Shown: positions 1 through 53,193 of the stretch, piece by piece
How positions within the stretch are numbered: the first letter of the stretch is position 1
Layout: each line of letters opens with the position of its first letter
Source of the DNA: an uncultured Bacteroidales bacterium
Lineage (GTDB): Bacteria > Bacteroidota > Bacteroidia > Bacteroidales > CAIXZF01
DNA: 53,193 nt
Direction of reading: 5' to 3'
Assembly (NCBI GenBank): GCA_964386485.1
Contig: CAYLTH010000005.1
Location: forward strand, 1-53,193
Translations under genes and position numbers: made by a program
Notes under the pieces: generated by a model
Told to the model about the DNA's origin: nothing
What the model saw: the letters and a program-made list of their open reading frames with translations, nothing else
Database searches by the model: none

Positions 1-44
1 CAAGTCGGAAGCAAAGTTACTTATTAGTGTAAATTTGTCCTATT

Positions 45-1394
45 ATGCGGAAGAAACTTCATCAATATTTAATTCATTCACTTAACATCCCTAAAGACAG
101 CAAGTTACTTCTTACTGTCAGTGGAGGAATTGACTCTTCTGTAATGCTTGATTTGTTTTCCGGACTTAGATACCCTTTTGCACTGGCTCATTGCAACTTC
201 CGGCTGCGTGGAGAAGACTCCGATGCAGACGAAAGATTTGTTCGGAATCTGGCTGAAAAATATGCAGTCCCGTTTTATGCAATTCAATTTCAGACAACTA
301 AGTATGCACAAAATAATAAAATATCTGTGCAAATGGCTGCCCGTGAGTTGCGCTATGCCTGGTTCGAAGAAATCCGGATAAAGCACCATTACGATTTTGT
401 TGCAACAGCACATCACCAGGATGATGAAACGGAAACATTTTTTATTAATCTGCTCCGGGGATGCGGAATAGCAGGATTAAAAGGAATTCCGGCAAGGCAA
501 GGTTCTGTAATACGCCCATTATTGTGGACATCACGGACTGAAATCGAACAGTATGCCCTGCAAAACGCCCTGCAATACAGGGAAGACAAAAGCAACGAGG
601 ATGATTATTACCTCCGCAACCGGATCCGGCATCATTTGATTCCATTACTAAGCGGGCTTCAAACCGGTTTTAGCAAACAAATGCAGGAAAATATGCGCCG
701 GTTGGCCGAAGAAAATTTATGGATAGACCAAACGGTAAATCACCTCTGTCAAGACATTACAACAGAGCAAAACGCCGAAATTACCATCGACCTGAATGCT
801 GCCGGAGAACACAAATCTTCCATTCCCTTCCTGTCGCGGATGCTGGCTCCTTATGGCTTTAATGAATCACAGGTCCGGGATCTTGCAGACTCAGCAGAGA
901 TCAATGGAAAACAGTTTGACAGCACAGACTATGTAATGATTACACATCAGGGAAAACTCTTGTTGCGCAACAAATCAAAATCGGCTGAATCAATCAATTT
1001 TCAGATAACAGAAGCTGAAATTTTTTCGGGTCAACGTTCAATCCAAACACATCCCTCACTTTCGCTTCAATGGTATATTGCAGATATTCAGAATATTAGC
1101 ACAATTAACAATCCGGATTATGCCTGGTTCGACCTTGAAAAACTGGATTTCCCGCTGATAATCCGGAACTGGCAGGAAGGCGACAGCTTTCATCCTTTTG
1201 GCATGAACGGAAACAAGAAAGTCAGTGATTTCTTTATTGACCTGAAGCTAAGTTTGTTCGAAAAATCAGATTGCCCCGTTTTTGTGTCGGGCGATAAAAT
1301 TATGTGGATCGCCGGAAAACGTTCGGATCACCGTTTCCGCATCACAAAGGAAACTAAAAAAGTTTTGGTGATGAAATGGGGAATTAATCCTTGA
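45..1394 (+). CDS. tilS: tRNA(Ile)-lysidine synthetase
   Basis: 449-aa ORF. It has the N-terminal PP-loop motif SGGIDS, an HHQDD motif, and a TilS-type C-terminal domain (RNWQEGDSFHPFGM...KKVSDFF). Confidence 0.9.
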   Translation: MRKKLHQYLIHSLNIPKDSKLLLTVSGGIDSSVMLDLFSGLRYPFALAHCNFRLRGEDSDADERFVRNLAEKYAVPFYAIQFQTTKYAQNNKISVQMAARELRYAWFEEIRIKHHYDFVATAHHQDDETETFFINLLRGCGIAGLKGIPARQGSVIRPLLWTSRTEIEQYALQNALQYREDKSNEDDYYLRNRIRHHLIPLLSGLQTGFSKQMQENMRRLAEENLWIDQTVNHLCQDITTEQNAEITIDLNAAGEHKSSIPFLSRMLAPYGFNESQVRDLADSAEINGKQFDSTDYVMITHQGKLLLRNKSKSAESINFQITEAEIFSGQRSIQTHPSLSLQWYIADIQNISTINNPDYAWFDLEKLDFPLIIRNWQEGDSFHPFGMNGNKKVSDFFIDLKLSLFEKSDCPVFVSGDKIMWIAGKRSDHRFRITKETKKVLVMKWGINP

Positions 1395-2481
1395 TACAAC
1401 GGACGTACATCCCGTCGTCCTTGCTCTTGTAGGGATTTGAAATACCACCCAGCTGCAGGGTAAACATATGCCCCATACCGTATAAACCCCAATACTGAGT
1501 TGATGACCAGTAATATCCCTGATAATACATCTGGCGGAATTTCGAACAATTATAAACCCAGCCACCGAGTAAGGCATTAAACCCGGATGATCCGCCAGAT
1601 TGCAGGACAACACCTGCGGTACCTGACCCATTATATTGATTAATTAGTGTGCCCCATTCGGGATTCGACGGGACATGCCATCCGGTCGGACAAATCCCCT
1701 GACCACCCTCCAGCGTATCGTACATCATCATTTCCCGCCATTGGTAAAGTCCGCCAAATGAAGTACAATGGCTTGTGATATTGCTGTAACAGTATTTTTC
1801 AATTACTCCATTATTTTCCTGATTACCAACTCCATATACAAATGAACCGACATTCAGGTTCTTCGTCATCCAGCATTGACTTCCAAACTGTCCGGTGGTA
1901 TAGGATTGCCCGTCGCGGGTGTCAATCAGGGAACCTCCGCAGGTAAATGATGCAGGTGGATTGTAGGATCCGTCAGCATCCCCTTTACACAATGCATTTA
2001 AATCAACACTGAGGTTTTGGCTCGTCACTACAACAGTCTTGGTCTCTATTGCCCAATCTCCACCCGGAAATGAAGAAATGGAATTGATAAACCGTTTCGA
2101 AATAAGATACGCATCCAGAGAGTTTATCTGGGAATAACTGTCGACATTGGCAGCCATCTGAGACAATGCCGGAAGTGGTGTAATATTCACAAAATGAAGC
2201 ATTACTTTGTAGGCATCAGTAGAATTCACACCACCCCATTTTTTAGGCGTTGTGGCTGTTATACTATAGGTTCCTGCAGCAATATTTGTGAATTGATAGT
2301 ATCCGTAGATGTTAACTGTTGTCTGTGAAACCGGATTTCCCCCTTGTGAAAGGTATACAGTTGCACTATCCAGGGCAACGGCATTTGCACCGGCATAATT
2401 CACATGGCCGCTTATTTTATATTGACTAAAAGCAACAGGAATTGAACAAACAGTAAGCATTAGAATCAACAATCTCTTCAT
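1384..2481 (-). CDS. Secreted FISUMP-domain protein (signal peptide, carboxypeptidase-regulatory-like beta-sandwich, degenerate dockerin-like repeat pair, C-terminal Fibrobacter succinogenes major paralogous domain)
   Basis: N-terminal signal peptide MKRLLILMLTVCSIPVAFSQ. The C-terminal half has FISUMP hallmarks: CWMTKNLN, GGLYQW, CPTGWHVPS, YYWSST, VRCIKD. The middle has VNSTDAYKVMLHF and NVDSYSQINSLDAYLISKRFI, which resemble dockerin EF-hand repeats. Confidence 0.7.
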   Translation of the reverse strand: MKRLLILMLTVCSIPVAFSQYKISGHVNYAGANAVALDSATVYLSQGGNPVSQTTVNIYGYYQFTNIAAGTYSITATTPKKWGGVNSTDAYKVMLHFVNITPLPALSQMAANVDSYSQINSLDAYLISKRFINSISSFPGGDWAIETKTVVVTSQNLSVDLNALCKGDADGSYNPPASFTCGGSLIDTRDGQSYTTGQFGSQCWMTKNLNVGSFVYGVGNQENNGVIEKYCYSNITSHCTSFGGLYQWREMMMYDTLEGGQGICPTGWHVPSNPEWGTLINQYNGSGTAGVVLQSGGSSGFNALLGGWVYNCSKFRQMYYQGYYWSSTQYWGLYGMGHMFTLQLGGISNPYKSKDDGMYVRCIKD

Positions 2482-2559
2482 TCGGTGTAATTTTGTACAA
2501 AAATAATGTTAATCTTTCAATTAGCACACAAATCGTGAGAATAACAGATCCTTAACAAA

Positions 2560-2592
2560 TTTGTTCAGTTTTGATGATTTATATTAAATTTG
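2560..2592 (+). promoter_or_regulatory. Bacteroidota-type sigma-A promoter candidate for recX (-33 TTTG, -7 TAAATTTG)
   Basis: TTTG at 2560-2563 and TAAATTTG (TAnnTTTG) at 2585-2592 are separated by 21 nt. The site lies about 20 nt upstream of the recX ATG. Confidence 0.4.
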
Positions 2593-2612
2593 CATAGTAT
2601 GAGTGTCAGACC

Positions 2613-3044
2613 ATGAATTCAACTATACTTCAGCGTATCCGAACCTGGTGTGCAAGTCAGGAAAGAAATGAAACCGAAACAGAACAAAAGCTTCTGCAAC
2701 TGGGTGCAAATCCGGATGATGTCAGCCGTGTTCTTGAAAACCTGAAAGAGGAGGGTTTTCTAAATCAGGAGAGGTATGCAGGTTTATATGCCGGCAGCAA
2801 ATTCAGGATGAAACAATGGGGCAAGGTTAAAATTCGCTTCGAACTCGAACAAAAAGGCCTGAATGAAGTTGAAATTATTAAAGCACTCGATGCTATTGAT
2901 CAGGACGAGTACCTTCGGACCATCTCAAACCTGATTGAACAGGAAGCAGGCAGAAGCCATTCCGATATGATTCTGCGCAGGCTTTGTGCAAAGGGATTCG
3001 AGGAAGAACTTGTCCGTGAGTTAATTGACCATTTTGGAATTTAA
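2613..3044 (+). CDS. recX: Regulatory protein RecX
   Basis: 143-aa ORF made of three-helix repeats typical of RecX (QERYAGLYAGSKFRMKQWGKVKIRFELEQKGL). Confidence 0.75.
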   Translation: MNSTILQRIRTWCASQERNETETEQKLLQLGANPDDVSRVLENLKEEGFLNQERYAGLYAGSKFRMKQWGKVKIRFELEQKGLNEVEIIKALDAIDQDEYLRTISNLIEQEAGRSHSDMILRRLCAKGFEEELVRELIDHFGI

Positions 3045-3055
3045 AAAACATACCA

Positions 3056-4148
3056 ATGATACTATCTGAAGCCATTAAAGATCTTAGTGAAAGGACAGAA
3101 GCCTTAAGGAGGTTCCTTTGACATCGATACCAAAATAAACGAAATCAATGAGGAACAGGATAAAACCCTGAATCCCGGATTCTGGGATGATCCGAAAAAA
3201 GCAGAACTGATTCTAAAAAATATTCAGGAGAAAAAATCCTGGACGGATGCTTATGATAAAATCGTCGCCGGACGTGATGATATTCTGGTGATGTGGGAAT
3301 TTCTCGAAGCAGGTGAAGGCAGTGAATCCGAAGTGGAAGCATTGTATGAAGAAACACTGAAGCAAATTGAATCACTCGAGCTCAAAAATATGCTCCGTGA
3401 TGAAGAAGACAAACTCGGTGCTATTCTGACCATTAATTCGGGTGCCGGCGGAACAGAAAGCCAGGATTGGGCACAAATGCTGATGCGCATGTATATCCGA
3501 TGGGGAGAACAAAACAAATACAAAGTTCATGAAATCGACCTGCAGCCGGGCGATACAGCCGGAATAAAATCGGTAACCCTCGAATTTGAAGGCCTTTTCG
3601 GTTTTGGATACCTCAAAAGTGAGAATGGTGTGCACAGATTAGTACGGCTTTCTCCCTTTGATGCAAACCATAAAAGGCATACTTCTTTTGCCTCTGTTTA
3701 TGCCTATCCGATTATCGATGATAACATTGAAATCGAAGTCAATGCAGGAGATATCAGCTGGGATACCTTCCGGTCGAGTGGGCCGGGCGGGCAGAATGTA
3801 AATAAACTTGAAACTGCAGTTCGTCTCAAACATGAACCTTCCGGAATTGTAATCGAATGTCAGGAAACCCGTTCACAGCTTCAAAACCGCGAAAAAGCCA
3901 TTCGCATGCTGAAATCTCAGCTCTATGAAATTGAACTGACGAAAAAGCGGGAAGCAATGCAAAAACTGGAATCTTCCAAGAAAAAAATCGAATGGGGAAG
4001 CCAGATCCGTAGCTATGTGATGCACCCCTATAAAATGATTAAAGATCACCGGACCGACTTTGAAACATCGAATGTTCAGGCCGTTATGGAAGGTGGACTG
4101 AATGATTTCATCAAAGCCTACCTGATGGAATTTGGTGGAAAATTATAA
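3056..4148 (+). CDS. prfB: Peptide chain release factor 2, made by programmed +1 frameshift: join(3056..3118,3120..4148)
   Basis: The 0-frame [24 protein letters not shown] ends at an in-frame TGA (3119-3121). The +1 frame is open from 3120 with no ATG until 3288 and continues DIDTKINE...WDDP. The SPF (RLSPFDA) and GGQ (GPGGQNVN) motifs are present. The joined product is about 363 aa, a normal RF2 length. Confidence 0.9.
3107..3122 (+). other. RF2 programmed +1 frameshift site (AGGAGG TTC CTT TGA C)
   Basis: Slippery CTT followed by TGA C. An SD-like AGGAGG sits exactly 3 nt upstream of CTT, the same geometry as the E. coli prfB site. Confidence 0.85.
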
Positions 4149-4174
4149 TTTTAACAACCCAAAATACTGATTGT

Positions 4175-5557
4175 ATGAAAACACGTATCGAAAAAGACAC
4201 CATGGGCCCGGTTGAAGTCCCGGCCAACAAATACTGGGGTGCACAGACCCAGCGTTCAAAAGATAATTTTAAAATCGGTGGACAACAGATGCCCACAGAA
4301 GTGATTCATGCTTTTGGTATTTTAAAAAAGGCCGCAGCCCTGACAAATTTCGAACTCGGCGTTTTGAGTGAAGAAAAATGCAAACTGATCGTTGCAGTAT
4401 GCGATGAAATTACCGAGGGAAAACTTGCAGAGGAATTTCCATTGGTTGTCTGGCAGACCGGATCGGGTACACAATCCAATATGAATGTCAACGAAGTGGT
4501 TTCCAACAGGGCACATGTACTCAATGGAGGCATACTGGGAGAAGGAAAAAGTCCGGTTCATCCCAATGATGATGTGAATAAATCACAATCATCAAACGAT
4601 ACTTTCCCAACAGCGATGTCGGTTGCAGCTTATAAAACCGTAGTGGAAACAACCATTCCGGGTGTCGAAAAACTTTGGAAAGCCCTGGATGCCAAGGCAA
4701 AAGAATATGAGTCCATTGTAAAAATAGGGCGTACCCATTTAATGGATGCCACACCCTTAACACTGGGACATGAGTTTTCGGGCTATGCTTCTCAACTCGA
4801 ACATGGGTTGAAAGCCTTAAAAAACACCCTCCCCCACCTTGCCGAACTGGCTTTGGGAGGAACTGCTGTTGGTACAGGAATCAATACACCGAAAGGCTAT
4901 GATGTACTGGTAGCCAAAAAAATCGCTGAACTTACCGGATGCCCATTTATTACCGCACCCAACAAATTCGAATCCCTGTCGGCGCACGATTCCATGGTTG
5001 AAACATCCGGTGCCCTGAAACGACTGGCAATCAGTCTGATGAAAATCGCAAACGACATTCGTTTATTAGGCTCAGGACCCCGTTGTGGTATTGGCGAATT
5101 AAACCTCCCCGAGAATGAACCCGGATCATCCATTATGCCCGGAAAAGTAAACCCAACACAATCAGAAGCCATGACAATGGTTTGCGCTCAGGTTATCGGA
5201 AACGATGCTGCCATTGCAGTGGGTGCCATGAATGGTCATTTTCAGCTCAATGTTTTCAAACCGGTGATTATCTTCAATCTGTTGATGTCAGCTCGCCTCA
5301 TTGGTGATGCATGTGTTTCGTTTACAGATAATTGTGTGGTTGGAATTGAAGCCAATACAGTAAACATTAAGAAGAATCTGGAAGAGTCGCTCATGCTCGT
5401 TACCGCTTTGAATACCCATATCGGATATGAAAATGCAGCCAAAATTGCAAAAAAGGCCCACAAAGAGCATCTTACACTCCGGCAAGCCGCTCTCGATCTC
5501 GGTCTGCTGACCAATGAACAGTTTGATCAATGGGTTGATCCCTTGAAAATGATCTGA
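4175..5557 (+). CDS. fumC: Class II fumarate hydratase
   Basis: 460 aa. The N-terminus [23 protein letters not shown] is FumC-like rather than AspA-like. The lyase signature [16 protein letters not shown] is present. Confidence 0.9.
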
Positions 5558-5589
5558 TAAACGAATAAAATTGTATAATTTTATCTCAT

Positions 5590-5622
5590 TTTGGGAAAAA
5601 ATACATTTTTCTTCTATATTTG
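5590..5622 (+). promoter_or_regulatory. Bacteroidota-type promoter candidate (-33 TTTG, -7 TATATTTG) for the response-regulator/Hpt pair
   Basis: TTTG at 5590-5593 and TATATTTG at 5615-5622 have a 21-nt spacer. The -7 box overlaps the TTG at 5620 that the ORF track used as a start, which argues for the ATG at 5641. Confidence 0.45.
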
Positions 5623-5640
5623 CATCTTAATATTTTCCAC

Positions 5641-6984
5641 ATGCAGTCAATTAAAGTATTTGTTGTTGAGGATGATGTCGTTTATGCCGAGGTATTAAAA
5701 CATCAACTCGCCTTAAATCCTGAATATGAGATTGAGACCTTTTCGAATGGAGAGGAGTTACTCAACAATCTTTATAAAAAACCCAGCCTGATTACCCTCG
5801 ATTATACTTTGCCTGATTTTTCGGGCATGCAATTGTTTAAAAAAATCAAGGAATTCGACAGGGATCTTCCTGTTGTTGTTATATCCGGGCAGGAAGATAT
5901 TCTGACTGCTGTTGACCTGCTGAAAGAGGGAGCTTACGATTATATTGTAAAAGACCAGGATACCAAAGACCGCTTGTGGAATGTACTCAGGAATCTGCGT
6001 GAGAAATTTGAACTTGAACGCGAAATTGTTGATTTACGGGAAGAGATTGGCAAGAAATATGACTACGAAAACATCATAAAAGGGAAAAGCGTTGTTATCC
6101 GCCAGATTTTTAACCTGATTGAGAAAGCAACAAAAGCTTCCATCGCTGTAATTATTACAGGAGAAACCGGCACAGGAAAAGATCTGGTTGCCAGAGCCAT
6201 CCATTACAATTCAAGCCGCCGCAGAAAACCTTTTGTGGCAGTAAATGTAAGTGCTATTCCCAACGAACTTATTGAAAGTGAATTCTTTGGATTTGAAAAA
6301 GGTGCTTTTACAGGTGCTACCTCCCGAAAAATTGGCAAAGTTGAATTGGCAAACAAAGGAACCTTGTTTCTGGATGAAATTGCCGACATGGATAAAAACA
6401 TGCAGGCTAAGCTACTTCGGGTTCTCCAGGAAAAGGAAATTACGCGCATTGGAGGAAATGCAACCATTAAAACGGATATTCGCCTGATTGTTGCAACCAA
6501 TAAAAATATTGCACATGAAGTTCAGAAAGGAAATTTCCGGGAAGACCTCTATTATCGTCTGCTTGGATTACCCATTGAACTCCCGCCATTGCGCTACAGA
6601 GGCAATGATATCCTGATCCTGGCAAAGCATTTTGTTGATGAATTCTGCAAAGAAAATCAGATTAAAAAGTTGACTATCACTCCAGCTGCTCAGGAAAAAC
6701 TCATGAAATACACTTATCCCGGGAATGTACGGGAACTTAAAGCAATCATGGAACTGGCCTGTGTAATGACGAGTGATGATAACCTTGATGATGTTGACAT
6801 TTCATTCAATTCATCTGCTACTCAGGCCGATTTCCTTATGGAAGAAGATACCCTTGAAGGCTATACCAAAAAAATTATCAAATTCTACCTCCAGAAATAC
6901 AACAACAATGTATTAATGGTAGCCAAGAAACTGGATATCGGTAAATCAACTATTTACCGCATGATTAAATACAAAGAGATTTAA
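5641..6984 (+). CDS. Sigma-54-dependent response regulator (NtrC family: receiver + AAA+ + Fis-type HTH)
   Basis: Receiver domain (VFVVEDD...ITLDYTLPD). Walker A is GETGTGK, the sigma-54 contact loop is ESEFFGFEKGAFTGA, and Walker B is LFLDEIADM. The C-terminal HTH is VAKKLDIGKSTIYRMIK. Confidence 0.85.
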   Translation: MQSIKVFVVEDDVVYAEVLKHQLALNPEYEIETFSNGEELLNNLYKKPSLITLDYTLPDFSGMQLFKKIKEFDRDLPVVVISGQEDILTAVDLLKEGAYDYIVKDQDTKDRLWNVLRNLREKFELEREIVDLREEIGKKYDYENIIKGKSVVIRQIFNLIEKATKASIAVIITGETGTGKDLVARAIHYNSSRRRKPFVAVNVSAIPNELIESEFFGFEKGAFTGATSRKIGKVELANKGTLFLDEIADMDKNMQAKLLRVLQEKEITRIGGNATIKTDIRLIVATNKNIAHEVQKGNFREDLYYRLLGLPIELPPLRYRGNDILILAKHFVDEFCKENQIKKLTITPAAQEKLMKYTYPGNVRELKAIMELACVMTSDDNLDDVDISFNSSATQADFLMEEDTLEGYTKKIIKFYLQKYNNNVLMVAKKLDIGKSTIYRMIKYKEI

Positions 6985-6994
6985 AACCGGAAAT

Positions 6995-7345
6995 ATGAGC
7001 GACACCGAAAAAGTTTACGATCTCTCTATGCTTAGAGAAATGGATGCCGAAGATCCCGGTACATTAAAACATATTCTACAGATCTTTCTGGAATCCATCC
7101 CGGCTATTCTCAACGAATTGCTGACCCACTTTGCGGATAAGGATTATTTCAGCCTGGGAAATTCTGCCCACAAACTGAAATCTTCACTCGAATTGATTTC
7201 GATGAAAGATACAGCTATTCTCCTGAAGAAAATTGAGCTTCAGTCGAAAAGCGGTCAAAACCTTGAAGATATTCCAGCTATGGTTGAAACTGTTGAAAAA
7301 ACACTTTTAATCGTTTTTGAACAGCTGAAACAGGAAATCGAATAA
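6995..7345 (+). CDS. Stand-alone Hpt (histidine phosphotransfer) domain protein
   Basis: 116-aa all-helical ORF with the Hpt motif SAHKLKSS. It starts 10 nt after the response regulator stop. Confidence 0.7.
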   Translation: MSDTEKVYDLSMLREMDAEDPGTLKHILQIFLESIPAILNELLTHFADKDYFSLGNSAHKLKSSLELISMKDTAILLKKIELQSKSGQNLEDIPAMVETVEKTLLIVFEQLKQEIE

Positions 7346-7351
7346 GCGATT

Positions 7352-8008
7352 TTATATATCCATTTCAGGGATTTCTCCACGAACCTGAAGCGGAGCTGCA
7401 GTGGATCGTATAATCTCTTCCACACTGACACCCGGTGCACGTTCGATCAGAACAAACCCTTCGGGCGTAACATCTATTACTGCCAGGTCTGATACAATGC
7501 GTTTTACACAGGCAACTCCGGTCAAAGGCAATGTACAGGCTGTTAACAACTTGGATTCCCCGTCTTTATTGGTATGCTGCATGGCTACAATAATATTCCG
7601 TGCACTGGCAACCAGATCCATTGCACCACCCATACCCTTTACAAGTTTTCCCGGGACTTTCCAACTGGCAATATCTCCTTTATCGGTAACCTCAAAGGCT
7701 CCCAATACAGTCAGGTCTATATGCCCTCCCCGGATCATGGCAAAACTGCTGGCCGAATCAAAAAAAGCTGCACCGGCAATTGTAGTAATGGTTTGCTTTC
7801 CGGCATTGATCAGATCCGGATCAATGTCTTCTTCAAAAGGAAAGGGTCCCATACCGGTCAAACCATTTTCTGATTGTAGGATAACTTCCATACCTTCGGG
7901 AATATAATTGGCAACAAGGGTTGGAATACCAATTCCCAGGTTAACATAGTAACCATCTTTTAATTCTTTGGCGATTCGCTTTGCGATGCCCTCTTTATCC
8001 AGTGCCAT
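7352..8008 (-). CDS. scoB: 3-oxoacid CoA-transferase subunit B
   Basis: 218 aa. Catalytic-Glu motif [12 protein letters not shown]. Directly downstream of subunit A. Confidence 0.85.
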
Positions 8009-8010
8009 AA

Positions 8011-8706
8011 TTATCGTTTGCTGGTTGTTCTGAATTCTATTCTCTTTTCATAGTTTATGCCCTGGAAAATCCTTTGAACATAAACTCCGGGAGTATGAAT
8101 ATGGTTAGGATCCAGCGTTCCCGCCGGCACCAGTTCTTCAACTTCTGCAATGGTAATCTTTCCGGCTGTAGCCATTACCTGATTAAAATTATTGGCTGTA
8201 GCCTTAAAAATAAGATTCCCTTTGGTATCCCCTTTCCAGGCTTTAACCAGGGCAAAATCAGCCGTTAATCCGGATTCGAGCAGATGCATCTTCCCATTGT
8301 ATTCACGGACTTCCTTCCCTTCTGCAACTTCAGTACCATAGCCGGCAGGTACATAAAATGCAGGAATACCGGCACCACCGGCACGGATTCGCTCAGCCAG
8401 TGTCCCCTGAGGTATCAGCTCTACCTGGAGTTCTCCCTGAAGTAACTGTCGCTCAAATTCTTTATTCTCTCCAACATAAGAGGAAATCATCTTTGCTATC
8501 TGTTTATTCCGCAGCAAAATACCCAATCCAAAATCATCCACGCCTGCATTATTGGAAATAAAAGTCAATCCCTTTATCCCTTTTCGATACAAGGCCTGAA
8601 TACAATTTTCGGGTATTCCGCACAACCCGAATCCTCCCACCATGATGGTACTGTGATCGGGAATATCCCTGACTGCCTCAATGGCATCTTTAACGACTTT
8701 GTTCAT
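8011..8706 (-). CDS. scoA: 3-oxoacid CoA-transferase subunit A
   Basis: 231 aa. The N-terminus [26 protein letters not shown] is typical of ScoA/AtoD. Confidence 0.85.
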
Positions 8707-8804
8707 ATGCTTCTTAATTTCAGAAAATCATCGCAATTTTAACAAAAGGATACAGTTATTGTTCGTACTTTTGAATTTACAATGATAAATAAAAGATTTT
8801 GAAT

Positions 8805-9155
8805 ATGAAAAGAATTTTTATTATCCTTCTCACGCTTAATTTGTCCCTGGCCATGAGCGCATTTGCCGGACCAAAAAAGGAGACTAAAGAAATCGCTATC
8901 CAGACTTCAGCCATCTGCAAAATGTGTAAAGACAGGCTTGAGAGCAACCTGATTTATGAAAAAGGCGTGAAAAAAGTAACGCTGGATATGAAAACAAAAA
9001 TTCTTACGATAAAATATCGTGCCGATAAAACGAATCCGGAAACTCTCAAAAAAGCAGTATCAGATTTAGGTTACGATGCAGATGAGGTTCCTGCAGATGC
9101 TAAAGCTTATGACGAATTACCGGCATGCTGTAAAAAAGATGCTGCACCACACTAA
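8805..9155 (+). CDS. Exported heavy-metal-associated (HMA) domain protein
   Basis: Signal peptide MKRIFIILLTLNLSLAMSAFA. An HMA-like CKMC metal motif within a beta-alpha-beta-beta-alpha-beta sized domain. The C-terminus carries ACCKKDAAPH. The ATG at 8805 is preferred over the TTG at 8799. Confidence 0.6.
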   Translation: MKRIFIILLTLNLSLAMSAFAGPKKETKEIAIQTSAICKMCKDRLESNLIYEKGVKKVTLDMKTKILTIKYRADKTNPETLKKAVSDLGYDADEVPADAKAYDELPACCKKDAAPH

Positions 9156-9158
9156 TAG

Positions 9159-9848
9159 CTAAAGCCCTTTAACCCTGGGAGCACCCGCAACAAAATCCTT
9201 CAGGTAAAACGGCTCAAAATAGGCAACATCCTCAAACTGACTGGTGTTAAAACGATGAATCGCCGCCTGTACCATATGTGCAGCTGATATTTTGTATTCA
9301 TATAAAATCATCGCATTGGGAAGGTTTTCAATAAAACCGGCCATTTTTTCAGCTCCATTTCCAAAAAACACCATTTCCTGTTTCTCCAGTTCATTCGCAA
9401 AGGACTGATCATCAAGTATAATGGCTTCTGTTTCCTTAATCTTTATCAAATCAGCTGTGTAGAGTGCAGTATACACTTCCATCCGCCGTGCGTCAATCAT
9501 CGGACACAAAATGGTATTTCCGGAAAACCTCGCTGCAACCCCTGCTGCCATAATTTCCAGCGTATTGATAGCTATCAGGGGGATATCCATGGCATAACAA
9601 TATCCCTTTGCCACTGAAACGCCAATCCGAAGACCAGTATAGGAGCCCGGACCCATACTCACAGCAATGGCATCCATATCTTTCATGGTCAAACCATTCT
9701 GCTCAAGTAAAGAGTTGGCAAGAACGGTGAGATTCGCTGCATGATCATTCAACTGGCCACTCGTAAGCACTCCGCATAATGTATCACCATCAACCAGGGC
9801 CACCGAACATACAGAAGTGGCTGATTCTATGCACAATATTTTTGTCAA
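9159..9848 (-). CDS. tsaB: tRNA N6-threonylcarbamoyladenosine biosynthesis protein TsaB
   Basis: 229 aa. N-terminus ILCIESATSVCSVAL and GPGSYTGLRIG are both typical of TsaB/YeaZ. Confidence 0.85.
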   Translation of the reverse strand: MTKILCIESATSVCSVALVDGDTLCGVLTSGQLNDHAANLTVLANSLLEQNGLTMKDMDAIAVSMGPGSYTGLRIGVSVAKGYCYAMDIPLIAINTLEIMAAGVAARFSGNTILCPMIDARRMEVYTALYTADLIKIKETEAIILDDQSFANELEKQEMVFFGNGAEKMAGFIENLPNAMILYEYKISAAHMVQAAIHRFNTSQFEDVAYFEPFYLKDFVAGAPRVKGL

Positions 9849-9866
9849 AACTAATTTTCTGTTGGA

Positions 9867-11234
9867 TTAATCCTCTGTAAATAACTCCTTCTTGTCAACT
9901 TTCTTTACCTTCTGATTGTTCTTTAAAGTTTTTGAAACAGCCTTATAAGGAGCGGAAATCACTTCATCTCCTTCCTTAAGACCCTCACTTATAACAATAT
10001 AGGTATTATCCTGAATTCCTGATTTTACTTTTATAAGTTTTGCTGTTCCGTCAACATACAGAAATACATATTCCACCATTTCTTCAGCTTCTTTCTTTTT
10101 GGCATCATCCTGCTTTTCATCAGCAACAACCTTCTTGTCCTCCGCAACCTCTTTTTTGTCAATACTGCTCGTATCCTTACGGGTTGTAACAGCCTGAATC
10201 GGCAAGGTCAGAATATTCCTTACAGTTTCTGTCTGAATATCAACCGTAGCAGACATTCCGGGACGTAAAGGACTATATCCGGGCTGATCTGCCTTGAGTA
10301 AATCTGTGTAAGACTCCCGTAAAACCCTGATTTTTACATCAAAATTTGTTACCTGATCAACACTTGTTCCTTGTGTATTGGCTGAAGTGGCTACTTCTGT
10401 TACAATGCCTTTAAACTTTCTGTTCAGATAAGCATCAACTTCAATAAGGGCAGTATCTCCGATATGTACACGCACGATGTCATTTTCATTCACACTCACA
10501 TTAACTTCCATCCCGCCAAGATTGGCAATCCGCATAATTTCTGTTCCGCTCGAAAACTGGGATGTTCCTACCACGCGCTCACCTTTTTCAACAATAAGTT
10601 TTGAAACAGATCCGTCGACCGGAGCATATATAGTGGTTTTTGAAAGATTTTTTCTGGATTCCTGCAGCGCTGCTTCAGAGCTTTTCACCGTATAGGTTGA
10701 TGCCTTTACACTTTGTTCTGCAGCTTCTACTTCAGCTTTGGCACTTTCAAAAGCTGCTTTGGCAGCATCAAATTCAGATGCAGAAATAGCCTGTTGTTTA
10801 AAGAGCTTCTCATTCCGCTCAAAACTCAGACGGGTATTGCTGAACTGAGCCTGTACCTGAGCCAGCCTGGCTTTGGCATTGGCCTCATTGGCCTTTTGCA
10901 TGTTGAGACCTGCTGTTGCCTGATCATAATTAGACTGATAAATTTCAGGATCTACTTTCGCCAGGATATCACCCTGCTTTACAATATCTCCCTCTTTTAC
11001 AAAAAGTTCAATCAGCTCACCCGAAATATCCGGACTCACCTTTACTTCTGTCTCCGGTTGAATTTTTCCGTTTGCAGAAACTGTTTCAATAATTGATCGC
11101 TTTGTAACCTTTTCGGTCGCAATCTTAACAATATCCTGCTTCCCAAACCATCCCTGCTTTTTGCCAATGGCTAATACAACTACAACAACAACCAAAACAA
11201 TAATCCCGAGACGTATCCATTTCTTCTTATTCAT
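9867..11234 (-). CDS. Efflux periplasmic adaptor (HlyD/MacA/MFP family)
   Basis: 455 aa. N-terminal TM anchor, lipoyl-like hairpin (GDIVKQGDILAKVDP), a long coiled coil, and a beta-barrel domain. There is an unusual Lys/Asp/Glu-rich insert near the C-terminus. Confidence 0.8.
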   Translation of the reverse strand: MNKKKWIRLGIIVLVVVVVVLAIGKKQGWFGKQDIVKIATEKVTKRSIIETVSANGKIQPETEVKVSPDISGELIELFVKEGDIVKQGDILAKVDPEIYQSNYDQATAGLNMQKANEANAKARLAQVQAQFSNTRLSFERNEKLFKQQAISASEFDAAKAAFESAKAEVEAAEQSVKASTYTVKSSEAALQESRKNLSKTTIYAPVDGSVSKLIVEKGERVVGTSQFSSGTEIMRIANLGGMEVNVSVNENDIVRVHIGDTALIEVDAYLNRKFKGIVTEVATSANTQGTSVDQVTNFDVKIRVLRESYTDLLKADQPGYSPLRPGMSATVDIQTETVRNILTLPIQAVTTRKDTSSIDKKEVAEDKKVVADEKQDDAKKKEAEEMVEYVFLYVDGTAKLIKVKSGIQDNTYIVISEGLKEGDEVISAPYKAVSKTLKNNQKVKKVDKKELFTED

Positions 11235-11256
11235 AATATCTGAAATTTACGATAAA

Positions 11257-12705
11257 TTATTTAAAATCAATAGGTTTTCCCATGTAGAAATCCAAAACAG
11301 TCATTTTAAAAACGTATTCATATTTTGCCTGAAGCATTTCTGATTCTGATTTGGCAAGATTCTTTTTCGCTTCATTGAAATCAACAAAATTCAACAAACC
11401 AAGCGAAAATTTCTGTTCCGCATAAAAAAAGTTCTCTTTCATGGCGTCAACCGATTTCTTTGCGGCTTTATACTTCTTTATGGCAGAAGCAACATCGGCA
11501 TAGGATTGCTGAATATCTTTTTCCAATAAATTTTTCTCCTGTAAATAACTTAACCGGGCATTCTCAACTCCTATTCTGGCCCGGCTGGCAGTTGTTCTTG
11601 CCTGTAATCCATTGAATATCGGAATATTAAGATAGAATCCAATGGATTTATTCATATTGGCATCAATCTGTTCGCTCCAGGGGATCATCTCATAAACACT
11701 GCTAAAGCTCGGTGATAATACCGGAATGGGTGTTACACCTGCTGTAAATCCAATGGTATCAAATCCATCCATCGAAAAACTTTTCAATTGCTGACTGGCT
11801 TCTGAATACCCTGAACCATAAGAACCCTGAACCATCAGACTCGGTAAATACCCGCCACGTGCAATTTTCATATCCCGGATTGCTGATTCAACTTTCAGTT
11901 CTGCACTTTTAATCTGAGGCTGTGTTTCAAGTGCCATGGTTAAAATTTGCTGTGGCCGGCTGTCTAACCTGATCGTTTCCGGTACCGAAAATTCAGGCTT
12001 TTGAATATCAGTCAGTTCTCCCGGAGTCAGCTCAAGTAACTGGATCAGACTCAATACCGACATGTCGAGATTATTCTGCATACTGATCTCCTGTAACTCC
12101 TCCGATGCTGCCTGTGCCTGCAGACTCAGCAATGTTCCTTTTGAAATTGTTCCGGCTTCCAGCAAAATCTTTGTCCGCTCTACCTGTTGATTGGTTATCC
12201 TTGACTGCTCCTGTGCAATCCCAAGTAATTCTTTGTTAAACAAGATAGTCAGATACACCGAAGCAACATTGAGTGCGATATCATTTTGCATCTTCTGAAC
12301 ATCATATTGACCGGCACGAAGTGAAAGACGATTCTTCGCAATAGAATTCAATAACTGAAACCCGTTGAACAGGGTCAGATTGCCTGTTAAATAAAAGTTC
12401 TCGAAAGCAACCTGCTGACTGGCAAACTGATTCGTAAACCGGTCAACGGATTTACCAAAATTATAACCATGTGATACACTTGCATTTACCGAAGGAAGCA
12501 AGGCTGCCTTACTTTGCAACAGGTTGTCCGCCGAAAGTTCCAGACTCAGCATTTGTTGCTTTACCTGAATATTATTCTCCAGTGCATACTGAATACATTC
12601 TTTAAGTGACCATTGTTTCTGTGCAAACGAAACCATATTGATAGAAGCGAAAAGCAATCCGCTTAAACAAATACGAACGATTCTGGTATTTATAAATTGA
12701 AGCAT
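11257..12705 (-). CDS. TolC-family outer membrane efflux protein
   Basis: Two-repeat OEP architecture. Signal peptide runs from the Met at 12705 (MLQFINTRIVRICLSGLLFASINMVSFAQ). The ORF is open to 12756. Confidence 0.8.
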   Translation of the reverse strand: MLQFINTRIVRICLSGLLFASINMVSFAQKQWSLKECIQYALENNIQVKQQMLSLELSADNLLQSKAALLPSVNASVSHGYNFGKSVDRFTNQFASQQVAFENFYLTGNLTLFNGFQLLNSIAKNRLSLRAGQYDVQKMQNDIALNVASVYLTILFNKELLGIAQEQSRITNQQVERTKILLEAGTISKGTLLSLQAQAASEELQEISMQNNLDMSVLSLIQLLELTPGELTDIQKPEFSVPETIRLDSRPQQILTMALETQPQIKSAELKVESAIRDMKIARGGYLPSLMVQGSYGSGYSEASQQLKSFSMDGFDTIGFTAGVTPIPVLSPSFSSVYEMIPWSEQIDANMNKSIGFYLNIPIFNGLQARTTASRARIGVENARLSYLQEKNLLEKDIQQSYADVASAIKKYKAAKKSVDAMKENFFYAEQKFSLGLLNFVDFNEAKKNLAKSESEMLQAKYEYVFKMTVLDFYMGKPIDFK

Positions 12706-12819
12706 AAAATGTGTTGATATAAAACGAACAGATAACTGAACGAAATTTTCATTCAATTATGGCACAATAAAAACATTTATCTTTACAAAGGTATAACATC
12801 TTTAACCCAAATATATGAT

Positions 12820-15165
12820 ATGAGGAGTATTAATCTTTCATTTTTCGTTCTTTTCTCCATTTTAATCGGTCATTTGCCATATCTGAACGCCAACCCGTCA
12901 AACAGAGCTAACACGGATTCTCTTCATGTAGTCCATTACGATCTTCATCTTGATATTACCGATTTCACTACAAAAGTAATCAAAGGACATACACACCTTA
13001 ACATGACTGTTCATTATAATAATGTAAGCAGGATTGTACTGGATCTGTTCAAACTCACAACAGATTCTGTTAAACTGAATGGTGTCATTACAGGGTTCAC
13101 ACACAATGATACGAATATTTATCTGACTGCTGCTCAACCCATTAACATTGGCGATACTGTGCAAATTGATGTATTCTATCATGGTGTTCCGAAAGTCGAA
13201 CCTTATGGCTGGGGCGGGTTCCATTTTAATGGTTCTGCATCTGCCTACAATTTGGGTATTGCCCTGGAAGACAGACCCCCAAACTACGGAAGGGTCTGGT
13301 TTCCGTGTATCGACAATTTCCTGGATAAATCAACCTATGACTGCTATATCAGGGTACCCTCCAATTTAACAGCTGTATGCGGGGGAACACTTATGGGAGT
13401 AAGCCCGGCACCTTCATCCACCTCAATTTATCATTGGCAGCTTAATCTCCCGGTTTGTGCCTATCTTGCCTCAGTGGCCGTTTCAAATTATGTTCCTGTT
13501 GAGGGAATCTTCAATGGACTCAACGGACCGGTTCCTACTCAGATTTATGTCAAACCTCAGGATACCACGAAAGCAAAAAACTCATTTATCCATCTGAATG
13601 ATATTCTGGCAGCATTTGAACATTATTTTGGACCCTACCGCTGGCCGAGAGTGGGTTATGTTGCAACCGCTCTGGGCGCGATGGAACATGTAACCAATAT
13701 TGCTTATCCTTCCGGAAACATCGATGGAACGCTCAATTCAGAATGGTTGTATGCCCATGAATTAAGCCATATGTGGTTTGGCGACCTGGTTACCTGCGCT
13801 TCTCAGGAAGATATGTGGATTAACGAAGGATGGGCTGTTTTCAGTGAAATTCTCTGGCGCGAACAAGTTTATGGGAAAGAAAGTTACAAAAACTTTATCC
13901 GGACCAAACACCATGAAGTTCTGCAAAAAAATCATGTGTCGGAAGGCGGATACCTCGCACTTTCTCCTATCTCTTCTTCACATGTTTACGGAAGCACCGT
14001 TTACGATAAAGGAGGCATGGTTACACACAGCCTGCGGGGATACATGGGCGACAGCCTGTTTTTTAAAGCTGTAAAAAATTACCTGGATACCTTTGAGTAT
14101 AAATCTGTCTCATCAATCCAACTGCGTGATTTCCTGAGTCAGGATTGTGGATACAGCCTTCAGCCATTTTTTGATGCCTGGGTATTTGCTCCGGGATTTC
14201 CACACTTTTCAATAGATTCGGTTGTATCGGTTCCGGCCGGTTCCGGATTTGCTGTTACTGTAAACGTCCGGCAACGCAGCAAAGGAGGAACCATACTGGC
14301 AGCCAACAATCACATACCCCTTCGGTTTATGTCGTCCGACTGGAAGTTTATAAACGACAGCATGCAATTTTCAGGAACAAACGGTTCGAAAACATTTACA
14401 TTGCCTTTTAATCCTGTAAGTACTTTTCTGGATCCGGAAGAAGTTCAGGCGGATGCCACAACCGATAATTACCGGGTTTTTAAAACAACAGGAAACTATA
14501 CTTTCCCCAACACCTATTTCGCAACAGAAATCAGTCTGATCAATGATTCAGCCCTGGTTCGCATTGTCCACAACTGGGTAGCACCCGATACCTTTCCACA
14601 AACAATCCCCGGATTGCGGTTGTCTGACTATCGGTTCTGGACAGTCGAAGGCAATTTCCCGGCCGGTTTCAAAGCAAAAGGGAAATTCAGCTATTCAAAA
14701 TTCAGCAATCTCGACAATACACTCATCCTCAACAACCTCGATTCTCTGGTTATTCTTTATCGTCCGTCTGCTGCCTCCCTTTGGCAATCCATCCCTTTCA
14801 GCATGAATGGAGTACCCTATCAGGGCGAACTCATCGTTGACAGTCTGCGACCCGGAGAATACGTATTGGGTATCTGGGATTACACATATCTGGGAATCAA
14901 TGATTTAAATAAAAATAATTCTCTATTGCAAGTCTTCCCGAATCCGGCAAGCGACCAGATCAATATTGTTTGCAAGCAGGTAGGCCGTGCAATGCTCGAA
15001 TTCTACCGGGAGGATGGAGCCAGACTTGATTCTGTTTCAATAATGAATCCGGGAACAATTCTGCAAAAAAGCACTCGTAACTACCCGGCAGGAGCCCTGC
15101 TCATTGTACTGAAATCCCCGGAAGGTCTTATTCTTGGAAGTAATAAAATACTGATAATCAAATAA
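12820..15165 (+). CDS. M1-family (gluzincin) aminopeptidase with T9SS C-terminal sorting domain
   Basis: GAMEH exopeptidase motif and HELSH-x18-E zinc site (HELSHMWFGD...WINEGWA). Signal peptide present. The last ~80 aa are a Por/T9SS CTD (LQVFPNPASDQINIV...ILIIK). Confidence 0.85.
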   Translation: MRSINLSFFVLFSILIGHLPYLNANPSNRANTDSLHVVHYDLHLDITDFTTKVIKGHTHLNMTVHYNNVSRIVLDLFKLTTDSVKLNGVITGFTHNDTNIYLTAAQPINIGDTVQIDVFYHGVPKVEPYGWGGFHFNGSASAYNLGIALEDRPPNYGRVWFPCIDNFLDKSTYDCYIRVPSNLTAVCGGTLMGVSPAPSSTSIYHWQLNLPVCAYLASVAVSNYVPVEGIFNGLNGPVPTQIYVKPQDTTKAKNSFIHLNDILAAFEHYFGPYRWPRVGYVATALGAMEHVTNIAYPSGNIDGTLNSEWLYAHELSHMWFGDLVTCASQEDMWINEGWAVFSEILWREQVYGKESYKNFIRTKHHEVLQKNHVSEGGYLALSPISSSHVYGSTVYDKGGMVTHSLRGYMGDSLFFKAVKNYLDTFEYKSVSSIQLRDFLSQDCGYSLQPFFDAWVFAPGFPHFSIDSVVSVPAGSGFAVTVNVRQRSKGGTILAANNHIPLRFMSSDWKFINDSMQFSGTNGSKTFTLPFNPVSTFLDPEEVQADATTDNYRVFKTTGNYTFPNTYFATEISLINDSALVRIVHNWVAPDTFPQTIPGLRLSDYRFWTVEGNFPAGFKAKGKFSYSKFSNLDNTLILNNLDSLVILYRPSAASLWQSIPFSMNGVPYQGELIVDSLRPGEYVLGIWDYTYLGINDLNKNNSLLQVFPNPASDQINIVCKQVGRAMLEFYREDGARLDSVSIMNPGTILQKSTRNYPAGALLIVLKSPEGLILGSNKILIIK

Positions 15166-17622
15166 CTACTTTCTGATTATAGCACTTAGCTTTGTTTCAA
15201 AGGCAAGAATCAGCTTTTTCATCACAGCATCTATTTCGGTATCCGTCAGCGTTTTCTGCTCATCCCTTAAAACAAAACTCAAGGCATAGGACTTCTGATC
15301 GGCACCTACACCATCACCTGAGTATATGTCAAACAACCCAACCCGTTGAAGCAATTGTTTCTCGGTATCATAGGCTATTTTTTCAAGCTCTGAAAAACGG
15401 ATTTCTTTTTTCACCAGCAGGGCAAGATCACGACGTACCTCCGGATATTTCGGTAATTCATTGAATTTTACCACCTTGTTGCTGGCAAGTTTATAAACAA
15501 TATTCCAACGAATAAAGGAAGCAAAGACCTTAGACTTAATATCAAAGGCTTTTAACAGCACATGTGAAACTTCACCGAACTCAGCCACAATGTCTTGTCC
15601 AAATTTTAATTCATAGGCTACCCCATAGTAATCGGATACACCTTCTGTCAGGTTTAATTTCCAGACCGGAATACCGGATTTACCGAGTAGGGCGAAAAGT
15701 ATGGCTTTCAGACTGAATAAATTAACTTCTTTCGGACTTGTGTTCCAGGAAGCCGGATGTTCTTCTCCACACATGAATATTGACAAATGCTCTTCCTCCT
15801 GGTATTTTTTTATCCCCTCAGCTGTTGCATTAAGCTTACGGTAGATATTCCCGAATTCAAACAATTTCAAATCCGGACTCCGCCTGTTTTGATTAAACTG
15901 TATTGTTTCCAGTCCGCCAAATATCAAATGAGGGCGCATTACCTCCAGATCCTTACTGAGCGGATTCAGTATGTGTACATATTCCTCCGGAGAAATACAT
16001 GAAATCAAACTTTTATACGAAGAGCGCGTCAGCGAATTATTCATAATTTCATTAAACCCGCTTCCGGTCAGCATATTGGCGGCTACATTCCTTACGGCTT
16101 CACGCTCAGGTTTTTCATGAACAACCATTGAAAAACGGATCGTTTCCTCCAAAGCAATGTTATTATATCCATAAATGCGTAAAATCTCCTCTACAACATC
16201 GGCTTCACGGGTCACATCAACCCTGTACAAAGGAATTCGTAAATCCAATCCTTCTTCCGACTCGTTTAAAATCTCAATTTCGAGCGATTTCAGGATAGAT
16301 TTCACCGATTCCCGTTCAATGGATTTCCCGATCAGGGTATCCAGCCGCTGATAATTCAGTTCTATTTGTGGCCGTTCAAAAACAGCAGGATATTCATCTT
16401 TTACCGAAGAACTAATTTTACCACCGGCGATTTCACGAATCAGGATGGCTGCCCGTTTTAAAACCGCTACCGTATTCTCCGGATCTACTCCCCGCTCAAA
16501 CCGAAAACTCGCATCCGTCTTCAGTCCGTGTAATTTGGATGTTTTGCGGATGCTCGAAGGACTAAAATAGGCACTTTCCAGAAAAATATCCCGGGTTTCA
16601 AACGAAACACCTGAATCGAGTCCTCCATAAACACCACCAATGCACATTCCTTCTGCCTCATTGCAAATCATCAGATCGGCAGCGCCAAGTTTACGTTCAG
16701 TTCCATCGAGGGTCGTAAATGGAGAGCCCTCCGGCAGACATTTTACAACAATCTTATTCCCTTTGATCTTCGATGCATCAAAGGCATGGAGTGGCTGTCC
16801 GCTTTCAAACAATACAAAATTGGTAATGTCAACAACATTGTTAATCGGGCGCAGACCTATCGCATTCAGGTAATTTCTGAGCCAGTCAGGTGATTCAGCA
16901 ACGGTAATACCGGAAATCGTTACTCCGGCATACCGTGGACAAGCTTGCGGATCTTCCAGAACCACAGGAATATCAAGATCCTGATTATCAATCGTAAAGG
17001 ATTCAGTATCGGGAAGCCGCAAAGAAACACCTTCTGCAAGTCCCTTTGATTTCAATACAGCATACAGGTCACGGGCTACTCCATAATGAGATGAGGCATC
17101 GACACGGTTTGGAGTAAGACCAATTTCAAAAACGATATCTCTGTAAATATTGAAATATTCAGATGCCATGGTTCCAATCGGTGCTGTATCCGGCAATACC
17201 ATGATTCCATCATGAGAATTTCCCAGTCCAAGTTCGTCTTCAGCACATATCATTCCTTCTGATTTCTCCCCTCTGATTTTTGACTCTTTTATTTCAAATG
17301 AATCATTACCACTATATATACGGGTTCCGATAGTAGCCACCAGAACAGTCTGTCCGGCTGCAACATTCGGAGCACCACATACAATATTCAATGGTCGCTC
17401 ACCACCGGTATCAACTGTAGTCAAACTAAGTTTATCAGCATTAGGATGCTTTTCACGGGTTAAAACCTTGCCAATTACAATACCTTTTAAACCTCCTTTT
17501 ACCGATTCATATTCCTCCCAGGATTCTACCTCAAGACCTGAAAAAGTGAGGATTTCTGCTACCTGTTCTGCGGGGAGATCAATATTGATATAGGTTTTTA
17601 ACCAGTTGTATGAAATTTTCAT
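15166..17622 (-). CDS. pheT: Phenylalanine--tRNA ligase beta subunit
   Basis: 818 aa. N-terminus MKISYNWLKTYI with the tRNA-binding, B3/4, B5 and FDX-ACB domain order. Confidence 0.95.
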   Translation of the reverse strand: MKISYNWLKTYINIDLPAEQVAEILTFSGLEVESWEEYESVKGGLKGIVIGKVLTREKHPNADKLSLTTVDTGGERPLNIVCGAPNVAAGQTVLVATIGTRIYSGNDSFEIKESKIRGEKSEGMICAEDELGLGNSHDGIMVLPDTAPIGTMASEYFNIYRDIVFEIGLTPNRVDASSHYGVARDLYAVLKSKGLAEGVSLRLPDTESFTIDNQDLDIPVVLEDPQACPRYAGVTISGITVAESPDWLRNYLNAIGLRPINNVVDITNFVLFESGQPLHAFDASKIKGNKIVVKCLPEGSPFTTLDGTERKLGAADLMICNEAEGMCIGGVYGGLDSGVSFETRDIFLESAYFSPSSIRKTSKLHGLKTDASFRFERGVDPENTVAVLKRAAILIREIAGGKISSSVKDEYPAVFERPQIELNYQRLDTLIGKSIERESVKSILKSLEIEILNESEEGLDLRIPLYRVDVTREADVVEEILRIYGYNNIALEETIRFSMVVHEKPEREAVRNVAANMLTGSGFNEIMNNSLTRSSYKSLISCISPEEYVHILNPLSKDLEVMRPHLIFGGLETIQFNQNRRSPDLKLFEFGNIYRKLNATAEGIKKYQEEEHLSIFMCGEEHPASWNTSPKEVNLFSLKAILFALLGKSGIPVWKLNLTEGVSDYYGVAYELKFGQDIVAEFGEVSHVLLKAFDIKSKVFASFIRWNIVYKLASNKVVKFNELPKYPEVRRDLALLVKKEIRFSELEKIAYDTEKQLLQRVGLFDIYSGDGVGADQKSYALSFVLRDEQKTLTDTEIDAVMKKLILAFETKLSAIIRK

Positions 17623-17675
17623 GCTGCTTTTATTTGAATGGCAAAAGTAAAGAAATTAAGGATAATCTGACTGAA

Positions 17676-19781
17676 TTAACTTATCCGTGAGAAGTCATTC
17701 TGCCGCTTGTCAATTCGGTTCAATTCGCGTCGAAGAATTGCATTAGCCGGTAATTCGAGCATTTTATCCATTTCCAGAATTTCGATGGCCAGTTCACGGG
17801 CTGCCTTCAGAATCTTTTCATCCCGGATTACATCTGCAAGCTTCAGGTCAAGAATACCACTTTGCTGGGTACCGGCCAGATCTCCCGGTCCACGCAGCCG
17901 AAGATCCACTTCGGCAATCTGAAAACCATCATTGGTGTCAACCATGGTTTTAATCCTTTGCCGGCCTTCGGTCGTTATTTTTTGTCCGGTTAACAATATA
18001 CAATATGATTGTTCAGCACCCCGACCAACTCTGCCACGCAACTGGTGAAGCTGAGATAAACCAAAACGTTCGGCATTTTCAATCACCATTACAGAAGCAT
18101 TGGGCACATCTACTCCAACTTCAATCACCGTTGTGGCTACCATAATCTGGGTTTCCCCTTTGATGAAGCGTTTCATTTCAAAATCTTTGGCATCGTTCTT
18201 CATCTGGCCGTGTACAATGCTTATCGCATAATCGGGCAGCGGGAACTCTTTCACCAGACTCTCATACCCATCCATTAAAAACTTGAGATCCAGTGTTTCT
18301 GATTCCTTAATCATCGGATAAACAAAATACACCTGACGCCCGGCTGCTATCTGTTTCCTGACTGAACCAAATACTTTTAACCTGTCACGGTCTGTAAAAT
18401 GGAAAGTCTGTATGGCTTTCCGACCCGGGGGCAATTCATCAATAACCGATACCTCAAGATCGCCATACAAGGTCATGGCAAGGGTTCGGGGAATCGGCGT
18501 AGCTGTCATGACCAGCACGTGCGGCGGCACCTCGCTTTTCTCCCACAACCGGGCTCGCTGACTAACACCAAACCGGTGCTGTTCGTCAATAATAACAAGT
18601 CCCAGATCCTTAAAAATCACCCAATCCTCAATAAGCGCATGTGTTCCGATTAAAATATGGATTTCTCCTGCTTCCAGATCGGCCAGCAATTTCCGGCGCT
18701 GCGGTTTACGGGTGCTACCGGTGAGCAGTTCAACCCGAAGATTCATGGGTTCAAGCATGCGGGTAAAGGTTCTGAAATGTTGCTCAGAAAGGACTTCTGT
18801 AGGAGCCATCAAACATGCCTGAAAACCATTGTCGATGGCAATGAGCATGGTCATCAGCGCAACCAGTGTCTTCCCGCTTCCAACATCTCCTTGCAGCAAA
18901 CGGTTCATCTGCTTTCCGGAAGCGGTATCCGAACGTATTTCCTTAATAACACGCTTCTGGGCGTTGGTTAGTGTAAAGGGAAGGAATTCCCTGTAAAACC
19001 GGTTGAGCGTTTCACCTACTTTTTGAAAAACTTTCCCCTTGACAAATTGCTGCCGGAGGTTTTTTGTCCGGAGCAAACTAAGCTGAATGTAAAACAACTC
19101 TTCAAACTTCAACCGGGCAATGGCCCGATCCATCAGCTGCGTATTAGACGGAAAATGAATGGAGGTCATCGCCTCTTCCCGGGATAACATTTTGTATCTG
19201 CCAATTATTGAGGGTGATAAAGTCTCGTCAATATTCAGGTGTAAACCGGAAACCAGATTCCGCATAATTTTCCGGATTCCTTTACTGTCGAGTCCGATCG
19301 ACCGCAACTTCTCTGTACTCGAATAAAATGGCTGAAGATATTCATTCGTTGTTTCGATGGCTTCGGAAGTCGATTCTAATTCAGGGTGTGCAAAATTAAA
19401 TTTCCCGTTAAAAACACTGGGCTTGCCAAACAGAATGTACTCCTGTCCTTTTCTTACATTCTCAACCCAATACTTAACACCTCTGAACCAGACCAGCTCA
19501 ATTTCACCGCTGCCATCGCTCAGTATCGCCACAAAGCGTTGTGCCCGTTGTTTCCCTATCAGCTGAGTATGCGTAATCTTCCCTTTAAGCTGATAATAAA
19601 CAAATTCATTATTAATCTCGATAATCTTTGTAAAGCGTGTCCGGTCGATGTACCGAAAAGGATAATGAACCAACAAATCCCCGAATGTATCAATATTCAA
19701 TTCCTTGCGAAGAGAAAGCGCTCGTTTCGGGCCCACTCCCTTCAGAAATTCAATAGCTGTATCCAGATAGGACTGATGCAT
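17676..19781 (-). CDS. recG: ATP-dependent DNA helicase RecG
   Basis: Wedge domain plus SF2 helicase motifs GDVGSGKT and DEQH. The likely start is the Met at 19781 (MHQSYLDTAIEFLKGVGPKRA). The ORF is open to 19850. Confidence 0.9.
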   Translation of the reverse strand: MHQSYLDTAIEFLKGVGPKRALSLRKELNIDTFGDLLVHYPFRYIDRTRFTKIIEINNEFVYYQLKGKITHTQLIGKQRAQRFVAILSDGSGEIELVWFRGVKYWVENVRKGQEYILFGKPSVFNGKFNFAHPELESTSEAIETTNEYLQPFYSSTEKLRSIGLDSKGIRKIMRNLVSGLHLNIDETLSPSIIGRYKMLSREEAMTSIHFPSNTQLMDRAIARLKFEELFYIQLSLLRTKNLRQQFVKGKVFQKVGETLNRFYREFLPFTLTNAQKRVIKEIRSDTASGKQMNRLLQGDVGSGKTLVALMTMLIAIDNGFQACLMAPTEVLSEQHFRTFTRMLEPMNLRVELLTGSTRKPQRRKLLADLEAGEIHILIGTHALIEDWVIFKDLGLVIIDEQHRFGVSQRARLWEKSEVPPHVLVMTATPIPRTLAMTLYGDLEVSVIDELPPGRKAIQTFHFTDRDRLKVFGSVRKQIAAGRQVYFVYPMIKESETLDLKFLMDGYESLVKEFPLPDYAISIVHGQMKNDAKDFEMKRFIKGETQIMVATTVIEVGVDVPNASVMVIENAERFGLSQLHQLRGRVGRGAEQSYCILLTGQKITTEGRQRIKTMVDTNDGFQIAEVDLRLRGPGDLAGTQQSGILDLKLADVIRDEKILKAARELAIEILEMDKMLELPANAILRRELNRIDKRQNDFSRIS

Positions 19782-19805
19782 GGTCAAAAATATGGTAACA
19801 AAAAT

Positions 19806-19842
19806 AAAAAAAACCGGACACAACCTAATGCATCCGGTTTTT
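19806..19842 (-). terminator. Candidate intrinsic terminator after gldN
   Basis: On the minus strand: stem ACCGGA / TCCGGT (extendable by A-T pairs), a 14-nt loop, then a run of 8 U. It lies 18 nt after the gldN stop. Confidence 0.4.
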
Positions 19843-19859
19843 ACATCCATTAAATGGGT

Positions 19860-20702
19860 TTAGAATTCCCAGAGGTCATGTTCAAATTTAAACAATTCTC
19901 CTTTTATTCTTTCAGATTCGAGCAAGGCATCAAGGCCCTGTGCATAATCTACAATCTTTCTGTCGTATACATTCTTTTCCTTATAGACGTAACTGTCGAA
20001 CATTCTTTTCCAGAAAACATCATCATAGGTTCTTCTTTCAGCATCATTGAAACGGTTAAACACTTCTGATTTGGCTAAAACGTTGCGTATTTCCGGGAAA
20101 TAAAGCCAGAACAGCGGGTCACGTCCTCTGAAGTTACCATTCTCATCAAAATTATCACGAACCGGACATACACCAATAATCCGAACATCCATCTGAGACC
20201 GTTGTTTATCAAAGAATTGATCTTCCTTGATACGCAACATTTTGACGTCATTTGCATTGAATTTAACCTGAATCACGGTATCATACAAATCATATGGAGG
20301 ATACGGCCTTGGTAACTGAACAGTATCTGAGGATTCCAGTCGACTCATAATTTCCTGATATGTTAAAGGAACAGTGAATTCATCTGTCGGAGTTACCTGG
20401 TAAGCTGTGATAGTACCTTCCTTCAATGCATCCATAATCACCGTCATTAAATTACGCCATTGGTTGTAAGGATTCTCAGGGTAATAAAATGGTTGATTAA
20501 TTTTCTGTCTGAAATCGATGGCACGCCAGATACGTGTTGACCAGATAACATCAGCTTCCCGTAGCGGAGAATATGGAATGGGCTTGCGCTCAACTGTATG
20601 AATCTTATCAAACACACCGTCGCGTGGCGGACTGTCCATCACCTGTGCATATGCCGAACCCAGCATAATACTTAACAGAAAAATGATGATTTGTTTTTTC
20701 AT
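19860..20702 (-). CDS. gldN: T9SS/gliding motility protein GldN (PorN)
   Basis: 280-aa exported protein, last gene in the gldK-L-M-N order. The conserved synteny is the main evidence. Confidence 0.8.
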   Translation of the reverse strand: MKKQIIIFLLSIMLGSAYAQVMDSPPRDGVFDKIHTVERKPIPYSPLREADVIWSTRIWRAIDFRQKINQPFYYPENPYNQWRNLMTVIMDALKEGTITAYQVTPTDEFTVPLTYQEIMSRLESSDTVQLPRPYPPYDLYDTVIQVKFNANDVKMLRIKEDQFFDKQRSQMDVRIIGVCPVRDNFDENGNFRGRDPLFWLYFPEIRNVLAKSEVFNRFNDAERRTYDDVFWKRMFDSYVYKEKNVYDRKIVDYAQGLDALLESERIKGELFKFEHDLWEF

Positions 20703-20725
20703 ATAAACCTCCGGTTATTTTTCAA

Positions 20726-22396
20726 TTATTTGATTTGGATACTGACAGTAGACAGTTTTCTGTTACCATCAGGACCGCTGGCTTGAATGTCCTCGATCCA
20801 GATTTTTTGGCCGGATTTAGCAGAACGAATAAACTTTTTAACGGATTCAGGAAATTGATTTCCTGTAATTTTCTGAGTAAAGATATCACCACTCTGCGTA
20901 GAAACGAAAGTGAATGCTGTTACAATAAAGTTCAGTTCAAAGTCAAAATCAGGCGGCATACGCGGGATAATCGGGCTGCTTAATAAAAGATCTTTTCCAA
21001 TAGCACCACCACTTGAGGCTCCAACATAGGCAACAGGATCCGGAACGCGTTTCACCCTGAATTCAACAGAACCCATGGATTTGCTTTTAGCTCCTTCACT
21101 TGTACTGACAGAGATTTGAGCTTTCTTTCCCTGGGCATCTTTCCCTACTGTAACGATCCAGTTCTTTCCATCGGCCGAGCGTTTCAGGTTCCCAACAGAA
21201 ATGGTTGGTTTTACCTTTTCTGACGGGATCCCCGGTACAGAAATTGAAACAGGATTATCCACACCAATATAAAATACATTCATTTTGGTAGCAGAAATGG
21301 TTAGACTTGGCTTTGCAACTACATACTCATCTTTAAAATAGTACTGATTGGTTGCACCGCTTGGTGTTTTTACTTTGATAACCCCGGCATATTTCTTTAT
21401 CCCTTCGCTGGTTGCCGGAAGCTTTAGATTCACCATACCACCAACACCTTCAATAGGGCGGGCTGCTTTAATATTGGCTTCAGTAATTGTATCAGCACCT
21501 TCAAGAATAAATACTTCAGGAGAAGTTTTAGTGTCGTAAGCAGCAACAAATACTTCGGCATTGTATTCTTCACCCTGGAAAACATAGCGGGATTGAGGTA
21601 CAACACGACCTGTTACAGCATCAAATTTATAATCCTCTTCACTGATAGAAGCGAGGAGGTGATTTACCACGTCAAACTCAAGGGATTGAATTTCATTGAT
21701 AATTTTGTTCAGAATCGTAATATCGGCAGCAAGAATGGTGTGATAGAAATTATGCTGTTCCCAGTTTTGTTTTTTGCTATCTGCATCATAGAATGGGCCG
21801 TCGGTGTCCAAACCAACCTGAAAACTTTCACGTGCCTTAGGATCAACAAAATCCATCATCGCCTTCTTATAAGCAATAAGCCGGTCTTTCAGTTCTTTTG
21901 ATTTGCCTTTTGAACCATCCTGAGAATCACCCATAAAATAACGGGTGGTTTCATCATACTTATCCTTTGTGTTAACAGTATGCAATTGAAGAGTTTTAAT
22001 TGCAACAGAGTCTTTCCCTCCGGCGGTTGGTCTGTAATCGACAAGATAATGTTCTTTGACAGCAGTAGCAGAATCTACTTTCTCGGAGACCATAATTACC
22101 TGAAGTTTAATACTTTCAATGTAATTAATCATCTCTTCGGCTAACCTGGATGCATTGCTTGCTTTGTTATAGAAAGGACCTACTTTCTCGGGGTTAATTG
22201 CATTTTGCATTTTAAACTTTGCCAGTGTCCAGTCAATTTTCCCGGCAAAACTTTTATTGGTGGTTTCCATGCTCTTGTTCACCACCAAAAATGCATTGAG
22301 GATTTCAACAGACACATTCAAAGCGAGGAGTGCCGTCAAGACCAGGTACATCATACCGATCATTTTTTGTCGCGGCGTTTCCTTATATCCAGCCAT
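20726..22396 (-). CDS. gldM: T9SS/gliding motility protein GldM (PorM)
   Basis: 556 aa. N-terminus ETPRQKMIGMMYLVLTALLALNVS matches the conserved GldM single TM helix with its Arg. A long periplasmic domain follows. Confidence 0.9.
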   Translation of the reverse strand: MAGYKETPRQKMIGMMYLVLTALLALNVSVEILNAFLVVNKSMETTNKSFAGKIDWTLAKFKMQNAINPEKVGPFYNKASNASRLAEEMINYIESIKLQVIMVSEKVDSATAVKEHYLVDYRPTAGGKDSVAIKTLQLHTVNTKDKYDETTRYFMGDSQDGSKGKSKELKDRLIAYKKAMMDFVDPKARESFQVGLDTDGPFYDADSKKQNWEQHNFYHTILAADITILNKIINEIQSLEFDVVNHLLASISEEDYKFDAVTGRVVPQSRYVFQGEEYNAEVFVAAYDTKTSPEVFILEGADTITEANIKAARPIEGVGGMVNLKLPATSEGIKKYAGVIKVKTPSGATNQYYFKDEYVVAKPSLTISATKMNVFYIGVDNPVSISVPGIPSEKVKPTISVGNLKRSADGKNWIVTVGKDAQGKKAQISVSTSEGAKSKSMGSVEFRVKRVPDPVAYVGASSGGAIGKDLLLSSPIIPRMPPDFDFELNFIVTAFTFVSTQSGDIFTQKITGNQFPESVKKFIRSAKSGQKIWIEDIQASGPDGNRKLSTVSIQIK

Positions 22397-22443
22397 AGTA
22401 TTTCGGGTTTAAAAATTCGTAAAATGAGTGATCTGAGCCAAAA

Positions 22444-23475
22444 TTATTTTGCTACGTTAACATTCATAGCGGTCAGCATGTTACCATAAACTTTGTTTAA
22501 TGCGGCAACATTCTGGGCGAGAAGATCAACACCATCTTTATACCTGGCAGTCTTGTCAATTGATTCGTTAATATTTTTAATGAAGCTGTCAAACTTAGCC
22601 TGCAGTTGATTTGCGGTTTCAACCTGTTGGGTAGAAGATTTCAGCTGAAGTTCATAAATTGCATTCAGGGCATTGAGGTTGGTCGAAATACGGTTTAATT
22701 CCTTACCATATGCACCACTTTCAAGTGCGGTAAAATCAATAGATGCAGCTGATTTAGCAAGAATTTCAGCTGATTTTGTGTATTGATCCGTCAAAACTTT
22801 TGCAGAATCTGATGCTGCTACAAAGTTACTCATCAAACCTTTTGTAACATTAAGATCACTCTTCATCGCCTCTGATGCATTATTATAAGTGCCGGCAAGA
22901 TTGTTTACAGAAGCACTTACATTCTTCAGGCTGGCAGAATATTCTGTTGAAGCCTGAACATCCATAGCCATGGCATCAGAAGTTTTCTTGTAAGCATTGC
23001 TCAGTTCGCCAACACTCTGAGAAGCAGTTTTTAAATTCTTGGTATAATCACTGGTTGCATCAGCTGCAGAGGAAATATCAGCAAGCTTGGTTGCATTTTC
23101 GCTCATGCTGTGCAAGCCTTTGCTCAGGCTTTGGATTAATTCCGGACCAATTTTGGCATCAGAAAGCATTTTATCCAATTCCTTGGTGAGGTCTTTGTTT
23201 TTCAGAGAGGGCTTTTGATTGATGTCACCTTCATTATACATACCGGCAAGTTCCGGATAAACAAGGCTCCAATCAGGCTCTACGTGAGGTGGTTCGAATG
23301 CTGAAAAGAAAAAGATCAAAGCTTCAGTACCAAGTCCGATGATCAACATGGTATTAGCTCCGGGGTAGTGGTTGATTTTAAAAAGTGCACCCAAAATAAC
23401 GACGGCAGCACCCCAACCATACAACTTGGACATGAAATTTTTGTACCCTTTACTTCTTACAAAATTGAGACCCAT
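22444..23475 (-). CDS. gldL: T9SS/gliding motility motor protein GldL (PorL)
   Basis: 343 aa. Two N-terminal TM helices with the conserved Glu (GLGTEALIFFFSAFEPPH). A long cytoplasmic helical tail follows. Confidence 0.85.
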   Translation of the reverse strand: MGLNFVRSKGYKNFMSKLYGWGAAVVILGALFKINHYPGANTMLIIGLGTEALIFFFSAFEPPHVEPDWSLVYPELAGMYNEGDINQKPSLKNKDLTKELDKMLSDAKIGPELIQSLSKGLHSMSENATKLADISSAADATSDYTKNLKTASQSVGELSNAYKKTSDAMAMDVQASTEYSASLKNVSASVNNLAGTYNNASEAMKSDLNVTKGLMSNFVAASDSAKVLTDQYTKSAEILAKSAASIDFTALESGAYGKELNRISTNLNALNAIYELQLKSSTQQVETANQLQAKFDSFIKNINESIDKTARYKDGVDLLAQNVAALNKVYGNMLTAMNVNVAK

Positions 23476-23530
23476 AACGCTTACGATGATTTAAAGATGT
23501 TAATACTAGGTTTGAAAATGAAAATAAATT

Positions 23531-24907
23531 TTAATTGTAGATGTTGGAAGAGGTAGCAGGATTGTCGTCTTTTTGTCTTCCAAGATAGGTTTGAACACAA
23601 CGGAATCCGACATAGCATTTCGAAGTATCCTGATATTCATAGCTTCTGGAGGAAACCTGCAGGTAATATCCTACATCTTTCCAGCTTCCGCCACGAATAA
23701 CTTTCCGTTTGAGGGCTGCAGGATCTGTTACTTTTGCATCATACTCATAACTCATGTTAAGATCCCATGTATAATTATAGGCTGATTCATCAAAGGCATC
23801 AGCTGTCCATTCAGACACATTGCCTGACATGTCGTACAGACCAAAATCATTGGGGGCATAATGAGCAACAATAACAGTTTGGATTCCGCCATCATCAATA
23901 TAGTTCCCGCGTAAGGGTTTATAGTTACCCAGGAAACAACCTTCGGTGTTGCGGATATACGGACCTCCCCAGGGATACGGACTAAGTTGCAGACCCCCAC
24001 GGGCTGCCCATTCCCATTCCGACTCGGTAGGTAAACGGAAATCATTTACGATAACTTCTCCCCCCTGCATATTATAACTGTGGAGTAGTTGTGAACGCCA
24101 GACACAAAATGCCTTGGCTTGCTTCCATGAAACACCTACAACAGGATAATGGTCATAGGCAGGATGCCAGAAATATTTTTCAGTCATTGGTTCATTGAAA
24201 GAATAGGCATAATCATGAACCCAGGCGAGTGTATCAGGATACACATTTATAACTTCCTTACGAATATATACTGAACGATCTTTTAAACCTTGTGGACGAT
24301 TCGACAATCCTCCTGCTTCAACATTACCGGGTGCACTGAAATCTTTTCTGGAAGCAGCTTTTAAATCAATCCAGTAATATTCAAAATTGAGTTTACGGGT
24401 ATCAATCTGTTTAACCCTGTAAAAGCGCTCATGTTCCGGAAGATACATTTCCTGCAAAACTTCTCTGGTTTCCTGGTCGGTGTAATCGATTTCGGAGTCC
24501 CAGTTTAAAAATGGAGGATCCCATGGCTCACCAAATTCATTCTCTGAAATCAGGTAGTCTTCCGGTGCACTTTCTCCCAATAAGCGGAGCGCAATAGAAT
24601 CCCTGACCCAGAATACGAACTGACGATACTCGTTGTTTGTGATCTCGGTCTCATCCATATAAAAGGCCTGCAGGGTCACCGTTTTGGGCTGGTGAACCAA
24701 AGCATATGGAACATCCTGATCTCCGGAACCCATTATGTAACTGCCGGCCGGTACGAAAACCATACCGAACGGATCAGCCTGAAAAAAGGGCTCTCTGTCC
24801 TGTACTCCGATCAATTCACCATTGCCGGAATTTTTACAACTCCAGAACGCTGTTCCGATGAGTAAGAAAAAAACAAGTTTTTTCATATTTAGCTTAGTTG
24901 ATTTCAT
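23531..24907 (-). CDS. gldK: T9SS/gliding motility lipoprotein GldK (PorK), FGE-sulfatase fold
   Basis: Lipoprotein signal ending in the lipobox FWSC. SUMF1/FGE-like domain with RGGSW. Confidence 0.9.
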   Translation of the reverse strand: MKSTKLNMKKLVFFLLIGTAFWSCKNSGNGELIGVQDREPFFQADPFGMVFVPAGSYIMGSGDQDVPYALVHQPKTVTLQAFYMDETEITNNEYRQFVFWVRDSIALRLLGESAPEDYLISENEFGEPWDPPFLNWDSEIDYTDQETREVLQEMYLPEHERFYRVKQIDTRKLNFEYYWIDLKAASRKDFSAPGNVEAGGLSNRPQGLKDRSVYIRKEVINVYPDTLAWVHDYAYSFNEPMTEKYFWHPAYDHYPVVGVSWKQAKAFCVWRSQLLHSYNMQGGEVIVNDFRLPTESEWEWAARGGLQLSPYPWGGPYIRNTEGCFLGNYKPLRGNYIDDGGIQTVIVAHYAPNDFGLYDMSGNVSEWTADAFDESAYNYTWDLNMSYEYDAKVTDPAALKRKVIRGGSWKDVGYYLQVSSRSYEYQDTSKCYVGFRCVQTYLGRQKDDNPATSSNIYN

Positions 24908-24928
24908 GTGATGAAAAAGATGTTAAAA

Positions 24929-25876
24929 CTACAAGAAACGGGTATTCCGATAACTCTTTCTGGGTTTTTCAATAATAATTTTGAAACAATAACCCGCCAT
25001 AATCTCGTGACTACCCACGCTGCCGGCTTTCGACAACTTGGAAGTAGTAATATCGTATGAATAACCTATCTTGAAATTTTTATAATGCATCCCCAGTAAA
25101 ATGGCTACTGCATCCTGAACCCTGTAACTAACGCCTCCCCAGAACTTATTATTGTATCTGACAAGTGCATTAAGATCGTATTGTGCTGAAGCTCCGTCTG
25201 TTTTGATCAACAAAGAAGGATCAATTTCGAATTCAGGATAGTTTGGAAGAATATATTCATACCCTGCGGCAAGATAATAATGACGCTGTAGCTGAACTTC
25301 TGCGCTGCCAATAGGCTTTTTTGTCTGAGACAACTGAATGGTTGACAAGCCCACAAACATTTTATCCGGAACCTTATAGAATACGCCAAACCCAAAGTCT
25401 GTCATGAAGTTAGTCTGACTATTCTTGCTTGTTAAAAGTAAATCGCCATCATCAATGGGTTTAAATTTGGCAAAATCAATCGATTTATTTAAAAATCCAA
25501 CCTGACCTCCAATCGAAAGCTTGCCATCCCCGACATTCATCCGGTAGGCATAAGAGAGACGAACACCAATATTTTTTTCATATCCGAGCTGATCCTGATA
25601 AATTGACGCACCTAAACCGCCATGCAGCAGATTTACCGGGGCATCCATCGAAAACAGCAAAGTTCTTGGGGCCACATTATCCCCATTGTCATCTTTGATC
25701 CCATACCATTGCTGACGTGCAAGCATGGTTGCACAAATGGCATCATTACTTCCTGCAAATGCAGGATTGATGAACATGTTATTGAACATGTTATGGGAAA
25801 ACTGCACCTCCTGCTGCGATTGGGCAACTTGTCCAATCATCACCAACAGAACTATGCTAATTACTATTCTTTTCAT
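24929..25876 (-). CDS. porP: PorP/SprF-family T9SS outer membrane beta-barrel protein
   Basis: Signal peptide from the Met at 25876 (MKRIVISIVLLVMIGQVAQSQ). The QFSHNMFNNMFINPAFAG N-terminus and the HEIMAGYCF end are typical of PorP/SprF. It lies immediately upstream of gldK. Confidence 0.8.
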   Translation of the reverse strand: MKRIVISIVLLVMIGQVAQSQQEVQFSHNMFNNMFINPAFAGSNDAICATMLARQQWYGIKDDNGDNVAPRTLLFSMDAPVNLLHGGLGASIYQDQLGYEKNIGVRLSYAYRMNVGDGKLSIGGQVGFLNKSIDFAKFKPIDDGDLLLTSKNSQTNFMTDFGFGVFYKVPDKMFVGLSTIQLSQTKKPIGSAEVQLQRHYYLAAGYEYILPNYPEFEIDPSLLIKTDGASAQYDLNALVRYNNKFWGGVSYRVQDAVAILLGMHYKNFKIGYSYDITTSKLSKAGSVGSHEIMAGYCFKIIIEKPRKSYRNTRFL

Positions 25877-26067
25877 AGGGGAAATCGCTTCAAAAAGGGG
25901 CATAAAATAACAACTTTTTTTTGGTATACACAAATTTATATAAAAATAAACCCCGAAAAACCCGTCTGTAGACTTGATTTTCAGATACGATTACAGGATT
26001 TATACTTCTTTTCAAGACAAAGGTTTCATCTCCATAGTTTCCTGTACTTTTGAAAAAAAGAATTTTT

Positions 26068-26994
26068 ATGTCTGGATTCTTCAAAAACGAAAAGGTTTTT
26101 AGCCGGAAATGGTTCATATCCTGGACACTAATCACCCTGGGATCCCTGATTCTGGCAGCGGGATTTGTGTTTTTCATTACACCCTACAAAATTGTCCCTG
26201 GCGGAGTGTATGGGGTTGCCATTGTTGTTCATTATCTGACCAAAGGAATGTTCGCTTTTGCTCCGGATGGTTTACCAGTCGGACTAACCGGGCTGATACT
26301 GAATATTCCCCTGACAATAATCGGGATTAAAATACTGGGTCCCCGCTTTGGCGCAAAAACCATCGTCGGCTTTGTTCTGACTTCAGTTTTTATGGATTTG
26401 ATAACCGGATTCTGGGGAGACAAACCGCTGGTTGAAAATGACCCGCTTCTTTCAACAATTTTTGGGGGTGTTCTGGTCGGATTTGGATTAGGGCTTATTT
26501 TCCGTTCGAAAGCAACTTCCGGCGGTTCGGATATCATTGCGATGATTTTCGCAAAATACACACGGCTTCCGCTGGGAATGCTCATGATTTATGTGGATAG
26601 TGTAATCGTTCTGGTAGGATTACTGGCTTTCGGAAGCTGGGCAATTCCATTGTATTCCTGGATCGTTATTTTTATTACAGGAAAAGTGATTGATATTGTT
26701 TTACAAGGTATTGCATACGACAAAACACTCTTTATAATTTCCGACAAATACGAAGAAATCCGGAACAGGATTATCAATGACCTTGGCAGAGGAGGAACCT
26801 ATATTCCGGGTAAGGGGATGTTCAATGATTCTCCAAAAACCATTATTTTCACAGTGGTAAACAGAAGGGAAATGGCCATTCTTGAGGAATATATCCATGA
26901 AATCGATCCAAAAGCCTTTGTAACAGTGCTCGAAGCAAATGAAATTCTTGGCGAAGGATTTAAATCACTGGGTCAGAAAATCGAAAACAGCTGA
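26068..26994 (+). CDS. YitT-family membrane protein (DUF2179 C-terminal domain)
   Basis: Five to six TM helices followed by a soluble DUF2179-like tail (IIFTVVNRREMAILEEYIHEIDPKAFVTV). The TTG at 26050 used by the ORF track lies inside a TACTTTTG -7 box (26045-26052), so the ATG at 26068 is preferred. Confidence 0.8.
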   Translation: MSGFFKNEKVFSRKWFISWTLITLGSLILAAGFVFFITPYKIVPGGVYGVAIVVHYLTKGMFAFAPDGLPVGLTGLILNIPLTIIGIKILGPRFGAKTIVGFVLTSVFMDLITGFWGDKPLVENDPLLSTIFGGVLVGFGLGLIFRSKATSGGSDIIAMIFAKYTRLPLGMLMIYVDSVIVLVGLLAFGSWAIPLYSWIVIFITGKVIDIVLQGIAYDKTLFIISDKYEEIRNRIINDLGRGGTYIPGKGMFNDSPKTIIFTVVNRREMAILEEYIHEIDPKAFVTVLEANEILGEGFKSLGQKIENS

Positions 26995-28323
26995 TCAATT
27001 CCTGAATAACTTCAGAATATCATTAAGATTGGCGAATATCAGGAGTGCAAACAACAAAATCATTCCACCTATCTGGGCATATTCCATAAATTTCTCATTT
27101 GGCTTTCTGCGGGTAATAATTTCGTAGAAAAGGAACAAAACATGTCCGCCATCCAGAGCCGGAATTGGAAGAATATTCAGGATCGCCAGCATGATCGAAA
27201 GGAAAGCCGTCAGACTCCAGAAGGCTGCCCAATCCCAGGTTGCAGGGAAGATACTGCCGATGGTAATGAATCCGCCAACGCTCTCATATGCTTTAACTTC
27301 CGGAGAAAACAGCAGTTTAAGCTGTTTAAGATAATTTCCGATTCCCCGGTAGGCTTTAACAGTTCCTGCCGGAATCGCTTCGAAAAAGTTGTACGACTTG
27401 GTGTTGAGTGTGAAATAGTGATCCGGGGTATAATTATACACGCCGATAAAGCCTTCCTTTGACACAGCCACATCCATCCCCAGGGTATCTGTTTTCCGGA
27501 GAACCTGCACTTTAATGGTTTCTCCTTTGTGCTTCTGGATTTCGGCACGGAACTGATCAAAATACGGCGTACTCATTCCATTGAGACCGATAATTTTGTC
27601 ATCAACCTGAATCCCTCCTTTTTTGGCAGCTGATCCATCCGCCAGTTTGGCAATTGTAAAGGGCATCCTCACCGAAATAAAATCCGGAGATTTGTGCTTG
27701 ATTAACTGAGCCAGGAAGCCTGCCGGTACCGGAAGATCCATTTTCTGACTATCCCTTTCGATGGTAATGAATTTGGTATTGTCAAGTATCAGTCGGCCCG
27801 GGATTTTAGCAAAATCCTCAACAGCTTCATTGTTGAGAGCCAATATCTTATCACCGTTTTGGAGGCCGAGTTTTGCGCCCATAGTATCTACAACGATACC
27901 ATATTTATTTACTTCCTGAGTGGGTAAAAATTCTTCTCCCCAGACTGACAGCATGGTGATGTAAATCAGGATGGCGAGGATGATATTTACCGTGACTCCG
28001 CCAAGCATAATAATGAGGCGTTGCCAGGCTGGTTTGGATCGAAATTCCCAGGGTTGGGCCGGTTGCTTCATGGCCTCTTTATCCATTGATTCATCAATCA
28101 TTCCGGAAATTTTCACATATCCACCAAGCGGCAACCAGCCAATTCCATATTCGGTATCCCCTTTTTTAAATTTAAAGAGAGAAAACCAGGGATCGAAGAA
28201 AAGATAAAACTTCTCCACGCGGGTTTTAAAAATGCGGGCAGTAATAAAATGACCAAATTCGTGCACCAAAACCAAAATCGAAAGGCTGAGGAGAAGTTGG
28301 GTTGTTTTAATCAGAATTTCCAT
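26995..28323 (-). CDS. rseP: RIP metalloprotease RseP (site-2 protease)
   Basis: HEFGHF zinc motif in TM1, PDZ domains, and the NILPIPALDGGH motif. Confidence 0.9.
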   Translation of the reverse strand: MEILIKTTQLLLSLSILVLVHEFGHFITARIFKTRVEKFYLFFDPWFSLFKFKKGDTEYGIGWLPLGGYVKISGMIDESMDKEAMKQPAQPWEFRSKPAWQRLIIMLGGVTVNIILAILIYITMLSVWGEEFLPTQEVNKYGIVVDTMGAKLGLQNGDKILALNNEAVEDFAKIPGRLILDNTKFITIERDSQKMDLPVPAGFLAQLIKHKSPDFISVRMPFTIAKLADGSAAKKGGIQVDDKIIGLNGMSTPYFDQFRAEIQKHKGETIKVQVLRKTDTLGMDVAVSKEGFIGVYNYTPDHYFTLNTKSYNFFEAIPAGTVKAYRGIGNYLKQLKLLFSPEVKAYESVGGFITIGSIFPATWDWAAFWSLTAFLSIMLAILNILPIPALDGGHVLFLFYEIITRRKPNEKFMEYAQIGGMILLFALLIFANLNDILKLFRN

Positions 28324-28327
28324 AATA

Positions 28328-29476
28328 TCAAATTAGTTCTTCCATGTATCGCCGTGTTTGAGCATCAGTCTCAATCAGATCCTGAAGCCCGGGAGCAATG
28401 ATCAAAGGAATTTTAAGCATACATTGTTCAATCAGTCCCGACATTTCCATAAAACCTATGCGGTTATTTAAAAATGCCTTTACTGCAATTTCATTGGCAG
28501 CATTCAGAATACAAGGCATATTACCTCCTTGTTCCAGAGCAATATAAGCGAGTGCAAGATTACGAAATTTTTCGGTATCTGCCTTTTCGAACGACAATTC
28601 GGGGTAATCAAGAAAGCTGAATCGGGGAAAATCAGTCGCAAAACGATGTGGGTAAGTAAAAGCATACAGGATGGGTGTACGCATATCAGGTAAACCAAGC
28701 TGGGCTTTAAGAGCCCCGTCATGAAACTGAACCAGGCTGTGTACAATGGATTGAGGATGAATCACGACCTCTATATTGGAAGGATCCACACCGAAGAGCC
28801 AGCGGGCTTCAATAACTTCCAATCCTTTATTCATCAGACTGGCAGAATCGATGGTGATTTTGGATCCCATTTTCCATTTTGGGTGATTCAGAGCCTGTTC
28901 GATGGTTACATGATCCAGTTCTTTTCTGTTTAACTGATGGAACGGACCACCTGAAGCGGTGAGTATCAATTTTTCAATTCCTGTGTAATATTCCCCGGAA
29001 AGGCATTGAAAAATAGCAGAATGCTCCGAATCTACGGGCAAAATATGGACTTTTTTGTCGAAGGCCTCTTTCATAAGTAACTCTCCGGCAACGACCAGAC
29101 TTTCTTTATTGGCCAGTGCAAGTGTTTTCCCGGCGCGAATGGCTTCCAGAGCAGGAATCAAACCTGCAAACCCGACAAGTGCATCTAAAACAATATCAAT
29201 ATTGTCACTCTGAACGATTTGTGAAACAGAATCTGCTCCAGCAAAAACCTTGACGGGCAATGAACTAAGTGCATCTCTGACATGCTCATACTGAGCTTCA
29301 TCTGCAATCACAACAAAGTTTGGTTCGAATTCAAGAGCCTGTTGAATCAGCAAACCGGCATTGGAGTTGGCTGTAAGGACTTCTACTTCAAAAAAATCAG
29401 GATACTGCCTGATAACAGAAAGAGCCTGGGTACCGATTGAACCGGTTGACCCGAGTATTGCGATTCGTTTTTTCAT
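28328..29476 (-). CDS. dxr: 1-deoxy-D-xylulose 5-phosphate reductoisomerase
   Basis: 382 aa. NADPH motif ILGSTGSIGTQAL. The conserved dxr-rseP gene pair is present. Confidence 0.95.
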   Translation of the reverse strand: MKKRIAILGSTGSIGTQALSVIRQYPDFFEVEVLTANSNAGLLIQQALEFEPNFVVIADEAQYEHVRDALSSLPVKVFAGADSVSQIVQSDNIDIVLDALVGFAGLIPALEAIRAGKTLALANKESLVVAGELLMKEAFDKKVHILPVDSEHSAIFQCLSGEYYTGIEKLILTASGGPFHQLNRKELDHVTIEQALNHPKWKMGSKITIDSASLMNKGLEVIEARWLFGVDPSNIEVVIHPQSIVHSLVQFHDGALKAQLGLPDMRTPILYAFTYPHRFATDFPRFSFLDYPELSFEKADTEKFRNLALAYIALEQGGNMPCILNAANEIAVKAFLNNRIGFMEMSGLIEQCMLKIPLIIAPGLQDLIETDAQTRRYMEELI

Positions 29477-29480
29477 GCTT

Positions 29481-30368
29481 TCAGAAGGCGATAAAATTCT
29501 TTGGGTTCACAGGCGTTCCATTGTGCCAAAGTTCAAAATGAAGGTGTGGTCCGGTTGACAATTCTCCACTATTCCCGATTATGGCAACAGGTTCACCGGC
29601 TCTGACATAAGTGCCTTGCTTTTTTAACAGACTGGAATTGTGTCTGTAGATAGATATCAGATTCTGTGCATGTTGAATTCCTATTGAATATCCCGTTGCC
29701 AGCGTCCAGTCAGAAAATATTACTGTCCCGTCCAAAACGGCCTTTACAGGTTCATTTTTTTTAGCCACAATATCTACACCATAATGGTTTCCTTCCGGGT
29801 TATAGGCATTTGTTATGGTTCCTTTAACCGGAACAAAAAATAAAAATGCACCCAGGCCCGGTTGATTGGTTATTGCCGGACCGGATTTCCCTCTTTCAAG
29901 TGAATATCTTTCTTCCTGCTCCACTTCAGCCCTTAATAAGGAATCCTCCCGTGAACTTTTAAAATTCACCGATTTCACGTTCGACAAAGATTCCGGTTTC
30001 TCCGGGATTACATCATCCAATTCCCTGCCGGCTATGATATTTTTGATGTTGTGAATGTATAAATCCTTATCCTGCATTGCACTTTCAAGCGAATCAAGTC
30101 GTTCCTGAAACTTATACCAGTCCCTTTGTCCCGATATCCCTCCAAAACCCGGAATGTATTCCTTCAAAGGGGTGAACGCAATAATATAGGAAGTAATAAA
30201 AACCAAAAAAATGGAGACTGAACCAATTAATATAAAGACATTAAGCCTGGAGAGCCTGAATGACACCTTCTCTTCGAGCGTCTGATCATTCAAAATGACA
30301 AGACGATACTTATTTTTAAGTTTCGTCAGCCACTGTTTAAAGAATTTCTGTTGTTTTGCTTGAGGCAT
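29481..30368 (-). CDS. M23-family metallopeptidase, membrane anchored
   Basis: N-terminal TM helix and a coiled segment. The LytM domain has HYGVDI and GPHLHFELW. Confidence 0.8.
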   Translation of the reverse strand: MPQAKQQKFFKQWLTKLKNKYRLVILNDQTLEEKVSFRLSRLNVFILIGSVSIFLVFITSYIIAFTPLKEYIPGFGGISGQRDWYKFQERLDSLESAMQDKDLYIHNIKNIIAGRELDDVIPEKPESLSNVKSVNFKSSREDSLLRAEVEQEERYSLERGKSGPAITNQPGLGAFLFFVPVKGTITNAYNPEGNHYGVDIVAKKNEPVKAVLDGTVIFSDWTLATGYSIGIQHAQNLISIYRHNSSLLKKQGTYVRAGEPVAIIGNSGELSTGPHLHFELWHNGTPVNPKNFIAF

Positions 30369-30491
30369 TTTGAGGGTTCGTCCTTCCGTGTCAAAAAATA
30401 AAATAATTTTGCAAAAATATAGTTTAAATGCTTGTCTGGTAATTTTTAATCAGACAAGTTTAGTTATTTCAGCTTTAATATCTATAACACC

Positions 30492-33146
30492 TTGACCAAG
30501 AAAATAGTATACAAGGCATTTTTTGTCCTGACATTCATAGCTCTAACCTCTGTATTCATTGGTTGTTCAACCAAGAAGAATACCTTTACACGAAGAGTTT
30601 ACCATAATCTGACCTCTCATTATAATGGTTATTTCAATGGCAAGGAAGCGTTGAAAGAAGGCGAATTTGAACTGGCAAAAGTTTCAGTTGACAATTACAA
30701 CCGGATTTTGGCTCCTGTTAATTACGGAACCAAGGAAAATATGCCGTCTATCAGCACATTTATGGACAGAGCCATCGCCAAATCCAGCATGGTAATCCAA
30801 AAGCACTCCATTTATATTAAAAATACTGAACATATCCGTTGGATTGATGATGCTTACTTATTGATGGGGAAAGCGAATTTTTACAAGCAGGAATATAAAA
30901 CCGCCATCCGGACTTTTGATTTTATTGTAAAGCGATATAAAAACAATGACATCAAGTATGATGCAATGCTATGGATGGCAAAGTGTTATATTCAGACAAA
31001 GGAGTTTGACCAGGCAGAATCTATCCTTGATAACCTCCAGTCAGCAGTAGATAAGAACAAAGCCGGCACAAGAATTGGGAGAGATATTTCTTTCACATAC
31101 GCAGAGTATTACATTGCACGCGAAAATTATTCTCCGGCAGAAGAGTATATTATTAAAACCCTGGAGTACCGTAATACCAAGACAAAAAAGGCGCGCTTGC
31201 ACTTTATTCTTGGTCAGATTTCACAACGCAAGGGAGATATTAAGCGAGCCTACCATGAGTACCAGAAAGTAATCGGCCTGAATCCCAATTACGAACTTAC
31301 ATTTAATTCCCGGATCAATCAGGCAAAATGTTATGATGCATCATCCGGAAAAGGGAAAGACATTGTAAAAAGTCTACAGAAGTTACTGAAGGATGAAAAA
31401 AACAAGGATTATCAGGATCAGATTTATTTTGCATTGGCAGAAATTGCAGATAAAGACGGGGATTCTGTTGCTTCAGTCGGATATCTCCGGGATGCAGTTC
31501 GCACAAGTACAAAGAATAAATACCAAAAAGGAGTAGCTTCTCTGCGGCTCGGGAACATTTTCTATTCAGTACCTGATTATCCCTTGTCACAAGCTTATTA
31601 TGATACGGCTGTCCAATCTCTCCCTTCTGATTATGCAGATTTGCAAAGTGTTAAAAGAAGGGCAGGCGTTTTGAATGACCTGGTAAAAAATCTGCAGGTC
31701 ATTGAACGCGAAGACAGTCTGCAACGGATTGCGAAAATGTCGGAAAAGGATCGGCTTGCCGAAATCAACAATATCATTAAGAAATTGCAGGAAGATGAAA
31801 TCCGCAAACAAAAGGAAGAATCGGAACGGAGTCAGGGCATGTCGCTTATGTACCGGAATAAACTGAATAATCCCGGTGGTAACCAAAATCCCGGTGGTGC
31901 GGGAGCAAACTGGTATTTTTACAATCCGGCAACGATTAGTTTTGGATTTACTGAGTTTGAGAAAAAATGGGGGAAAAGAAAGCTGGAAGATAACTGGCGT
32001 TTGTCCAACAAGGAACCCGTACTCGAATTTGATGAAGAAATAGCCGAATTAGAAGGGGATTCACTTGCTTCCGACAGTATCGCCAAAAGATCAACTGATC
32101 CCAAAGATCCTAAAACCTACCTCCAGGATTTGCCAATGACCGAAGAATTAATGGCAAAATCTGATATAAAAATTAAGGAAGCTTTTTATAACTGCGGGAA
32201 CATCTATTACTTCGGGCTGGCAGACGTTGATAATTCAACTGCCTCTTACGAATCGGTTATCAAGCGCTTTTCGACCGATACGGTATATTACCTGAAAAGC
32301 TGCTACAGCCTGTATGAGATGCATAAAGATGAAGGGAATACAGCCAAATCAGATTATTATAAAAACATTATTCTGAGCAAATTCCCCGATTCAGATTATG
32401 CCAAAGTAATCGTCGATCCCTCTTACAAAAAAGAGCTTATGGCCCGTAAGAATAAAGCCGGAACCCTTTACAATGAAGTATATACTGCTTATAAAAACGG
32501 ACAATATGCCACTGTACTCCAAAAAAGTAAAGATGTCGGCAAGATTACAACAGACAAAAGCCTTTTAGCCCGTTTTGATTATCTGAAGGCAGTTGCAATC
32601 GGAAAAACTACTACCAAAGACAGTCTGCAGGCGAGTCTTACAAAATGGATTCAGGTATATCCCAAAAGTGAACTTAAACCGCTGGTTGAACAGATCCTCA
32701 ATCGTTTAAACAACAACGATACCACTCTGGCCGTTGAATCTGGTGCTTCTGATCCGGGGAAAGCGCCTGCTACAGGCAAATCCTTTAGCGTAAAACCTGA
32801 ATCGATTCATCTGTTCATTATTGTTGCAGATATCCGGAAAATCAATGTGAATGCACTTAAAATCAAGATCTCTGATTTCAACAAAAAGAATAACAGCATT
32901 GATAATCTGAGTACCAGCAGTTTGTTCCTGGATGATACCCGACAAATGATTACAGTAAGTAATTTTGAGAATCAGGAAAAAGCCATGACCTATTTTACAG
33001 CCATCACCAAAAGCCAATATGTGATAACGACGCTGGATGAAACTGGCTGGACTCCTTTTGTGATCTCCGTTGATAATTATCCAATTCTTTACAAAAACAA
33101 GGATATTGAGGCTTACTCAACATTTTTTGAAGAGAATTACCATTGA
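30492..33146 (+). CDS. sprE: T9SS periplasmic TPR lipoprotein SprE/PorW
   Basis: 884 aa. Lipoprotein signal MTKKIVYKAFFVLTFIALTSVFIGC (TTG start, with no in-frame ATG in the signal region). YHNLTSHYNGYFNG follows the lipobox. TPR repeats and the central GANWYFYNP motif are present. Confidence 0.8.
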   Translation: MTKKIVYKAFFVLTFIALTSVFIGCSTKKNTFTRRVYHNLTSHYNGYFNGKEALKEGEFELAKVSVDNYNRILAPVNYGTKENMPSISTFMDRAIAKSSMVIQKHSIYIKNTEHIRWIDDAYLLMGKANFYKQEYKTAIRTFDFIVKRYKNNDIKYDAMLWMAKCYIQTKEFDQAESILDNLQSAVDKNKAGTRIGRDISFTYAEYYIARENYSPAEEYIIKTLEYRNTKTKKARLHFILGQISQRKGDIKRAYHEYQKVIGLNPNYELTFNSRINQAKCYDASSGKGKDIVKSLQKLLKDEKNKDYQDQIYFALAEIADKDGDSVASVGYLRDAVRTSTKNKYQKGVASLRLGNIFYSVPDYPLSQAYYDTAVQSLPSDYADLQSVKRRAGVLNDLVKNLQVIEREDSLQRIAKMSEKDRLAEINNIIKKLQEDEIRKQKEESERSQGMSLMYRNKLNNPGGNQNPGGAGANWYFYNPATISFGFTEFEKKWGKRKLEDNWRLSNKEPVLEFDEEIAELEGDSLASDSIAKRSTDPKDPKTYLQDLPMTEELMAKSDIKIKEAFYNCGNIYYFGLADVDNSTASYESVIKRFSTDTVYYLKSCYSLYEMHKDEGNTAKSDYYKNIILSKFPDSDYAKVIVDPSYKKELMARKNKAGTLYNEVYTAYKNGQYATVLQKSKDVGKITTDKSLLARFDYLKAVAIGKTTTKDSLQASLTKWIQVYPKSELKPLVEQILNRLNNNDTTLAVESGASDPGKAPATGKSFSVKPESIHLFIIVADIRKINVNALKIKISDFNKKNNSIDNLSTSSLFLDDTRQMITVSNFENQEKAMTYFTAITKSQYVITTLDETGWTPFVISVDNYPILYKNKDIEAYSTFFEENYH

Positions 33147-33231
33147 TAATTTTGTTTGAATAGAATTTTGCCTATTTTTGCTATTCGGGGAAAACCCTGA
33201 TTTTTTATGTATTTAACAAAATCAACATAAA

Positions 33232-33642
33232 ATGGCTAAGTATCAAGAAGTTGAAACTCCATCCATTAACCTGCTTGGAACCGGCACAACCGTTAAAGGA
33301 AACATTACAGCTACCGGCGATTTCCGGATAGACGGTACGCTAATTGGCTCTATCAGCAGCAAAGGCAAAGTTGTTGTTGGAGCAACCGGAAGTGTAGAAG
33401 GTGAAATTATCTGTCAAAATGCAGATTTCTCAGGGAATATTAAGGCAACTGTTTCCGTAACAGAATTATTGACACTGAAATCTTCTTCAAAACTGATCGG
33501 GGATATAAAAACCAATAAACTGGCTATTGAACCAGGGGCGGTTTTCTCCGGTTCATGTAAGATGGAAGGGGTTTCCGGACACGATTACAAAACCCCTGTA
33601 ATGAATGAACCAATCCAGCCCAAGGAAAAAGCCATTGTTTAG
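33232..33642 (+). CDS. Bactofilin-family polymer-forming protein
   Basis: 136 aa. Repetitive beta-helix pattern (G.I.A.GDFRIDGTLIGSI...GKVVVGATGSVEGEI) typical of DUF583/bactofilin. Confidence 0.8.
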   Translation: MAKYQEVETPSINLLGTGTTVKGNITATGDFRIDGTLIGSISSKGKVVVGATGSVEGEIICQNADFSGNIKATVSVTELLTLKSSSKLIGDIKTNKLAIEPGAVFSGSCKMEGVSGHDYKTPVMNEPIQPKEKAIV

Positions 33643-33820
33643 TTACGCCAGATACAGCAGTATGGCGTTTCAAATGCTTGCTGTTATTATTCTGGGCGTT
33701 TTCGGAGGTTTTAAACTTGATTCATGGCTTGACCTAAGTCTGCCGGTATTTACAGTAGTACTTTCTGTCTTGTCGGTAGGAATATCAATTTACCTGGTTA
33801 CACGCGATCTCTTAAAATAA
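33605..33820 (+). CDS. AtpZ/AtpI-like small membrane protein
   Basis: 71 aa. YARYSSMAFQMLAVIILGVFGGFKLDSWL plus a second TM helix is the ATPase_gene1-type pattern. It overlaps the bactofilin 3' end by 38 nt. Confidence 0.6.
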   Translation: MNQSSPRKKPLFSYARYSSMAFQMLAVIILGVFGGFKLDSWLDLSLPVFTVVLSVLSVGISIYLVTRDLLK

Positions 33821-33831
33821 TTATTGATCCC

Positions 33832-34215
33832 ATGACTCCTTTTCCAAAGCTGATCAAACCTTTAATTTTTATTACCGTCCCGCTTCTGGTACTTGCAATT
33901 GCGCTGCGGTATATATTACCTGTAAAATTTTACTCGCCTGCTCTTCCATTTCTTGTCATATTTGTTTTTTCAAGCCAGTTAATTCTATTGAAAATTTTAT
34001 TTGGTTCTGTTGATTCAAAATTCAACCGTTTTGTAAACCGGTTTATGGCTGCCAGTTTTATAAAACTTCTTATCTACCTGGTCGTCATTCTGGTTTATTC
34101 TTCACTTTACCGGAGCGATGCTCTGCCTTTTGCAGTTTCATTCGTAATATTGTATATGGTATACACCGTATTCGAAATCAGCATCTTGCTGAAAGCCTTT
34201 AAAACGCCTTCCTGA
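33832..34215 (+). CDS. Small 4-TM membrane protein (ATP synthase protein-I-like, function unknown)
   Basis: 127-aa ORF with four hydrophobic helices. It starts 11 nt after the AtpZ-like gene. There are no catalytic motifs. Confidence 0.5.
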   Translation: MTPFPKLIKPLIFITVPLLVLAIALRYILPVKFYSPALPFLVIFVFSSQLILLKILFGSVDSKFNRFVNRFMAASFIKLLIYLVVILVYSSLYRSDALPFAVSFVILYMVYTVFEISILLKAFKTPS

Positions 34216-34221
34216 ATCGCC

Positions 34222-34962
34222 CTAGTACGGAAGCAACAATCCTGAACTGTTTAATATCGTATTTTTGAGGAAGGGATTTCCTTTGTACAGGATGTTTCCC
34301 TGATAATCAATGCGTGCCTCTATTGTATCTCTGACATTTACAAATGAATTCCCTACTGATTTGCTTGTAATAAAGCTTATATCAGTCGTCAGATTCAAAG
34401 CATCCATCGGGGCAATACCATTGTTGAAAATATAGCTTACACCGGTCTTCCCTCTCAGATGAACATCAACTACCCCTTCATGAATATTAAGACGAGTGCT
34501 GGTATTATTTAATATCATGTTTATCGTCCCGGAACCATCTGTCACATCCATGCGAATTTCGTGCATTCTGAGTGTATCCAGACAAACAATGTTTCCAAAA
34601 CCATTGTAAATCATTTCAGTAAGCTCCGGTAAACCAACATAAACAGAAACCGGATTACGGGTATTCCGAATCCAGTTGCACTGATTTGAGTTACTTATAA
34701 CAAGCTGATTATTAAACAATTGAGTACCAATACCAGACATTAAATCGCTTGCAGTTACTACTCTGACGGAACAGGCTGTATCCTGAAAAATATAGACATC
34801 CACATTGTCTCTGATGTCAAGGCCTGAGAACTTTCCTGTTACCCGTATTTCTTCTGTTTCAGAACCTCCTGATTTTAAACAATCACAAACATCCCCCTTA
34901 CTGCAACTCGTCAGGAACAGTCCGGCTATAATACATTGTAATAGAAAATGAATCCGCTTCAT
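34222..34962 (-). CDS. Lipoprotein with DUF2807/head-GIN-like beta-helix domain
   Basis: Lipobox LFLTSC. Repeated V/I-x-G-S/D-G turns (VTDGSGTINM, LRGKTGVS) resemble putative auto-transporter adhesin head GIN domains. Confidence 0.5.
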   Translation of the reverse strand: MKRIHFLLQCIIAGLFLTSCSKGDVCDCLKSGGSETEEIRVTGKFSGLDIRDNVDVYIFQDTACSVRVVTASDLMSGIGTQLFNNQLVISNSNQCNWIRNTRNPVSVYVGLPELTEMIYNGFGNIVCLDTLRMHEIRMDVTDGSGTINMILNNTSTRLNIHEGVVDVHLRGKTGVSYIFNNGIAPMDALNLTTDISFITSKSVGNSFVNVRDTIEARIDYQGNILYKGNPFLKNTILNSSGLLLPY

Positions 34963-34964
34963 TG

Positions 34965-36080
34965 TTAAAAGTTAAGTATTCTGTATTGAATTCCCCAGCC
35001 AATAAAATCGGCTTTGGCGTAATGCGTTTTAAGATAAACCAAAGCAGATAACCTATTATTAATCAAAACATCAAGTCCAATTCTATCATACAGATCCCCA
35101 TCACTTTTTTCTTTTCCGGCGAGGTATGTTCCGAGTGTAAACGACAGGGATGTTCGTCCAAAACGACTTGCAATTCCGGCAGAAACACCTGTTTTCAATA
35201 AACCGAATGCATCATCAGCCTGTATGCCCTTCCTTTCAAGCAATGACTTATCAGACTGATCATTTGTAAGATCCAGGTTAAAACTCAGCATTCCATTCTG
35301 CTGAATGGGCATCCCATATGAAACTGTTGCCGCCACAACATGATACAATGGGCCGTTTAACGGTAATATTTGCTTCACGCCATGGCTTAAACTCAGATTT
35401 AAACCGGAATGGCGTGGTTGAAGAGAATCTGAAATCAGTTGATGTTTTGATATTATTTTCCCTGTCCTGAAGCTAATACCAGCATTCACATTGGGCATAT
35501 TAATTCCATAGTTGGGTGCCTTGATGGAACCATTTGAGAAGTGTGTCCATCCCAGACCCGCAAATATACCGAACCGTTCACCAATTTTGAATCTGAACTC
35601 AGTTCCCAGGTAAATGCATGCATTCAAATGACTGCCAATGGCCAGGTTTTTGTAATTGTCAACCGGATCGAATTTTTTATTAAAATAGCCTAATCCTGTT
35701 CCGATTCTAAAATGCATCCCTGCTCTCTGTGATGTTAATACAGGAATTCGTATCCATGGAACAATGGCAGTCACACTTCCCAATATTTCCGAATTACCAA
35801 GTCCGGAATAAAATATGCTCAACCCCTGATCCGGGAAATGATGCAGATGATGCCATTTCCTGCGACCATTTGTTTGCTGCACAACACTCATTTCAAAAGC
35901 CGGAAAATGTGTTTGGGTGTACAATCCCATATCGAGATGATGCCGGACCAGAAAACCGTACGACGGGCGAAACTCTACTCCGGAAACCTGGGCGGAGGCA
36001 TTTATTGATGCGGCCATTACAGCATACAGAAAAAGGATTATTCTGATATACCTTTTAGGAATTGGGTCGGAGCAAATCAT
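34965..36080 (-). CDS. Outer-membrane beta-barrel protein, PagL-like acyloxyacyl hydrolase (lipid A deacylase) candidate
   Basis: Signal peptide, alternating beta-strand pattern, and a C-terminal aromatic residue. WTHFSNG resembles the H-x-S-N-G active-site motif of PagL-type deacylases. The assignment is from memory of the family only. Confidence 0.4.
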   Translation of the reverse strand: MICSDPIPKRYIRIILFLYAVMAASINASAQVSGVEFRPSYGFLVRHHLDMGLYTQTHFPAFEMSVVQQTNGRRKWHHLHHFPDQGLSIFYSGLGNSEILGSVTAIVPWIRIPVLTSQRAGMHFRIGTGLGYFNKKFDPVDNYKNLAIGSHLNACIYLGTEFRFKIGERFGIFAGLGWTHFSNGSIKAPNYGINMPNVNAGISFRTGKIISKHQLISDSLQPRHSGLNLSLSHGVKQILPLNGPLYHVVAATVSYGMPIQQNGMLSFNLDLTNDQSDKSLLERKGIQADDAFGLLKTGVSAGIASRFGRTSLSFTLGTYLAGKEKSDGDLYDRIGLDVLINNRLSALVYLKTHYAKADFIGWGIQYRILNF

Positions 36081-36918
36081 TCAATGCAGGTTCAAGTGAG
36101 GGGAAACGAAATAAAAATCCCATTGATTTAAGCTTTCCGGGAAGAACTAACTGTCCAGATGTCAGTGTAATAGCTGCTTCTCCATACAGCAGTTTCAGAA
36201 TAAAAGAAGGAACCGGAAACAAGGCCGGGCGTTTCATAACCCGGGCCAGAATCTTTGTGAATTCTGCATTCGAAAGTGGCTCCGGAGCAGTCAGGTTCAC
36301 AACACCATTTGCGTTATCGTTGTTTATTACAAAATCGAAGGCATTAACAAGGTCGGCAATATGTATCCATGAAAAGCCCTGCTTCCCGGAAGCAATTTTA
36401 CCGCCCATACCCAGCTTAAAGGCAGGCAGCATTTTAGGCAGAGCCCCTCCTTTTGCGTCTAATACGATTCCAATTCTGAAAATGACCAAACGACAATGTT
36501 TCTGAGCAGTTTTCGCTTCCAATTCCCACATTTGACACAGACTTCCCAGAAACCCCTGATCCAATGCGGAAGTTTCTTCGGTATATGGTCCTCCTTCAGG
36601 ATAAATTCCTACAGCTGAGGCAGAAATAAAAACTGTTGGCTTTTTTTTCATCATTGCCAAAGCCATGGCGAGTTTGCGTGTTGTCTCAATACGGCTCTCG
36701 AACAACAGCTTTTTATAGGATTTCGTCCATCGTTGAATTATGGGTGCTCCGGCCAGATTAATAATCACATCCGCTCCTTCAGCCAGAATAGCAATTGCCT
36801 CCGGGTTTTTCTGAAGGTCCTTGCGTGATAATGGAACCAACTCATAACCTTTTTCTTTAAAAAAGGATTGCAGAGCAGAACCAATGAGTCCGCCGGCACC
36901 GGATATAACAATTTTCAT
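36055..36918 (-). CDS. YfcH-like NAD-dependent epimerase/dehydratase-family protein (TIGR01777-type, DUF1731 C-terminus)
   Basis: Rossmann motif MKIVISGAGGLIGSAL. 287 aa. The 3' end overlaps the next gene by 26 nt. Confidence 0.7.
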   Translation of the reverse strand: MKIVISGAGGLIGSALQSFFKEKGYELVPLSRKDLQKNPEAIAILAEGADVIINLAGAPIIQRWTKSYKKLLFESRIETTRKLAMALAMMKKKPTVFISASAVGIYPEGGPYTEETSALDQGFLGSLCQMWELEAKTAQKHCRLVIFRIGIVLDAKGGALPKMLPAFKLGMGGKIASGKQGFSWIHIADLVNAFDFVINNDNANGVVNLTAPEPLSNAEFTKILARVMKRPALFPVPSFILKLLYGEAAITLTSGQLVLPGKLKSMGFLFRFPSLEPALNDLLRPNS

Positions 36919-37025
36919 ACGGAAAGGATTAATTGATTTTAAGGTAAAAATACACTATTTCAGTAAAAACAGCTAATTTTGCACATTGTTCCCGGAAGGA
37001 CAACACTAACTTAACTAACTGAGCA

Positions 37026-38843
37026 ATGGAAGAAAAAAACAAGCTCTTTACAGAATTCCCGCCTGTTACGACTGCTGAATGGGAAGCCCAAATCCAGGTC
37101 GATCTCAAAGGTGCGGATTATGAAAAAAAACTTATCTGGAACACAGTTGAAGGAATCCCTGTAAAGCCCTATTACAGGGAAGAGAACACCAAACAGCAGG
37201 ATACCCTTCCCGGGATTCATGGAAACTGGGAAATTCGTCAGGATATTTTTTCAGAAGATATTGCTGAGATAAATGCTATTGCACGTGATATTACTCAGAA
37301 AGGAACGGAAGGACTTGGACTTGACTGCCGGGCAGTAAAAACAGCATCTGATCTGGAAGCCCTGCTCGATGGTATTGACTTAAACCGGATAGCCATTCAT
37401 TTTAAAAACTGCTCTGATTACCAGGGACTTCTGAGTAATTTTCTCCATTACATTCAGACAAAAGGCTTTACCCCTGCTTCTATTCGCGGTTCACTGGGCT
37501 ACTGTCCGCTGGACACACTTTTAACCGGTGGGAAACTCGAAATTTCTGAGGATCAGTTGGTTCGCGAGGCCGGGGCTCTATTGCAAATGGCCAAAAGTCT
37601 CCCCGATTTTAAGATTATCACAATCGGAGGCAATCTTTTCCACGAAGCCGGGTCAACCGCCACCCAGGAATTGGGCTATACCCTTGCCATGGCACATGAA
37701 TACCTTTACCTTTTACATAAAACTGCTGATGTTGCTGATGTTGCCAATGCTATTCAGCCCGGCTTATCGGCAGGGTCAAACTATTTTATGGAGATTGCCA
37801 AGTTCAGGGCTATTCGTTTGTTGTGGTCACAGCTTACTGGTGAATATGGTCTGAAAGAATGCAAATTGAATTTGCTTGCACGCTCATCGCGCTGGAATAA
37901 AACCTTGTTTGATCCTTACGTTAATATGCTCCGCACAACTACGGAAGCTATGTCGGCTGCCATTGGAGGAGCCAATGTTATTCAGGTTGATCCGTTTGAT
38001 GCTGTATACCGCAAACCGGATGCGTTCTCCATGCGGATGGCCAGAAACCAGCAGATTATTTTGAAAGAAGAGTCCTGGCTGAACAAGGTTATTGATCCTT
38101 CTGCCGGATCCTATTATATAGAAAATCTCACCCTGTTAATCGCAGAGAAGTCCTGGGAAACTTTCCGGGAAATTGAAAAGGAAGGCGGGTTCTGCAAGGC
38201 TAATGCCAATGGTTCGGTTCGTGACAAAATTGAACTGATTGCCAAACAGCGCCTGAAAGATATTGCAACACGGAAAACCATCGTTTTAGGGACTAACCAA
38301 TATCCAAATACGCTTGAAAAATCAGAAATCAGCCATGAACCGGTATCCGGAGTTACGCAAGAAGTATCTTCTGAAGGTTTGCGTTTTCTGAGACTCTCTG
38401 AGGAATTTGAAATCATGCGCCGGGATACTGAAAAATTTGAACAGAAAAACGGAGAACCGGTTAAAATTTTCCTGCTGACTATCGGAAATCCCGCCATGCG
38501 AAAAGCCAGAGCCATGTTTGCCACGAATTTCTTTGGCTGTGCCGGTTTCAGCGTGATCGACAACAATGGTTTCCCGACAATAGAAGAGGGTTTTAAAGCG
38601 TGGAAAACAAGTGCTGCTGAAATTCTGGTTCTGTGTTCTTCCGATGAAGAATATGCAGGATTTGTTCCAGAATTATGCGGGCTGGTTAAGGCAGAATTGC
38701 CCGGACCACTCATTATAGTCGCCGGATTTCCGAAGGACCAAATCGAAGAATTTAAGGCTCTGGGTGTTGATGATTTCATCCATATCCGAAGCAATGTACT
38801 TGAAACCCTGACTCAATATCAGGTAAAACTCGGGATTAAATAA
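37026..38843 (+). CDS. mutA: Methylmalonyl-CoA mutase small (beta) subunit
   Basis: 605 aa with an MCM barrel-like fold. It lacks the DxHxxG cobalamin-ligand motif. Directly upstream of the large subunit. Confidence 0.85.
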   Translation: MEEKNKLFTEFPPVTTAEWEAQIQVDLKGADYEKKLIWNTVEGIPVKPYYREENTKQQDTLPGIHGNWEIRQDIFSEDIAEINAIARDITQKGTEGLGLDCRAVKTASDLEALLDGIDLNRIAIHFKNCSDYQGLLSNFLHYIQTKGFTPASIRGSLGYCPLDTLLTGGKLEISEDQLVREAGALLQMAKSLPDFKIITIGGNLFHEAGSTATQELGYTLAMAHEYLYLLHKTADVADVANAIQPGLSAGSNYFMEIAKFRAIRLLWSQLTGEYGLKECKLNLLARSSRWNKTLFDPYVNMLRTTTEAMSAAIGGANVIQVDPFDAVYRKPDAFSMRMARNQQIILKEESWLNKVIDPSAGSYYIENLTLLIAEKSWETFREIEKEGGFCKANANGSVRDKIELIAKQRLKDIATRKTIVLGTNQYPNTLEKSEISHEPVSGVTQEVSSEGLRFLRLSEEFEIMRRDTEKFEQKNGEPVKIFLLTIGNPAMRKARAMFATNFFGCAGFSVIDNNGFPTIEEGFKAWKTSAAEILVLCSSDEEYAGFVPELCGLVKAELPGPLIIVAGFPKDQIEEFKALGVDDFIHIRSNVLETLTQYQVKLGIK

Positions 38844-38881
38844 GTTTTCTTTAAAGCCCCTGCTAACCAAACTAAAAACCT

Positions 38882-41023
38882 ATGCGACCACAATTCAACG
38901 ATATAGATTTTACCCGGATACAATCCGGACAGATCAACAAAAGCAGTGAACAGGATTGGATGCCGGCTGAACAGATCCCTGTTAAGCCTGTATATTCAGC
39001 AGAAGATCTTAAGGGAATGGAGCATTTGAATTATGCTGCCGGACTCAAACCCTTTCTGCGCGGGCCCTACTCGACCATGTATGTAATGAAACCCTGGACT
39101 ATCAGGCAATATGCGGGATTTTCAACAGCAGAAGAATCCAATGCCTTTTACCGGAGAAATCTGGCTGCAGGACAGATGGGCCTTTCTGTTGCATTCGACC
39201 TGGCAACCCATCGCGGATATGATTCGGATCACGAGCGTGTTGTTGGGGATGTCGGGAAAGCCGGTGTTGCCATCGATTCGATCCTGGACATGAAAATCCT
39301 TTTCGATCAGATCCCGCTGGATAAAATGTCGGTATCCATGACCATGAACGGAGCCGTTCTTCCGGTGCTTGCCTTCTACATTGTTGCTGCCGAAGAACAA
39401 GGTGTTCCCATGGAAAAGCTTGCCGGAACAATACAGAATGATATTTTGAAAGAATTCATGGTTCGGAACACTTATATTTATCCTCCGCTTCCTTCCATGA
39501 AAATCATTGCTGATATTTTTGAGTTTACTTCTCAGAATATGAAGAAGTTTAACTCAATCAGTATCAGCGGATACCACATGCAGGAAGCCGGTGCTACGGC
39601 TGATATTGAACTTGCCTATACGCTGGCTGACGGATTGGAATATCTTAAAACCGGTGTTGCTGCCGGGATTCCTATTGATGCATTTGCCCCGCGTCTTTCC
39701 TTTTTCTGGGCAGTCGGGATGAACCATTTTATGGAAATCGCCAAGATGCGGGCAGCCCGCATGCTTTGGGCAAAACTGGTCAGCCGGTTTAATCCAAAAG
39801 ACCCGAAATCCCTGGCACTTCGCACGCATTGTCAGACCTCAGGCTGGAGCCTGACCGAGCAGGATCCGTTCAACAACGTGACCCGCACCTGTGTTGAAGC
39901 ACTGGCAGCAGCACTCGGACATACCCAGTCACTTCACACCAATGCACTCGATGAAGCGATTGCTTTACCCACTGATTTTTCGGCACGTATTGCCCGCAAC
40001 ACCCAGATTTATCTTCAGGAAGAAACCAATATCTGCAAAGCAATAGATCCATGGGCCGGCTCCTATTATATTGAGTCTCTCACCAATTCTATTGCGCAGA
40101 AGGCCTGGGCATTGATCGAAGAGGTGGAAAGCCTTGGAGGCATGGCCAAAGCAATTGAAACCGGTATCCCAAAAATGAGGATTGAAGAGGCTTCTGCCCG
40201 AAAACAGGCACGTATCGACAGCAAAAAAGATACGATTCTGGGTGTAAATAAAAACCGTCTGGAAAAGGAAGCACCCATCGATACCCTCGACATTGATAAT
40301 ACAGCTGTGCGGGAATCTCAGATTACCCGATTGAAGAAATTACGTGAAATCCGGAATGAAGAAGAAGTCCAGGCAGCGTTAACCGCCCTGACTGATTCTG
40401 CTGCTACAGGTCAGGGAAATCTGCTTGCTCTGGCAATTGATGCCGCCCGGAAAAGAGCATCATTAGGAGAAATTTCATATGCACTCGAAAAAATTTATGG
40501 GAGGTATCAGGCTGTGATCCGTTCAATATCCGGGGTTTATTCATCTGAATCAACCGGAAGTGACCAATTCGCAAAAGCCCGCGAACTGGCAGATCTTTTT
40601 GCTAAAACAGAGGGTCGGCGTCCGCGTATTATGATTGCAAAAATGGGTCAGGACGGGCATGACCGCGGTGCCAAGGTAGTTGCCACAGGATATGCAGATA
40701 TTGGCTTTGATGTTGATATCGGACCTTTATTCCAGACTCCTCAGGAATCTGCCAGACAGGCAGTAGAAAATGATGTGCACATTCTGGGGGTTTCCAGTCT
40801 TGCAGCTGGTCATAAAACACTGGTACCTCAGGTTATTCAGGAGTTGAAAGCACTTGGAAGAGAGGACATTATGGTTATAGTGGGCGGTGTAATCCCTCCA
40901 CAAGACTATGAATTTCTATACCAGGCCGGTGCAGTAGCAATTTTCGGACCGGGTACAGCCATTCCTGAATGTGCTGTCCAGATGCTGGAGATTTTGTTAG
41001 ATCTTTCAAAGAAGAACCAATAA
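38882..41023 (+). CDS. mutB: Methylmalonyl-CoA mutase large (alpha) subunit
   Basis: 713 aa. MCM catalytic barrel ([24 protein letters not shown]) and a C-terminal B12-binding domain with [13 protein letters not shown]. Confidence 0.95.
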
Positions 41024-41046
41024 GATATTGATTCTCAATAAAATGT

Positions 41047-42579
41047 TCAGGAGTTTTTCGTAATCAGAGAAACTCCTGTCATTTGTTCAGGCTTTTCGAT
41101 TTCCATTATATCCAGGATCGTCGGAGCCAGATCAGCCAGTACACCATCCCTTATACTTTCGATATTATCCCCAATGATAATGCAGGGAACAGGATTGAGT
41201 GAGTGTTCTGTATTGGGTGTTCCATCTTTATTGATCGCAAAATCTGAATTCCCATGGTCAGCAGTGACAATGGCTGTATATCCCATCTGTCTTGCCGTAT
41301 CGATTACCTTTGCGACACAATTGTCAACTGTTTGAACGGCCCGGATAATTGCCTCGTAAACCCCGGTATGACCCACCATATCGCAATTGGCAAAATTCAG
41401 GCAAATAAACTGATATTTATCCTGTTTTAATTCAGCAACTAACTTTTCCGTTATCTCCAAAGCACTCATTTCCGGCTTCAGGTCGTAAGTTGTTACTTTG
41501 GGTGAATTCACAAAAATACGATCCTCGTGATCAAAGGGAAGTTCGCGTCCGCCGGAAAAGAAAAAGGTAACATGGGGATACTTTTCTGTTTCTGCAATCC
41601 GGAGCTGATGAAGATTGTTGGCTGCAATGACTTCTCCCAGTGTATTCTCCACATTATCATTCTGATAAAGAACTTCGATGCCGGAATAGGAATCATCATA
41701 ACTCGTCATAGTCAGATACCGAAGCGGGATTGTATGCATCCCTTCATCGGGCATATCCTTTTGAGTCAGTACGGTTGTTAATTCCCGCATGCGATCTGCC
41801 CGGTAATTAAAACAAACTAACACATCATCCGGCTGAATCAGTCCAATCGGGTTTCCCTGCTCATCAACCGTAACAACCGGCTTAATGAACTCATCTGTAA
41901 CTCCGGCAGCATATGAATTTCGGATTGCTTCCGGAATATTTGTGGAAGGTGTTCCTTTTCCTTCAAGGTATAAATCATAGCCCACTTTCACGCGTTCCCA
42001 GCGCTTATCCCTGTCCATGGAGTAAAACCTTCCAATGAGGGAGGCTATTTTTCCGGTTGATTGACTTAATTTTTCCTGTAATTCTTCAATATAGCGAATT
42101 CCGCTCATGGGGTCAGTATCCCGGCCATCCGTAATAACATGAACAAAGACTTTCTCCAGGTTAAGCTGGTTAGCAAGATCTAAAAGACTGTAAATGTGAT
42201 TATTATATGAATGAACACCTCCATCTGAAACAAGGCCGATCAGATGAAGGGCTTTATCCTGTTGTTTTGCATAGGAAAAGGCTTGGATAAGCTTTTCATT
42301 TTTATAAAACACACCTGTGGAAATATCATTATTAATTTTAACAAGGTCCTGAAAGAGAACACGACCAGCGCCGATATTGGAGTGTCCGACTTCGGAGTTT
42401 CCCATTTGATCGTCCGGAAGTCCGACATGGATACCATGGGCTAATAGTCTGGAATTGGGGAAATTTTTATACAAATTATCGATATACGGAGTATCGGCTG
42501 AAAATATTGCATCTGATTTTGACTTATCACCGATGCCCCACCCATCCAGAATGAGCAGGATAACTTTTTTCTTATTCAT
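41047..42579 (-). CDS. gpmI: 2,3-bisphosphoglycerate-independent phosphoglycerate mutase
   Basis: 510 aa. N-terminus VILLILDGWG, MGNSEVGH, and the C-terminal ADHGN motif. Confidence 0.95.
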   Translation of the reverse strand: MNKKKVILLILDGWGIGDKSKSDAIFSADTPYIDNLYKNFPNSRLLAHGIHVGLPDDQMGNSEVGHSNIGAGRVLFQDLVKINNDISTGVFYKNEKLIQAFSYAKQQDKALHLIGLVSDGGVHSYNNHIYSLLDLANQLNLEKVFVHVITDGRDTDPMSGIRYIEELQEKLSQSTGKIASLIGRFYSMDRDKRWERVKVGYDLYLEGKGTPSTNIPEAIRNSYAAGVTDEFIKPVVTVDEQGNPIGLIQPDDVLVCFNYRADRMRELTTVLTQKDMPDEGMHTIPLRYLTMTSYDDSYSGIEVLYQNDNVENTLGEVIAANNLHQLRIAETEKYPHVTFFFSGGRELPFDHEDRIFVNSPKVTTYDLKPEMSALEITEKLVAELKQDKYQFICLNFANCDMVGHTGVYEAIIRAVQTVDNCVAKVIDTARQMGYTAIVTADHGNSDFAINKDGTPNTEHSLNPVPCIIIGDNIESIRDGVLADLAPTILDIMEIEKPEQMTGVSLITKNS

Positions 42580-42634
42580 AATTCAATTTTTAAAAAAAAT
42601 GGAAGTTGCATAGCAATGCAGGGGAAGAATCAAA

Positions 42635-43438
42635 TTAATGCGGCCAGGGTTTAAATGGTTTAACCCTCACACGGTAAAGAATATACACACCAAAAAGGAT
42701 AAATGGGATACTCAGACTCTGACCCAGATTAATACTCCAATGGCTTTCGATTTCAACCTGGGGTTCTTTCAGAAATTCAAGAATAAATCTCAACCCAAAA
42801 AGGGCAATCAGAAAAATCCCGAACAGTAATCCTTCCTGAAGTGGTTTCTTTGCGCGAAAATAAATAAGAAGCAATGCTATACAAATAGCCAGATAGCCAA
42901 GCGCTTCATAAATTTGGGTAGGATGTCTTGCAACCAGCAAAGGATCAGCCCGATGAAAGATAAAACCCCAGGGAACATCGGTTGGGTATCCAAAAATTTC
43001 GGAGTTCATGAGATTGCCCATCCGGATCAAAAAACCGGCAAGTGCAACAACAATAACGACTCTGTCGATGGTCCATAAATAGGTCATATGCGATCTCCGG
43101 GAAAAGAAATATATCGCTGTCATAATCCCGATTGCAGCCCCGTGACTGGCTAAACCGCCTTCCCAAATCTTCAGTATTTCGAGTGGATTGGCAAGATAGT
43201 AATCCGGTTGATAGAAAAGACAATGCCCCAGTCGTGCCCCGATGACAGTGCCGACTATCATATAAATCGCCAGCTGATCGAGTACTTTGATATCGATCTT
43301 TTCCCGTTTAAAAACCCGGGTTAAAATCATATATCCCAGATAAAAAGAAAGCGCAAAGAACAAACCGTACCATCGGACGGCAAAACCACCGAACCTGAAA
43401 ATTTCGGGATCTACATCCCAGTTTATAAAAGCGAGCAT
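42635..43438 (-). CDS. lgt: Prolipoprotein diacylglyceryl transferase
   Basis: 267-aa polytopic protein. It has the GARLGH and RMGNLMNSEIFG motifs of Lgt. Confidence 0.9.
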   Translation of the reverse strand: MLAFINWDVDPEIFRFGGFAVRWYGLFFALSFYLGYMILTRVFKREKIDIKVLDQLAIYMIVGTVIGARLGHCLFYQPDYYLANPLEILKIWEGGLASHGAAIGIMTAIYFFSRRSHMTYLWTIDRVVIVVALAGFLIRMGNLMNSEIFGYPTDVPWGFIFHRADPLLVARHPTQIYEALGYLAICIALLLIYFRAKKPLQEGLLFGIFLIALFGLRFILEFLKEPQVEIESHWSINLGQSLSIPFILFGVYILYRVRVKPFKPWPH

Positions 43439-43472
43439 ATTCGAATTTTGATTAACAAAAACCTGATTTGTT

Positions 43473-45242
43473 TTATAACTGTATTAATACTACAATTGTT
43501 TTACCGTTTCGGGTAATATCAACATTGCAGGTTTGACCGGCCTGAAGTGTTTTTAGTCTGTCCATGTATTCATAAATGTTCTTTACCGGTTTCCCATTGA
43601 TCGCAGTGATAACATCTCCCTTTAAGAGACCTGCCCTGGAAGCAGGTTTATCTTTTGTTAACCCGTCGATTCTCAATCCCTCGTTTCCGGAAGATGTAAA
43701 GTCTGGTAATATTCCAAGAGTGACTTTAAACCGCTGGCCCATCCGACTGGCCGATTTTGGGCCGGCTTCTTTGAACGTCAGATTTTTTTCTCTGTTTGCA
43801 ATATCAACCAAAACATCATAAACCATGGCAAGAACGTCACGTTCTCCTTCATAATTAATTAGATCGGCATCATCAAGGGGAGTATGATAATCGCCATGTG
43901 CCCCGGTTGTAAAGAAAAATACCGGAATATTCTCGACATAGAAACTGGAATGATCGGAGGCGCCAAAACCTTCCGGGGAGTATTTAAGTTGGAAAGGCCG
44001 GTTCTTTCCGATTGTATTCAGAATTTCTTCTGCTTCGGCAGAGGTCCCTGTTCCACTAATCACTACAGAACCTGAATCCGGAACGAGCCGACCAACCATA
44101 TCCAGGTTAATCATCGCTTTGGTTTTGGCAAGCTCAACAGGGCTGTGTTTTGTATAATATTTTGATCCGAGCAGACCCATTTCTTCACCAGAAAACGCTA
44201 CAAATATTACACTTCTTTTCAGTTTTACTCCTGCATCTTTCAGGGCAGCAGCAATAGCAATCAAACCTGCAGTACCGCTGGCATTGTCATCTGCACCATT
44301 ATGAACAGCTACGGTATCCGGATTACGGGAGCCGGAACCATGCCCTCCCATTCCAAGATGATCATAATGAGCACCTACAACTATATATTCGTCTTTCAAA
44401 ACAGGATCTGTTCCAGGCAGAATCCCGATAACATTCTGAGCCATTGCCTGCACAAGAGAAACCTGAATCGTTGCCATAAGCTTTGCATTGATATCGAAGG
44501 AATAAGGCATGCGTTCCCGGTTTAGTTTAGCTTCGAGGCTATCAATGGTTATACTTTTGGATGTCAGCATCTTATTAGCCAATTTCCTGGTTACATTTAC
44601 AGCAAAAACACCTGCTCTTGCGTCGCTTTTATCAAAATACATCTCGGGAAGGCTGTCCTTTTTGTCAATTATCTTACCAGCAACTAAAATTACACCAGCT
44701 GCACCTTTATCCTTTGCCGCCAAAACTTTTGACCGGTCATCAGTGTACGGAATAAATTTACTGTCGCTTTTATCAAATTCAGGATCTCCTTTAAGAATAA
44801 GAACCCATTTTCCTTTAACATCTATACCATTATAATCGTTCCACTTCAGGCTGTCGGTATTGATATCAAAACCATAACCTGCAAAAACGACACCCGATTC
44901 GAAGTTTCCGTTTTCTGAAAAGGCGAATGGTAAAAAATCAGTTTTGAGAACTGCATCTACATTATTGATTTTGAATTCATTTCGTTCACCAAGTTTAACA
45001 TCTGTATTGACCTGGAAGGGCTGAAAACCTTTCTTTTGATAGAGTTCAAGTCCTGCGTCATTAAAACGGGTGCGGATGTAAGAGGCCGCCATTAAACCTT
45101 CGATAGCACCAGTTTTCCGACCTCTTAAACTATCGGCTGCCAGCACATAAACGTCTTTTCTAAGGCTTTCAACATTAATCTTCTGGGCATATATAAACAT
45201 ACCTGATGAGAACATGACCAGAATCAGAAGTATCTTTTTCAT
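43473..45242 (-). CDS. M28-family peptidase with PA domain and C-terminal PDZ domain
   Basis: Signal peptide. M28 zinc-site region (GADDNASGTAG, FSGEEMGLLGS, GDYHTPLDD). The C-terminal PDZ is GLRIDGLTKDKPASRAGLLKGDVITAINGKPV. Confidence 0.8.
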   Translation of the reverse strand: MKKILLILVMFSSGMFIYAQKINVESLRKDVYVLAADSLRGRKTGAIEGLMAASYIRTRFNDAGLELYQKKGFQPFQVNTDVKLGERNEFKINNVDAVLKTDFLPFAFSENGNFESGVVFAGYGFDINTDSLKWNDYNGIDVKGKWVLILKGDPEFDKSDSKFIPYTDDRSKVLAAKDKGAAGVILVAGKIIDKKDSLPEMYFDKSDARAGVFAVNVTRKLANKMLTSKSITIDSLEAKLNRERMPYSFDINAKLMATIQVSLVQAMAQNVIGILPGTDPVLKDEYIVVGAHYDHLGMGGHGSGSRNPDTVAVHNGADDNASGTAGLIAIAAALKDAGVKLKRSVIFVAFSGEEMGLLGSKYYTKHSPVELAKTKAMINLDMVGRLVPDSGSVVISGTGTSAEAEEILNTIGKNRPFQLKYSPEGFGASDHSSFYVENIPVFFFTTGAHGDYHTPLDDADLINYEGERDVLAMVYDVLVDIANREKNLTFKEAGPKSASRMGQRFKVTLGILPDFTSSGNEGLRIDGLTKDKPASRAGLLKGDVITAINGKPVKNIYEYMDRLKTLQAGQTCNVDITRNGKTIVVLIQL

Positions 45243-45339
45243 AAATTTGATTGTATTTGGGCTACAAAGTTATAATGGAATATGCTCCCAGCCTAAAAAA
45301 ATTATTTTGCCCTGATGAGATAAGGGATCCTGAGGAAAA

Positions 45340-46032
45340 TTAGCCTACCTGACTTATATTATGTAAGGCAGATGGATTCATAATTTCCATCATATCTCCG
45401 TCAACCCGGATAATACCTTCTTCTTTAAATTCTTTCAGAATACGGATGGCACTTTCTTTAGACATCCCGCTTAAATCAGCCAGATCCTGCCTGGAAATAG
45501 TCATTTCAAACGGATTCTCTTCATACACATTTTCGGAAAGGTAAATTAAGGCATCCGCTATTCTTCCCGGCATCTGCTTCTGGGTAAGACTAACAACCTG
45601 CTGGAAATTCATGATGGTTTGTTTGCTGATCCGTTGAATAAATTCATCTGCAAAATCCGGATTCTCACGAATCAGTTGTTTATACGCATTTACATCCACC
45701 AGACAGGCAGAAGTATCAATAAGTGCTGCTGCACTGAAATAGTGACGGTTATCAACGTAAATTCCCGGGCCGAAGATATATGAGTGTGGTTTTACAATTC
45801 CCAATATCAGATTTTTGCCATATCCTTCGATATAAATTTTTGCCAATCCTGAAGTCAGGCATAGATAATGCGGAGAAGGAGTACCTTGTTTGAACATGAT
45901 TTCGCCGGCTTTGAAGTGCACTTCATACCGGTTTCCATCAATCATCTCCAGTTCTGTCCCCGTTAAACATCCAAAAATGGATGATTTATGCTGACAACCC
46001 ACGCAACTATGATTATTGTAATACAATGCCAT
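45340..46032 (-). CDS. Crp/Fnr-family transcriptional regulator with N-terminal Cys cluster (Fnr-like)
   Basis: 230 aa. N-terminal C-x2-C-x8-C (SCVGCQHKSSIFGC) plus an internal Cys (DTSAC), a cNMP-binding-type beta-roll, and a C-terminal HTH (SRQDLADLSGMSKESAIRILKEF). Confidence 0.85.
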   Translation of the reverse strand: MALYYNNHSCVGCQHKSSIFGCLTGTELEMIDGNRYEVHFKAGEIMFKQGTPSPHYLCLTSGLAKIYIEGYGKNLILGIVKPHSYIFGPGIYVDNRHYFSAAALIDTSACLVDVNAYKQLIRENPDFADEFIQRISKQTIMNFQQVVSLTQKQMPGRIADALIYLSENVYEENPFEMTISRQDLADLSGMSKESAIRILKEFKEEGIIRVDGDMMEIMNPSALHNISQVG

Positions 46033-46146
46033 AATAAATGATCACCCTCCAAATTGAAAATCCGCAATACCCAATCCAAAAGTAATAAAAATCATTCATA
46101 TCCATGACAATGATCCAAAAATAATTGACATCCGTCAACAGGTATA

Positions 46147-46160
46147 GTGATATATATCAA
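46147..46160. promoter_or_regulatory. Candidate Crp/Fnr-family operator GTGAT-ATAT-ATCAA
   Basis: It matches the TTGAT-N4-ATCAA consensus at 9 of 10 half-site positions. The core TGATATATATCA is a perfect 12-bp palindrome. It lies in the 281-bp divergent region between the regulator and the cytochrome operon. Confidence 0.4.
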
Positions 46161-46217
46161 TGCTGAAGTCCTTATATATCAGGCATTCCGGGGCTGTCAG
46201 AATCCGATGCATTTGTC

Positions 46218-46225
46218 TACTTTTG
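46218..46225 (+). promoter_or_regulatory. Candidate -7 box (TACTTTTG) for the cytochrome operon
   Basis: It matches TAnnTTTG and sits 89 nt upstream of the ATG at 46314. No TTTG -33 element is present at the expected 19-21 nt spacing, which would fit activator dependence. Confidence 0.3.
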
Positions 46226-46313
46226 CCATGAAAAAATTTCCGGTAAGAGGGTTTTCTTAACCGTTTTCCGGTTTTAATACCTCATAAAAGGAATTTGACG
46301 AAAAACAGCCACT

Positions 46314-47294
46314 ATGATAAACGCAATTTCAGCCATTAATCGATGTTATCCAAAAGTCATCTGGACAGCATTACTCCTTATCTGGTCTCTGGCCACATTT
46401 GCACAGGATGAAACAAAAGAGCGGGTTTATACCAATCGTGAAGACAATGCAAAATGCCTCAAGTGTCATGGAGCCTACAAATTCAATTTCCAATATGAGG
46501 AAAAAGAATTCAAATTTAAAATGCCCTCTGACTACGTAATCGATACGGCGGCGTATTCTGTATCAAATCACTGGAATTTTAAATGTATCGATTGTCACAC
46601 GGATGAATATTTGGTTGCCCCACACGATCAAACTCTTCGTTTTCAATCGATTGCATCATGCATGGATTGTCATGGAGGCGATGAGGTTTATGCCAAGTAC
46701 AATTTTGAAAAGATCGAAACAGAATTTCAGGAAAGTGTTCACAGCAGCCGTCACAGTGAGGATTTCTCATGTTGGAGTTGTCATGATGCACATACCTATA
46801 AAATTAATGCCCGAAATAAGGATCAGCAAATTACAAAAACAGTGGCTTACGACAATGCCATCTGTTTAAGTTGCCATGCAGATAATACGAAATACCAGCT
46901 TATTCGGGATACCATTAACCCGAATGTGATTGCCAAACACGACTGGCTGCCAAACCAACTGAATCATTTTCAGAAAGTCAGGTGTATTGAATGTCACACA
47001 GAAGTAAGCGACTCTACCATGGTTGCCCATAATGTCCGGACTAAAAAATTTGCTGTTAAAAACTGTGTAGAATGCCATTCTACCAATTCAATGCTTTTAA
47101 AAACCTTATTCAAGTTCCAGGTTGAAGAAAGCAAAAAACAAAAAGGCTTTTTTAATGCAAGCATGCTTTCAGACCTCTATGTTGTAGGTGCAAACCGAAA
47201 TATTTATCTGAATTACGCCAGTGCCGGAATTTTCTTTTTGGTTTTACTGGCTCTTGGAGTTCATATATTCTTCAGAATCAAACGCAAATTATAA
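46314..47294 (+). CDS. Heptahaem c-type cytochrome, exported, C-terminal membrane anchor
   Basis: 326 aa. Signal peptide. Seven CxxCH motifs (CLKCH, CIDCH, CMDCH, CWSCH, CLSCH, CIECH, CVECH) and at least seven additional His for bis-His ligation. The C-terminal TM helix is AGIFFLVLLALGVHIFF followed by RIKRKL. Confidence 0.85.
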   Translation: MINAISAINRCYPKVIWTALLLIWSLATFAQDETKERVYTNREDNAKCLKCHGAYKFNFQYEEKEFKFKMPSDYVIDTAAYSVSNHWNFKCIDCHTDEYLVAPHDQTLRFQSIASCMDCHGGDEVYAKYNFEKIETEFQESVHSSRHSEDFSCWSCHDAHTYKINARNKDQQITKTVAYDNAICLSCHADNTKYQLIRDTINPNVIAKHDWLPNQLNHFQKVRCIECHTEVSDSTMVAHNVRTKKFAVKNCVECHSTNSMLLKTLFKFQVEESKKQKGFFNASMLSDLYVVGANRNIYLNYASAGIFFLVLLALGVHIFFRIKRKL

Positions 47295-47299
47295 TAGTT

Positions 47300-47920
47300 A
47301 TGTCAAATAGAATTTTCTTATACCCGATCTGGATTCGTTTATGGCATGTTTTTAATGCCTTGTTATGCCTGGTACTCATTGTTACCGGAGTATCCATGCA
47401 ATACAGTTCTCCACAGAATGCTATAGTTGCCTTTGGTGTTGCCGTAGATTTCCATAACATCTGCGGAATTTTACTTACGATTAATTACGCGATCTTTTTG
47501 ATTGGGAATGCAATTACCCCGAATGGCAAGTTTTATATATTAAAATTTAAAGGGTTTATTGAGCGGTTGATGAAACAAGCCATGTATTACTCTTTTGGAA
47601 TTTTCAAAGGTGAAAAAGCTCCATTCCCGGTAACAGAAAAAAGAAAATTTAATCCTCTTCAGCAATTTACCTACCTCATGATCATGTATTTTGGGGTTCC
47701 CCTTGTTATCCTATCCGGTTGGCTCATGCTATATCCGACTGCTGTACTCCCTTTGCTCACAGGTCTGAATGGAATTATGATTACGGATATTATCCATGTA
47801 ATCATGGGATTTTTTATTACGATCTTTTTGGTCATACATGTGTATTTCTGCACAATTGGCCATACTCCGGTCAGCAATTTCAAAAGTATGGTGAATGGCT
47901 GGCATGATGTTCATGAATAA
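47300..47920 (+). CDS. Dihaem cytochrome b, FdnI/PhsC/Ni-hydrogenase-cytochrome-b family
   Basis: 206 aa with four TM helices. RLWHVFNA in TM1. The His pattern H16, H52, H165, H179 (the last two 14 residues apart) matches the haem ligands of formate dehydrogenase gamma-type cytochromes b. Confidence 0.8.
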   Translation: MSNRIFLYPIWIRLWHVFNALLCLVLIVTGVSMQYSSPQNAIVAFGVAVDFHNICGILLTINYAIFLIGNAITPNGKFYILKFKGFIERLMKQAMYYSFGIFKGEKAPFPVTEKRKFNPLQQFTYLMIMYFGVPLVILSGWLMLYPTAVLPLLTGLNGIMITDIIHVIMGFFITIFLVIHVYFCTIGHTPVSNFKSMVNGWHDVHE

Positions 47921-48929
47921 AAACAACAACATGGAAGAGAACGAAAAAACGGAAAACAAAAGTTCCCGGCGAAATTTCCTGAAATTGGGAGCCGGAATGG
48001 GAGCTGCAGCCCTGGCTACGACCATTGGCACATCCCTTTTATCCAAAGCAGCTGAAAACCCGGCTGCAACCGGGGATACAATAAAAGCACTAACAACCGA
48101 CGGGCAACTCATAGAAATAGACAAAGCCTTTCTGGAAGCTGCCCGGAAGAGTGTATTCATTGGCACAGATGATGCACACAAAGGTATTCCTGACCGAAAA
48201 TTTGTCATGGTGATCGATCTGGCAAAGTGCAAGAATGCACGTAAGTGCGTGGAAGCCTGTCAGCATGGCCATCATTTGCCAAAAGATCACGAATGGATGC
48301 GGGTTTATCTTCTGCAAGACGGAACAAACACATCACCATATTGGTTCCCGAGGCCGTGTTTCCATTGCGATAACCCGATGTGTGTAAGTGTTTGTCCGGT
48401 TGGAGCAACTTTTAAACGAAGCGATGGAATCGTACTCGTTGATAATGAGCGTTGTATAGGATGTAAATTCTGCATGACAGGTTGCCCTTATTCAGTGCGT
48501 GTTTTCCACTGGCATGAACCCCCAAAAGAAACAGAAGAAATTCCCTACTCCCCGGAAATGGGATTCCCTGCTAAAGAAGGAACTGTAGGTAAATGTGTAT
48601 TCTGTCCTGACAAACTTCGCAAAAATGAATTGCCCCGATGTGCAACTGCTTGTCCGATGGGTGTAATTTACTTTGGAGATGTTGTTGAAGATACCGTGAC
48701 CAATGGAACTGAAACCCTGAAGTTCAGTGAACTCATCCGGGATCGTGCGGGGTATCGTCATCTGGAAAATCTGGGTACCGAACCCAGTACCTATTACTTA
48801 CCGGCATATACGCGTCAATTCCCGATTGAAAGAGGATTTGACGGGATAGATGAGGAAGTAAAAGACCGTTACAAGGGTACAAAGGCTTATGATGATTACA
48901 TGAAGAACGCTGAAAAGACGGAGGAATAA
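47895..48929 (+). CDS. TAT-exported four-cluster Fe-S protein (NrfC/PsrB/ActB-ferredoxin-like)
   Basis: Twin-arginine signal SRRNFLKLGAGMGAAALA. The four Cys groups are CKNARKCVEAC, CFHCDNPMCVSVCP, CIGCKFCMTGCP and CVFC-x11-CATACP. Alternative starts are at 47904/47907/47913/47931. The longest form overlaps the cytochrome b gene by 26 nt. Confidence 0.85.
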   Translation: MAGMMFMNKNNNMEENEKTENKSSRRNFLKLGAGMGAAALATTIGTSLLSKAAENPAATGDTIKALTTDGQLIEIDKAFLEAARKSVFIGTDDAHKGIPDRKFVMVIDLAKCKNARKCVEACQHGHHLPKDHEWMRVYLLQDGTNTSPYWFPRPCFHCDNPMCVSVCPVGATFKRSDGIVLVDNERCIGCKFCMTGCPYSVRVFHWHEPPKETEEIPYSPEMGFPAKEGTVGKCVFCPDKLRKNELPRCATACPMGVIYFGDVVEDTVTNGTETLKFSELIRDRAGYRHLENLGTEPSTYYLPAYTRQFPIERGFDGIDEEVKDRYKGTKAYDDYMKNAEKTEE

Positions 48930-50236
48930 TGGACGCTAAAAATCTCATTAAAGAATTTGCCCCGCAAATCGAGAAAACCAGCAAAACCTGGTGGTTTTTC
49001 TTCATCATTTTTTTCATGATGGCTTTATTTGGTGTTTATGGGTTATATACTCAAATTGCCGGAGGTCATATTGTTACGGGTATGCGCGACAATGTAGTCT
49101 GGGGTGTTTATATTGTGAATTTCATCTTTTTCATGGGTGTAAGCTATGCCGGAGCACTTATTTCAGGGGTTCTTCATTTGTTTAAATCCGAGTGGCGAAA
49201 ACCGATTATGCGCATCGGAGAACTTCTGACTGTTATTTCCCTGTTAATTGGGCCAACATTCATTCTGTTTTGCATCGGACGATTGGACAGGCTTCATTTT
49301 TTAATGTTGCATCCCCGGATTCAGTCACCAATTACATGGGACGTAATTGCCATTTCAACCGATATCATCGGATGTTTTATTTTTCTGTATCTTTCCTTTA
49401 TCGAAGATTTCGCTCATTTACGCGATTATGATGGTCTGAAACTAAGTCCCTGGAGAAAAAAACTATATAAAACACTTGCACTCGGCTATACCGGTGCACC
49501 TGAGCAGAAAAAAATACTGGGCCGTATCCGCAACGTTATGGCCGCCATGATTATCGCTATTGCGGTTATCGTGTATTCTGTTCTGGCCTGGATTTTTGGC
49601 GTAACCCTGCAACCTGGCTGGCATAGTACAATTTTCGGCCCTTACTTCGTAATTGCTGCGGTATATTCCGGCGCCGGTGTTCTGATTGTGCTGATGTATA
49701 TTTTCAGAAAAGCCTATCACCTGGAAAAATATATCACCAAAAAACATTTCGTCAATGTTGGTACCATATTGTTGGTTATTGCTGCTTTTTACGCTTACTT
49801 CACTTTTAGTGATTACCTGACAAAATGGTATGGTTCTGTTAAAATGGACAAATTACTGATTGACAAGCTTTTTACAGATTATTACTGGCTTTTCATTTTG
49901 AGTAATTACGGAGGAGTTCTTATCCCTTTAATTGTAATGGGCATACCAAAATTCAGAACCATTAACAGCATAACCTTCATTGCCGTAATTGCTGTCATTG
50001 GATTATGGTTAAACCGATATCTGATTGTTGTTCCTACACTTGAAACACCCTATTTGCCTATTCAGGATACCCGTATAGATTGGATAAAATACAGTGCTAC
50101 CTGGGTTGAATGGGCTTTGATGTTTGGCGGGATCGGTTTGTTCAGTTGCCTGTTTATGCTGGCATCGAAATTTGTGCCCATCATTTCTGTATCTGAAATG
50201 ACAGAAGAAGATCATAAAGAACCCATTTTAGATTAA
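48929..50236 (+). CDS. NrfD/PsrC-family polytopic membrane subunit (large, ActC/HmcC-sized)
   Basis: 435 aa with about 10 hydrophobic helices. The N-terminal region GGHIVTGMRDNVVWGVYIVNFIFFMGVSYAG is typical of NrfD-like proteins. Its ATG overlaps the Fe-S gene stop (TAATG). Confidence 0.85.
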   Translation: MDAKNLIKEFAPQIEKTSKTWWFFFIIFFMMALFGVYGLYTQIAGGHIVTGMRDNVVWGVYIVNFIFFMGVSYAGALISGVLHLFKSEWRKPIMRIGELLTVISLLIGPTFILFCIGRLDRLHFLMLHPRIQSPITWDVIAISTDIIGCFIFLYLSFIEDFAHLRDYDGLKLSPWRKKLYKTLALGYTGAPEQKKILGRIRNVMAAMIIAIAVIVYSVLAWIFGVTLQPGWHSTIFGPYFVIAAVYSGAGVLIVLMYIFRKAYHLEKYITKKHFVNVGTILLVIAAFYAYFTFSDYLTKWYGSVKMDKLLIDKLFTDYYWLFILSNYGGVLIPLIVMGIPKFRTINSITFIAVIAVIGLWLNRYLIVVPTLETPYLPIQDTRIDWIKYSATWVEWALMFGGIGLFSCLFMLASKFVPIISVSEMTEEDHKEPILD

Positions 50237-50246
50237 AGGAGGACGT

Positions 50247-51122
50247 ATGAAAAATAATATTCTTATCCTGCTCAGCCTTATTTTTTGTCTGGGTATTACA
50301 AGACCGGCTCTCTCACAGGACGACACGAGTGCTCCTGCCTCCTATCGGGCAAGCCTTCAGATGGTTTACACCAAAACGGTTGCAGCCAAATCATTTGCCA
50401 TCAGCCTAAGTTATATCAATAATGATCCCTGGCCGGTTGCCGGGGCAAAAATAAAAATTACGGCCGGACCTGAAAAACAGATTTCTCTTGGTGAAGTAAT
50501 CACTGAACCCAACGGAAAAATTGTTTTTAACCTAAAAGCAGAAGCCTCACTGCCAAAAGATCCGGAAGGATACTATCTTGTCCAGGCAGAATATGTTGGC
50601 AACGACAGCATCCAGCCGGCAGAATCTGAAGTAAAATTTCAGGATTTTACACTATCAATGGAGCTTGATGAAGCTGATTCTTCCCGTACAATCAACATAA
50701 AATGCTTCCAGTTAAACGACAAAGGTCAGGAAATCCCTCCATCAGAAATGCTGGTGAGCGTTTATGTCGCCCGTATGTTCAGTAATCTTAAGATCGGAGA
50801 AGTAACCCTTGATTCAACAGGAATTGGCACTTTTGAATTTCCATTTGACCTGGTAGGTGATTCGATTGGTAACCTGACCATTGTTACGCGGATTGATGAA
50901 CACGAAGTCTATGGAAATGTAGAAGTTCGTCAAACTGTCAAATGGGGGATTCCCACATTTCACAAAGTACCTGTTGGCAACAGAGCCTTATGGACACAAA
51001 TTGCCCCAACCTGGATGATAATAACCCTAATGATCATGTTGGCAGGTGTTTGGGGTCATTATGCCTATGCTATTATTAATATCCGCCGGATAAAAAAAGC
51101 AGGTGAAAAAACGAAGGCCTGA
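50247..51122 (+). CDS. Exported beta-rich protein with C-terminal TM anchor, unknown function
   Basis: 291 aa. Signal peptide MKNNILILLSLIFCLGITRPALSQ. Two beta-sandwich-like segments, with no Cys/His cofactor motifs. The C-terminal helix is WMIITLMIMLAGVWGHYAYAIINI followed by RRIKK. It starts 10 nt after the NrfD-like gene. Confidence 0.6.
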   Translation: MKNNILILLSLIFCLGITRPALSQDDTSAPASYRASLQMVYTKTVAAKSFAISLSYINNDPWPVAGAKIKITAGPEKQISLGEVITEPNGKIVFNLKAEASLPKDPEGYYLVQAEYVGNDSIQPAESEVKFQDFTLSMELDEADSSRTINIKCFQLNDKGQEIPPSEMLVSVYVARMFSNLKIGEVTLDSTGIGTFEFPFDLVGDSIGNLTIVTRIDEHEVYGNVEVRQTVKWGIPTFHKVPVGNRALWTQIAPTWMIITLMIMLAGVWGHYAYAIINIRRIKKAGEKTKA

Positions 51123-51143
51123 TGCAATTTTTTTCTTAATTTT

Positions 51144-51159
51144 GGCTTGATTTTTGAAA
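51144..51159 (+). promoter_or_regulatory. Sigma-54-type -24/-12 promoter candidate (TGGCTTG-ATTT-TTGAA), copy 1
   Basis: TGGC and TTG are at the canonical spacing of TGGCACG-N4-TTGCW. The -12 C is replaced by A. The site is homologous to the better copy at 51730. Confidence 0.3.
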
Positions 51160-51202
51160 TACAACTCTTAACAACCTAACCATAAATTAAAAACACACAA
51201 TC

Positions 51203-51604
51203 ATGAAACTAAAAATGTTAGCCTACGCAATGGTCCTGATTTTTGGATCAGCTATGTTACTGTCAATGACTTCTGCCCCACAGGCAAAGCCCTGGAACAC
51301 TCCTGACAAGTACATGAAAATGAAAGCTCCCAAATCAACTCCGGAATCTGTAAAAGCCGGCAAAGAACTCTATGCAAAATTTTGCAAATCCTGCCATGGT
51401 GTTACAGGTAAAGGTGACGGTACAAAAGCTGCCAGTCTGAAAACAAAAATGCTTCCACTTGGAGACAAAGCATTCAAATCACTCGTTGATGGTGACAAAT
51501 ACTACAGGTCATTTATCGGACGTGACGAGATGCCGAACTTCGAAAAGAAAGTTGCTGATGAAGCAGCTCGTTGGTCAATCATTCATTACATGGCTACCCT
51601 GTAA
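51203..51604 (+). CDS. Monohaem class-I cytochrome c, exported (copy 1)
   Basis: 133 aa. Signal peptide, a single CKSCHG haem site, and a distal Met candidate in GRDEMPNF. Confidence 0.85.
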   Translation: MKLKMLAYAMVLIFGSAMLLSMTSAPQAKPWNTPDKYMKMKAPKSTPESVKAGKELYAKFCKSCHGVTGKGDGTKAASLKTKMLPLGDKAFKSLVDGDKYYRSFIGRDEMPNFEKKVADEAARWSIIHYMATL

Positions 51605-51623
51605 TTCTGATTCAAGATTTTCG

Positions 51624-51658
51624 AAGAGGCTGTCTCCTAAAGGCAGCCTCTTTTTTTT
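51624..51658 (+). terminator. Intrinsic terminator after cytochrome c copy 1
   Basis: Stem AAGAGGCTG / CAGCCTCTT (9 bp) with an 11-nt loop, followed by T8. Confidence 0.75.
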
Positions 51659-51729
51659 ACCCATTAACAAATATTTACAATTATATATCTTGATTTCTAC
51701 ATACATAATAAGAATAATGCATACTTTCG

Positions 51730-51745
51730 TGGCCTGGTTTTTGCA
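51730..51745 (+). promoter_or_regulatory. Sigma-54-type -24/-12 promoter candidate (TGGCCTG-GTTT-TTGCA), copy 2
   Basis: It matches TGGC and TTGCA of the TGGCACG-N4-TTGCW consensus with exact spacing. The -12 G lies 41 nt upstream of the ATG at 51784. Confidence 0.5.
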
Positions 51746-51783
51746 AACCATGAACTTATTAATAACCAATTAAAAAAGAAACC

Positions 51784-52185
51784 ATGAAATTAAAAATGAT
51801 TGCTTACGCAATGGTTCTGGTATTCGGATCAACTTTATTGTTGTCCATGACCAGTACACAGGATTCTAAACCCTGGAAAACACCTGACAAATACATGAAG
51901 ATGAAAGCTCCGAAATCAACACCGGAGACTGTAAAAGCAGGGAAAGAACTGTATGCTAAGTTCTGCAAATCATGCCATGGCGCTACCGGTAAAGGTGATG
52001 GAACCAAAGCTGCCAGTCTGAAGACCAAAGTTAATTCCTTCTCAGAAAAATCATTTAAATCAGTTACCGACGGAGATAAGTATTTCAGATCATTTATTGG
52101 AAGAGATGAAATGCCAAACTTCGAAAAGAAAGTTCCTGAAGAAGCAAGCCGCTGGGCTATCATTCATTACATCAACACGCTGTAA
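51784..52185 (+). CDS. Monohaem class-I cytochrome c, exported (copy 2)
   Basis: 133 aa. It is a paralogue of the 51203 gene, with the same CKSCHG site and GRDEMPNF motif. Confidence 0.85.
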   Translation: MKLKMIAYAMVLVFGSTLLLSMTSTQDSKPWKTPDKYMKMKAPKSTPETVKAGKELYAKFCKSCHGATGKGDGTKAASLKTKVNSFSEKSFKSVTDGDKYFRSFIGRDEMPNFEKKVPEEASRWAIIHYINTL

Positions 52186-52198
52186 TCATTCCAGCCAA

Positions 52199-52237
52199 TA
52201 AAAAGAGGGCGCCTCAGAGGTGAGGCGCCCTTTTTTT
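52199..52237. terminator. Bidirectional intrinsic terminator between convergent genes
   Basis: Perfect 11-bp GC-rich stem AGGGCGCCTCA / TGAGGCGCCCT with the loop GAGG. It is flanked by an A-rich run upstream and T7 downstream, so it reads as a terminator on both strands. Confidence 0.8.
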
Positions 52238-52267
52238 ATATGCTAAACAAGATGAATCCAAAAATAA

Positions 52268-53059
52268 TTAACGAACAACCACTTTTTCCTGGTGGCGAAC
52301 AGCACCTTGCTGGATATCAAGAATATAGACTCCACTATTTAACCCTTCAGGTAGTTTAACAGACTCGTGATGCATCCCGCCTGCCAAGCTCGTATTTAAC
52401 AGTCTGGCTACTTCGCGTCCGGTAAGATCAAACAAACGAAGCTGCACAGCGCCCTGAGTTTCCATTGCAAAATCAACATTGATCATATTATTCACCGGAT
52501 TTGGGTATACTGAAAAACCACCACTAACTGAGTTTTCCATCAAACCAGTTGTACTTTCGGGTATGATCAGTGTACAGAGTTTTGTTACAGGTTCATTTAA
52601 GGTAAAGGCTCCATAAAAAGTCACATTGCCGGTTCCTGCAACAGGGGCTGTCCAGGAAAATGTTTTTACATAAGGATTCGCAGTGGAGCCGGAATTTTGA
52701 GTCACTGCTTTATTGCCATTGACAAGATGGGTTCCTGCTCCTGCGGTCAGGGTGCCAACCAATGCTCCGGTCGGTGTTTGAGGACTTACTTCAAACCCTT
52801 TTTTACTGGAACCGGTCAGGGTAATTGTTATTGTATAGGTAGTTCCTGGTACATAACCTCCCGGAGGAACATCAGAAGTCATATAACCGGTAGCACTGGT
52901 TGCCGAACCACCATGGCATTGAACACAATTTTTGGCATCTCCGGGAGATCCGGTATAGCCTCCGGGGCTGCCTCCGGGATACTTAGTATCTCCACCATAC
53001 GACTGTAATAATAAGGCCAGTGGAACCAAGCCTGTAATTAAAAGGTAGTTTCTTTTCAT
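52268..53059 (-). CDS. T9SS-sorted secreted protein with a single N-terminal CxxCH haem-binding motif
   Basis: 263 aa. Signal peptide. A Gly/Pro-rich segment leads to NCVQCHGG. A beta-rich domain of about 130 aa follows. The C-terminal T9SS sorting domain is FSVYPNPVNNMINVDF...SGVYILDIQQGAVRHQEKVVVR. Confidence 0.75.
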   Translation of the reverse strand: MKRNYLLITGLVPLALLLQSYGGDTKYPGGSPGGYTGSPGDAKNCVQCHGGSATSATGYMTSDVPPGGYVPGTTYTITITLTGSSKKGFEVSPQTPTGALVGTLTAGAGTHLVNGNKAVTQNSGSTANPYVKTFSWTAPVAGTGNVTFYGAFTLNEPVTKLCTLIIPESTTGLMENSVSGGFSVYPNPVNNMINVDFAMETQGAVQLRLFDLTGREVARLLNTSLAGGMHHESVKLPEGLNSGVYILDIQQGAVRHQEKVVVR

Positions 53060-53193
53060 ATATTGAATTGTTTATACAAAAATATATCAAAAAATTCTAA
53101 AATAAAAAAAACATCACTAATTTAGACCCTTTCTGATTAGCGATGAATAAGCACTTTCCCGTTCCGGATATAGTTCCCGGATGAAAAGCGATA

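What the first reader, a model, noticed from the sequence alone, without database searches (positions are those of the whole stretch)
45340..53059. Candidate undescribed respiratory/electron-export module: heptahaem cytochrome c, cytochrome b, TAT Fe-S, NrfD-like and unknown anchored protein, plus two soluble cytochromes c, with no catalytic subunit
What the sequence shows: a tightly packed plus-strand run (junctions +5, -26, -1 and +10 nt) encodes five proteins.
- A 326-aa exported protein with seven CxxCH motifs and a C-terminal TM anchor.
- A 206-aa four-helix dihaem cytochrome b of the FdnI/PhsC type.
- A TAT-signal protein with four ferredoxin-type Cys groups.
- A 435-aa NrfD-like membrane protein.
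- A 291-aa exported beta-rich protein with a TM anchor.
Two monohaem class-I cytochrome c genes follow, and a convergent T9SS cargo protein with a CxxCH motif closes the region.
What is absent: there is no molybdopterin subunit, no NrfA/MccA/Otr-type enzyme and no NosZ or nosDFY. The gene content and order also differ from Alternative Complex III, because there is no ActB-type molybdopterin-like domain and no ActD/E/F.
Established knowledge: NrfC/NrfD-type pairs are quinone-pool modules in Psr, Nrf, Ttr, ACIII, Qrc and Hmc/Nhc complexes.
The closest analogy I can recall is the Geobacter Cbc-type inner-membrane clusters. There a b-type cytochrome plus a seven-haem c-type cytochrome sit beside Fe-S and NrfD-like genes and feed periplasmic cytochromes during extracellular electron transfer. 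That recollection needs verification.
Inference: this is a catalytic-subunit-free quinol:cytochrome c oxidoreductase. It could be a bc1/ACIII substitute feeding a terminal oxidase under low oxygen. It could instead be the inner-membrane entry to an electron-export route that ends at a T9SS-displayed haem protein.
Basis: partly seen in the sequence, partly recalled or inferred. Interest (0 to 1): 0.8.

Follow-up and report, generated by a model that had tools for sequence, protein, structure and literature searches.

The report
Bacteroidota CbcBA-like quinol oxidase with ACIII-like add-on
This is a conserved, probably oxygen-regulated gene cluster of sediment Bacteroidota that joins a Geobacter-type "CbcBA" cytochrome bc unit to an iron-sulfur/membrane pair related to Alternative Complex III; it most likely passes electrons from membrane quinols to periplasmic cytochromes without any catalytic enzyme subunit, and this combination is widespread but undescribed in the papers I could search.

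Summary
All the described genes are present, with the predicted domains and all seven haem sites, which are invariant in 37 homologues.

- **Seven-haem and cytochrome b pair.** It is a distant homologue of Geobacter CbcA and CbcB. Joshi et al. 2021 had already noted such homologues in Bacteroidetes.
Geobacter Cbc5 has no Fe-S or NrfD genes.
- **NrfD protein.** It has ten predicted helices and is closest to ActC of Alternative Complex III.
- **Fe-S protein.** It has 15 conserved Cys in a 3+4+4+4 pattern, matching what I recall of ActB and QrcC.
- **291-aa protein.** It is two Ig-like domains plus a strongly conserved transmembrane helix.

The Fe-S/NrfD/291-aa trio always follows the cytochrome pair (18 of 18 loci) and is always followed by a monohaem cytochrome c (41 of 41). 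The pair occurs without the trio in 34 of 60 species.

Close relatives show only sugar-metabolism, T9SS-cargo and unknown-function genes past the window end, so no catalytic subunit is hidden there. An FNR-type regulator and FNR boxes point to low-oxygen induction. In 58 of 59 other species an outer-membrane barrel gene, usually with lipoprotein cytochrome genes, lies upstream, which favours electron export.

Verdict: a new variant of a known kind, of moderate interest.

The parts
45340..46032 (-). Crp/Fnr-family regulator, divergent from the operon. It has an FNR-like Cys set: C10 and C13 near the N-terminus plus C110.
   Evidence: PF00027 and PF13545 hits. C10, C13 and C110 are invariant in 77 cluster-linked homologues.
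46125..46138 (.). FNR-box-like perfect palindrome TTGACatccGTCAA in the divergent intergenic region.
   Evidence: The motif class occurs in 39 of 54 regulator-operon spacers of relatives, at 3.3 per kb against 0.16 per kb background.
46147..46160 (.). Second FNR-box-like site, GTGATatatATCAA, with one mismatch.
46314..47294 (+). CbcA-like seven-haem cytochrome c with a signal peptide and a C-terminal TM anchor.
   Evidence: Its only significant PDB sequence hit is 28pb_A, which I infer to be G. sulfurreducens CbcA.
47300..47920 (+). CbcB-like dihaem cytochrome b with 4 TMH. His16, 52, 166 and 180 are conserved.
   Evidence: PF01292 at 92 bits. The PhsC model scores 187.9, below its cut-off of 204. 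Conservation is. tblastn to a Desulfuromonadales-type cbcB gives 31-38% identity, E 3e-24.
47895..48929 (+). TAT-exported four-cluster Fe-S protein; the probable true start is 47931. It has 15 conserved Cys in a 3+4+4+4 pattern.
48929..50236 (+). NrfD-family membrane subunit of the ActC type with 10 predicted TMH and no cofactor motif.
   Evidence: 6f0k_C E 4.5e-62 and 6btm_C E 1.3e-53, aligned over the full length. It is very strongly conserved.
50247..51122 (+). Family-specific single-pass subunit: signal peptide, two Ig-like beta-sandwich domains and a highly conserved C-terminal TM helix containing GVWGHY.
   Evidence: 1177 clusters at 50% identity. It always directly follows the NrfD gene (39 of 39).
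51203..51604 (+). Monohaem class-I cytochrome c, copy 1.
   Evidence: A homologue directly follows the 291-aa gene in 41 of 41 loci.
51623..51653 (+). Terminator-like hairpin with 13 pairs followed by a T-run, located after cytochrome c copy 1.
51784..52185 (+). Monohaem class-I cytochrome c, copy 2. It is 80% identical to copy 1, so it is a tandem duplicate.
52206..52231 (.). GC-rich palindromic hairpin between the convergent genes; terminator-like.
52268..53059 (-). T9SS-sorted 'choice-of-anchor V' protein with one conserved CxxCH; a candidate cell-surface haem protein.
   Evidence: NF041895 at 64.7 bits against a cut-off of 42, plus the T9SS sorting domain. CxxCH is kept in 6 of 6 homologues that lie next to such clusters. 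In L118 the gene is directly upstream of the seven-haem gene on the same strand.

Best explanation
The region encodes an oxygen- or redox-regulated, membrane-bound menaquinol:cytochrome c oxidoreductase module with no substrate-converting subunit. It is built from two known kinds of unit.

**Unit 1.** A CbcBA-type pair: a four-helix dihaem cytochrome b takes electrons from the quinol pool and passes them to a membrane-anchored seven-haem cytochrome c.

**Unit 2.** An ACIII-like pair: an ActC-type ten-helix NrfD subunit oxidises quinol, and a TAT-exported Fe-S protein, probably with one [3Fe-4S] and three [4Fe-4S] clusters, carries the electrons. This unit also has a family-specific single-pass subunit with two Ig-like domains, which I take to be a structural clamp.

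**Proposed flow.** Unit 2 has no multihaem cytochrome of its own and is never found away from unit 1. I therefore propose that its Fe-S wire feeds the same seven-haem cytochrome. From there, electrons leave through the monohaem class-I cytochromes c encoded directly downstream.

**Regulation.** An FNR-type regulator with FNR boxes in the divergent promoter region probably switches the operon on when oxygen is low.

**Destination.** The most likely destination is a periplasmic or outer-surface acceptor, that is, electron export. Almost all relatives encode an outer-membrane barrel upstream, most of them with lipoprotein cytochromes. In this lineage those genes are missing, and a T9SS-anchored monohaem protein sits next to the cluster instead.

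**Shown versus inferred.** Shown: gene content, family assignments, motif conservation, synteny statistics and motif enrichment. Inferred: quinol oxidation, the order of electron flow, whether the five proteins form one complex, regulation by oxygen, and the final acceptor.
For: **Parts and families.**

**CbcBA homology.**
- The only significant PDB sequence hit of the seven-haem protein is 28pb_A (E 3.9e-4 for the single sequence, 3.6e-5 for the profile), with haem motifs in the same order.
- A 2026 review lists a CbcA structure as 'PDB 2BPB'.
- Against a locus of Desulfuromonadales type, with sigma-54 regulators upstream and the same A-then-B order, the window proteins give E 5e-13 (A) and 3e-24 (B).
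- Joshi et al. 2021 report cbcBA homologues in Prolixibacter, Marinilabiliales and Labilibaculum.

**Haem ligands.** Seven CxxCH and seven further His are invariant. Four His of the cytochrome b are conserved.

**Fe-S protein.** It has 15 conserved Cys in a 3+4+4+4 pattern and a conserved twin-arginine motif.

**Synteny.**
- A-B-C-D lie upstream of E in 18 of 18 loci.
- NrfD lies directly upstream of E in 39 of 39.
- A monohaem cytochrome c lies directly downstream of E in 41 of 41.

**No catalytic gene.** None appears in the flanks of the close relatives L083 and L084, or of L030 and L079.

**Regulation.** The Cys triad is invariant in 77 regulators. FNR boxes are enriched about 20-fold in 39 of 54 spacers.

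**Outer-membrane context in relatives.** A DUF5777 barrel gene lies upstream in 58 of 59 species, with a 5-6-haem lipoprotein that hits an MtrC/MtrF-domain model and a small monohaem lipoprotein.

**Precedent.** Catalytic-subunit-free NrfCD units act as quinol dehydrogenases: SirCD and the M. roseus NrfCD discussion.
Against: - There are no experimental data for any member of this Bacteroidota cluster.
- Similarity to Geobacter-type CbcA is low (23-30% identity). That 28pb is CbcA rests on a near-match of the PDB code in a review.
- The A-B pair works without C-D-E in 34 of 60 species, and the trio has been lost repeatedly. The five proteins therefore need not form one complex.
- In L058 the trio lies apart on the other strand, with a Crp-family regulator gene beside it.
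- The window lineage lacks the outer-membrane genes, so export across the outer membrane is unexplained here.
- The monohaem cytochromes are of the type that also serves cbb3 and caa3 oxidases.
- The FNR-box count over the whole window is not above chance. The argument rests on position and on conservation in relatives.
Confidence: 0.6

Rival explanations
1. There are two separate, co-regulated complexes rather than one. The first is CbcAB alone, a quinol:multihaem cytochrome oxidoreductase. The second is a minimal ACIII-like quinol:cytochrome c oxidoreductase made of the Fe-S protein, the ActC-like subunit and the Ig-domain subunit. The second complex would reduce the monohaem cytochrome c directly, as ActE is reduced in ACIII.
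For: - A-B occurs without C-D-E in 34 of 60 species, and the trio was lost repeatedly.
- In L058, C-D-E-cytochrome c forms its own unit on the opposite strand, with a Crp-family regulator gene beside it.
- A monohaem cytochrome c always follows E (41 of 41).
- One natural NrfD-E fusion links D with E, not with A or B.
Against: - The trio was never found away from an A-B pair (18 of 18 and 39 of 39).
- In the known NrfCD-type units discussed and in my own recollection (NrfB, ActA, QrcA, CbcS, DsrJ), a multihaem partner stands between the Fe-S protein and soluble carriers. The only such partner here is the seven-haem protein.
Confidence: 0.35
2. The module is a low-oxygen substitute for bc1 or ACIII. 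It would pass electrons through the monohaem cytochromes c to a cbb3- or caa3-type oxidase, not out of the cell.
For: - The NrfD subunit is closest to ActC.
- The cytochromes c match PF13442 and PF00034, the class that serves as oxidase donors.
- FNR-type control is typical of micro-oxic respiration.
- The window lineage lacks the outer-membrane genes.
Against: - No oxidase genes lie in the window or in any of the flanks inspected.
- In 58 of 59 other species the cluster is joined to an outer-membrane barrel gene, in most of them with lipoprotein multihaem cytochrome genes.
- Geobacter CbcA is a very low-potential cytochrome, with an apparent midpoint of -279 mV. That suits low-potential acceptors better than oxygen.
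Confidence: 0.25
3. The module runs in reverse, as an electron-uptake route. It would carry electrons from extracellular Fe(II) or other donors through cytochromes into the quinone pool.
For: - The split arrangement in relatives, a small monohaem lipoprotein plus a small barrel, is reminiscent of Cyc2-type iron oxidases. This is my own recollection, set.
- By my recollection, Qrc-type NrfCD units work as quinone reductases.
Against: - The habitat and lineage are anoxic-sediment Bacteroidales, Prolixibacteraceae and Marinilabiliales.
- FNR-type induction fits the disposal of electrons by anaerobic heterotrophs.
- The Geobacter homologue works in the export direction.
Confidence: 0.08
4. The genes encode the membrane anchor and electron-transfer subunits of an ordinary reductase (Psr/Phs/Ttr, Nrf or Nos type) whose catalytic subunit is encoded elsewhere in the genome.
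For: - The cytochrome b scores close to the PhsC model (187.9 against a cut-off of 204).
- The Fe-S protein scores close to the DsrO model (172.7 against 200).
- A NosD-like beta-helix T9SS protein lies next to the cluster in relatives.
Against: - No equivalog cut-off is reached.
- No molybdopterin, NrfA or NosZ gene appears in any of roughly 160 related loci inspected, up to 10 kb on either side.
- The NosD-like protein carries a T9SS sorting domain, and no nosZ, nosF or nosY gene accompanies it.
Confidence: 0.07

Closest known systems
Geobacter sulfurreducens CbcBA, the core of the Cbc5 cluster cbcEDCBA
   Same: - A seven-haem cytochrome c with a C-terminal TM anchor is followed directly by a four-helix dihaem cytochrome b of the 'thiosulfate reductase-like' PF01292 type.
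- There is detectable sequence homology.
- There is no catalytic subunit.
- A divergent dedicated regulator is present.
   Different: - The regulator is of the Crp/Fnr type, not the sigma-54 BccR.
- Downstream lie Fe-S, NrfD and Ig-domain genes, not the dodecahaem CbcC, CbcD and CbcE.
- Identity is only about 23-38%.
Alternative Complex III (ActABCDEF; structures 6F0K and 6BTM)
   Same: - The NrfD subunit aligns over its full length with ActC (E 4.5e-62) and has 10 predicted TMH.
- The Fe-S protein aligns with the C-terminal domain of ActB and has a 3+4+4+4 Cys pattern.
- A multihaem cytochrome plus a monohaem cytochrome form the output.
   Different: - There is no molybdopterin-like ActB N-terminal domain.
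- There is no second NrfD (ActF) and no ActD.
- The multihaem protein is CbcA-like with a C-terminal anchor, not ActA.
- A dihaem cytochrome b is added, which ACIII lacks.
Catalytic-subunit-free NrfCD-type quinol dehydrogenases: Shewanella SirCD, Geobacter Cbc4 (CbcSTU) and E. coli NrfBCD
   Same: A TAT-exported Fe-S protein and an NrfD-family membrane protein oxidise quinol and hand electrons to periplasmic multihaem cytochromes.
   Different: - The NrfD here is of the ActC type.
- An extra Ig-domain TM subunit is always present.
- The unit is physically tied to a bc-type pair.
Hmc and DsrMKJOP complexes of sulfur-metabolising bacteria
   Same: They are the only characterised complexes I can recall that combine a c-type cytochrome, an NrfC-like Fe-S protein, an NrfD-like subunit and a b-type cytochrome. 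DsrO and DsrP are the best NCBIfam matches, though below cut-off.
   Different: - There is no cytoplasmic HdrD-like subunit (DsrK or HmcF).
- The cytochrome b here is PF01292, not the NarI type.
- The setting is different.

Membership tests
CbcBA (Geobacter Cbc5 core) | Seven-haem cytochrome c with a C-terminal transmembrane anchor | tested here: met
   Seven CxxCH motifs are invariant in 37 homologues, and a TM helix lies at 302-320.
CbcBA (Geobacter Cbc5 core) | Adjacent four-helix dihaem cytochrome b (PF01292, PhsC-like) directly downstream of cbcA | tested here: met
   PF01292 at 92 bits, 4 TMH and four conserved His. A-B adjacency holds in all 80 genome loci.
CbcBA (Geobacter Cbc5 core) | Sequence homology to Geobacter-type CbcA and CbcB | tested here: met
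   PDB 28pb_A gives E 3.9e-4 (single sequence) and 3.6e-5 (profile). tblastn to L166 gives 5e-13 for A and 3e-24 for B. The homology is distant. Orthology by reciprocal best hit or by tree was not tested.
CbcBA (Geobacter Cbc5 core) | Divergent sigma-54 regulator BccR | tested here: not met
   The divergent regulator here is of the Crp/Fnr type. Sigma-54 regulators flank the Desulfuromonadales-type loci L165 and L166.
CbcBA (Geobacter Cbc5 core) | Cluster partners CbcC (12 haems), CbcD and CbcE | tested here: not met
   The only multihaem ORF in the window is the seven-haem protein.
CbcBA (Geobacter Cbc5 core) | Required for reduction of low-potential extracellular acceptors | not testable with these tools
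   This needs genetics and electrochemistry.
Alternative Complex III | ActC-type NrfD subunit with 10 TMH | tested here: met
   6f0k_C gives E 4.5e-62 over residues 15-424 of 435, and there are 10 hydropathy peaks.
Alternative Complex III | ActB with an N-terminal molybdopterin-like domain fused to the Fe-S domain | tested here: not met
   The protein has 344 aa and aligns only to ActB residues 797-1026.
Alternative Complex III | Second NrfD-like subunit ActF, plus ActD | tested here: not met
   There is a single NrfD ORF in the window. The 291-aa protein has no PDB sequence hit.
Alternative Complex III | One [3Fe-4S] and three [4Fe-4S] clusters in the Fe-S subunit | tested here: inconclusive
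   There are 15 conserved Cys in a 3+4+4+4 pattern, which fits. The cluster types need spectroscopy, and the ActB pattern is from my own recollection.
NrfCD-type quinol dehydrogenase without catalytic subunit (SirCD, Cbc4, NrfBCD) | TAT Fe-S four-cluster protein plus NrfD-family membrane protein, with no molybdopterin or other catalytic gene in the neighbourhood | tested here: met
   The flanks of relatives L083, L084, L030 and L079 hold sugar-metabolism, peptidase and other housekeeping genes, a T9SS cargo gene and genes of unknown function.
NrfCD-type quinol dehydrogenase without catalytic subunit (SirCD, Cbc4, NrfBCD) | Quinol oxidation with electron transfer to periplasmic cytochromes | not testable with these tools
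   This needs a biochemical assay.
DsrMKJOP / Hmc | Cytoplasmic HdrD-like subunit and NarI-type cytochrome b; equivalog scores for DsrO and DsrP | tested here: not met
   DsrO scores 172.7 against a cut-off of 200, and DsrP scores 69.9 against 350. There is no CCG-domain gene in the cluster, and the cytochrome b is PF01292.
Thiosulfate/polysulfide reductase (PhsABC/PsrABC) | Molybdopterin catalytic subunit; PhsC equivalog score | tested here: not met
   PhsC scores 187.9 against a cut-off of 204. No PhsA or PsrA gene appears in the window or in related loci.

The most novel reading that the evidence does not exclude
The five proteins form one hybrid respiratory complex of a new architecture. 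A single seven-haem wire would be fed by two different quinol-reactive membrane subunits: a dihaem cytochrome b, and an ActC-type, possibly proton-translocating, NrfD subunit acting through a [3Fe-4S]/[4Fe-4S] chain. The Ig-domain subunit would hold them together. Such a complex could shift between an energy-conserving route and a dissipative route, or couple the two quinone sites in a loop, according to acceptor potential. It would be the main inner-membrane gate for extracellular electron transfer in anaerobic Bacteroidota.
Probability: 0.25. Interest if true: 0.8.

Novelty: new variant of a known kind. Interest (0 to 1): 0.55.

Why it matters
**Breadth.** Relatives of the seven-haem protein occur in at least 573 GTDB species. 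The best 80 are almost all Bacteroidota: Bacteroidales, Lentimicrobiaceae, Marinilabiliales, Prolixibacteraceae and Saprospiraceae. The sources are sediments, wetlands, groundwater and digesters. The Ig-domain subunit family alone has 1177 clusters at 50% identity.

**Ecology.** These organisms are usually treated as fermenters. A conserved, FNR-controlled route from the quinol pool to periplasmic and outer-membrane cytochromes would make them candidate metal, humic-substance or electrode respirers. That would change carbon- and iron-cycle budgets for anoxic habitats.

**Bioenergetics.** A CbcBA-type unit joined to an ACIII-type unit is a natural experiment on how the cytochrome b and NrfD quinol sites divide labour. 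The bioenergetics of CbcBA are unresolved even in Geobacter.

Tried and rejected
1. **Source contig.** An exact-protein look-up of the T9SS protein to find the source contig found nothing on record.
2. **My own initial recollection.** I recalled that Geobacter CbcC, CbcD and CbcE are Fe-S, NrfD and membrane proteins. The papers showed this to be wrong, so I dropped the claim of a full Cbc5 orthologue.
3. **Structure of the seven-haem protein.** The AF2 model had pLDDT 66, and Foldseek against the PDB gave nothing below E = 1. It could not serve as a structural test of CbcA homology.
4. **Fold of the 291-aa protein.** Foldseek returned only generic Ig/FnIII and ribophorin-like matches, with no functional lead.
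5. **Fetching G. sulfurreducens CbcA.** A search with the PDB-derived fragment returned only 59-65% identical relatives. I used a frameshift-ridden Desulfuromonadales-type contig instead.
6. **Catalytic gene just outside the window.** Rejected from the flanks of close relatives.
7. **Nos-cluster reading (NosGH).** Rejected. There is no nosZ, nosF or nosY gene, and the NosD-like protein in relatives is a T9SS cargo.
8. **Literature.** Searches for a description of this five-gene arrangement in Bacteroidota found none in the held library. The NrfD-family review does not list it.
9. **FNR-box count.** The count over the whole window is not above chance. Only the positional and comparative test was informative.

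Full report

Yes.
- The 326-aa protein (46314-47294) hits multihaem c3/c7-type models.
- The 206-aa protein (47300-47920) hits PF01292.
- The 344-aa protein (47895-48929) has a TAT signal plus Fer4_11.
- The 435-aa protein (48929-50236) hits PF03916 NrfD.
- The 291-aa protein (50247-51122) hits nothing.
- The two 133-aa proteins are monohaem class-I cytochromes c.
- The convergent protein (52268-53059, minus strand) has a T9SS sorting domain.

The only CxxCH-bearing ORFs in the whole window are these four cytochrome genes. Hydropathy gives one C-terminal helix in the seven-haem protein, four helices in the cytochrome b, ten in the NrfD protein, and a signal peptide plus one C-terminal helix in the 291-aa protein.

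Three corrections apply.
- The interval opens with a divergent Crp/Fnr-family regulator (45340-46032, minus strand) that the finding omits.
- The 26-nt overlap between the cytochrome b and Fe-S genes probably comes from choosing the longest ORF. In the close relative L083 the Fe-S gene starts at the equivalent of Met13 (window 47931), ten bases after the cytochrome b stop.
- Terminator-like hairpins lie after the first cytochrome c gene (51623-51653) and between the convergent genes (52206-52231). Only weak stems of 5-6 pairs lie inside the five-gene run, which is compatible with co-transcription.

**2. What the first two genes are**

The seven-haem protein belongs to a large and unusually well-conserved family. 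The search gave 2100 hits, the best 120 at about 50% identity and the same length. In 37 aligned members all seven CxxCH motifs are invariant. So are seven further His (H86, H104, H143, H160, H209, H218, H239), enough for bis-His ligation of seven haems. H317 and R321 in the membrane helix are also invariant.

Its only significant sequence match in the PDB is chain 28pb_A, a 278-residue 'Cytochrome c'. The E-value is 3.9e-4 for the single sequence and 3.6e-5 for the family profile, and the haem motifs are in the same order. A 2026 review lists a crystal structure of G. sulfurreducens CbcA as 'PDB 2BPB' (Antunes et al. 2026). I take 28PB and '2BPB' to be the same entry. This is an inference from the near-identical code.

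I fetched relatives of that PDB sequence and their contigs. They lie beside sigma-54 regulators, as described for Geobacter cbcBA, and are followed by a PF01292 cytochrome b. By tblastn against that locus, the window seven-haem protein gives 28-30% identity (E 5e-13). The window cytochrome b gives 31-38% identity over its whole length (E 3e-24), in the same gene order.

Joshi, Chan and Bond (2021) had already written that cbcBA-like clusters 'annotated as hypothetical proteins' occur in Bacteroidetes (Prolixibacter, Marinilabiliales, Labilibaculum). The first two genes are therefore a distant CbcA/CbcB pair, and that part is not new.

**3. What the next three genes are**

Geobacter Cbc5 consists of CbcA, CbcB, the dodecahaem CbcC, the dihaem HAMP protein CbcD and the membrane protein CbcE. 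It has no Fe-S or NrfD gene.

- **NrfD protein.** It is closest to ActC of Alternative Complex III: Rhodothermus 6F0K chain C at E 4.5e-62, aligned over residues 15-424 of 435, and Flavobacterium 6BTM chain C at E 1.3e-53. ActF is far weaker, and PsrC does not appear even at E = 1.
- **Fe-S protein.** It matches PsrB, ArrB and the C-terminal domain of ActB (residues 797-1026). It falls just below the DsrO equivalog cut-off, at 172.7 against 200. Across 62 homologues the twin-arginine motif and exactly 15 Cys in a 3+4+4+4 pattern are conserved. By my recollection of ActB and QrcC, this pattern is expected for one [3Fe-4S] plus three [4Fe-4S] clusters.
- **291-aa protein.** It has no annotated relative. 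The search gave 269 hits, all nameless or 'hypothetical', and the family has 1177 clusters at 50% identity. The AF2 model (pLDDT 84.8) shows two tandem Ig-like sandwiches (33-131 and 135-231) and a helix at 255-290. Foldseek returns only generic Ig/FnIII folds. Its most conserved part is the membrane helix and the segment before it: W249, P254, W256, M257 and G267-V-W-G-H-Y272. That is what one expects of an integral subunit of a membrane complex.
- **A possible fusion.** One database protein of 740 aa is an NrfD-291-aa fusion, with the NrfD part 57% identical to the window protein. This hints at physical association, unless it is a frameshift artefact.

**4. Comparative genomics**

A scan of one genome per GTDB species found at least 573 species with a relative of the seven-haem protein. 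The best 80 are almost all Bacteroidota, and none is more than 55% identical to the window protein. I called ORFs in these loci and labelled them with the window proteins.

With the seven-haem gene as anchor:
- Of 60 loci with enough downstream sequence, 26 have cytochrome b, Fe-S, NrfD and the 291-aa gene. The other 34 have the cytochrome b without the NrfD and 291-aa genes.
- In 58 of 59 loci a DUF5777 'membrane bound beta barrel' gene lies just upstream.
- That gene is usually accompanied by a 5-6-haem lipoprotein, which hits the MtrC/MtrF domain II/IV model above its cut-off, and by a small lipoprotein with one haem motif (CxxCH in 71 of 84, Cx4CH in 13).
- Cytochrome c biogenesis genes (ResB/CcsA) often follow.

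With the 291-aa protein as anchor in metagenome contigs:
- All four other genes lie upstream in 18 of 18 loci that are long enough.
- The NrfD gene is directly upstream in 39 of 39.
- A monohaem cytochrome c gene is directly downstream in 41 of 41.

On a neighbour-joining tree of the seven-haem proteins, loci with and without the trio are interleaved. Some trio-less loci keep a truncated Fe-S gene (L056, L073, L074, L080). The trio therefore seems to have been lost many times. It depends on the CbcAB-like pair, while the pair does not depend on it.

**5. The missing catalytic subunit**

Contigs from close relatives (L083 and L084, whose 291-aa protein is 76-77% identical to the window's) have the same arrangement as the window on both sides. 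They show what lies past the window end: the T9SS haem protein, a T9SS NosD-like beta-helix protein, galactokinase, an unknown protein, aldose epimerase, DUF6599 and DUF362.

In L030 and L079 the cluster sits beside the same peptidase M28 gene. In L030 the lgt, phosphatase and methylmalonyl-CoA mutase genes follow as well. In both loci the cluster is inverted relative to these flanking genes.

None of the roughly 160 related loci I inspected holds a molybdopterin, NrfA or NosZ gene next to the cluster. The second refutation criterion, a catalytic gene just outside the window, is therefore very unlikely to apply.

**6. Regulation**

The divergent regulator has C10, C13 and C110 invariant in 77 cluster-linked homologues. 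By my knowledge of E. coli FNR (C20, C23, C29, C122), this resembles the N-terminal-plus-central Cys set of that oxygen sensor.

The 281-nt spacer holds a perfect palindrome TTGACatccGTCAA (46125-46138) and a one-mismatch FNR box (46147-46160). Over the whole window the motif count is not above chance. In the equivalent spacers of relatives, however, the motif occurs in 39 of 54 cases. That is 3.3 per kb against 0.16 per kb in all fetched sequence. Low-oxygen induction is thus a reasonable inference. It has not been shown.

**7. The T9SS protein**

It matches the NCBIfam 'choice-of-anchor V' domain at 64.7 bits against a cut-off of 42. Homologues lie next to such clusters in three different arrangements:
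- convergent after the cytochromes c in the window, L083 and L084;
- directly upstream of the regulator in L005 and L020;
- directly upstream of the seven-haem gene on the same strand in L118.

All keep the CxxCH and a GSPGGYTGSPGD motif.

The window's clade (window, L083, L030, L079, L118) is the one that lacks the DUF5777 and lipoprotein-cytochrome genes. The surface haem protein may stand in for them. How electrons would cross the outer membrane here is unexplained.

**8. Most likely mechanism**

I propose an FNR-controlled menaquinol:cytochrome c oxidoreductase module without a catalytic subunit.
- Quinol is oxidised by the dihaem cytochrome b and by the ActC-type subunit.
- The Fe-S chain and the b haems both deliver electrons to the membrane-anchored seven-haem cytochrome.
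- The monohaem cytochromes c carry electrons onward.
- The Ig-domain subunit is structural.

Catalytic-subunit-free NrfCD units acting as quinol dehydrogenases have precedent in SirCD, Cbc4 and NrfBCD. Electron export is the favoured destination because of the outer-membrane genes in relatives and the low potential of Geobacter CbcA, which has an apparent midpoint of -279 mV. Delivery to a high-affinity oxidase remains a serious rival. So does the possibility of two separate complexes.

**9. Novelty and score**

- Known: the CbcBA kinship and its presence in Bacteroidetes.
- Apparently undescribed: the obligate attachment of an ACIII-type Fe-S/NrfD pair plus a new Ig-domain subunit and a monohaem cytochrome c, the Fnr-type control, and the DUF5777-based outer-membrane set. 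This holds for the literature I could search, including the NrfD-family review.

It is a new variant of known kinds, built from recognisable modules, widespread and testable in cultivable relatives.

Noticed in passing
window 3116-3122 and 3288-4148: The release factor 2 (prfB) ORF lacks its N-terminal part, since the PCRF match starts at profile position 70. A CTTTGAC motif lies upstream. This looks like the classical programmed +1 frameshift site of prfB.
   Followed up: partly
window 19860-25933: The core type IX secretion and gliding genes lie here in one minus-strand run: PorP/SprF, a GldK-like FGE-sulfatase-domain protein, GldL, GldM and GldN. This confirms a Bacteroidota host able to export the T9SS haem protein.
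   Followed up: partly
L002 7052-9447, and equivalent positions in 58 of 59 related loci: Relatives carry, just upstream of the seven-haem gene, a 5-6-haem lipoprotein with an MtrC/MtrF-domain hit, a small monohaem lipoprotein and a DUF5777 beta-barrel. The small lipoprotein has CxxCH in 71 of 84 cases and the unusual Cx4CH in 13. This is a candidate Bacteroidota porin-cytochrome conduit, and I found no description of it in the papers I searched.
   Followed up: partly
P0328 (database protein, 740 aa): This is a natural fusion of the ActC-like NrfD protein (57% identical to the window protein) with the 291-aa Ig-domain protein. It could be a real fusion or a frameshift artefact.
   Followed up: partly
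window 47262-47276 (H317 and R321 of the seven-haem protein) and 51057-51059 (H271 of the 291-aa protein): Both single-pass membrane helices carry an invariant His. The cytochrome b already has its four haem ligands, so the role of these His residues is unexplained.
   Followed up: no
L083 12843-15059; L079 626-2884: A T9SS-sorted protein with NosD and right-handed beta-helix domains lies next to the cluster in two different arrangements within the window's clade. By synteny it should lie just past the window end.
   Followed up: partly
L126 11360-14172, and the same in L087, L091, L092, L109, L129, L137, L138, L146 and L151: Many related loci carry a second, divergent NrfD gene, an Fe-S gene and a small multihaem cytochrome gene a few kb downstream. 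The set resembles Cbc4 or NrfBCD. A further multihaem cytochrome, a second Crp-family regulator and a fused ResB-CcsA gene also lie there.
   Followed up: partly
L002 16937-20280; L005, L015, L034, L040, L042, L051 and L055: A second DUF5777 barrel gene is paired with a YceI-like protein and PSCyt1-type cytochrome-like proteins near the cluster. This suggests that DUF5777 barrels regularly partner with haem proteins.
   Followed up: no
L030 and L079 compared with window 38882-46032: The whole cluster is inverted relative to the conserved peptidase M28 flank between the window/L083 lineage and L030/L079; in L030 the lgt, phosphatase and methylmalonyl-CoA mutase genes of that flank are also present. 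L030 and L079 lack the adjacent Crp/Fnr gene.
   Followed up: partly
L056, L073, L074 and L080: Truncated Fe-S genes of about 230 aa lie directly after the cytochrome b gene, with the NrfD and 291-aa genes missing. They appear to be remnants of repeated loss of the trio.
   Followed up: partly

Follow-up and report, generated by a model that had tools for sequence, protein, structure and literature searches.

A predicted T9SS cargo with a Reeler-type fold and a conserved CxxCH motif is encoded beside a cytochrome cluster in a Bacteroidales bacterium

Results and discussion

Analysis of a 53,193-nucleotide stretch of DNA from an uncultured Bacteroidales bacterium (hereinafter, the window) revealed a gene for a protein that combines a signal peptide, a beta-sandwich domain of the Reeler type with a single, strongly conserved CxxCH motif, and a type IX secretion system (T9SS) sorting domain at its C-terminus. 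Across related genomes, orthologues of this gene are linked to a cluster encoding a multihaem cytochrome c, a cytochrome b, iron-sulfur and quinone-interacting subunits and soluble cytochromes c. It is plausible, and in our judgement an evenly balanced proposition, that the protein is a surface monohaem protein delivered by T9SS that acts as a redox partner of the adjoining complex. Under this interpretation, a covalently attached haem would be displayed at the cell surface, where it may pass electrons to, or accept them from, an extracellular substrate.

Architecture and predicted secretion

The N-terminus of the 263-aa protein (MKRNYLLITGLVPLALLLQSYGG) reads as a Sec-type signal that contains neither a lipobox cysteine nor a twin-arginine motif. 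The signal peptide of approximately 22 residues (MKRNYLLITGLVPLALLLQSYG), with a putative cleavage site at its end, combines a basic n-region with a hydrophobic h-region, and AlphaFold2 places a helix at residues 3-20. The C-terminal region (aa 184-263) matches both profiles of the T9SS type A sorting domain, namely TIGR04183 (38.5 bits, cutoff 23) and PF18962 (43.5 bits, GA 27), and the sequence search of the PDB recovered the solved T9SS C-terminal domains (CTDs) 8glk_D and 8glj_D. This domain is preceded by a linker (aa 173-179) that is modelled with low confidence. The N-terminal domain is recognized by the choice-of-anchor V profile NF041895 (aa 30-151, 64.7 bits, cutoff 42) and, marginally, by the Reeler profile PF02014 (22.9 bits, GA 21), precomputed matches to which are also present on several homologues. 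The first-pass annotation of this DNA had described an ORF with a signal peptide, a beta-rich domain and a canonical T9SS tail, and had tentatively pointed to a 'choice-of-anchor' family with a similar N-terminus. All these assignments hold: the strands of the AlphaFold2 model span residues 53 to 166, and the family in question is NF041895. Judging from its sequence, the protein qualifies as a genuine T9SS type A cargo and belongs to the choice-of-anchor V family, and its secretion and the cleavage of the CTD are predicted. Exact-sequence look-ups with this protein and with the cluster member P0287 produced no match. The T9SS machinery is encoded in the same window, as originally reported, in a compact block of genes (Table 1).

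Table 1. Features of the window discussed in the text
Feature	Coordinates	Strand	Basis or remark
T9SS core block, gldN to porP/sprF	19860..25933	-	all above NCBIfam cutoffs
gldN	19860..20702	-	
gldM	20726..22396	-	
gldL	22444..23475	-	
gldK	23531..24907	-	
porP/sprF	24929..25933	-	
Crp/Fnr-family regulator, divergent from the cytochrome cluster	45340..46032	-	profile matches
Two Crp/Fnr-type sites between the crp and multihaem genes	46125..46160		site scan
Multihaem cytochrome c, seven CxxCH, C-terminal membrane helix	46314..47294	+	motif count, profile matches
Membrane cytochrome b, PhsC-like	47300..47920	+	PF01292
TAT-exported NrfC/DsrO/HmcB-like 4Fe-4S protein	47895..48929	+	
NrfD/DsrP/QrcD-like integral membrane quinone-interacting subunit	48929..50236	+	
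Conserved 291-aa protein of no known family: signal peptide, beta-rich domain, C-terminal membrane helix	50247..51122	+	
Monohaem class I cytochrome c, first of two tandem genes (80% identical)	51203..51604	+	
Terminator-like hairpin of the first class I cytochrome c gene	51623..51653		
Monohaem class I cytochrome c, second tandem gene	51784..52185	+	
GC-rich hairpin, 11-bp stem, likely bidirectional terminator	52206..52231	.	between two convergent stop codons; A-run on one side, T-run on the other
Choice-of-anchor V/Reeler + T9SS CTD cargo gene	52268..53059	-	ORF list; 263 aa, ATG start
T9SS type A C-terminal sorting domain, aa 184-263	52271..52510	-	TIGR04183, PF18962
Choice-of-anchor V/Reeler-fold beta-sandwich domain, aa 30-168	52556..52972	-	NF041895, AlphaFold2, Foldseek
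CVQCH (C45-V-Q-C48-H49), candidate haem c attachment or metal site	52913..52927	-	sequence, family conservation
Sec-type signal peptide, approximately aa 1-22	52994..53059	-	read from sequence; putative cleavage site
3' end of an upstream same-strand gene running off the window	53137..53193	-	

Fold of the N-terminal domain

The N-terminal domain alone was modelled with high confidence (pLDDT 93.4, pTM 0.89). When this model was compared with the PDB using Foldseek, the top eight matches were all chains of the F-spondin reeler domain (E-values from 7e-8 to 1.5e-5), with TM-scores of 0.64-0.71 and approximately 21% identity to 2zot and 3coo (E-values from 7e-8 to 1e-7). The next-best matches were adhesin or pilin domains. 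Apart from Reeler domains, only adhesin-like beta sandwiches were found, and no cytochrome fold or known haem protein was retrieved from the PDB with either the full model or the N-domain model. A profile search of the PDB weakly detected the spondin-1 reeler (E = 0.01), along with insignificant, motif-level matches to cytochrome subunits of reaction centres (E from 0.26 to 5), and the hhalign comparison with animal FRRS1-type Reeler domains gave a probability of 81%. The model thus assigns the N-terminal domain to the Reeler-type beta sandwiches. The absence of a match to a cytochrome fold is compatible with a new fold among the cytochromes. A conserved G-S-P-G-G-Y-T-G-S-P-G-D loop lies within this domain, N-terminal to the Cys-Cys-His site.

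Genomic neighbourhood

The cargo gene faces the cytochrome cluster, as had been noted before, and the GC-rich hairpin located between its stop codon and that of the second class I cytochrome c gene is likely to be a bidirectional terminator common to both genes. The first of the two class I cytochrome c genes has a terminator-like hairpin of its own, and the 291-aa protein is found in every full copy of the cluster. No Ccs or Ccm genes were detected among the window ORFs scanned, which were all but approximately 16 of those of at least 120 aa; the presence of ten CxxCH sites in four neighbouring genes implies that a cytochrome c maturation system exists in this genome. Four kinds of genes known from related loci, namely those for DUF5777, a PSCyt1-like lipoprotein, a second multihaem cytochrome and ResB, produced no tblastn match in the window. 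Because neither DUF5777 nor a PSCyt1-like protein is encoded there, the window shows no path by which electrons could cross the outer membrane, which we count against the reading as a surface redox protein. Genes for these two proteins are likewise absent from L011 and L020.

Common control of the cluster and the cargo gene by a Crp/Fnr-type regulator was also considered. A scan for TTGAT-N4-ATCAA with up to 2 mismatches yielded 62 sites where 63 were expected, with two Crp/Fnr-type sites in the intergenic region between the crp and multihaem genes and none upstream of the cargo gene. The scan lends no support either way, and the idea was set aside.

The Cys-Cys-His site

The Gly/Pro-rich stretch singled out in the first-pass annotation (YPGGSPGGYTGSPGDAKN) indeed leads into CVQCHGG, the sole CxxCH of the protein; the only further cysteine, C161, is not conserved. 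AlphaFold2 predicts a short helical turn at residues 46-49, which is usual for CxxCH and which we count for haem. The motif is present in 118 of the 120 close homologues, at all 12 cluster-linked loci and, virtually without exception, in the orthologous clade of the window protein. Within A1/A2, neither C45 nor C48 varies, and conservation of H49 reaches at least 90%. Among 317 parsed sequences of the family, the spacing n in Cys-Xn-Cys-His ranges from 1 to 5; it is 2 in 83% of the sequences, 4 in 11% and 3 in 2.8% (97% for these three spacings together), and the Cys-His dipeptide is retained in approximately 98%. Such conservation, both among the close homologues and across the family, rules out a chance occurrence of CxxCH. 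The first-pass annotation had proposed to examine conservation of the motif and of a distal haem ligand. The motif is kept, whereas no distal ligand is evident: the homologue alignments contain no invariant Met, second His or Lys that could act as the sixth ligand.

The variants of the site are informative in both directions. The n = 4 forms (CxxSGCH/CATAGCH) are identical or nearly identical to the Cx4CH haem sites in structures of cytochrome c3 (CGTAGCH in 2cth, CATAGCH in 1j0o), and the PSCyt1 cytochrome that is encoded next to the gene at many loci shows the same alternation of CxxCH and CxxSGCH, which speaks for haem. The rare CxCH and Cx5CH forms fall outside the spacings known to be matured into haem c sites and speak against it. 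In rare CxHCM paralogues (such as L086, 62.2 bits with NF041895), which derive from the common CxHCH form, the His is replaced by Met, the sole replacement observed; Met being another classical iron ligand, this substitution favours haem, although the very existence of CxHCM also counts on the opposite side.

The main alternative is that the site binds a metal other than haem iron (for example, Cu, Fe or Zn), or is a redox-active dithiol, on a Reeler surface protein that captures or presents a metal or another ligand. In that case, its place beside the cytochrome genes would have to do with handling of a substrate or cofactor for their pathway, as in a surface metallochaperone or a docking site for metal chelates, rather than conduction through haem. 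A domain with a Reeler rather than a cytochrome fold, found in paralogues at the top of adhesin-like stalks, fits this possibility, as do the missing conservation of a sixth haem ligand and a ligand set that permutes (CxxCH, CxHCM, CxxC-SAH, spacings 1-5) in a manner tolerable for a metal site. Furthermore, Reelers of the FRRS1 type have YPxGKV..C..M.P.HG at the same place, with residues of ligand type (Met and His) but no CxxCH, and the distance from this His to the PG motif is 21-22 residues, compared to 22 in the window protein. Against this stand the near-universal retention of Cys-His and the predominance of the three spacings listed above, which is a signature of haem c, and the correspondence of the Cx4CH variants to the sites of cytochrome c3 and of the adjacent PSCyt1 cytochrome. 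To our knowledge, no Cys-x2-Cys-His copper or zinc site is found on a beta sandwich, and the annotated neighbours are cytochromes, with no metal-transport genes evident among them. We regard a non-haem site as possible but improbable.

Linkage of orthologues to the cytochrome cluster

In 11 other genomes, the orthologous clade of the window protein is encoded beside the same cluster of multihaem cytochrome c, cytochrome b, NrfC, NrfD and cytochrome c genes, and eight of the nine domains closest to that of the window lie within 10 kb of it. Several arrangements are seen, some of them operon-like. The genes are convergent in the window, L011 and L087, the latter two being the nearest genomic contexts used for comparison. 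In L084 and L085, the orthologue is located directly upstream on the same strand; in L001, L006, L010 and L021, it is adjacent to crp; and in L012, L015 and L025, it lies within approximately 2.1 kb of crp, between a second multihaem gene and the barrel gene. In L001, the cluster is followed by ResB, a cytochrome c biogenesis gene, which we count for haem. A PSCyt1-like lipoprotein cytochrome (PF07635, 47.7 bits) and the DUF5777 outer-membrane barrel often accompany the cluster in relatives of the window's genome.

The family as a whole presents a different picture. It comprises 2103 cluster representatives at 50% identity, and nearly all of the 150 members among the matches listed have T9SS-type tails, in a sample that consists of the closest, T9SS-type sequences, with other anchors (for example, PEP-CTERM) lying outside it. 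At 63 of the 80 sampled family loci (approximately 79%), there is no CxxCH gene within 5 kb; the commonest recurrent neighbours over these 80 loci are DUF5777 (13) and the PSCyt1-like lipoprotein (12). An operon of overlapping genes is found in a deeper clade (L028, L034 and L057, the last scoring 85.9 bits with NF041895); it begins with coaV and continues with a dihaem PSCyt1/cbb3-type cytochrome, a cytochrome c, an OB-fold protein, YceI and DUF5777. The suggested co-occurrence with a cytochrome operon is seen for the clade of the window protein but not for most paralogues.

Taken together with the conserved site, this linkage suggests the following scenario. Sec would export the pre-protein to the periplasm, where the cytochrome c maturation system would attach haem to C45 and C48, with H49 as the proximal ligand, and the Gly/Pro-rich N-terminal loop would hold the haem against the Reeler-type beta sandwich. 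The type A CTD would then be recognized on the folded holo-protein and direct it through the T9SS translocon to the cell surface, where it would either stay on display or be set free. In this position, it could be the outermost redox partner of the Crp/Fnr-associated membrane complex, which would consist of the seven-haem cytochrome c, cytochrome b, the NrfC-like Fe-S protein, the NrfD-like quinone subunit and the soluble cytochromes c, and electrons might pass through it to or from an extracellular substrate. A bridge across the outer membrane could be provided, in many related genomes, by the PSCyt1-like lipoprotein cytochrome and the DUF5777 barrel. For the clade of the window protein, the original proposal of a cell-surface cytochrome is accordingly a reasonable one, given the T9SS tail, the CxxCH of the clade and the cluster linkage, notwithstanding the Reeler fold and the lack of an evident distal ligand; it does not extend to the family as a whole.

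Alternatively, haem c might be bound without the protein being the end of a conduit: it could sense or scavenge a ligand (sulfide, NO or O2), detoxify in a peroxidase-like manner, or store haem or hand it over. A haem with no visible sixth ligand would be suited to such roles, having an open coordination site, and the window encodes no component bridging the outer membrane. The long paralogues, in which the domain caps SprB/PKD/FN3 stalks of up to approximately 1600 aa with no redox domains, are implausible as conductors of electrons from the cell but could still bind or catalyse via haem, and many members of the family are encoded away from respiratory genes. We consider this explanation unlikely. 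Against it speak the tight and repeated linkage of the window's clade to soluble cytochromes c and to a cytochrome complex that interacts with quinones, and the presence in L028, L034 and L057 of partner genes for a PSCyt1-type lipoprotein cytochrome, another cytochrome c and a DUF5777 barrel.

Least probable of all, in our estimate, is a Reeler module that binds glycans or surfaces as an adhesin or lectin, with a structural Cys pair and a place next to the cluster that merely reflects inherited gene order: although heparin, LPS and glucans are ligands of animal Reeler domains, adhesin or pilin domains follow F-spondin among the Foldseek matches, the long paralogues look like adhesins in their architecture, and the flanking genes shared by the window, L011, L084, L085 and L087 (M28 peptidase, lgt, methylmalonyl-CoA mutase and the NosD-like cargo) indicate that linkage among these five loci may in part be inherited synteny, the linkage survives at least four gene orders at 43-56% protein identity and recurs in another deep clade, a cytochrome and an outer-membrane barrel lead the list of recurrent neighbours, and a Cys pair spaced by two residues with a near-invariant His (Met being the only alternative) is atypical of a structural disulfide.

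Comparison with known systems

Our literature search found no paper on NF041895, nor any on the system described here. The NF041895 entry is a domain definition with no assigned function; as retrieved, it includes neither the Reeler fold nor the statistics of the haem motif nor the linkage to cytochromes and DUF5777. The window protein shares its beta-sandwich fold with the Reeler domain (PF02014; 2zot, 2zou, 3coo; FRRS1/SDR2, insect 'defense proteins'), as well as the sequence blocks Y.PG.tY.vT, (K/R)GF and W.AP.aGtG.V. FRRS1-type Reelers start with YPxG...C..M.P.HG, and their His is as far from the core as H49. Animal Reelers lack CxxCH, and F-spondin also lacks the His, whereas the bacterial proteins have the inserted G-S-P-G-G-Y-T-G-S-P-G-D loop, a second Cys and the T9SS tail. 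Haem c could not be attached to the animal domains in the secretory pathway. Animal Reelers are not known to be haem proteins, which we count against haem. FRRS1 is a fusion of a Reeler domain with a transmembrane b-type cytochrome; in the window, the Reeler protein is encoded beside a b-type cytochrome.

The subunit composition of the Hmc, Nhc, Qrc and DsrOP complexes (multihaem cytochrome c, NrfC-like and NrfD-like subunits, with or without cytochrome b) matches that of the window cluster. Among the NCBIfam models, the Fe-S protein comes closest to DsrO, QrcC and HmcB, and the membrane subunit to DsrP and QrcD, all below the equivalog cutoffs. The window adds the membrane-anchored 291-aa beta protein, the two class I cytochromes c and the T9SS cargo.

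Extracellular electron transfer conduits (MtrC/OmcA-MtrAB, the Geobacter porin-cytochrome system, and Cyc2, in which a porin is fused to a monohaem cytochrome) likewise place a haem protein, putative in our case, outside the outer membrane, together with periplasmic multihaem cytochromes. A quinone-linked inner-membrane module is common to both, and the outer-membrane barrel and lipoprotein cytochrome have counterparts only in many relatives of the window. The window protein differs in having a single haem motif, not ten, in its unrelated Reeler fold and in its predicted delivery by T9SS with a cleavable CTD instead of T2SS with a lipid anchor. The DUF5777 barrel, missing from the window, is approximately 250 aa long, lacks CxxCH and is far smaller than MtrB.

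In cytochrome f, too, approximately 20 residues separate the mature N-terminus from the haem motif, a beta sandwich comes next, and the sequence starts with YP, like that of the window protein. We treat this as an analogy only: homology was rejected because Foldseek did not retrieve cytochrome f with either model and conservation of the leading Tyr does not hold across the family.

A more far-reaching proposal, which we consider speculative and less probable than a non-haem metal site, is that anaerobic Bacteroidota possess a hitherto unrecognized outer-membrane electron conduit made of a PSCyt1-like lipoprotein cytochrome, the small DUF5777 barrel and a Reeler-fold monohaem cytochrome anchored via T9SS, and connected to an Hmc/Nhc-like quinone complex, and that Cys-(Cys/Met)-His is ancestral to the Reeler superfamily as a redox or metal centre. 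Such an ancestral centre would account for the fusion of Reeler with DOMON and cytochrome b561 in FRRS1/SDR2.

Implications

Extracellular electron transfer is known mainly from Shewanella and Geobacter, in which multihaem lipoproteins or filaments are exported via type II secretion or similar pathways. Bacteroidota abound in sediments, digesters and guts. The literature search found neither a surface cytochrome described for Bacteroidota nor a paper on a T9SS-exported cytochrome, in agreement with the initial remark that the T9SS route would be new to extracellular electron transfer. If haem is bound, this would demonstrate that a redox cofactor can reach the cell surface through T9SS while covalently loaded on its carrier, and c-type cytochromes would gain a new fold. 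A compact set of genes (coaV, the PSCyt1-like lipoprotein, DUF5777 and the NrfCD/cytochrome cluster) would then be a candidate for redox exchange of Bacteroidota with minerals, humics or partner cells, and a redox or metal role would be suggested for the His-containing N-terminal motif of animal Reelers. If haem is not bound, the family would still be a large uncharacterised group of surface proteins with a conserved Cys-Cys-His site of the metal type.

Finally, the partial gene at the edge of the window, upstream of the cargo gene and on the same strand, most likely encodes a NosD-like beta-helix T9SS cargo. Its product ends in YRFSSGNYIRNGKVLIHR, and a NosD-like beta-helix T9SS cargo lies 78 nt upstream of the L087 orthologue, where the L087 protein ends in YRYSSGNDNRNGKVVIQR.

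The choice-of-anchor V protein and its fold

The product of the choice-of-anchor V gene (coaV) was tested for three memberships and is a member of each: of family NF041895 (N-terminal domain, 64.7 bits; cutoff 42), of the Reeler superfamily (22.9 bits; Pfam GA 21) and of the T9SS type A cargo class. The first-pass annotation had pointed to a 'choice-of-anchor' family, correctly, and the ORF, signal, Gly/Pro-rich stretch, single CxxCH and beta-rich region that it described were all borne out by ORF, motif and domain searches. Its canonical T9SS C-terminal domain was recovered by two models above their cutoffs, the T9SS machinery does lie in the window, and coaV does converge on a cytochrome c gene, the second of the tandem pair, with a probable common terminator between the stop codons (see the table).

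Features of the window relevant to coaV and its surroundings
Feature	Coordinates	Strand	Remarks
ORF with Fibrobacter succinogenes major paralogous domain	1384-2481	-	PF09603, SdrD B-like hint; unrelated to coaV
gldK, gldL, gldM, gldN, porP/sprF	19860-25933		T9SS machinery
Crp/Fnr regulator	45340-46032	-	
FNR-box-like sites TTGACATCCGTCAA and GTGATATATATCAA	46125-46160		between crp and multihaem cytochrome genes
Multihaem cytochrome	46314-47294	+	seven CxxCH, C-terminal membrane helix
Cytochrome b	47300-47920	+	PF01292
Fe-S protein	47895-48929	+	NrfC/DsrO-like, TAT-exported
Membrane subunit	48929-50236	+	NrfD/DsrP-like
291-aa membrane-anchored beta protein	50247-51122	+	conserved, no known family
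Class I cytochromes c	51203-51604 and 51784-52185	+	monohaem, tandem duplicate, 80% identical
Terminator-like hairpin	51623-51653		between the cytochrome c copies
GC-rich hairpin	52206-52231		11 bp, A-run and T-run at flanks; between convergent stop codons
coaV ORF	52268-53059	-	263 residues
Sec-type signal MKRNYLLITGLVPLALLLQSYGG	N-terminus of coaV product	-	read from sequence
Gly/Pro-rich stretch YPGGSPGGYTGSPGDAKN	between signal and CVQCHGG	-	read from sequence
CVQCHGG	52913-52927	-	sole CxxCH of the protein
Beta-rich region	between CVQCHGG and sorting domain	-	
T9SS type A sorting domain	C-terminus of coaV product	-	TIGR04183, 38.5 bits (cutoff 23); PF18962, 43.5 bits (27)
Promoter-like TATTTTTG	53084-53077	-	in 77-nt spacer upstream of coaV
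3' end of further T9SS cargo gene, …YRFSSGNYIRNGKVLIHR*	53137-53193	-	last 57 nt of window; matches C-terminus of L087 NosD-like cargo

Because the fragment at the window's 3' end matches the end of a NosD-like cargo, coaV comes second in a same-strand pair of T9SS cargo genes. In the close relative L087 this beta-helix cargo (3040-5316) lies 78 nt upstream of the coaV orthologue. The promoter-like octamer in the corresponding spacer of the window appears to fit the Bacteroidota -7 consensus, TAnnTTTG. The NosD-like parallel beta-helix proteins of relatives have 745-758 residues and a T9SS tail; they are kept beside coaV in L084, L085 and L087, and homologues also occur in L009 and L020.

AlphaFold2 modelled the full-length protein with a pLDDT of 91.4 and residues 22-172 with a pLDDT of 93.4 and a pTM of 0.89. 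The only strong single-domain match in a Foldseek search of the PDB was the F-spondin reeler domain (E 7e-8 to 1.5e-5, TM 0.55-0.71, ~21% identity), followed by beta sandwiches of adhesin, pilin and hydrophobin; no cytochrome or other haem protein was among these matches. At the sequence level, spondin-1 was matched by a profile of the domain (E 0.01), the common blocks being Y.PG.tY.vT, (K/R)GF and W.AP.aGtG.V, and hhalign aligned the animal FRRS1-type Reeler core with the bacterial profile at a probability of 81%. The FRRS1-type animal proteins retrieved begin with YPxGKV..C..M.P.HG, and their His precedes the first core block (PG) by 21-22 residues, compared with 22 from H49 to P71-G72 in the window protein. 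Judging from this spacing rather than from an alignment, H49 probably corresponds by position to a His kept in a subset of eukaryotic Reeler domains, which hints at a conserved ligand-type site across the superfamily that is absent from F-spondin. The YPxG start and the His of the animal FRRS1 and 'defense protein' Reelers (P0268, P0270, P0271, P0275, P0281; alignment A3) match the bacterial YPGG…CxxCHG in their spacing.

Conservation of the Cys-Cys-His site

The CxxCH is conserved. The 120 closest homologues all have ~260 residues and, with few exceptions, a T9SS tail; 118 of them carry exactly one such motif. An exhaustive search covering 50%-identity cluster representatives yielded 2103 relatives at E <= 1e-3 (766 at E <= 1e-10), and among the matches listed 97 of 146 new representatives carry CxxCH, the other 49 having variants at the same place. 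When 317 sequences were parsed by pattern, the site was Cx2CH in 83%, Cx4CH in 11%, Cx3CH in 2.8%, CxHCM in 1.6%, Cx5CH in 0.6%, and CxCH and CxxC-SAH in 0.3% each. Both Cys residues are effectively invariant in this set, the Cys-His dipeptide is present in ~98%, and the spacing between the Cys residues is 2-4 in 97%, the range of authentic haem c sites. A chance origin of the motif is excluded. Conservation does not extend to C161, the third Cys in the window protein.

The Cx4CH variants include CxxSGCH, CTASGCH and CATAGCH; true haem sites in solved cytochrome c3 structures read CGTAGCH (2cth) and CATAGCH (1j0o). Where the His is replaced, it is only ever by Met (CSHCM, CGHCM, CTHCM), in forms that arise from the frequent CxHCH through one substitution of the ligand residue. 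Such a replacement is as expected for a residue that would ligate a metal, whichever metal that may be. The conserved distal ligand that might have accompanied the motif was not found: the family alignments contain no invariant Met, second His or Lys elsewhere in the domain, so that no sixth ligand can be named.

Association with cytochrome genes

Genomic context provides the strongest new evidence. We searched the ORFs of 80 coaV loci with the cluster proteins of the window; the genomes, one set of species representatives, were all Bacteroidota-type MAGs. In 11 different genomes the cytochrome cluster lies <=10 kb from a coaV homologue, complete in L001/L005, L004, L006, L009, L011, L015, L020 and L021 and cut by contig ends in L008, L010 and L025. 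Every cluster-linked copy carries CxxCH, and in distance clustering eight of the nine domains nearest to that of the window are cluster-linked. The arrangement varies: coaV is convergent at the 3' end of the cluster, as in the window, in L011 and L087; directly upstream on the same strand, operon-like, in L084 and L085; adjoining the crp gene in L001, L006, L010 and L021; and flanked by a second multihaem cytochrome on one side and the remaining cluster on the other in L012, L015 and L025. In L001, ResB follows the cluster.

The co-occurrence with the cytochrome operon that the first-pass annotation named as a check holds for the window's clade but not for the wider family, in which only 17 of the 80 loci have any CxxCH gene <=5 kb from coaV; the linkage is clade-specific. 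Within the subgroup of the window, L011, L084, L085 and L087 it is also partly inherited; these loci have M28 peptidase, lgt, methylmalonyl-CoA mutase and NosD-like cargo genes in common, and against these flanks the window and L011 have the cluster in the opposite orientation to L084/L085. The inverted segment (45340-52185 in the window) is bordered by coaV at one end and by M28 peptidase and lgt at the opposite end, with a crp/fnr gene at the junction. Despite this inheritance, the association is convincing because of the other arrangements and of a second, deeper clade (L028, L034, L057; ~47% identical domains). There, overlapping genes form an operon in the order coaV, a PSCyt1 plus cbb3-type dihaem lipoprotein (PF07635, 47.7 bits; motif CAMSGCH), cytochrome c, OB-fold, YceI-like and DUF5777.

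Unsupervised clustering of all genes <=4 kb from family members in the 80 loci identified as the two most recurrent neighbours DUF5777 (13 loci; 'membrane bound beta barrel' in Pfam, ending in …RLWNF) and a small lipoprotein with the motif PIF…C(x2 or x4)CHG (12 loci). In the neighbouring cytochrome family, too, the motif switches between CAGCH and CxxSGCH, in the way seen for coaV. The small lipoprotein cytochrome is PSCyt1-like, shows weak similarity to the LIC11213 lipoprotein family and has CxxCH or CxxSGCH as its haem motif; its module with DUF5777 lies beside coaV in L084 (10807-12098), L001 (12935-13901) and L057 (10789-13803). Barrel and lipoprotein cytochrome are absent from the window, L011 and L020, and the window therefore offers no visible path across the outer membrane.

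The subunit composition of the window's cluster resembles that of Hmc/Nhc/Qrc-type quinone-interacting complexes, with all scores below the equivalog cutoffs. The 291-aa protein, which has a signal peptide, beta-rich domains and a C-terminal membrane helix, recurs at 32-50% identity wherever the cytochrome/NrfCD cluster is complete. About 180 nt separate the tandem cytochrome c copies, and given the hairpin between them the second may have its own promoter. FNR-box-like motifs are not enriched across the whole window.

Possible functions of the protein

We put at about even chances our preferred reading of the window protein, as a putative T9SS-delivered monohaem c-type cytochrome. The pre-protein would be exported by Sec and matured in the periplasm, adopting a Reeler sandwich fold in which the conserved G-S-P-G-G-Y-T-G-S-P-G-D loop would clasp the haem; exported folded through T9SS, it would serve the adjacent quinone-linked cytochrome complex as its outermost partner. 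For this surface cytochrome, first proposed from the sequence alone, motif conservation and cluster linkage now provide stronger comparative evidence than could then be known, but no cytochrome fold was matched and the family, taken as a whole, is clearly not dedicated to respiration. Motif, export route and gene company are right for a c-type cytochrome, of which the protein is a candidate member with haem as the candidate cofactor. We know of no cytochrome with a Reeler fold.

The main rival, which we consider unlikely, is a surface binding protein in which the Cys/Cys/His(Met) residues form a non-haem metal site, or which has a redox dithiol. In its favour, the fold is of the Reeler type, the animal homologues have a Met/His motif (and, to our knowledge, cannot carry haem c), permuted site variants exist and there are adhesin-like paralogues. 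Genomes contain several coaV paralogues; GCA_964605655.1 encodes both the cluster-linked P0065 and a CSHCM paralogue beside DUF5723, the latter with no adjacent cytochrome gene. In long paralogues (350-1600 aa) the domain forms an N-terminal tip on SprB, PKD and FN3 repeats that lead to a T9SS tail, and redox domains are absent; electron conduction from the cell is hard to reconcile with this adhesin architecture. The CxHCM sub-group comprises P0223 (L086 6604-8789), P0108, P0145, P0146 and P0156. In one genome a CxHCM paralogue overlaps the DUF5723 gene away from cytochrome genes, and the CxxCH paralogue lies by the cytochrome cluster.

That haem is kept for sensing, scavenging or catalysis is less probable again, and a purely structural or adhesive protein in accidental synteny, the poorest fit to the data, is the least probable of all.

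Our literature search found nothing on DUF5777, choice-of-anchor V or any T9SS-exported cytochrome, and the novelty of the putative surface cytochrome is conditional on haem binding. Among known systems, the porin-cytochrome conduits MtrCAB, Geobacter Pcc and Cyc2 come closest to it in function; its fold, its number of haems, its route of secretion and the type of barrel would set it apart from them.
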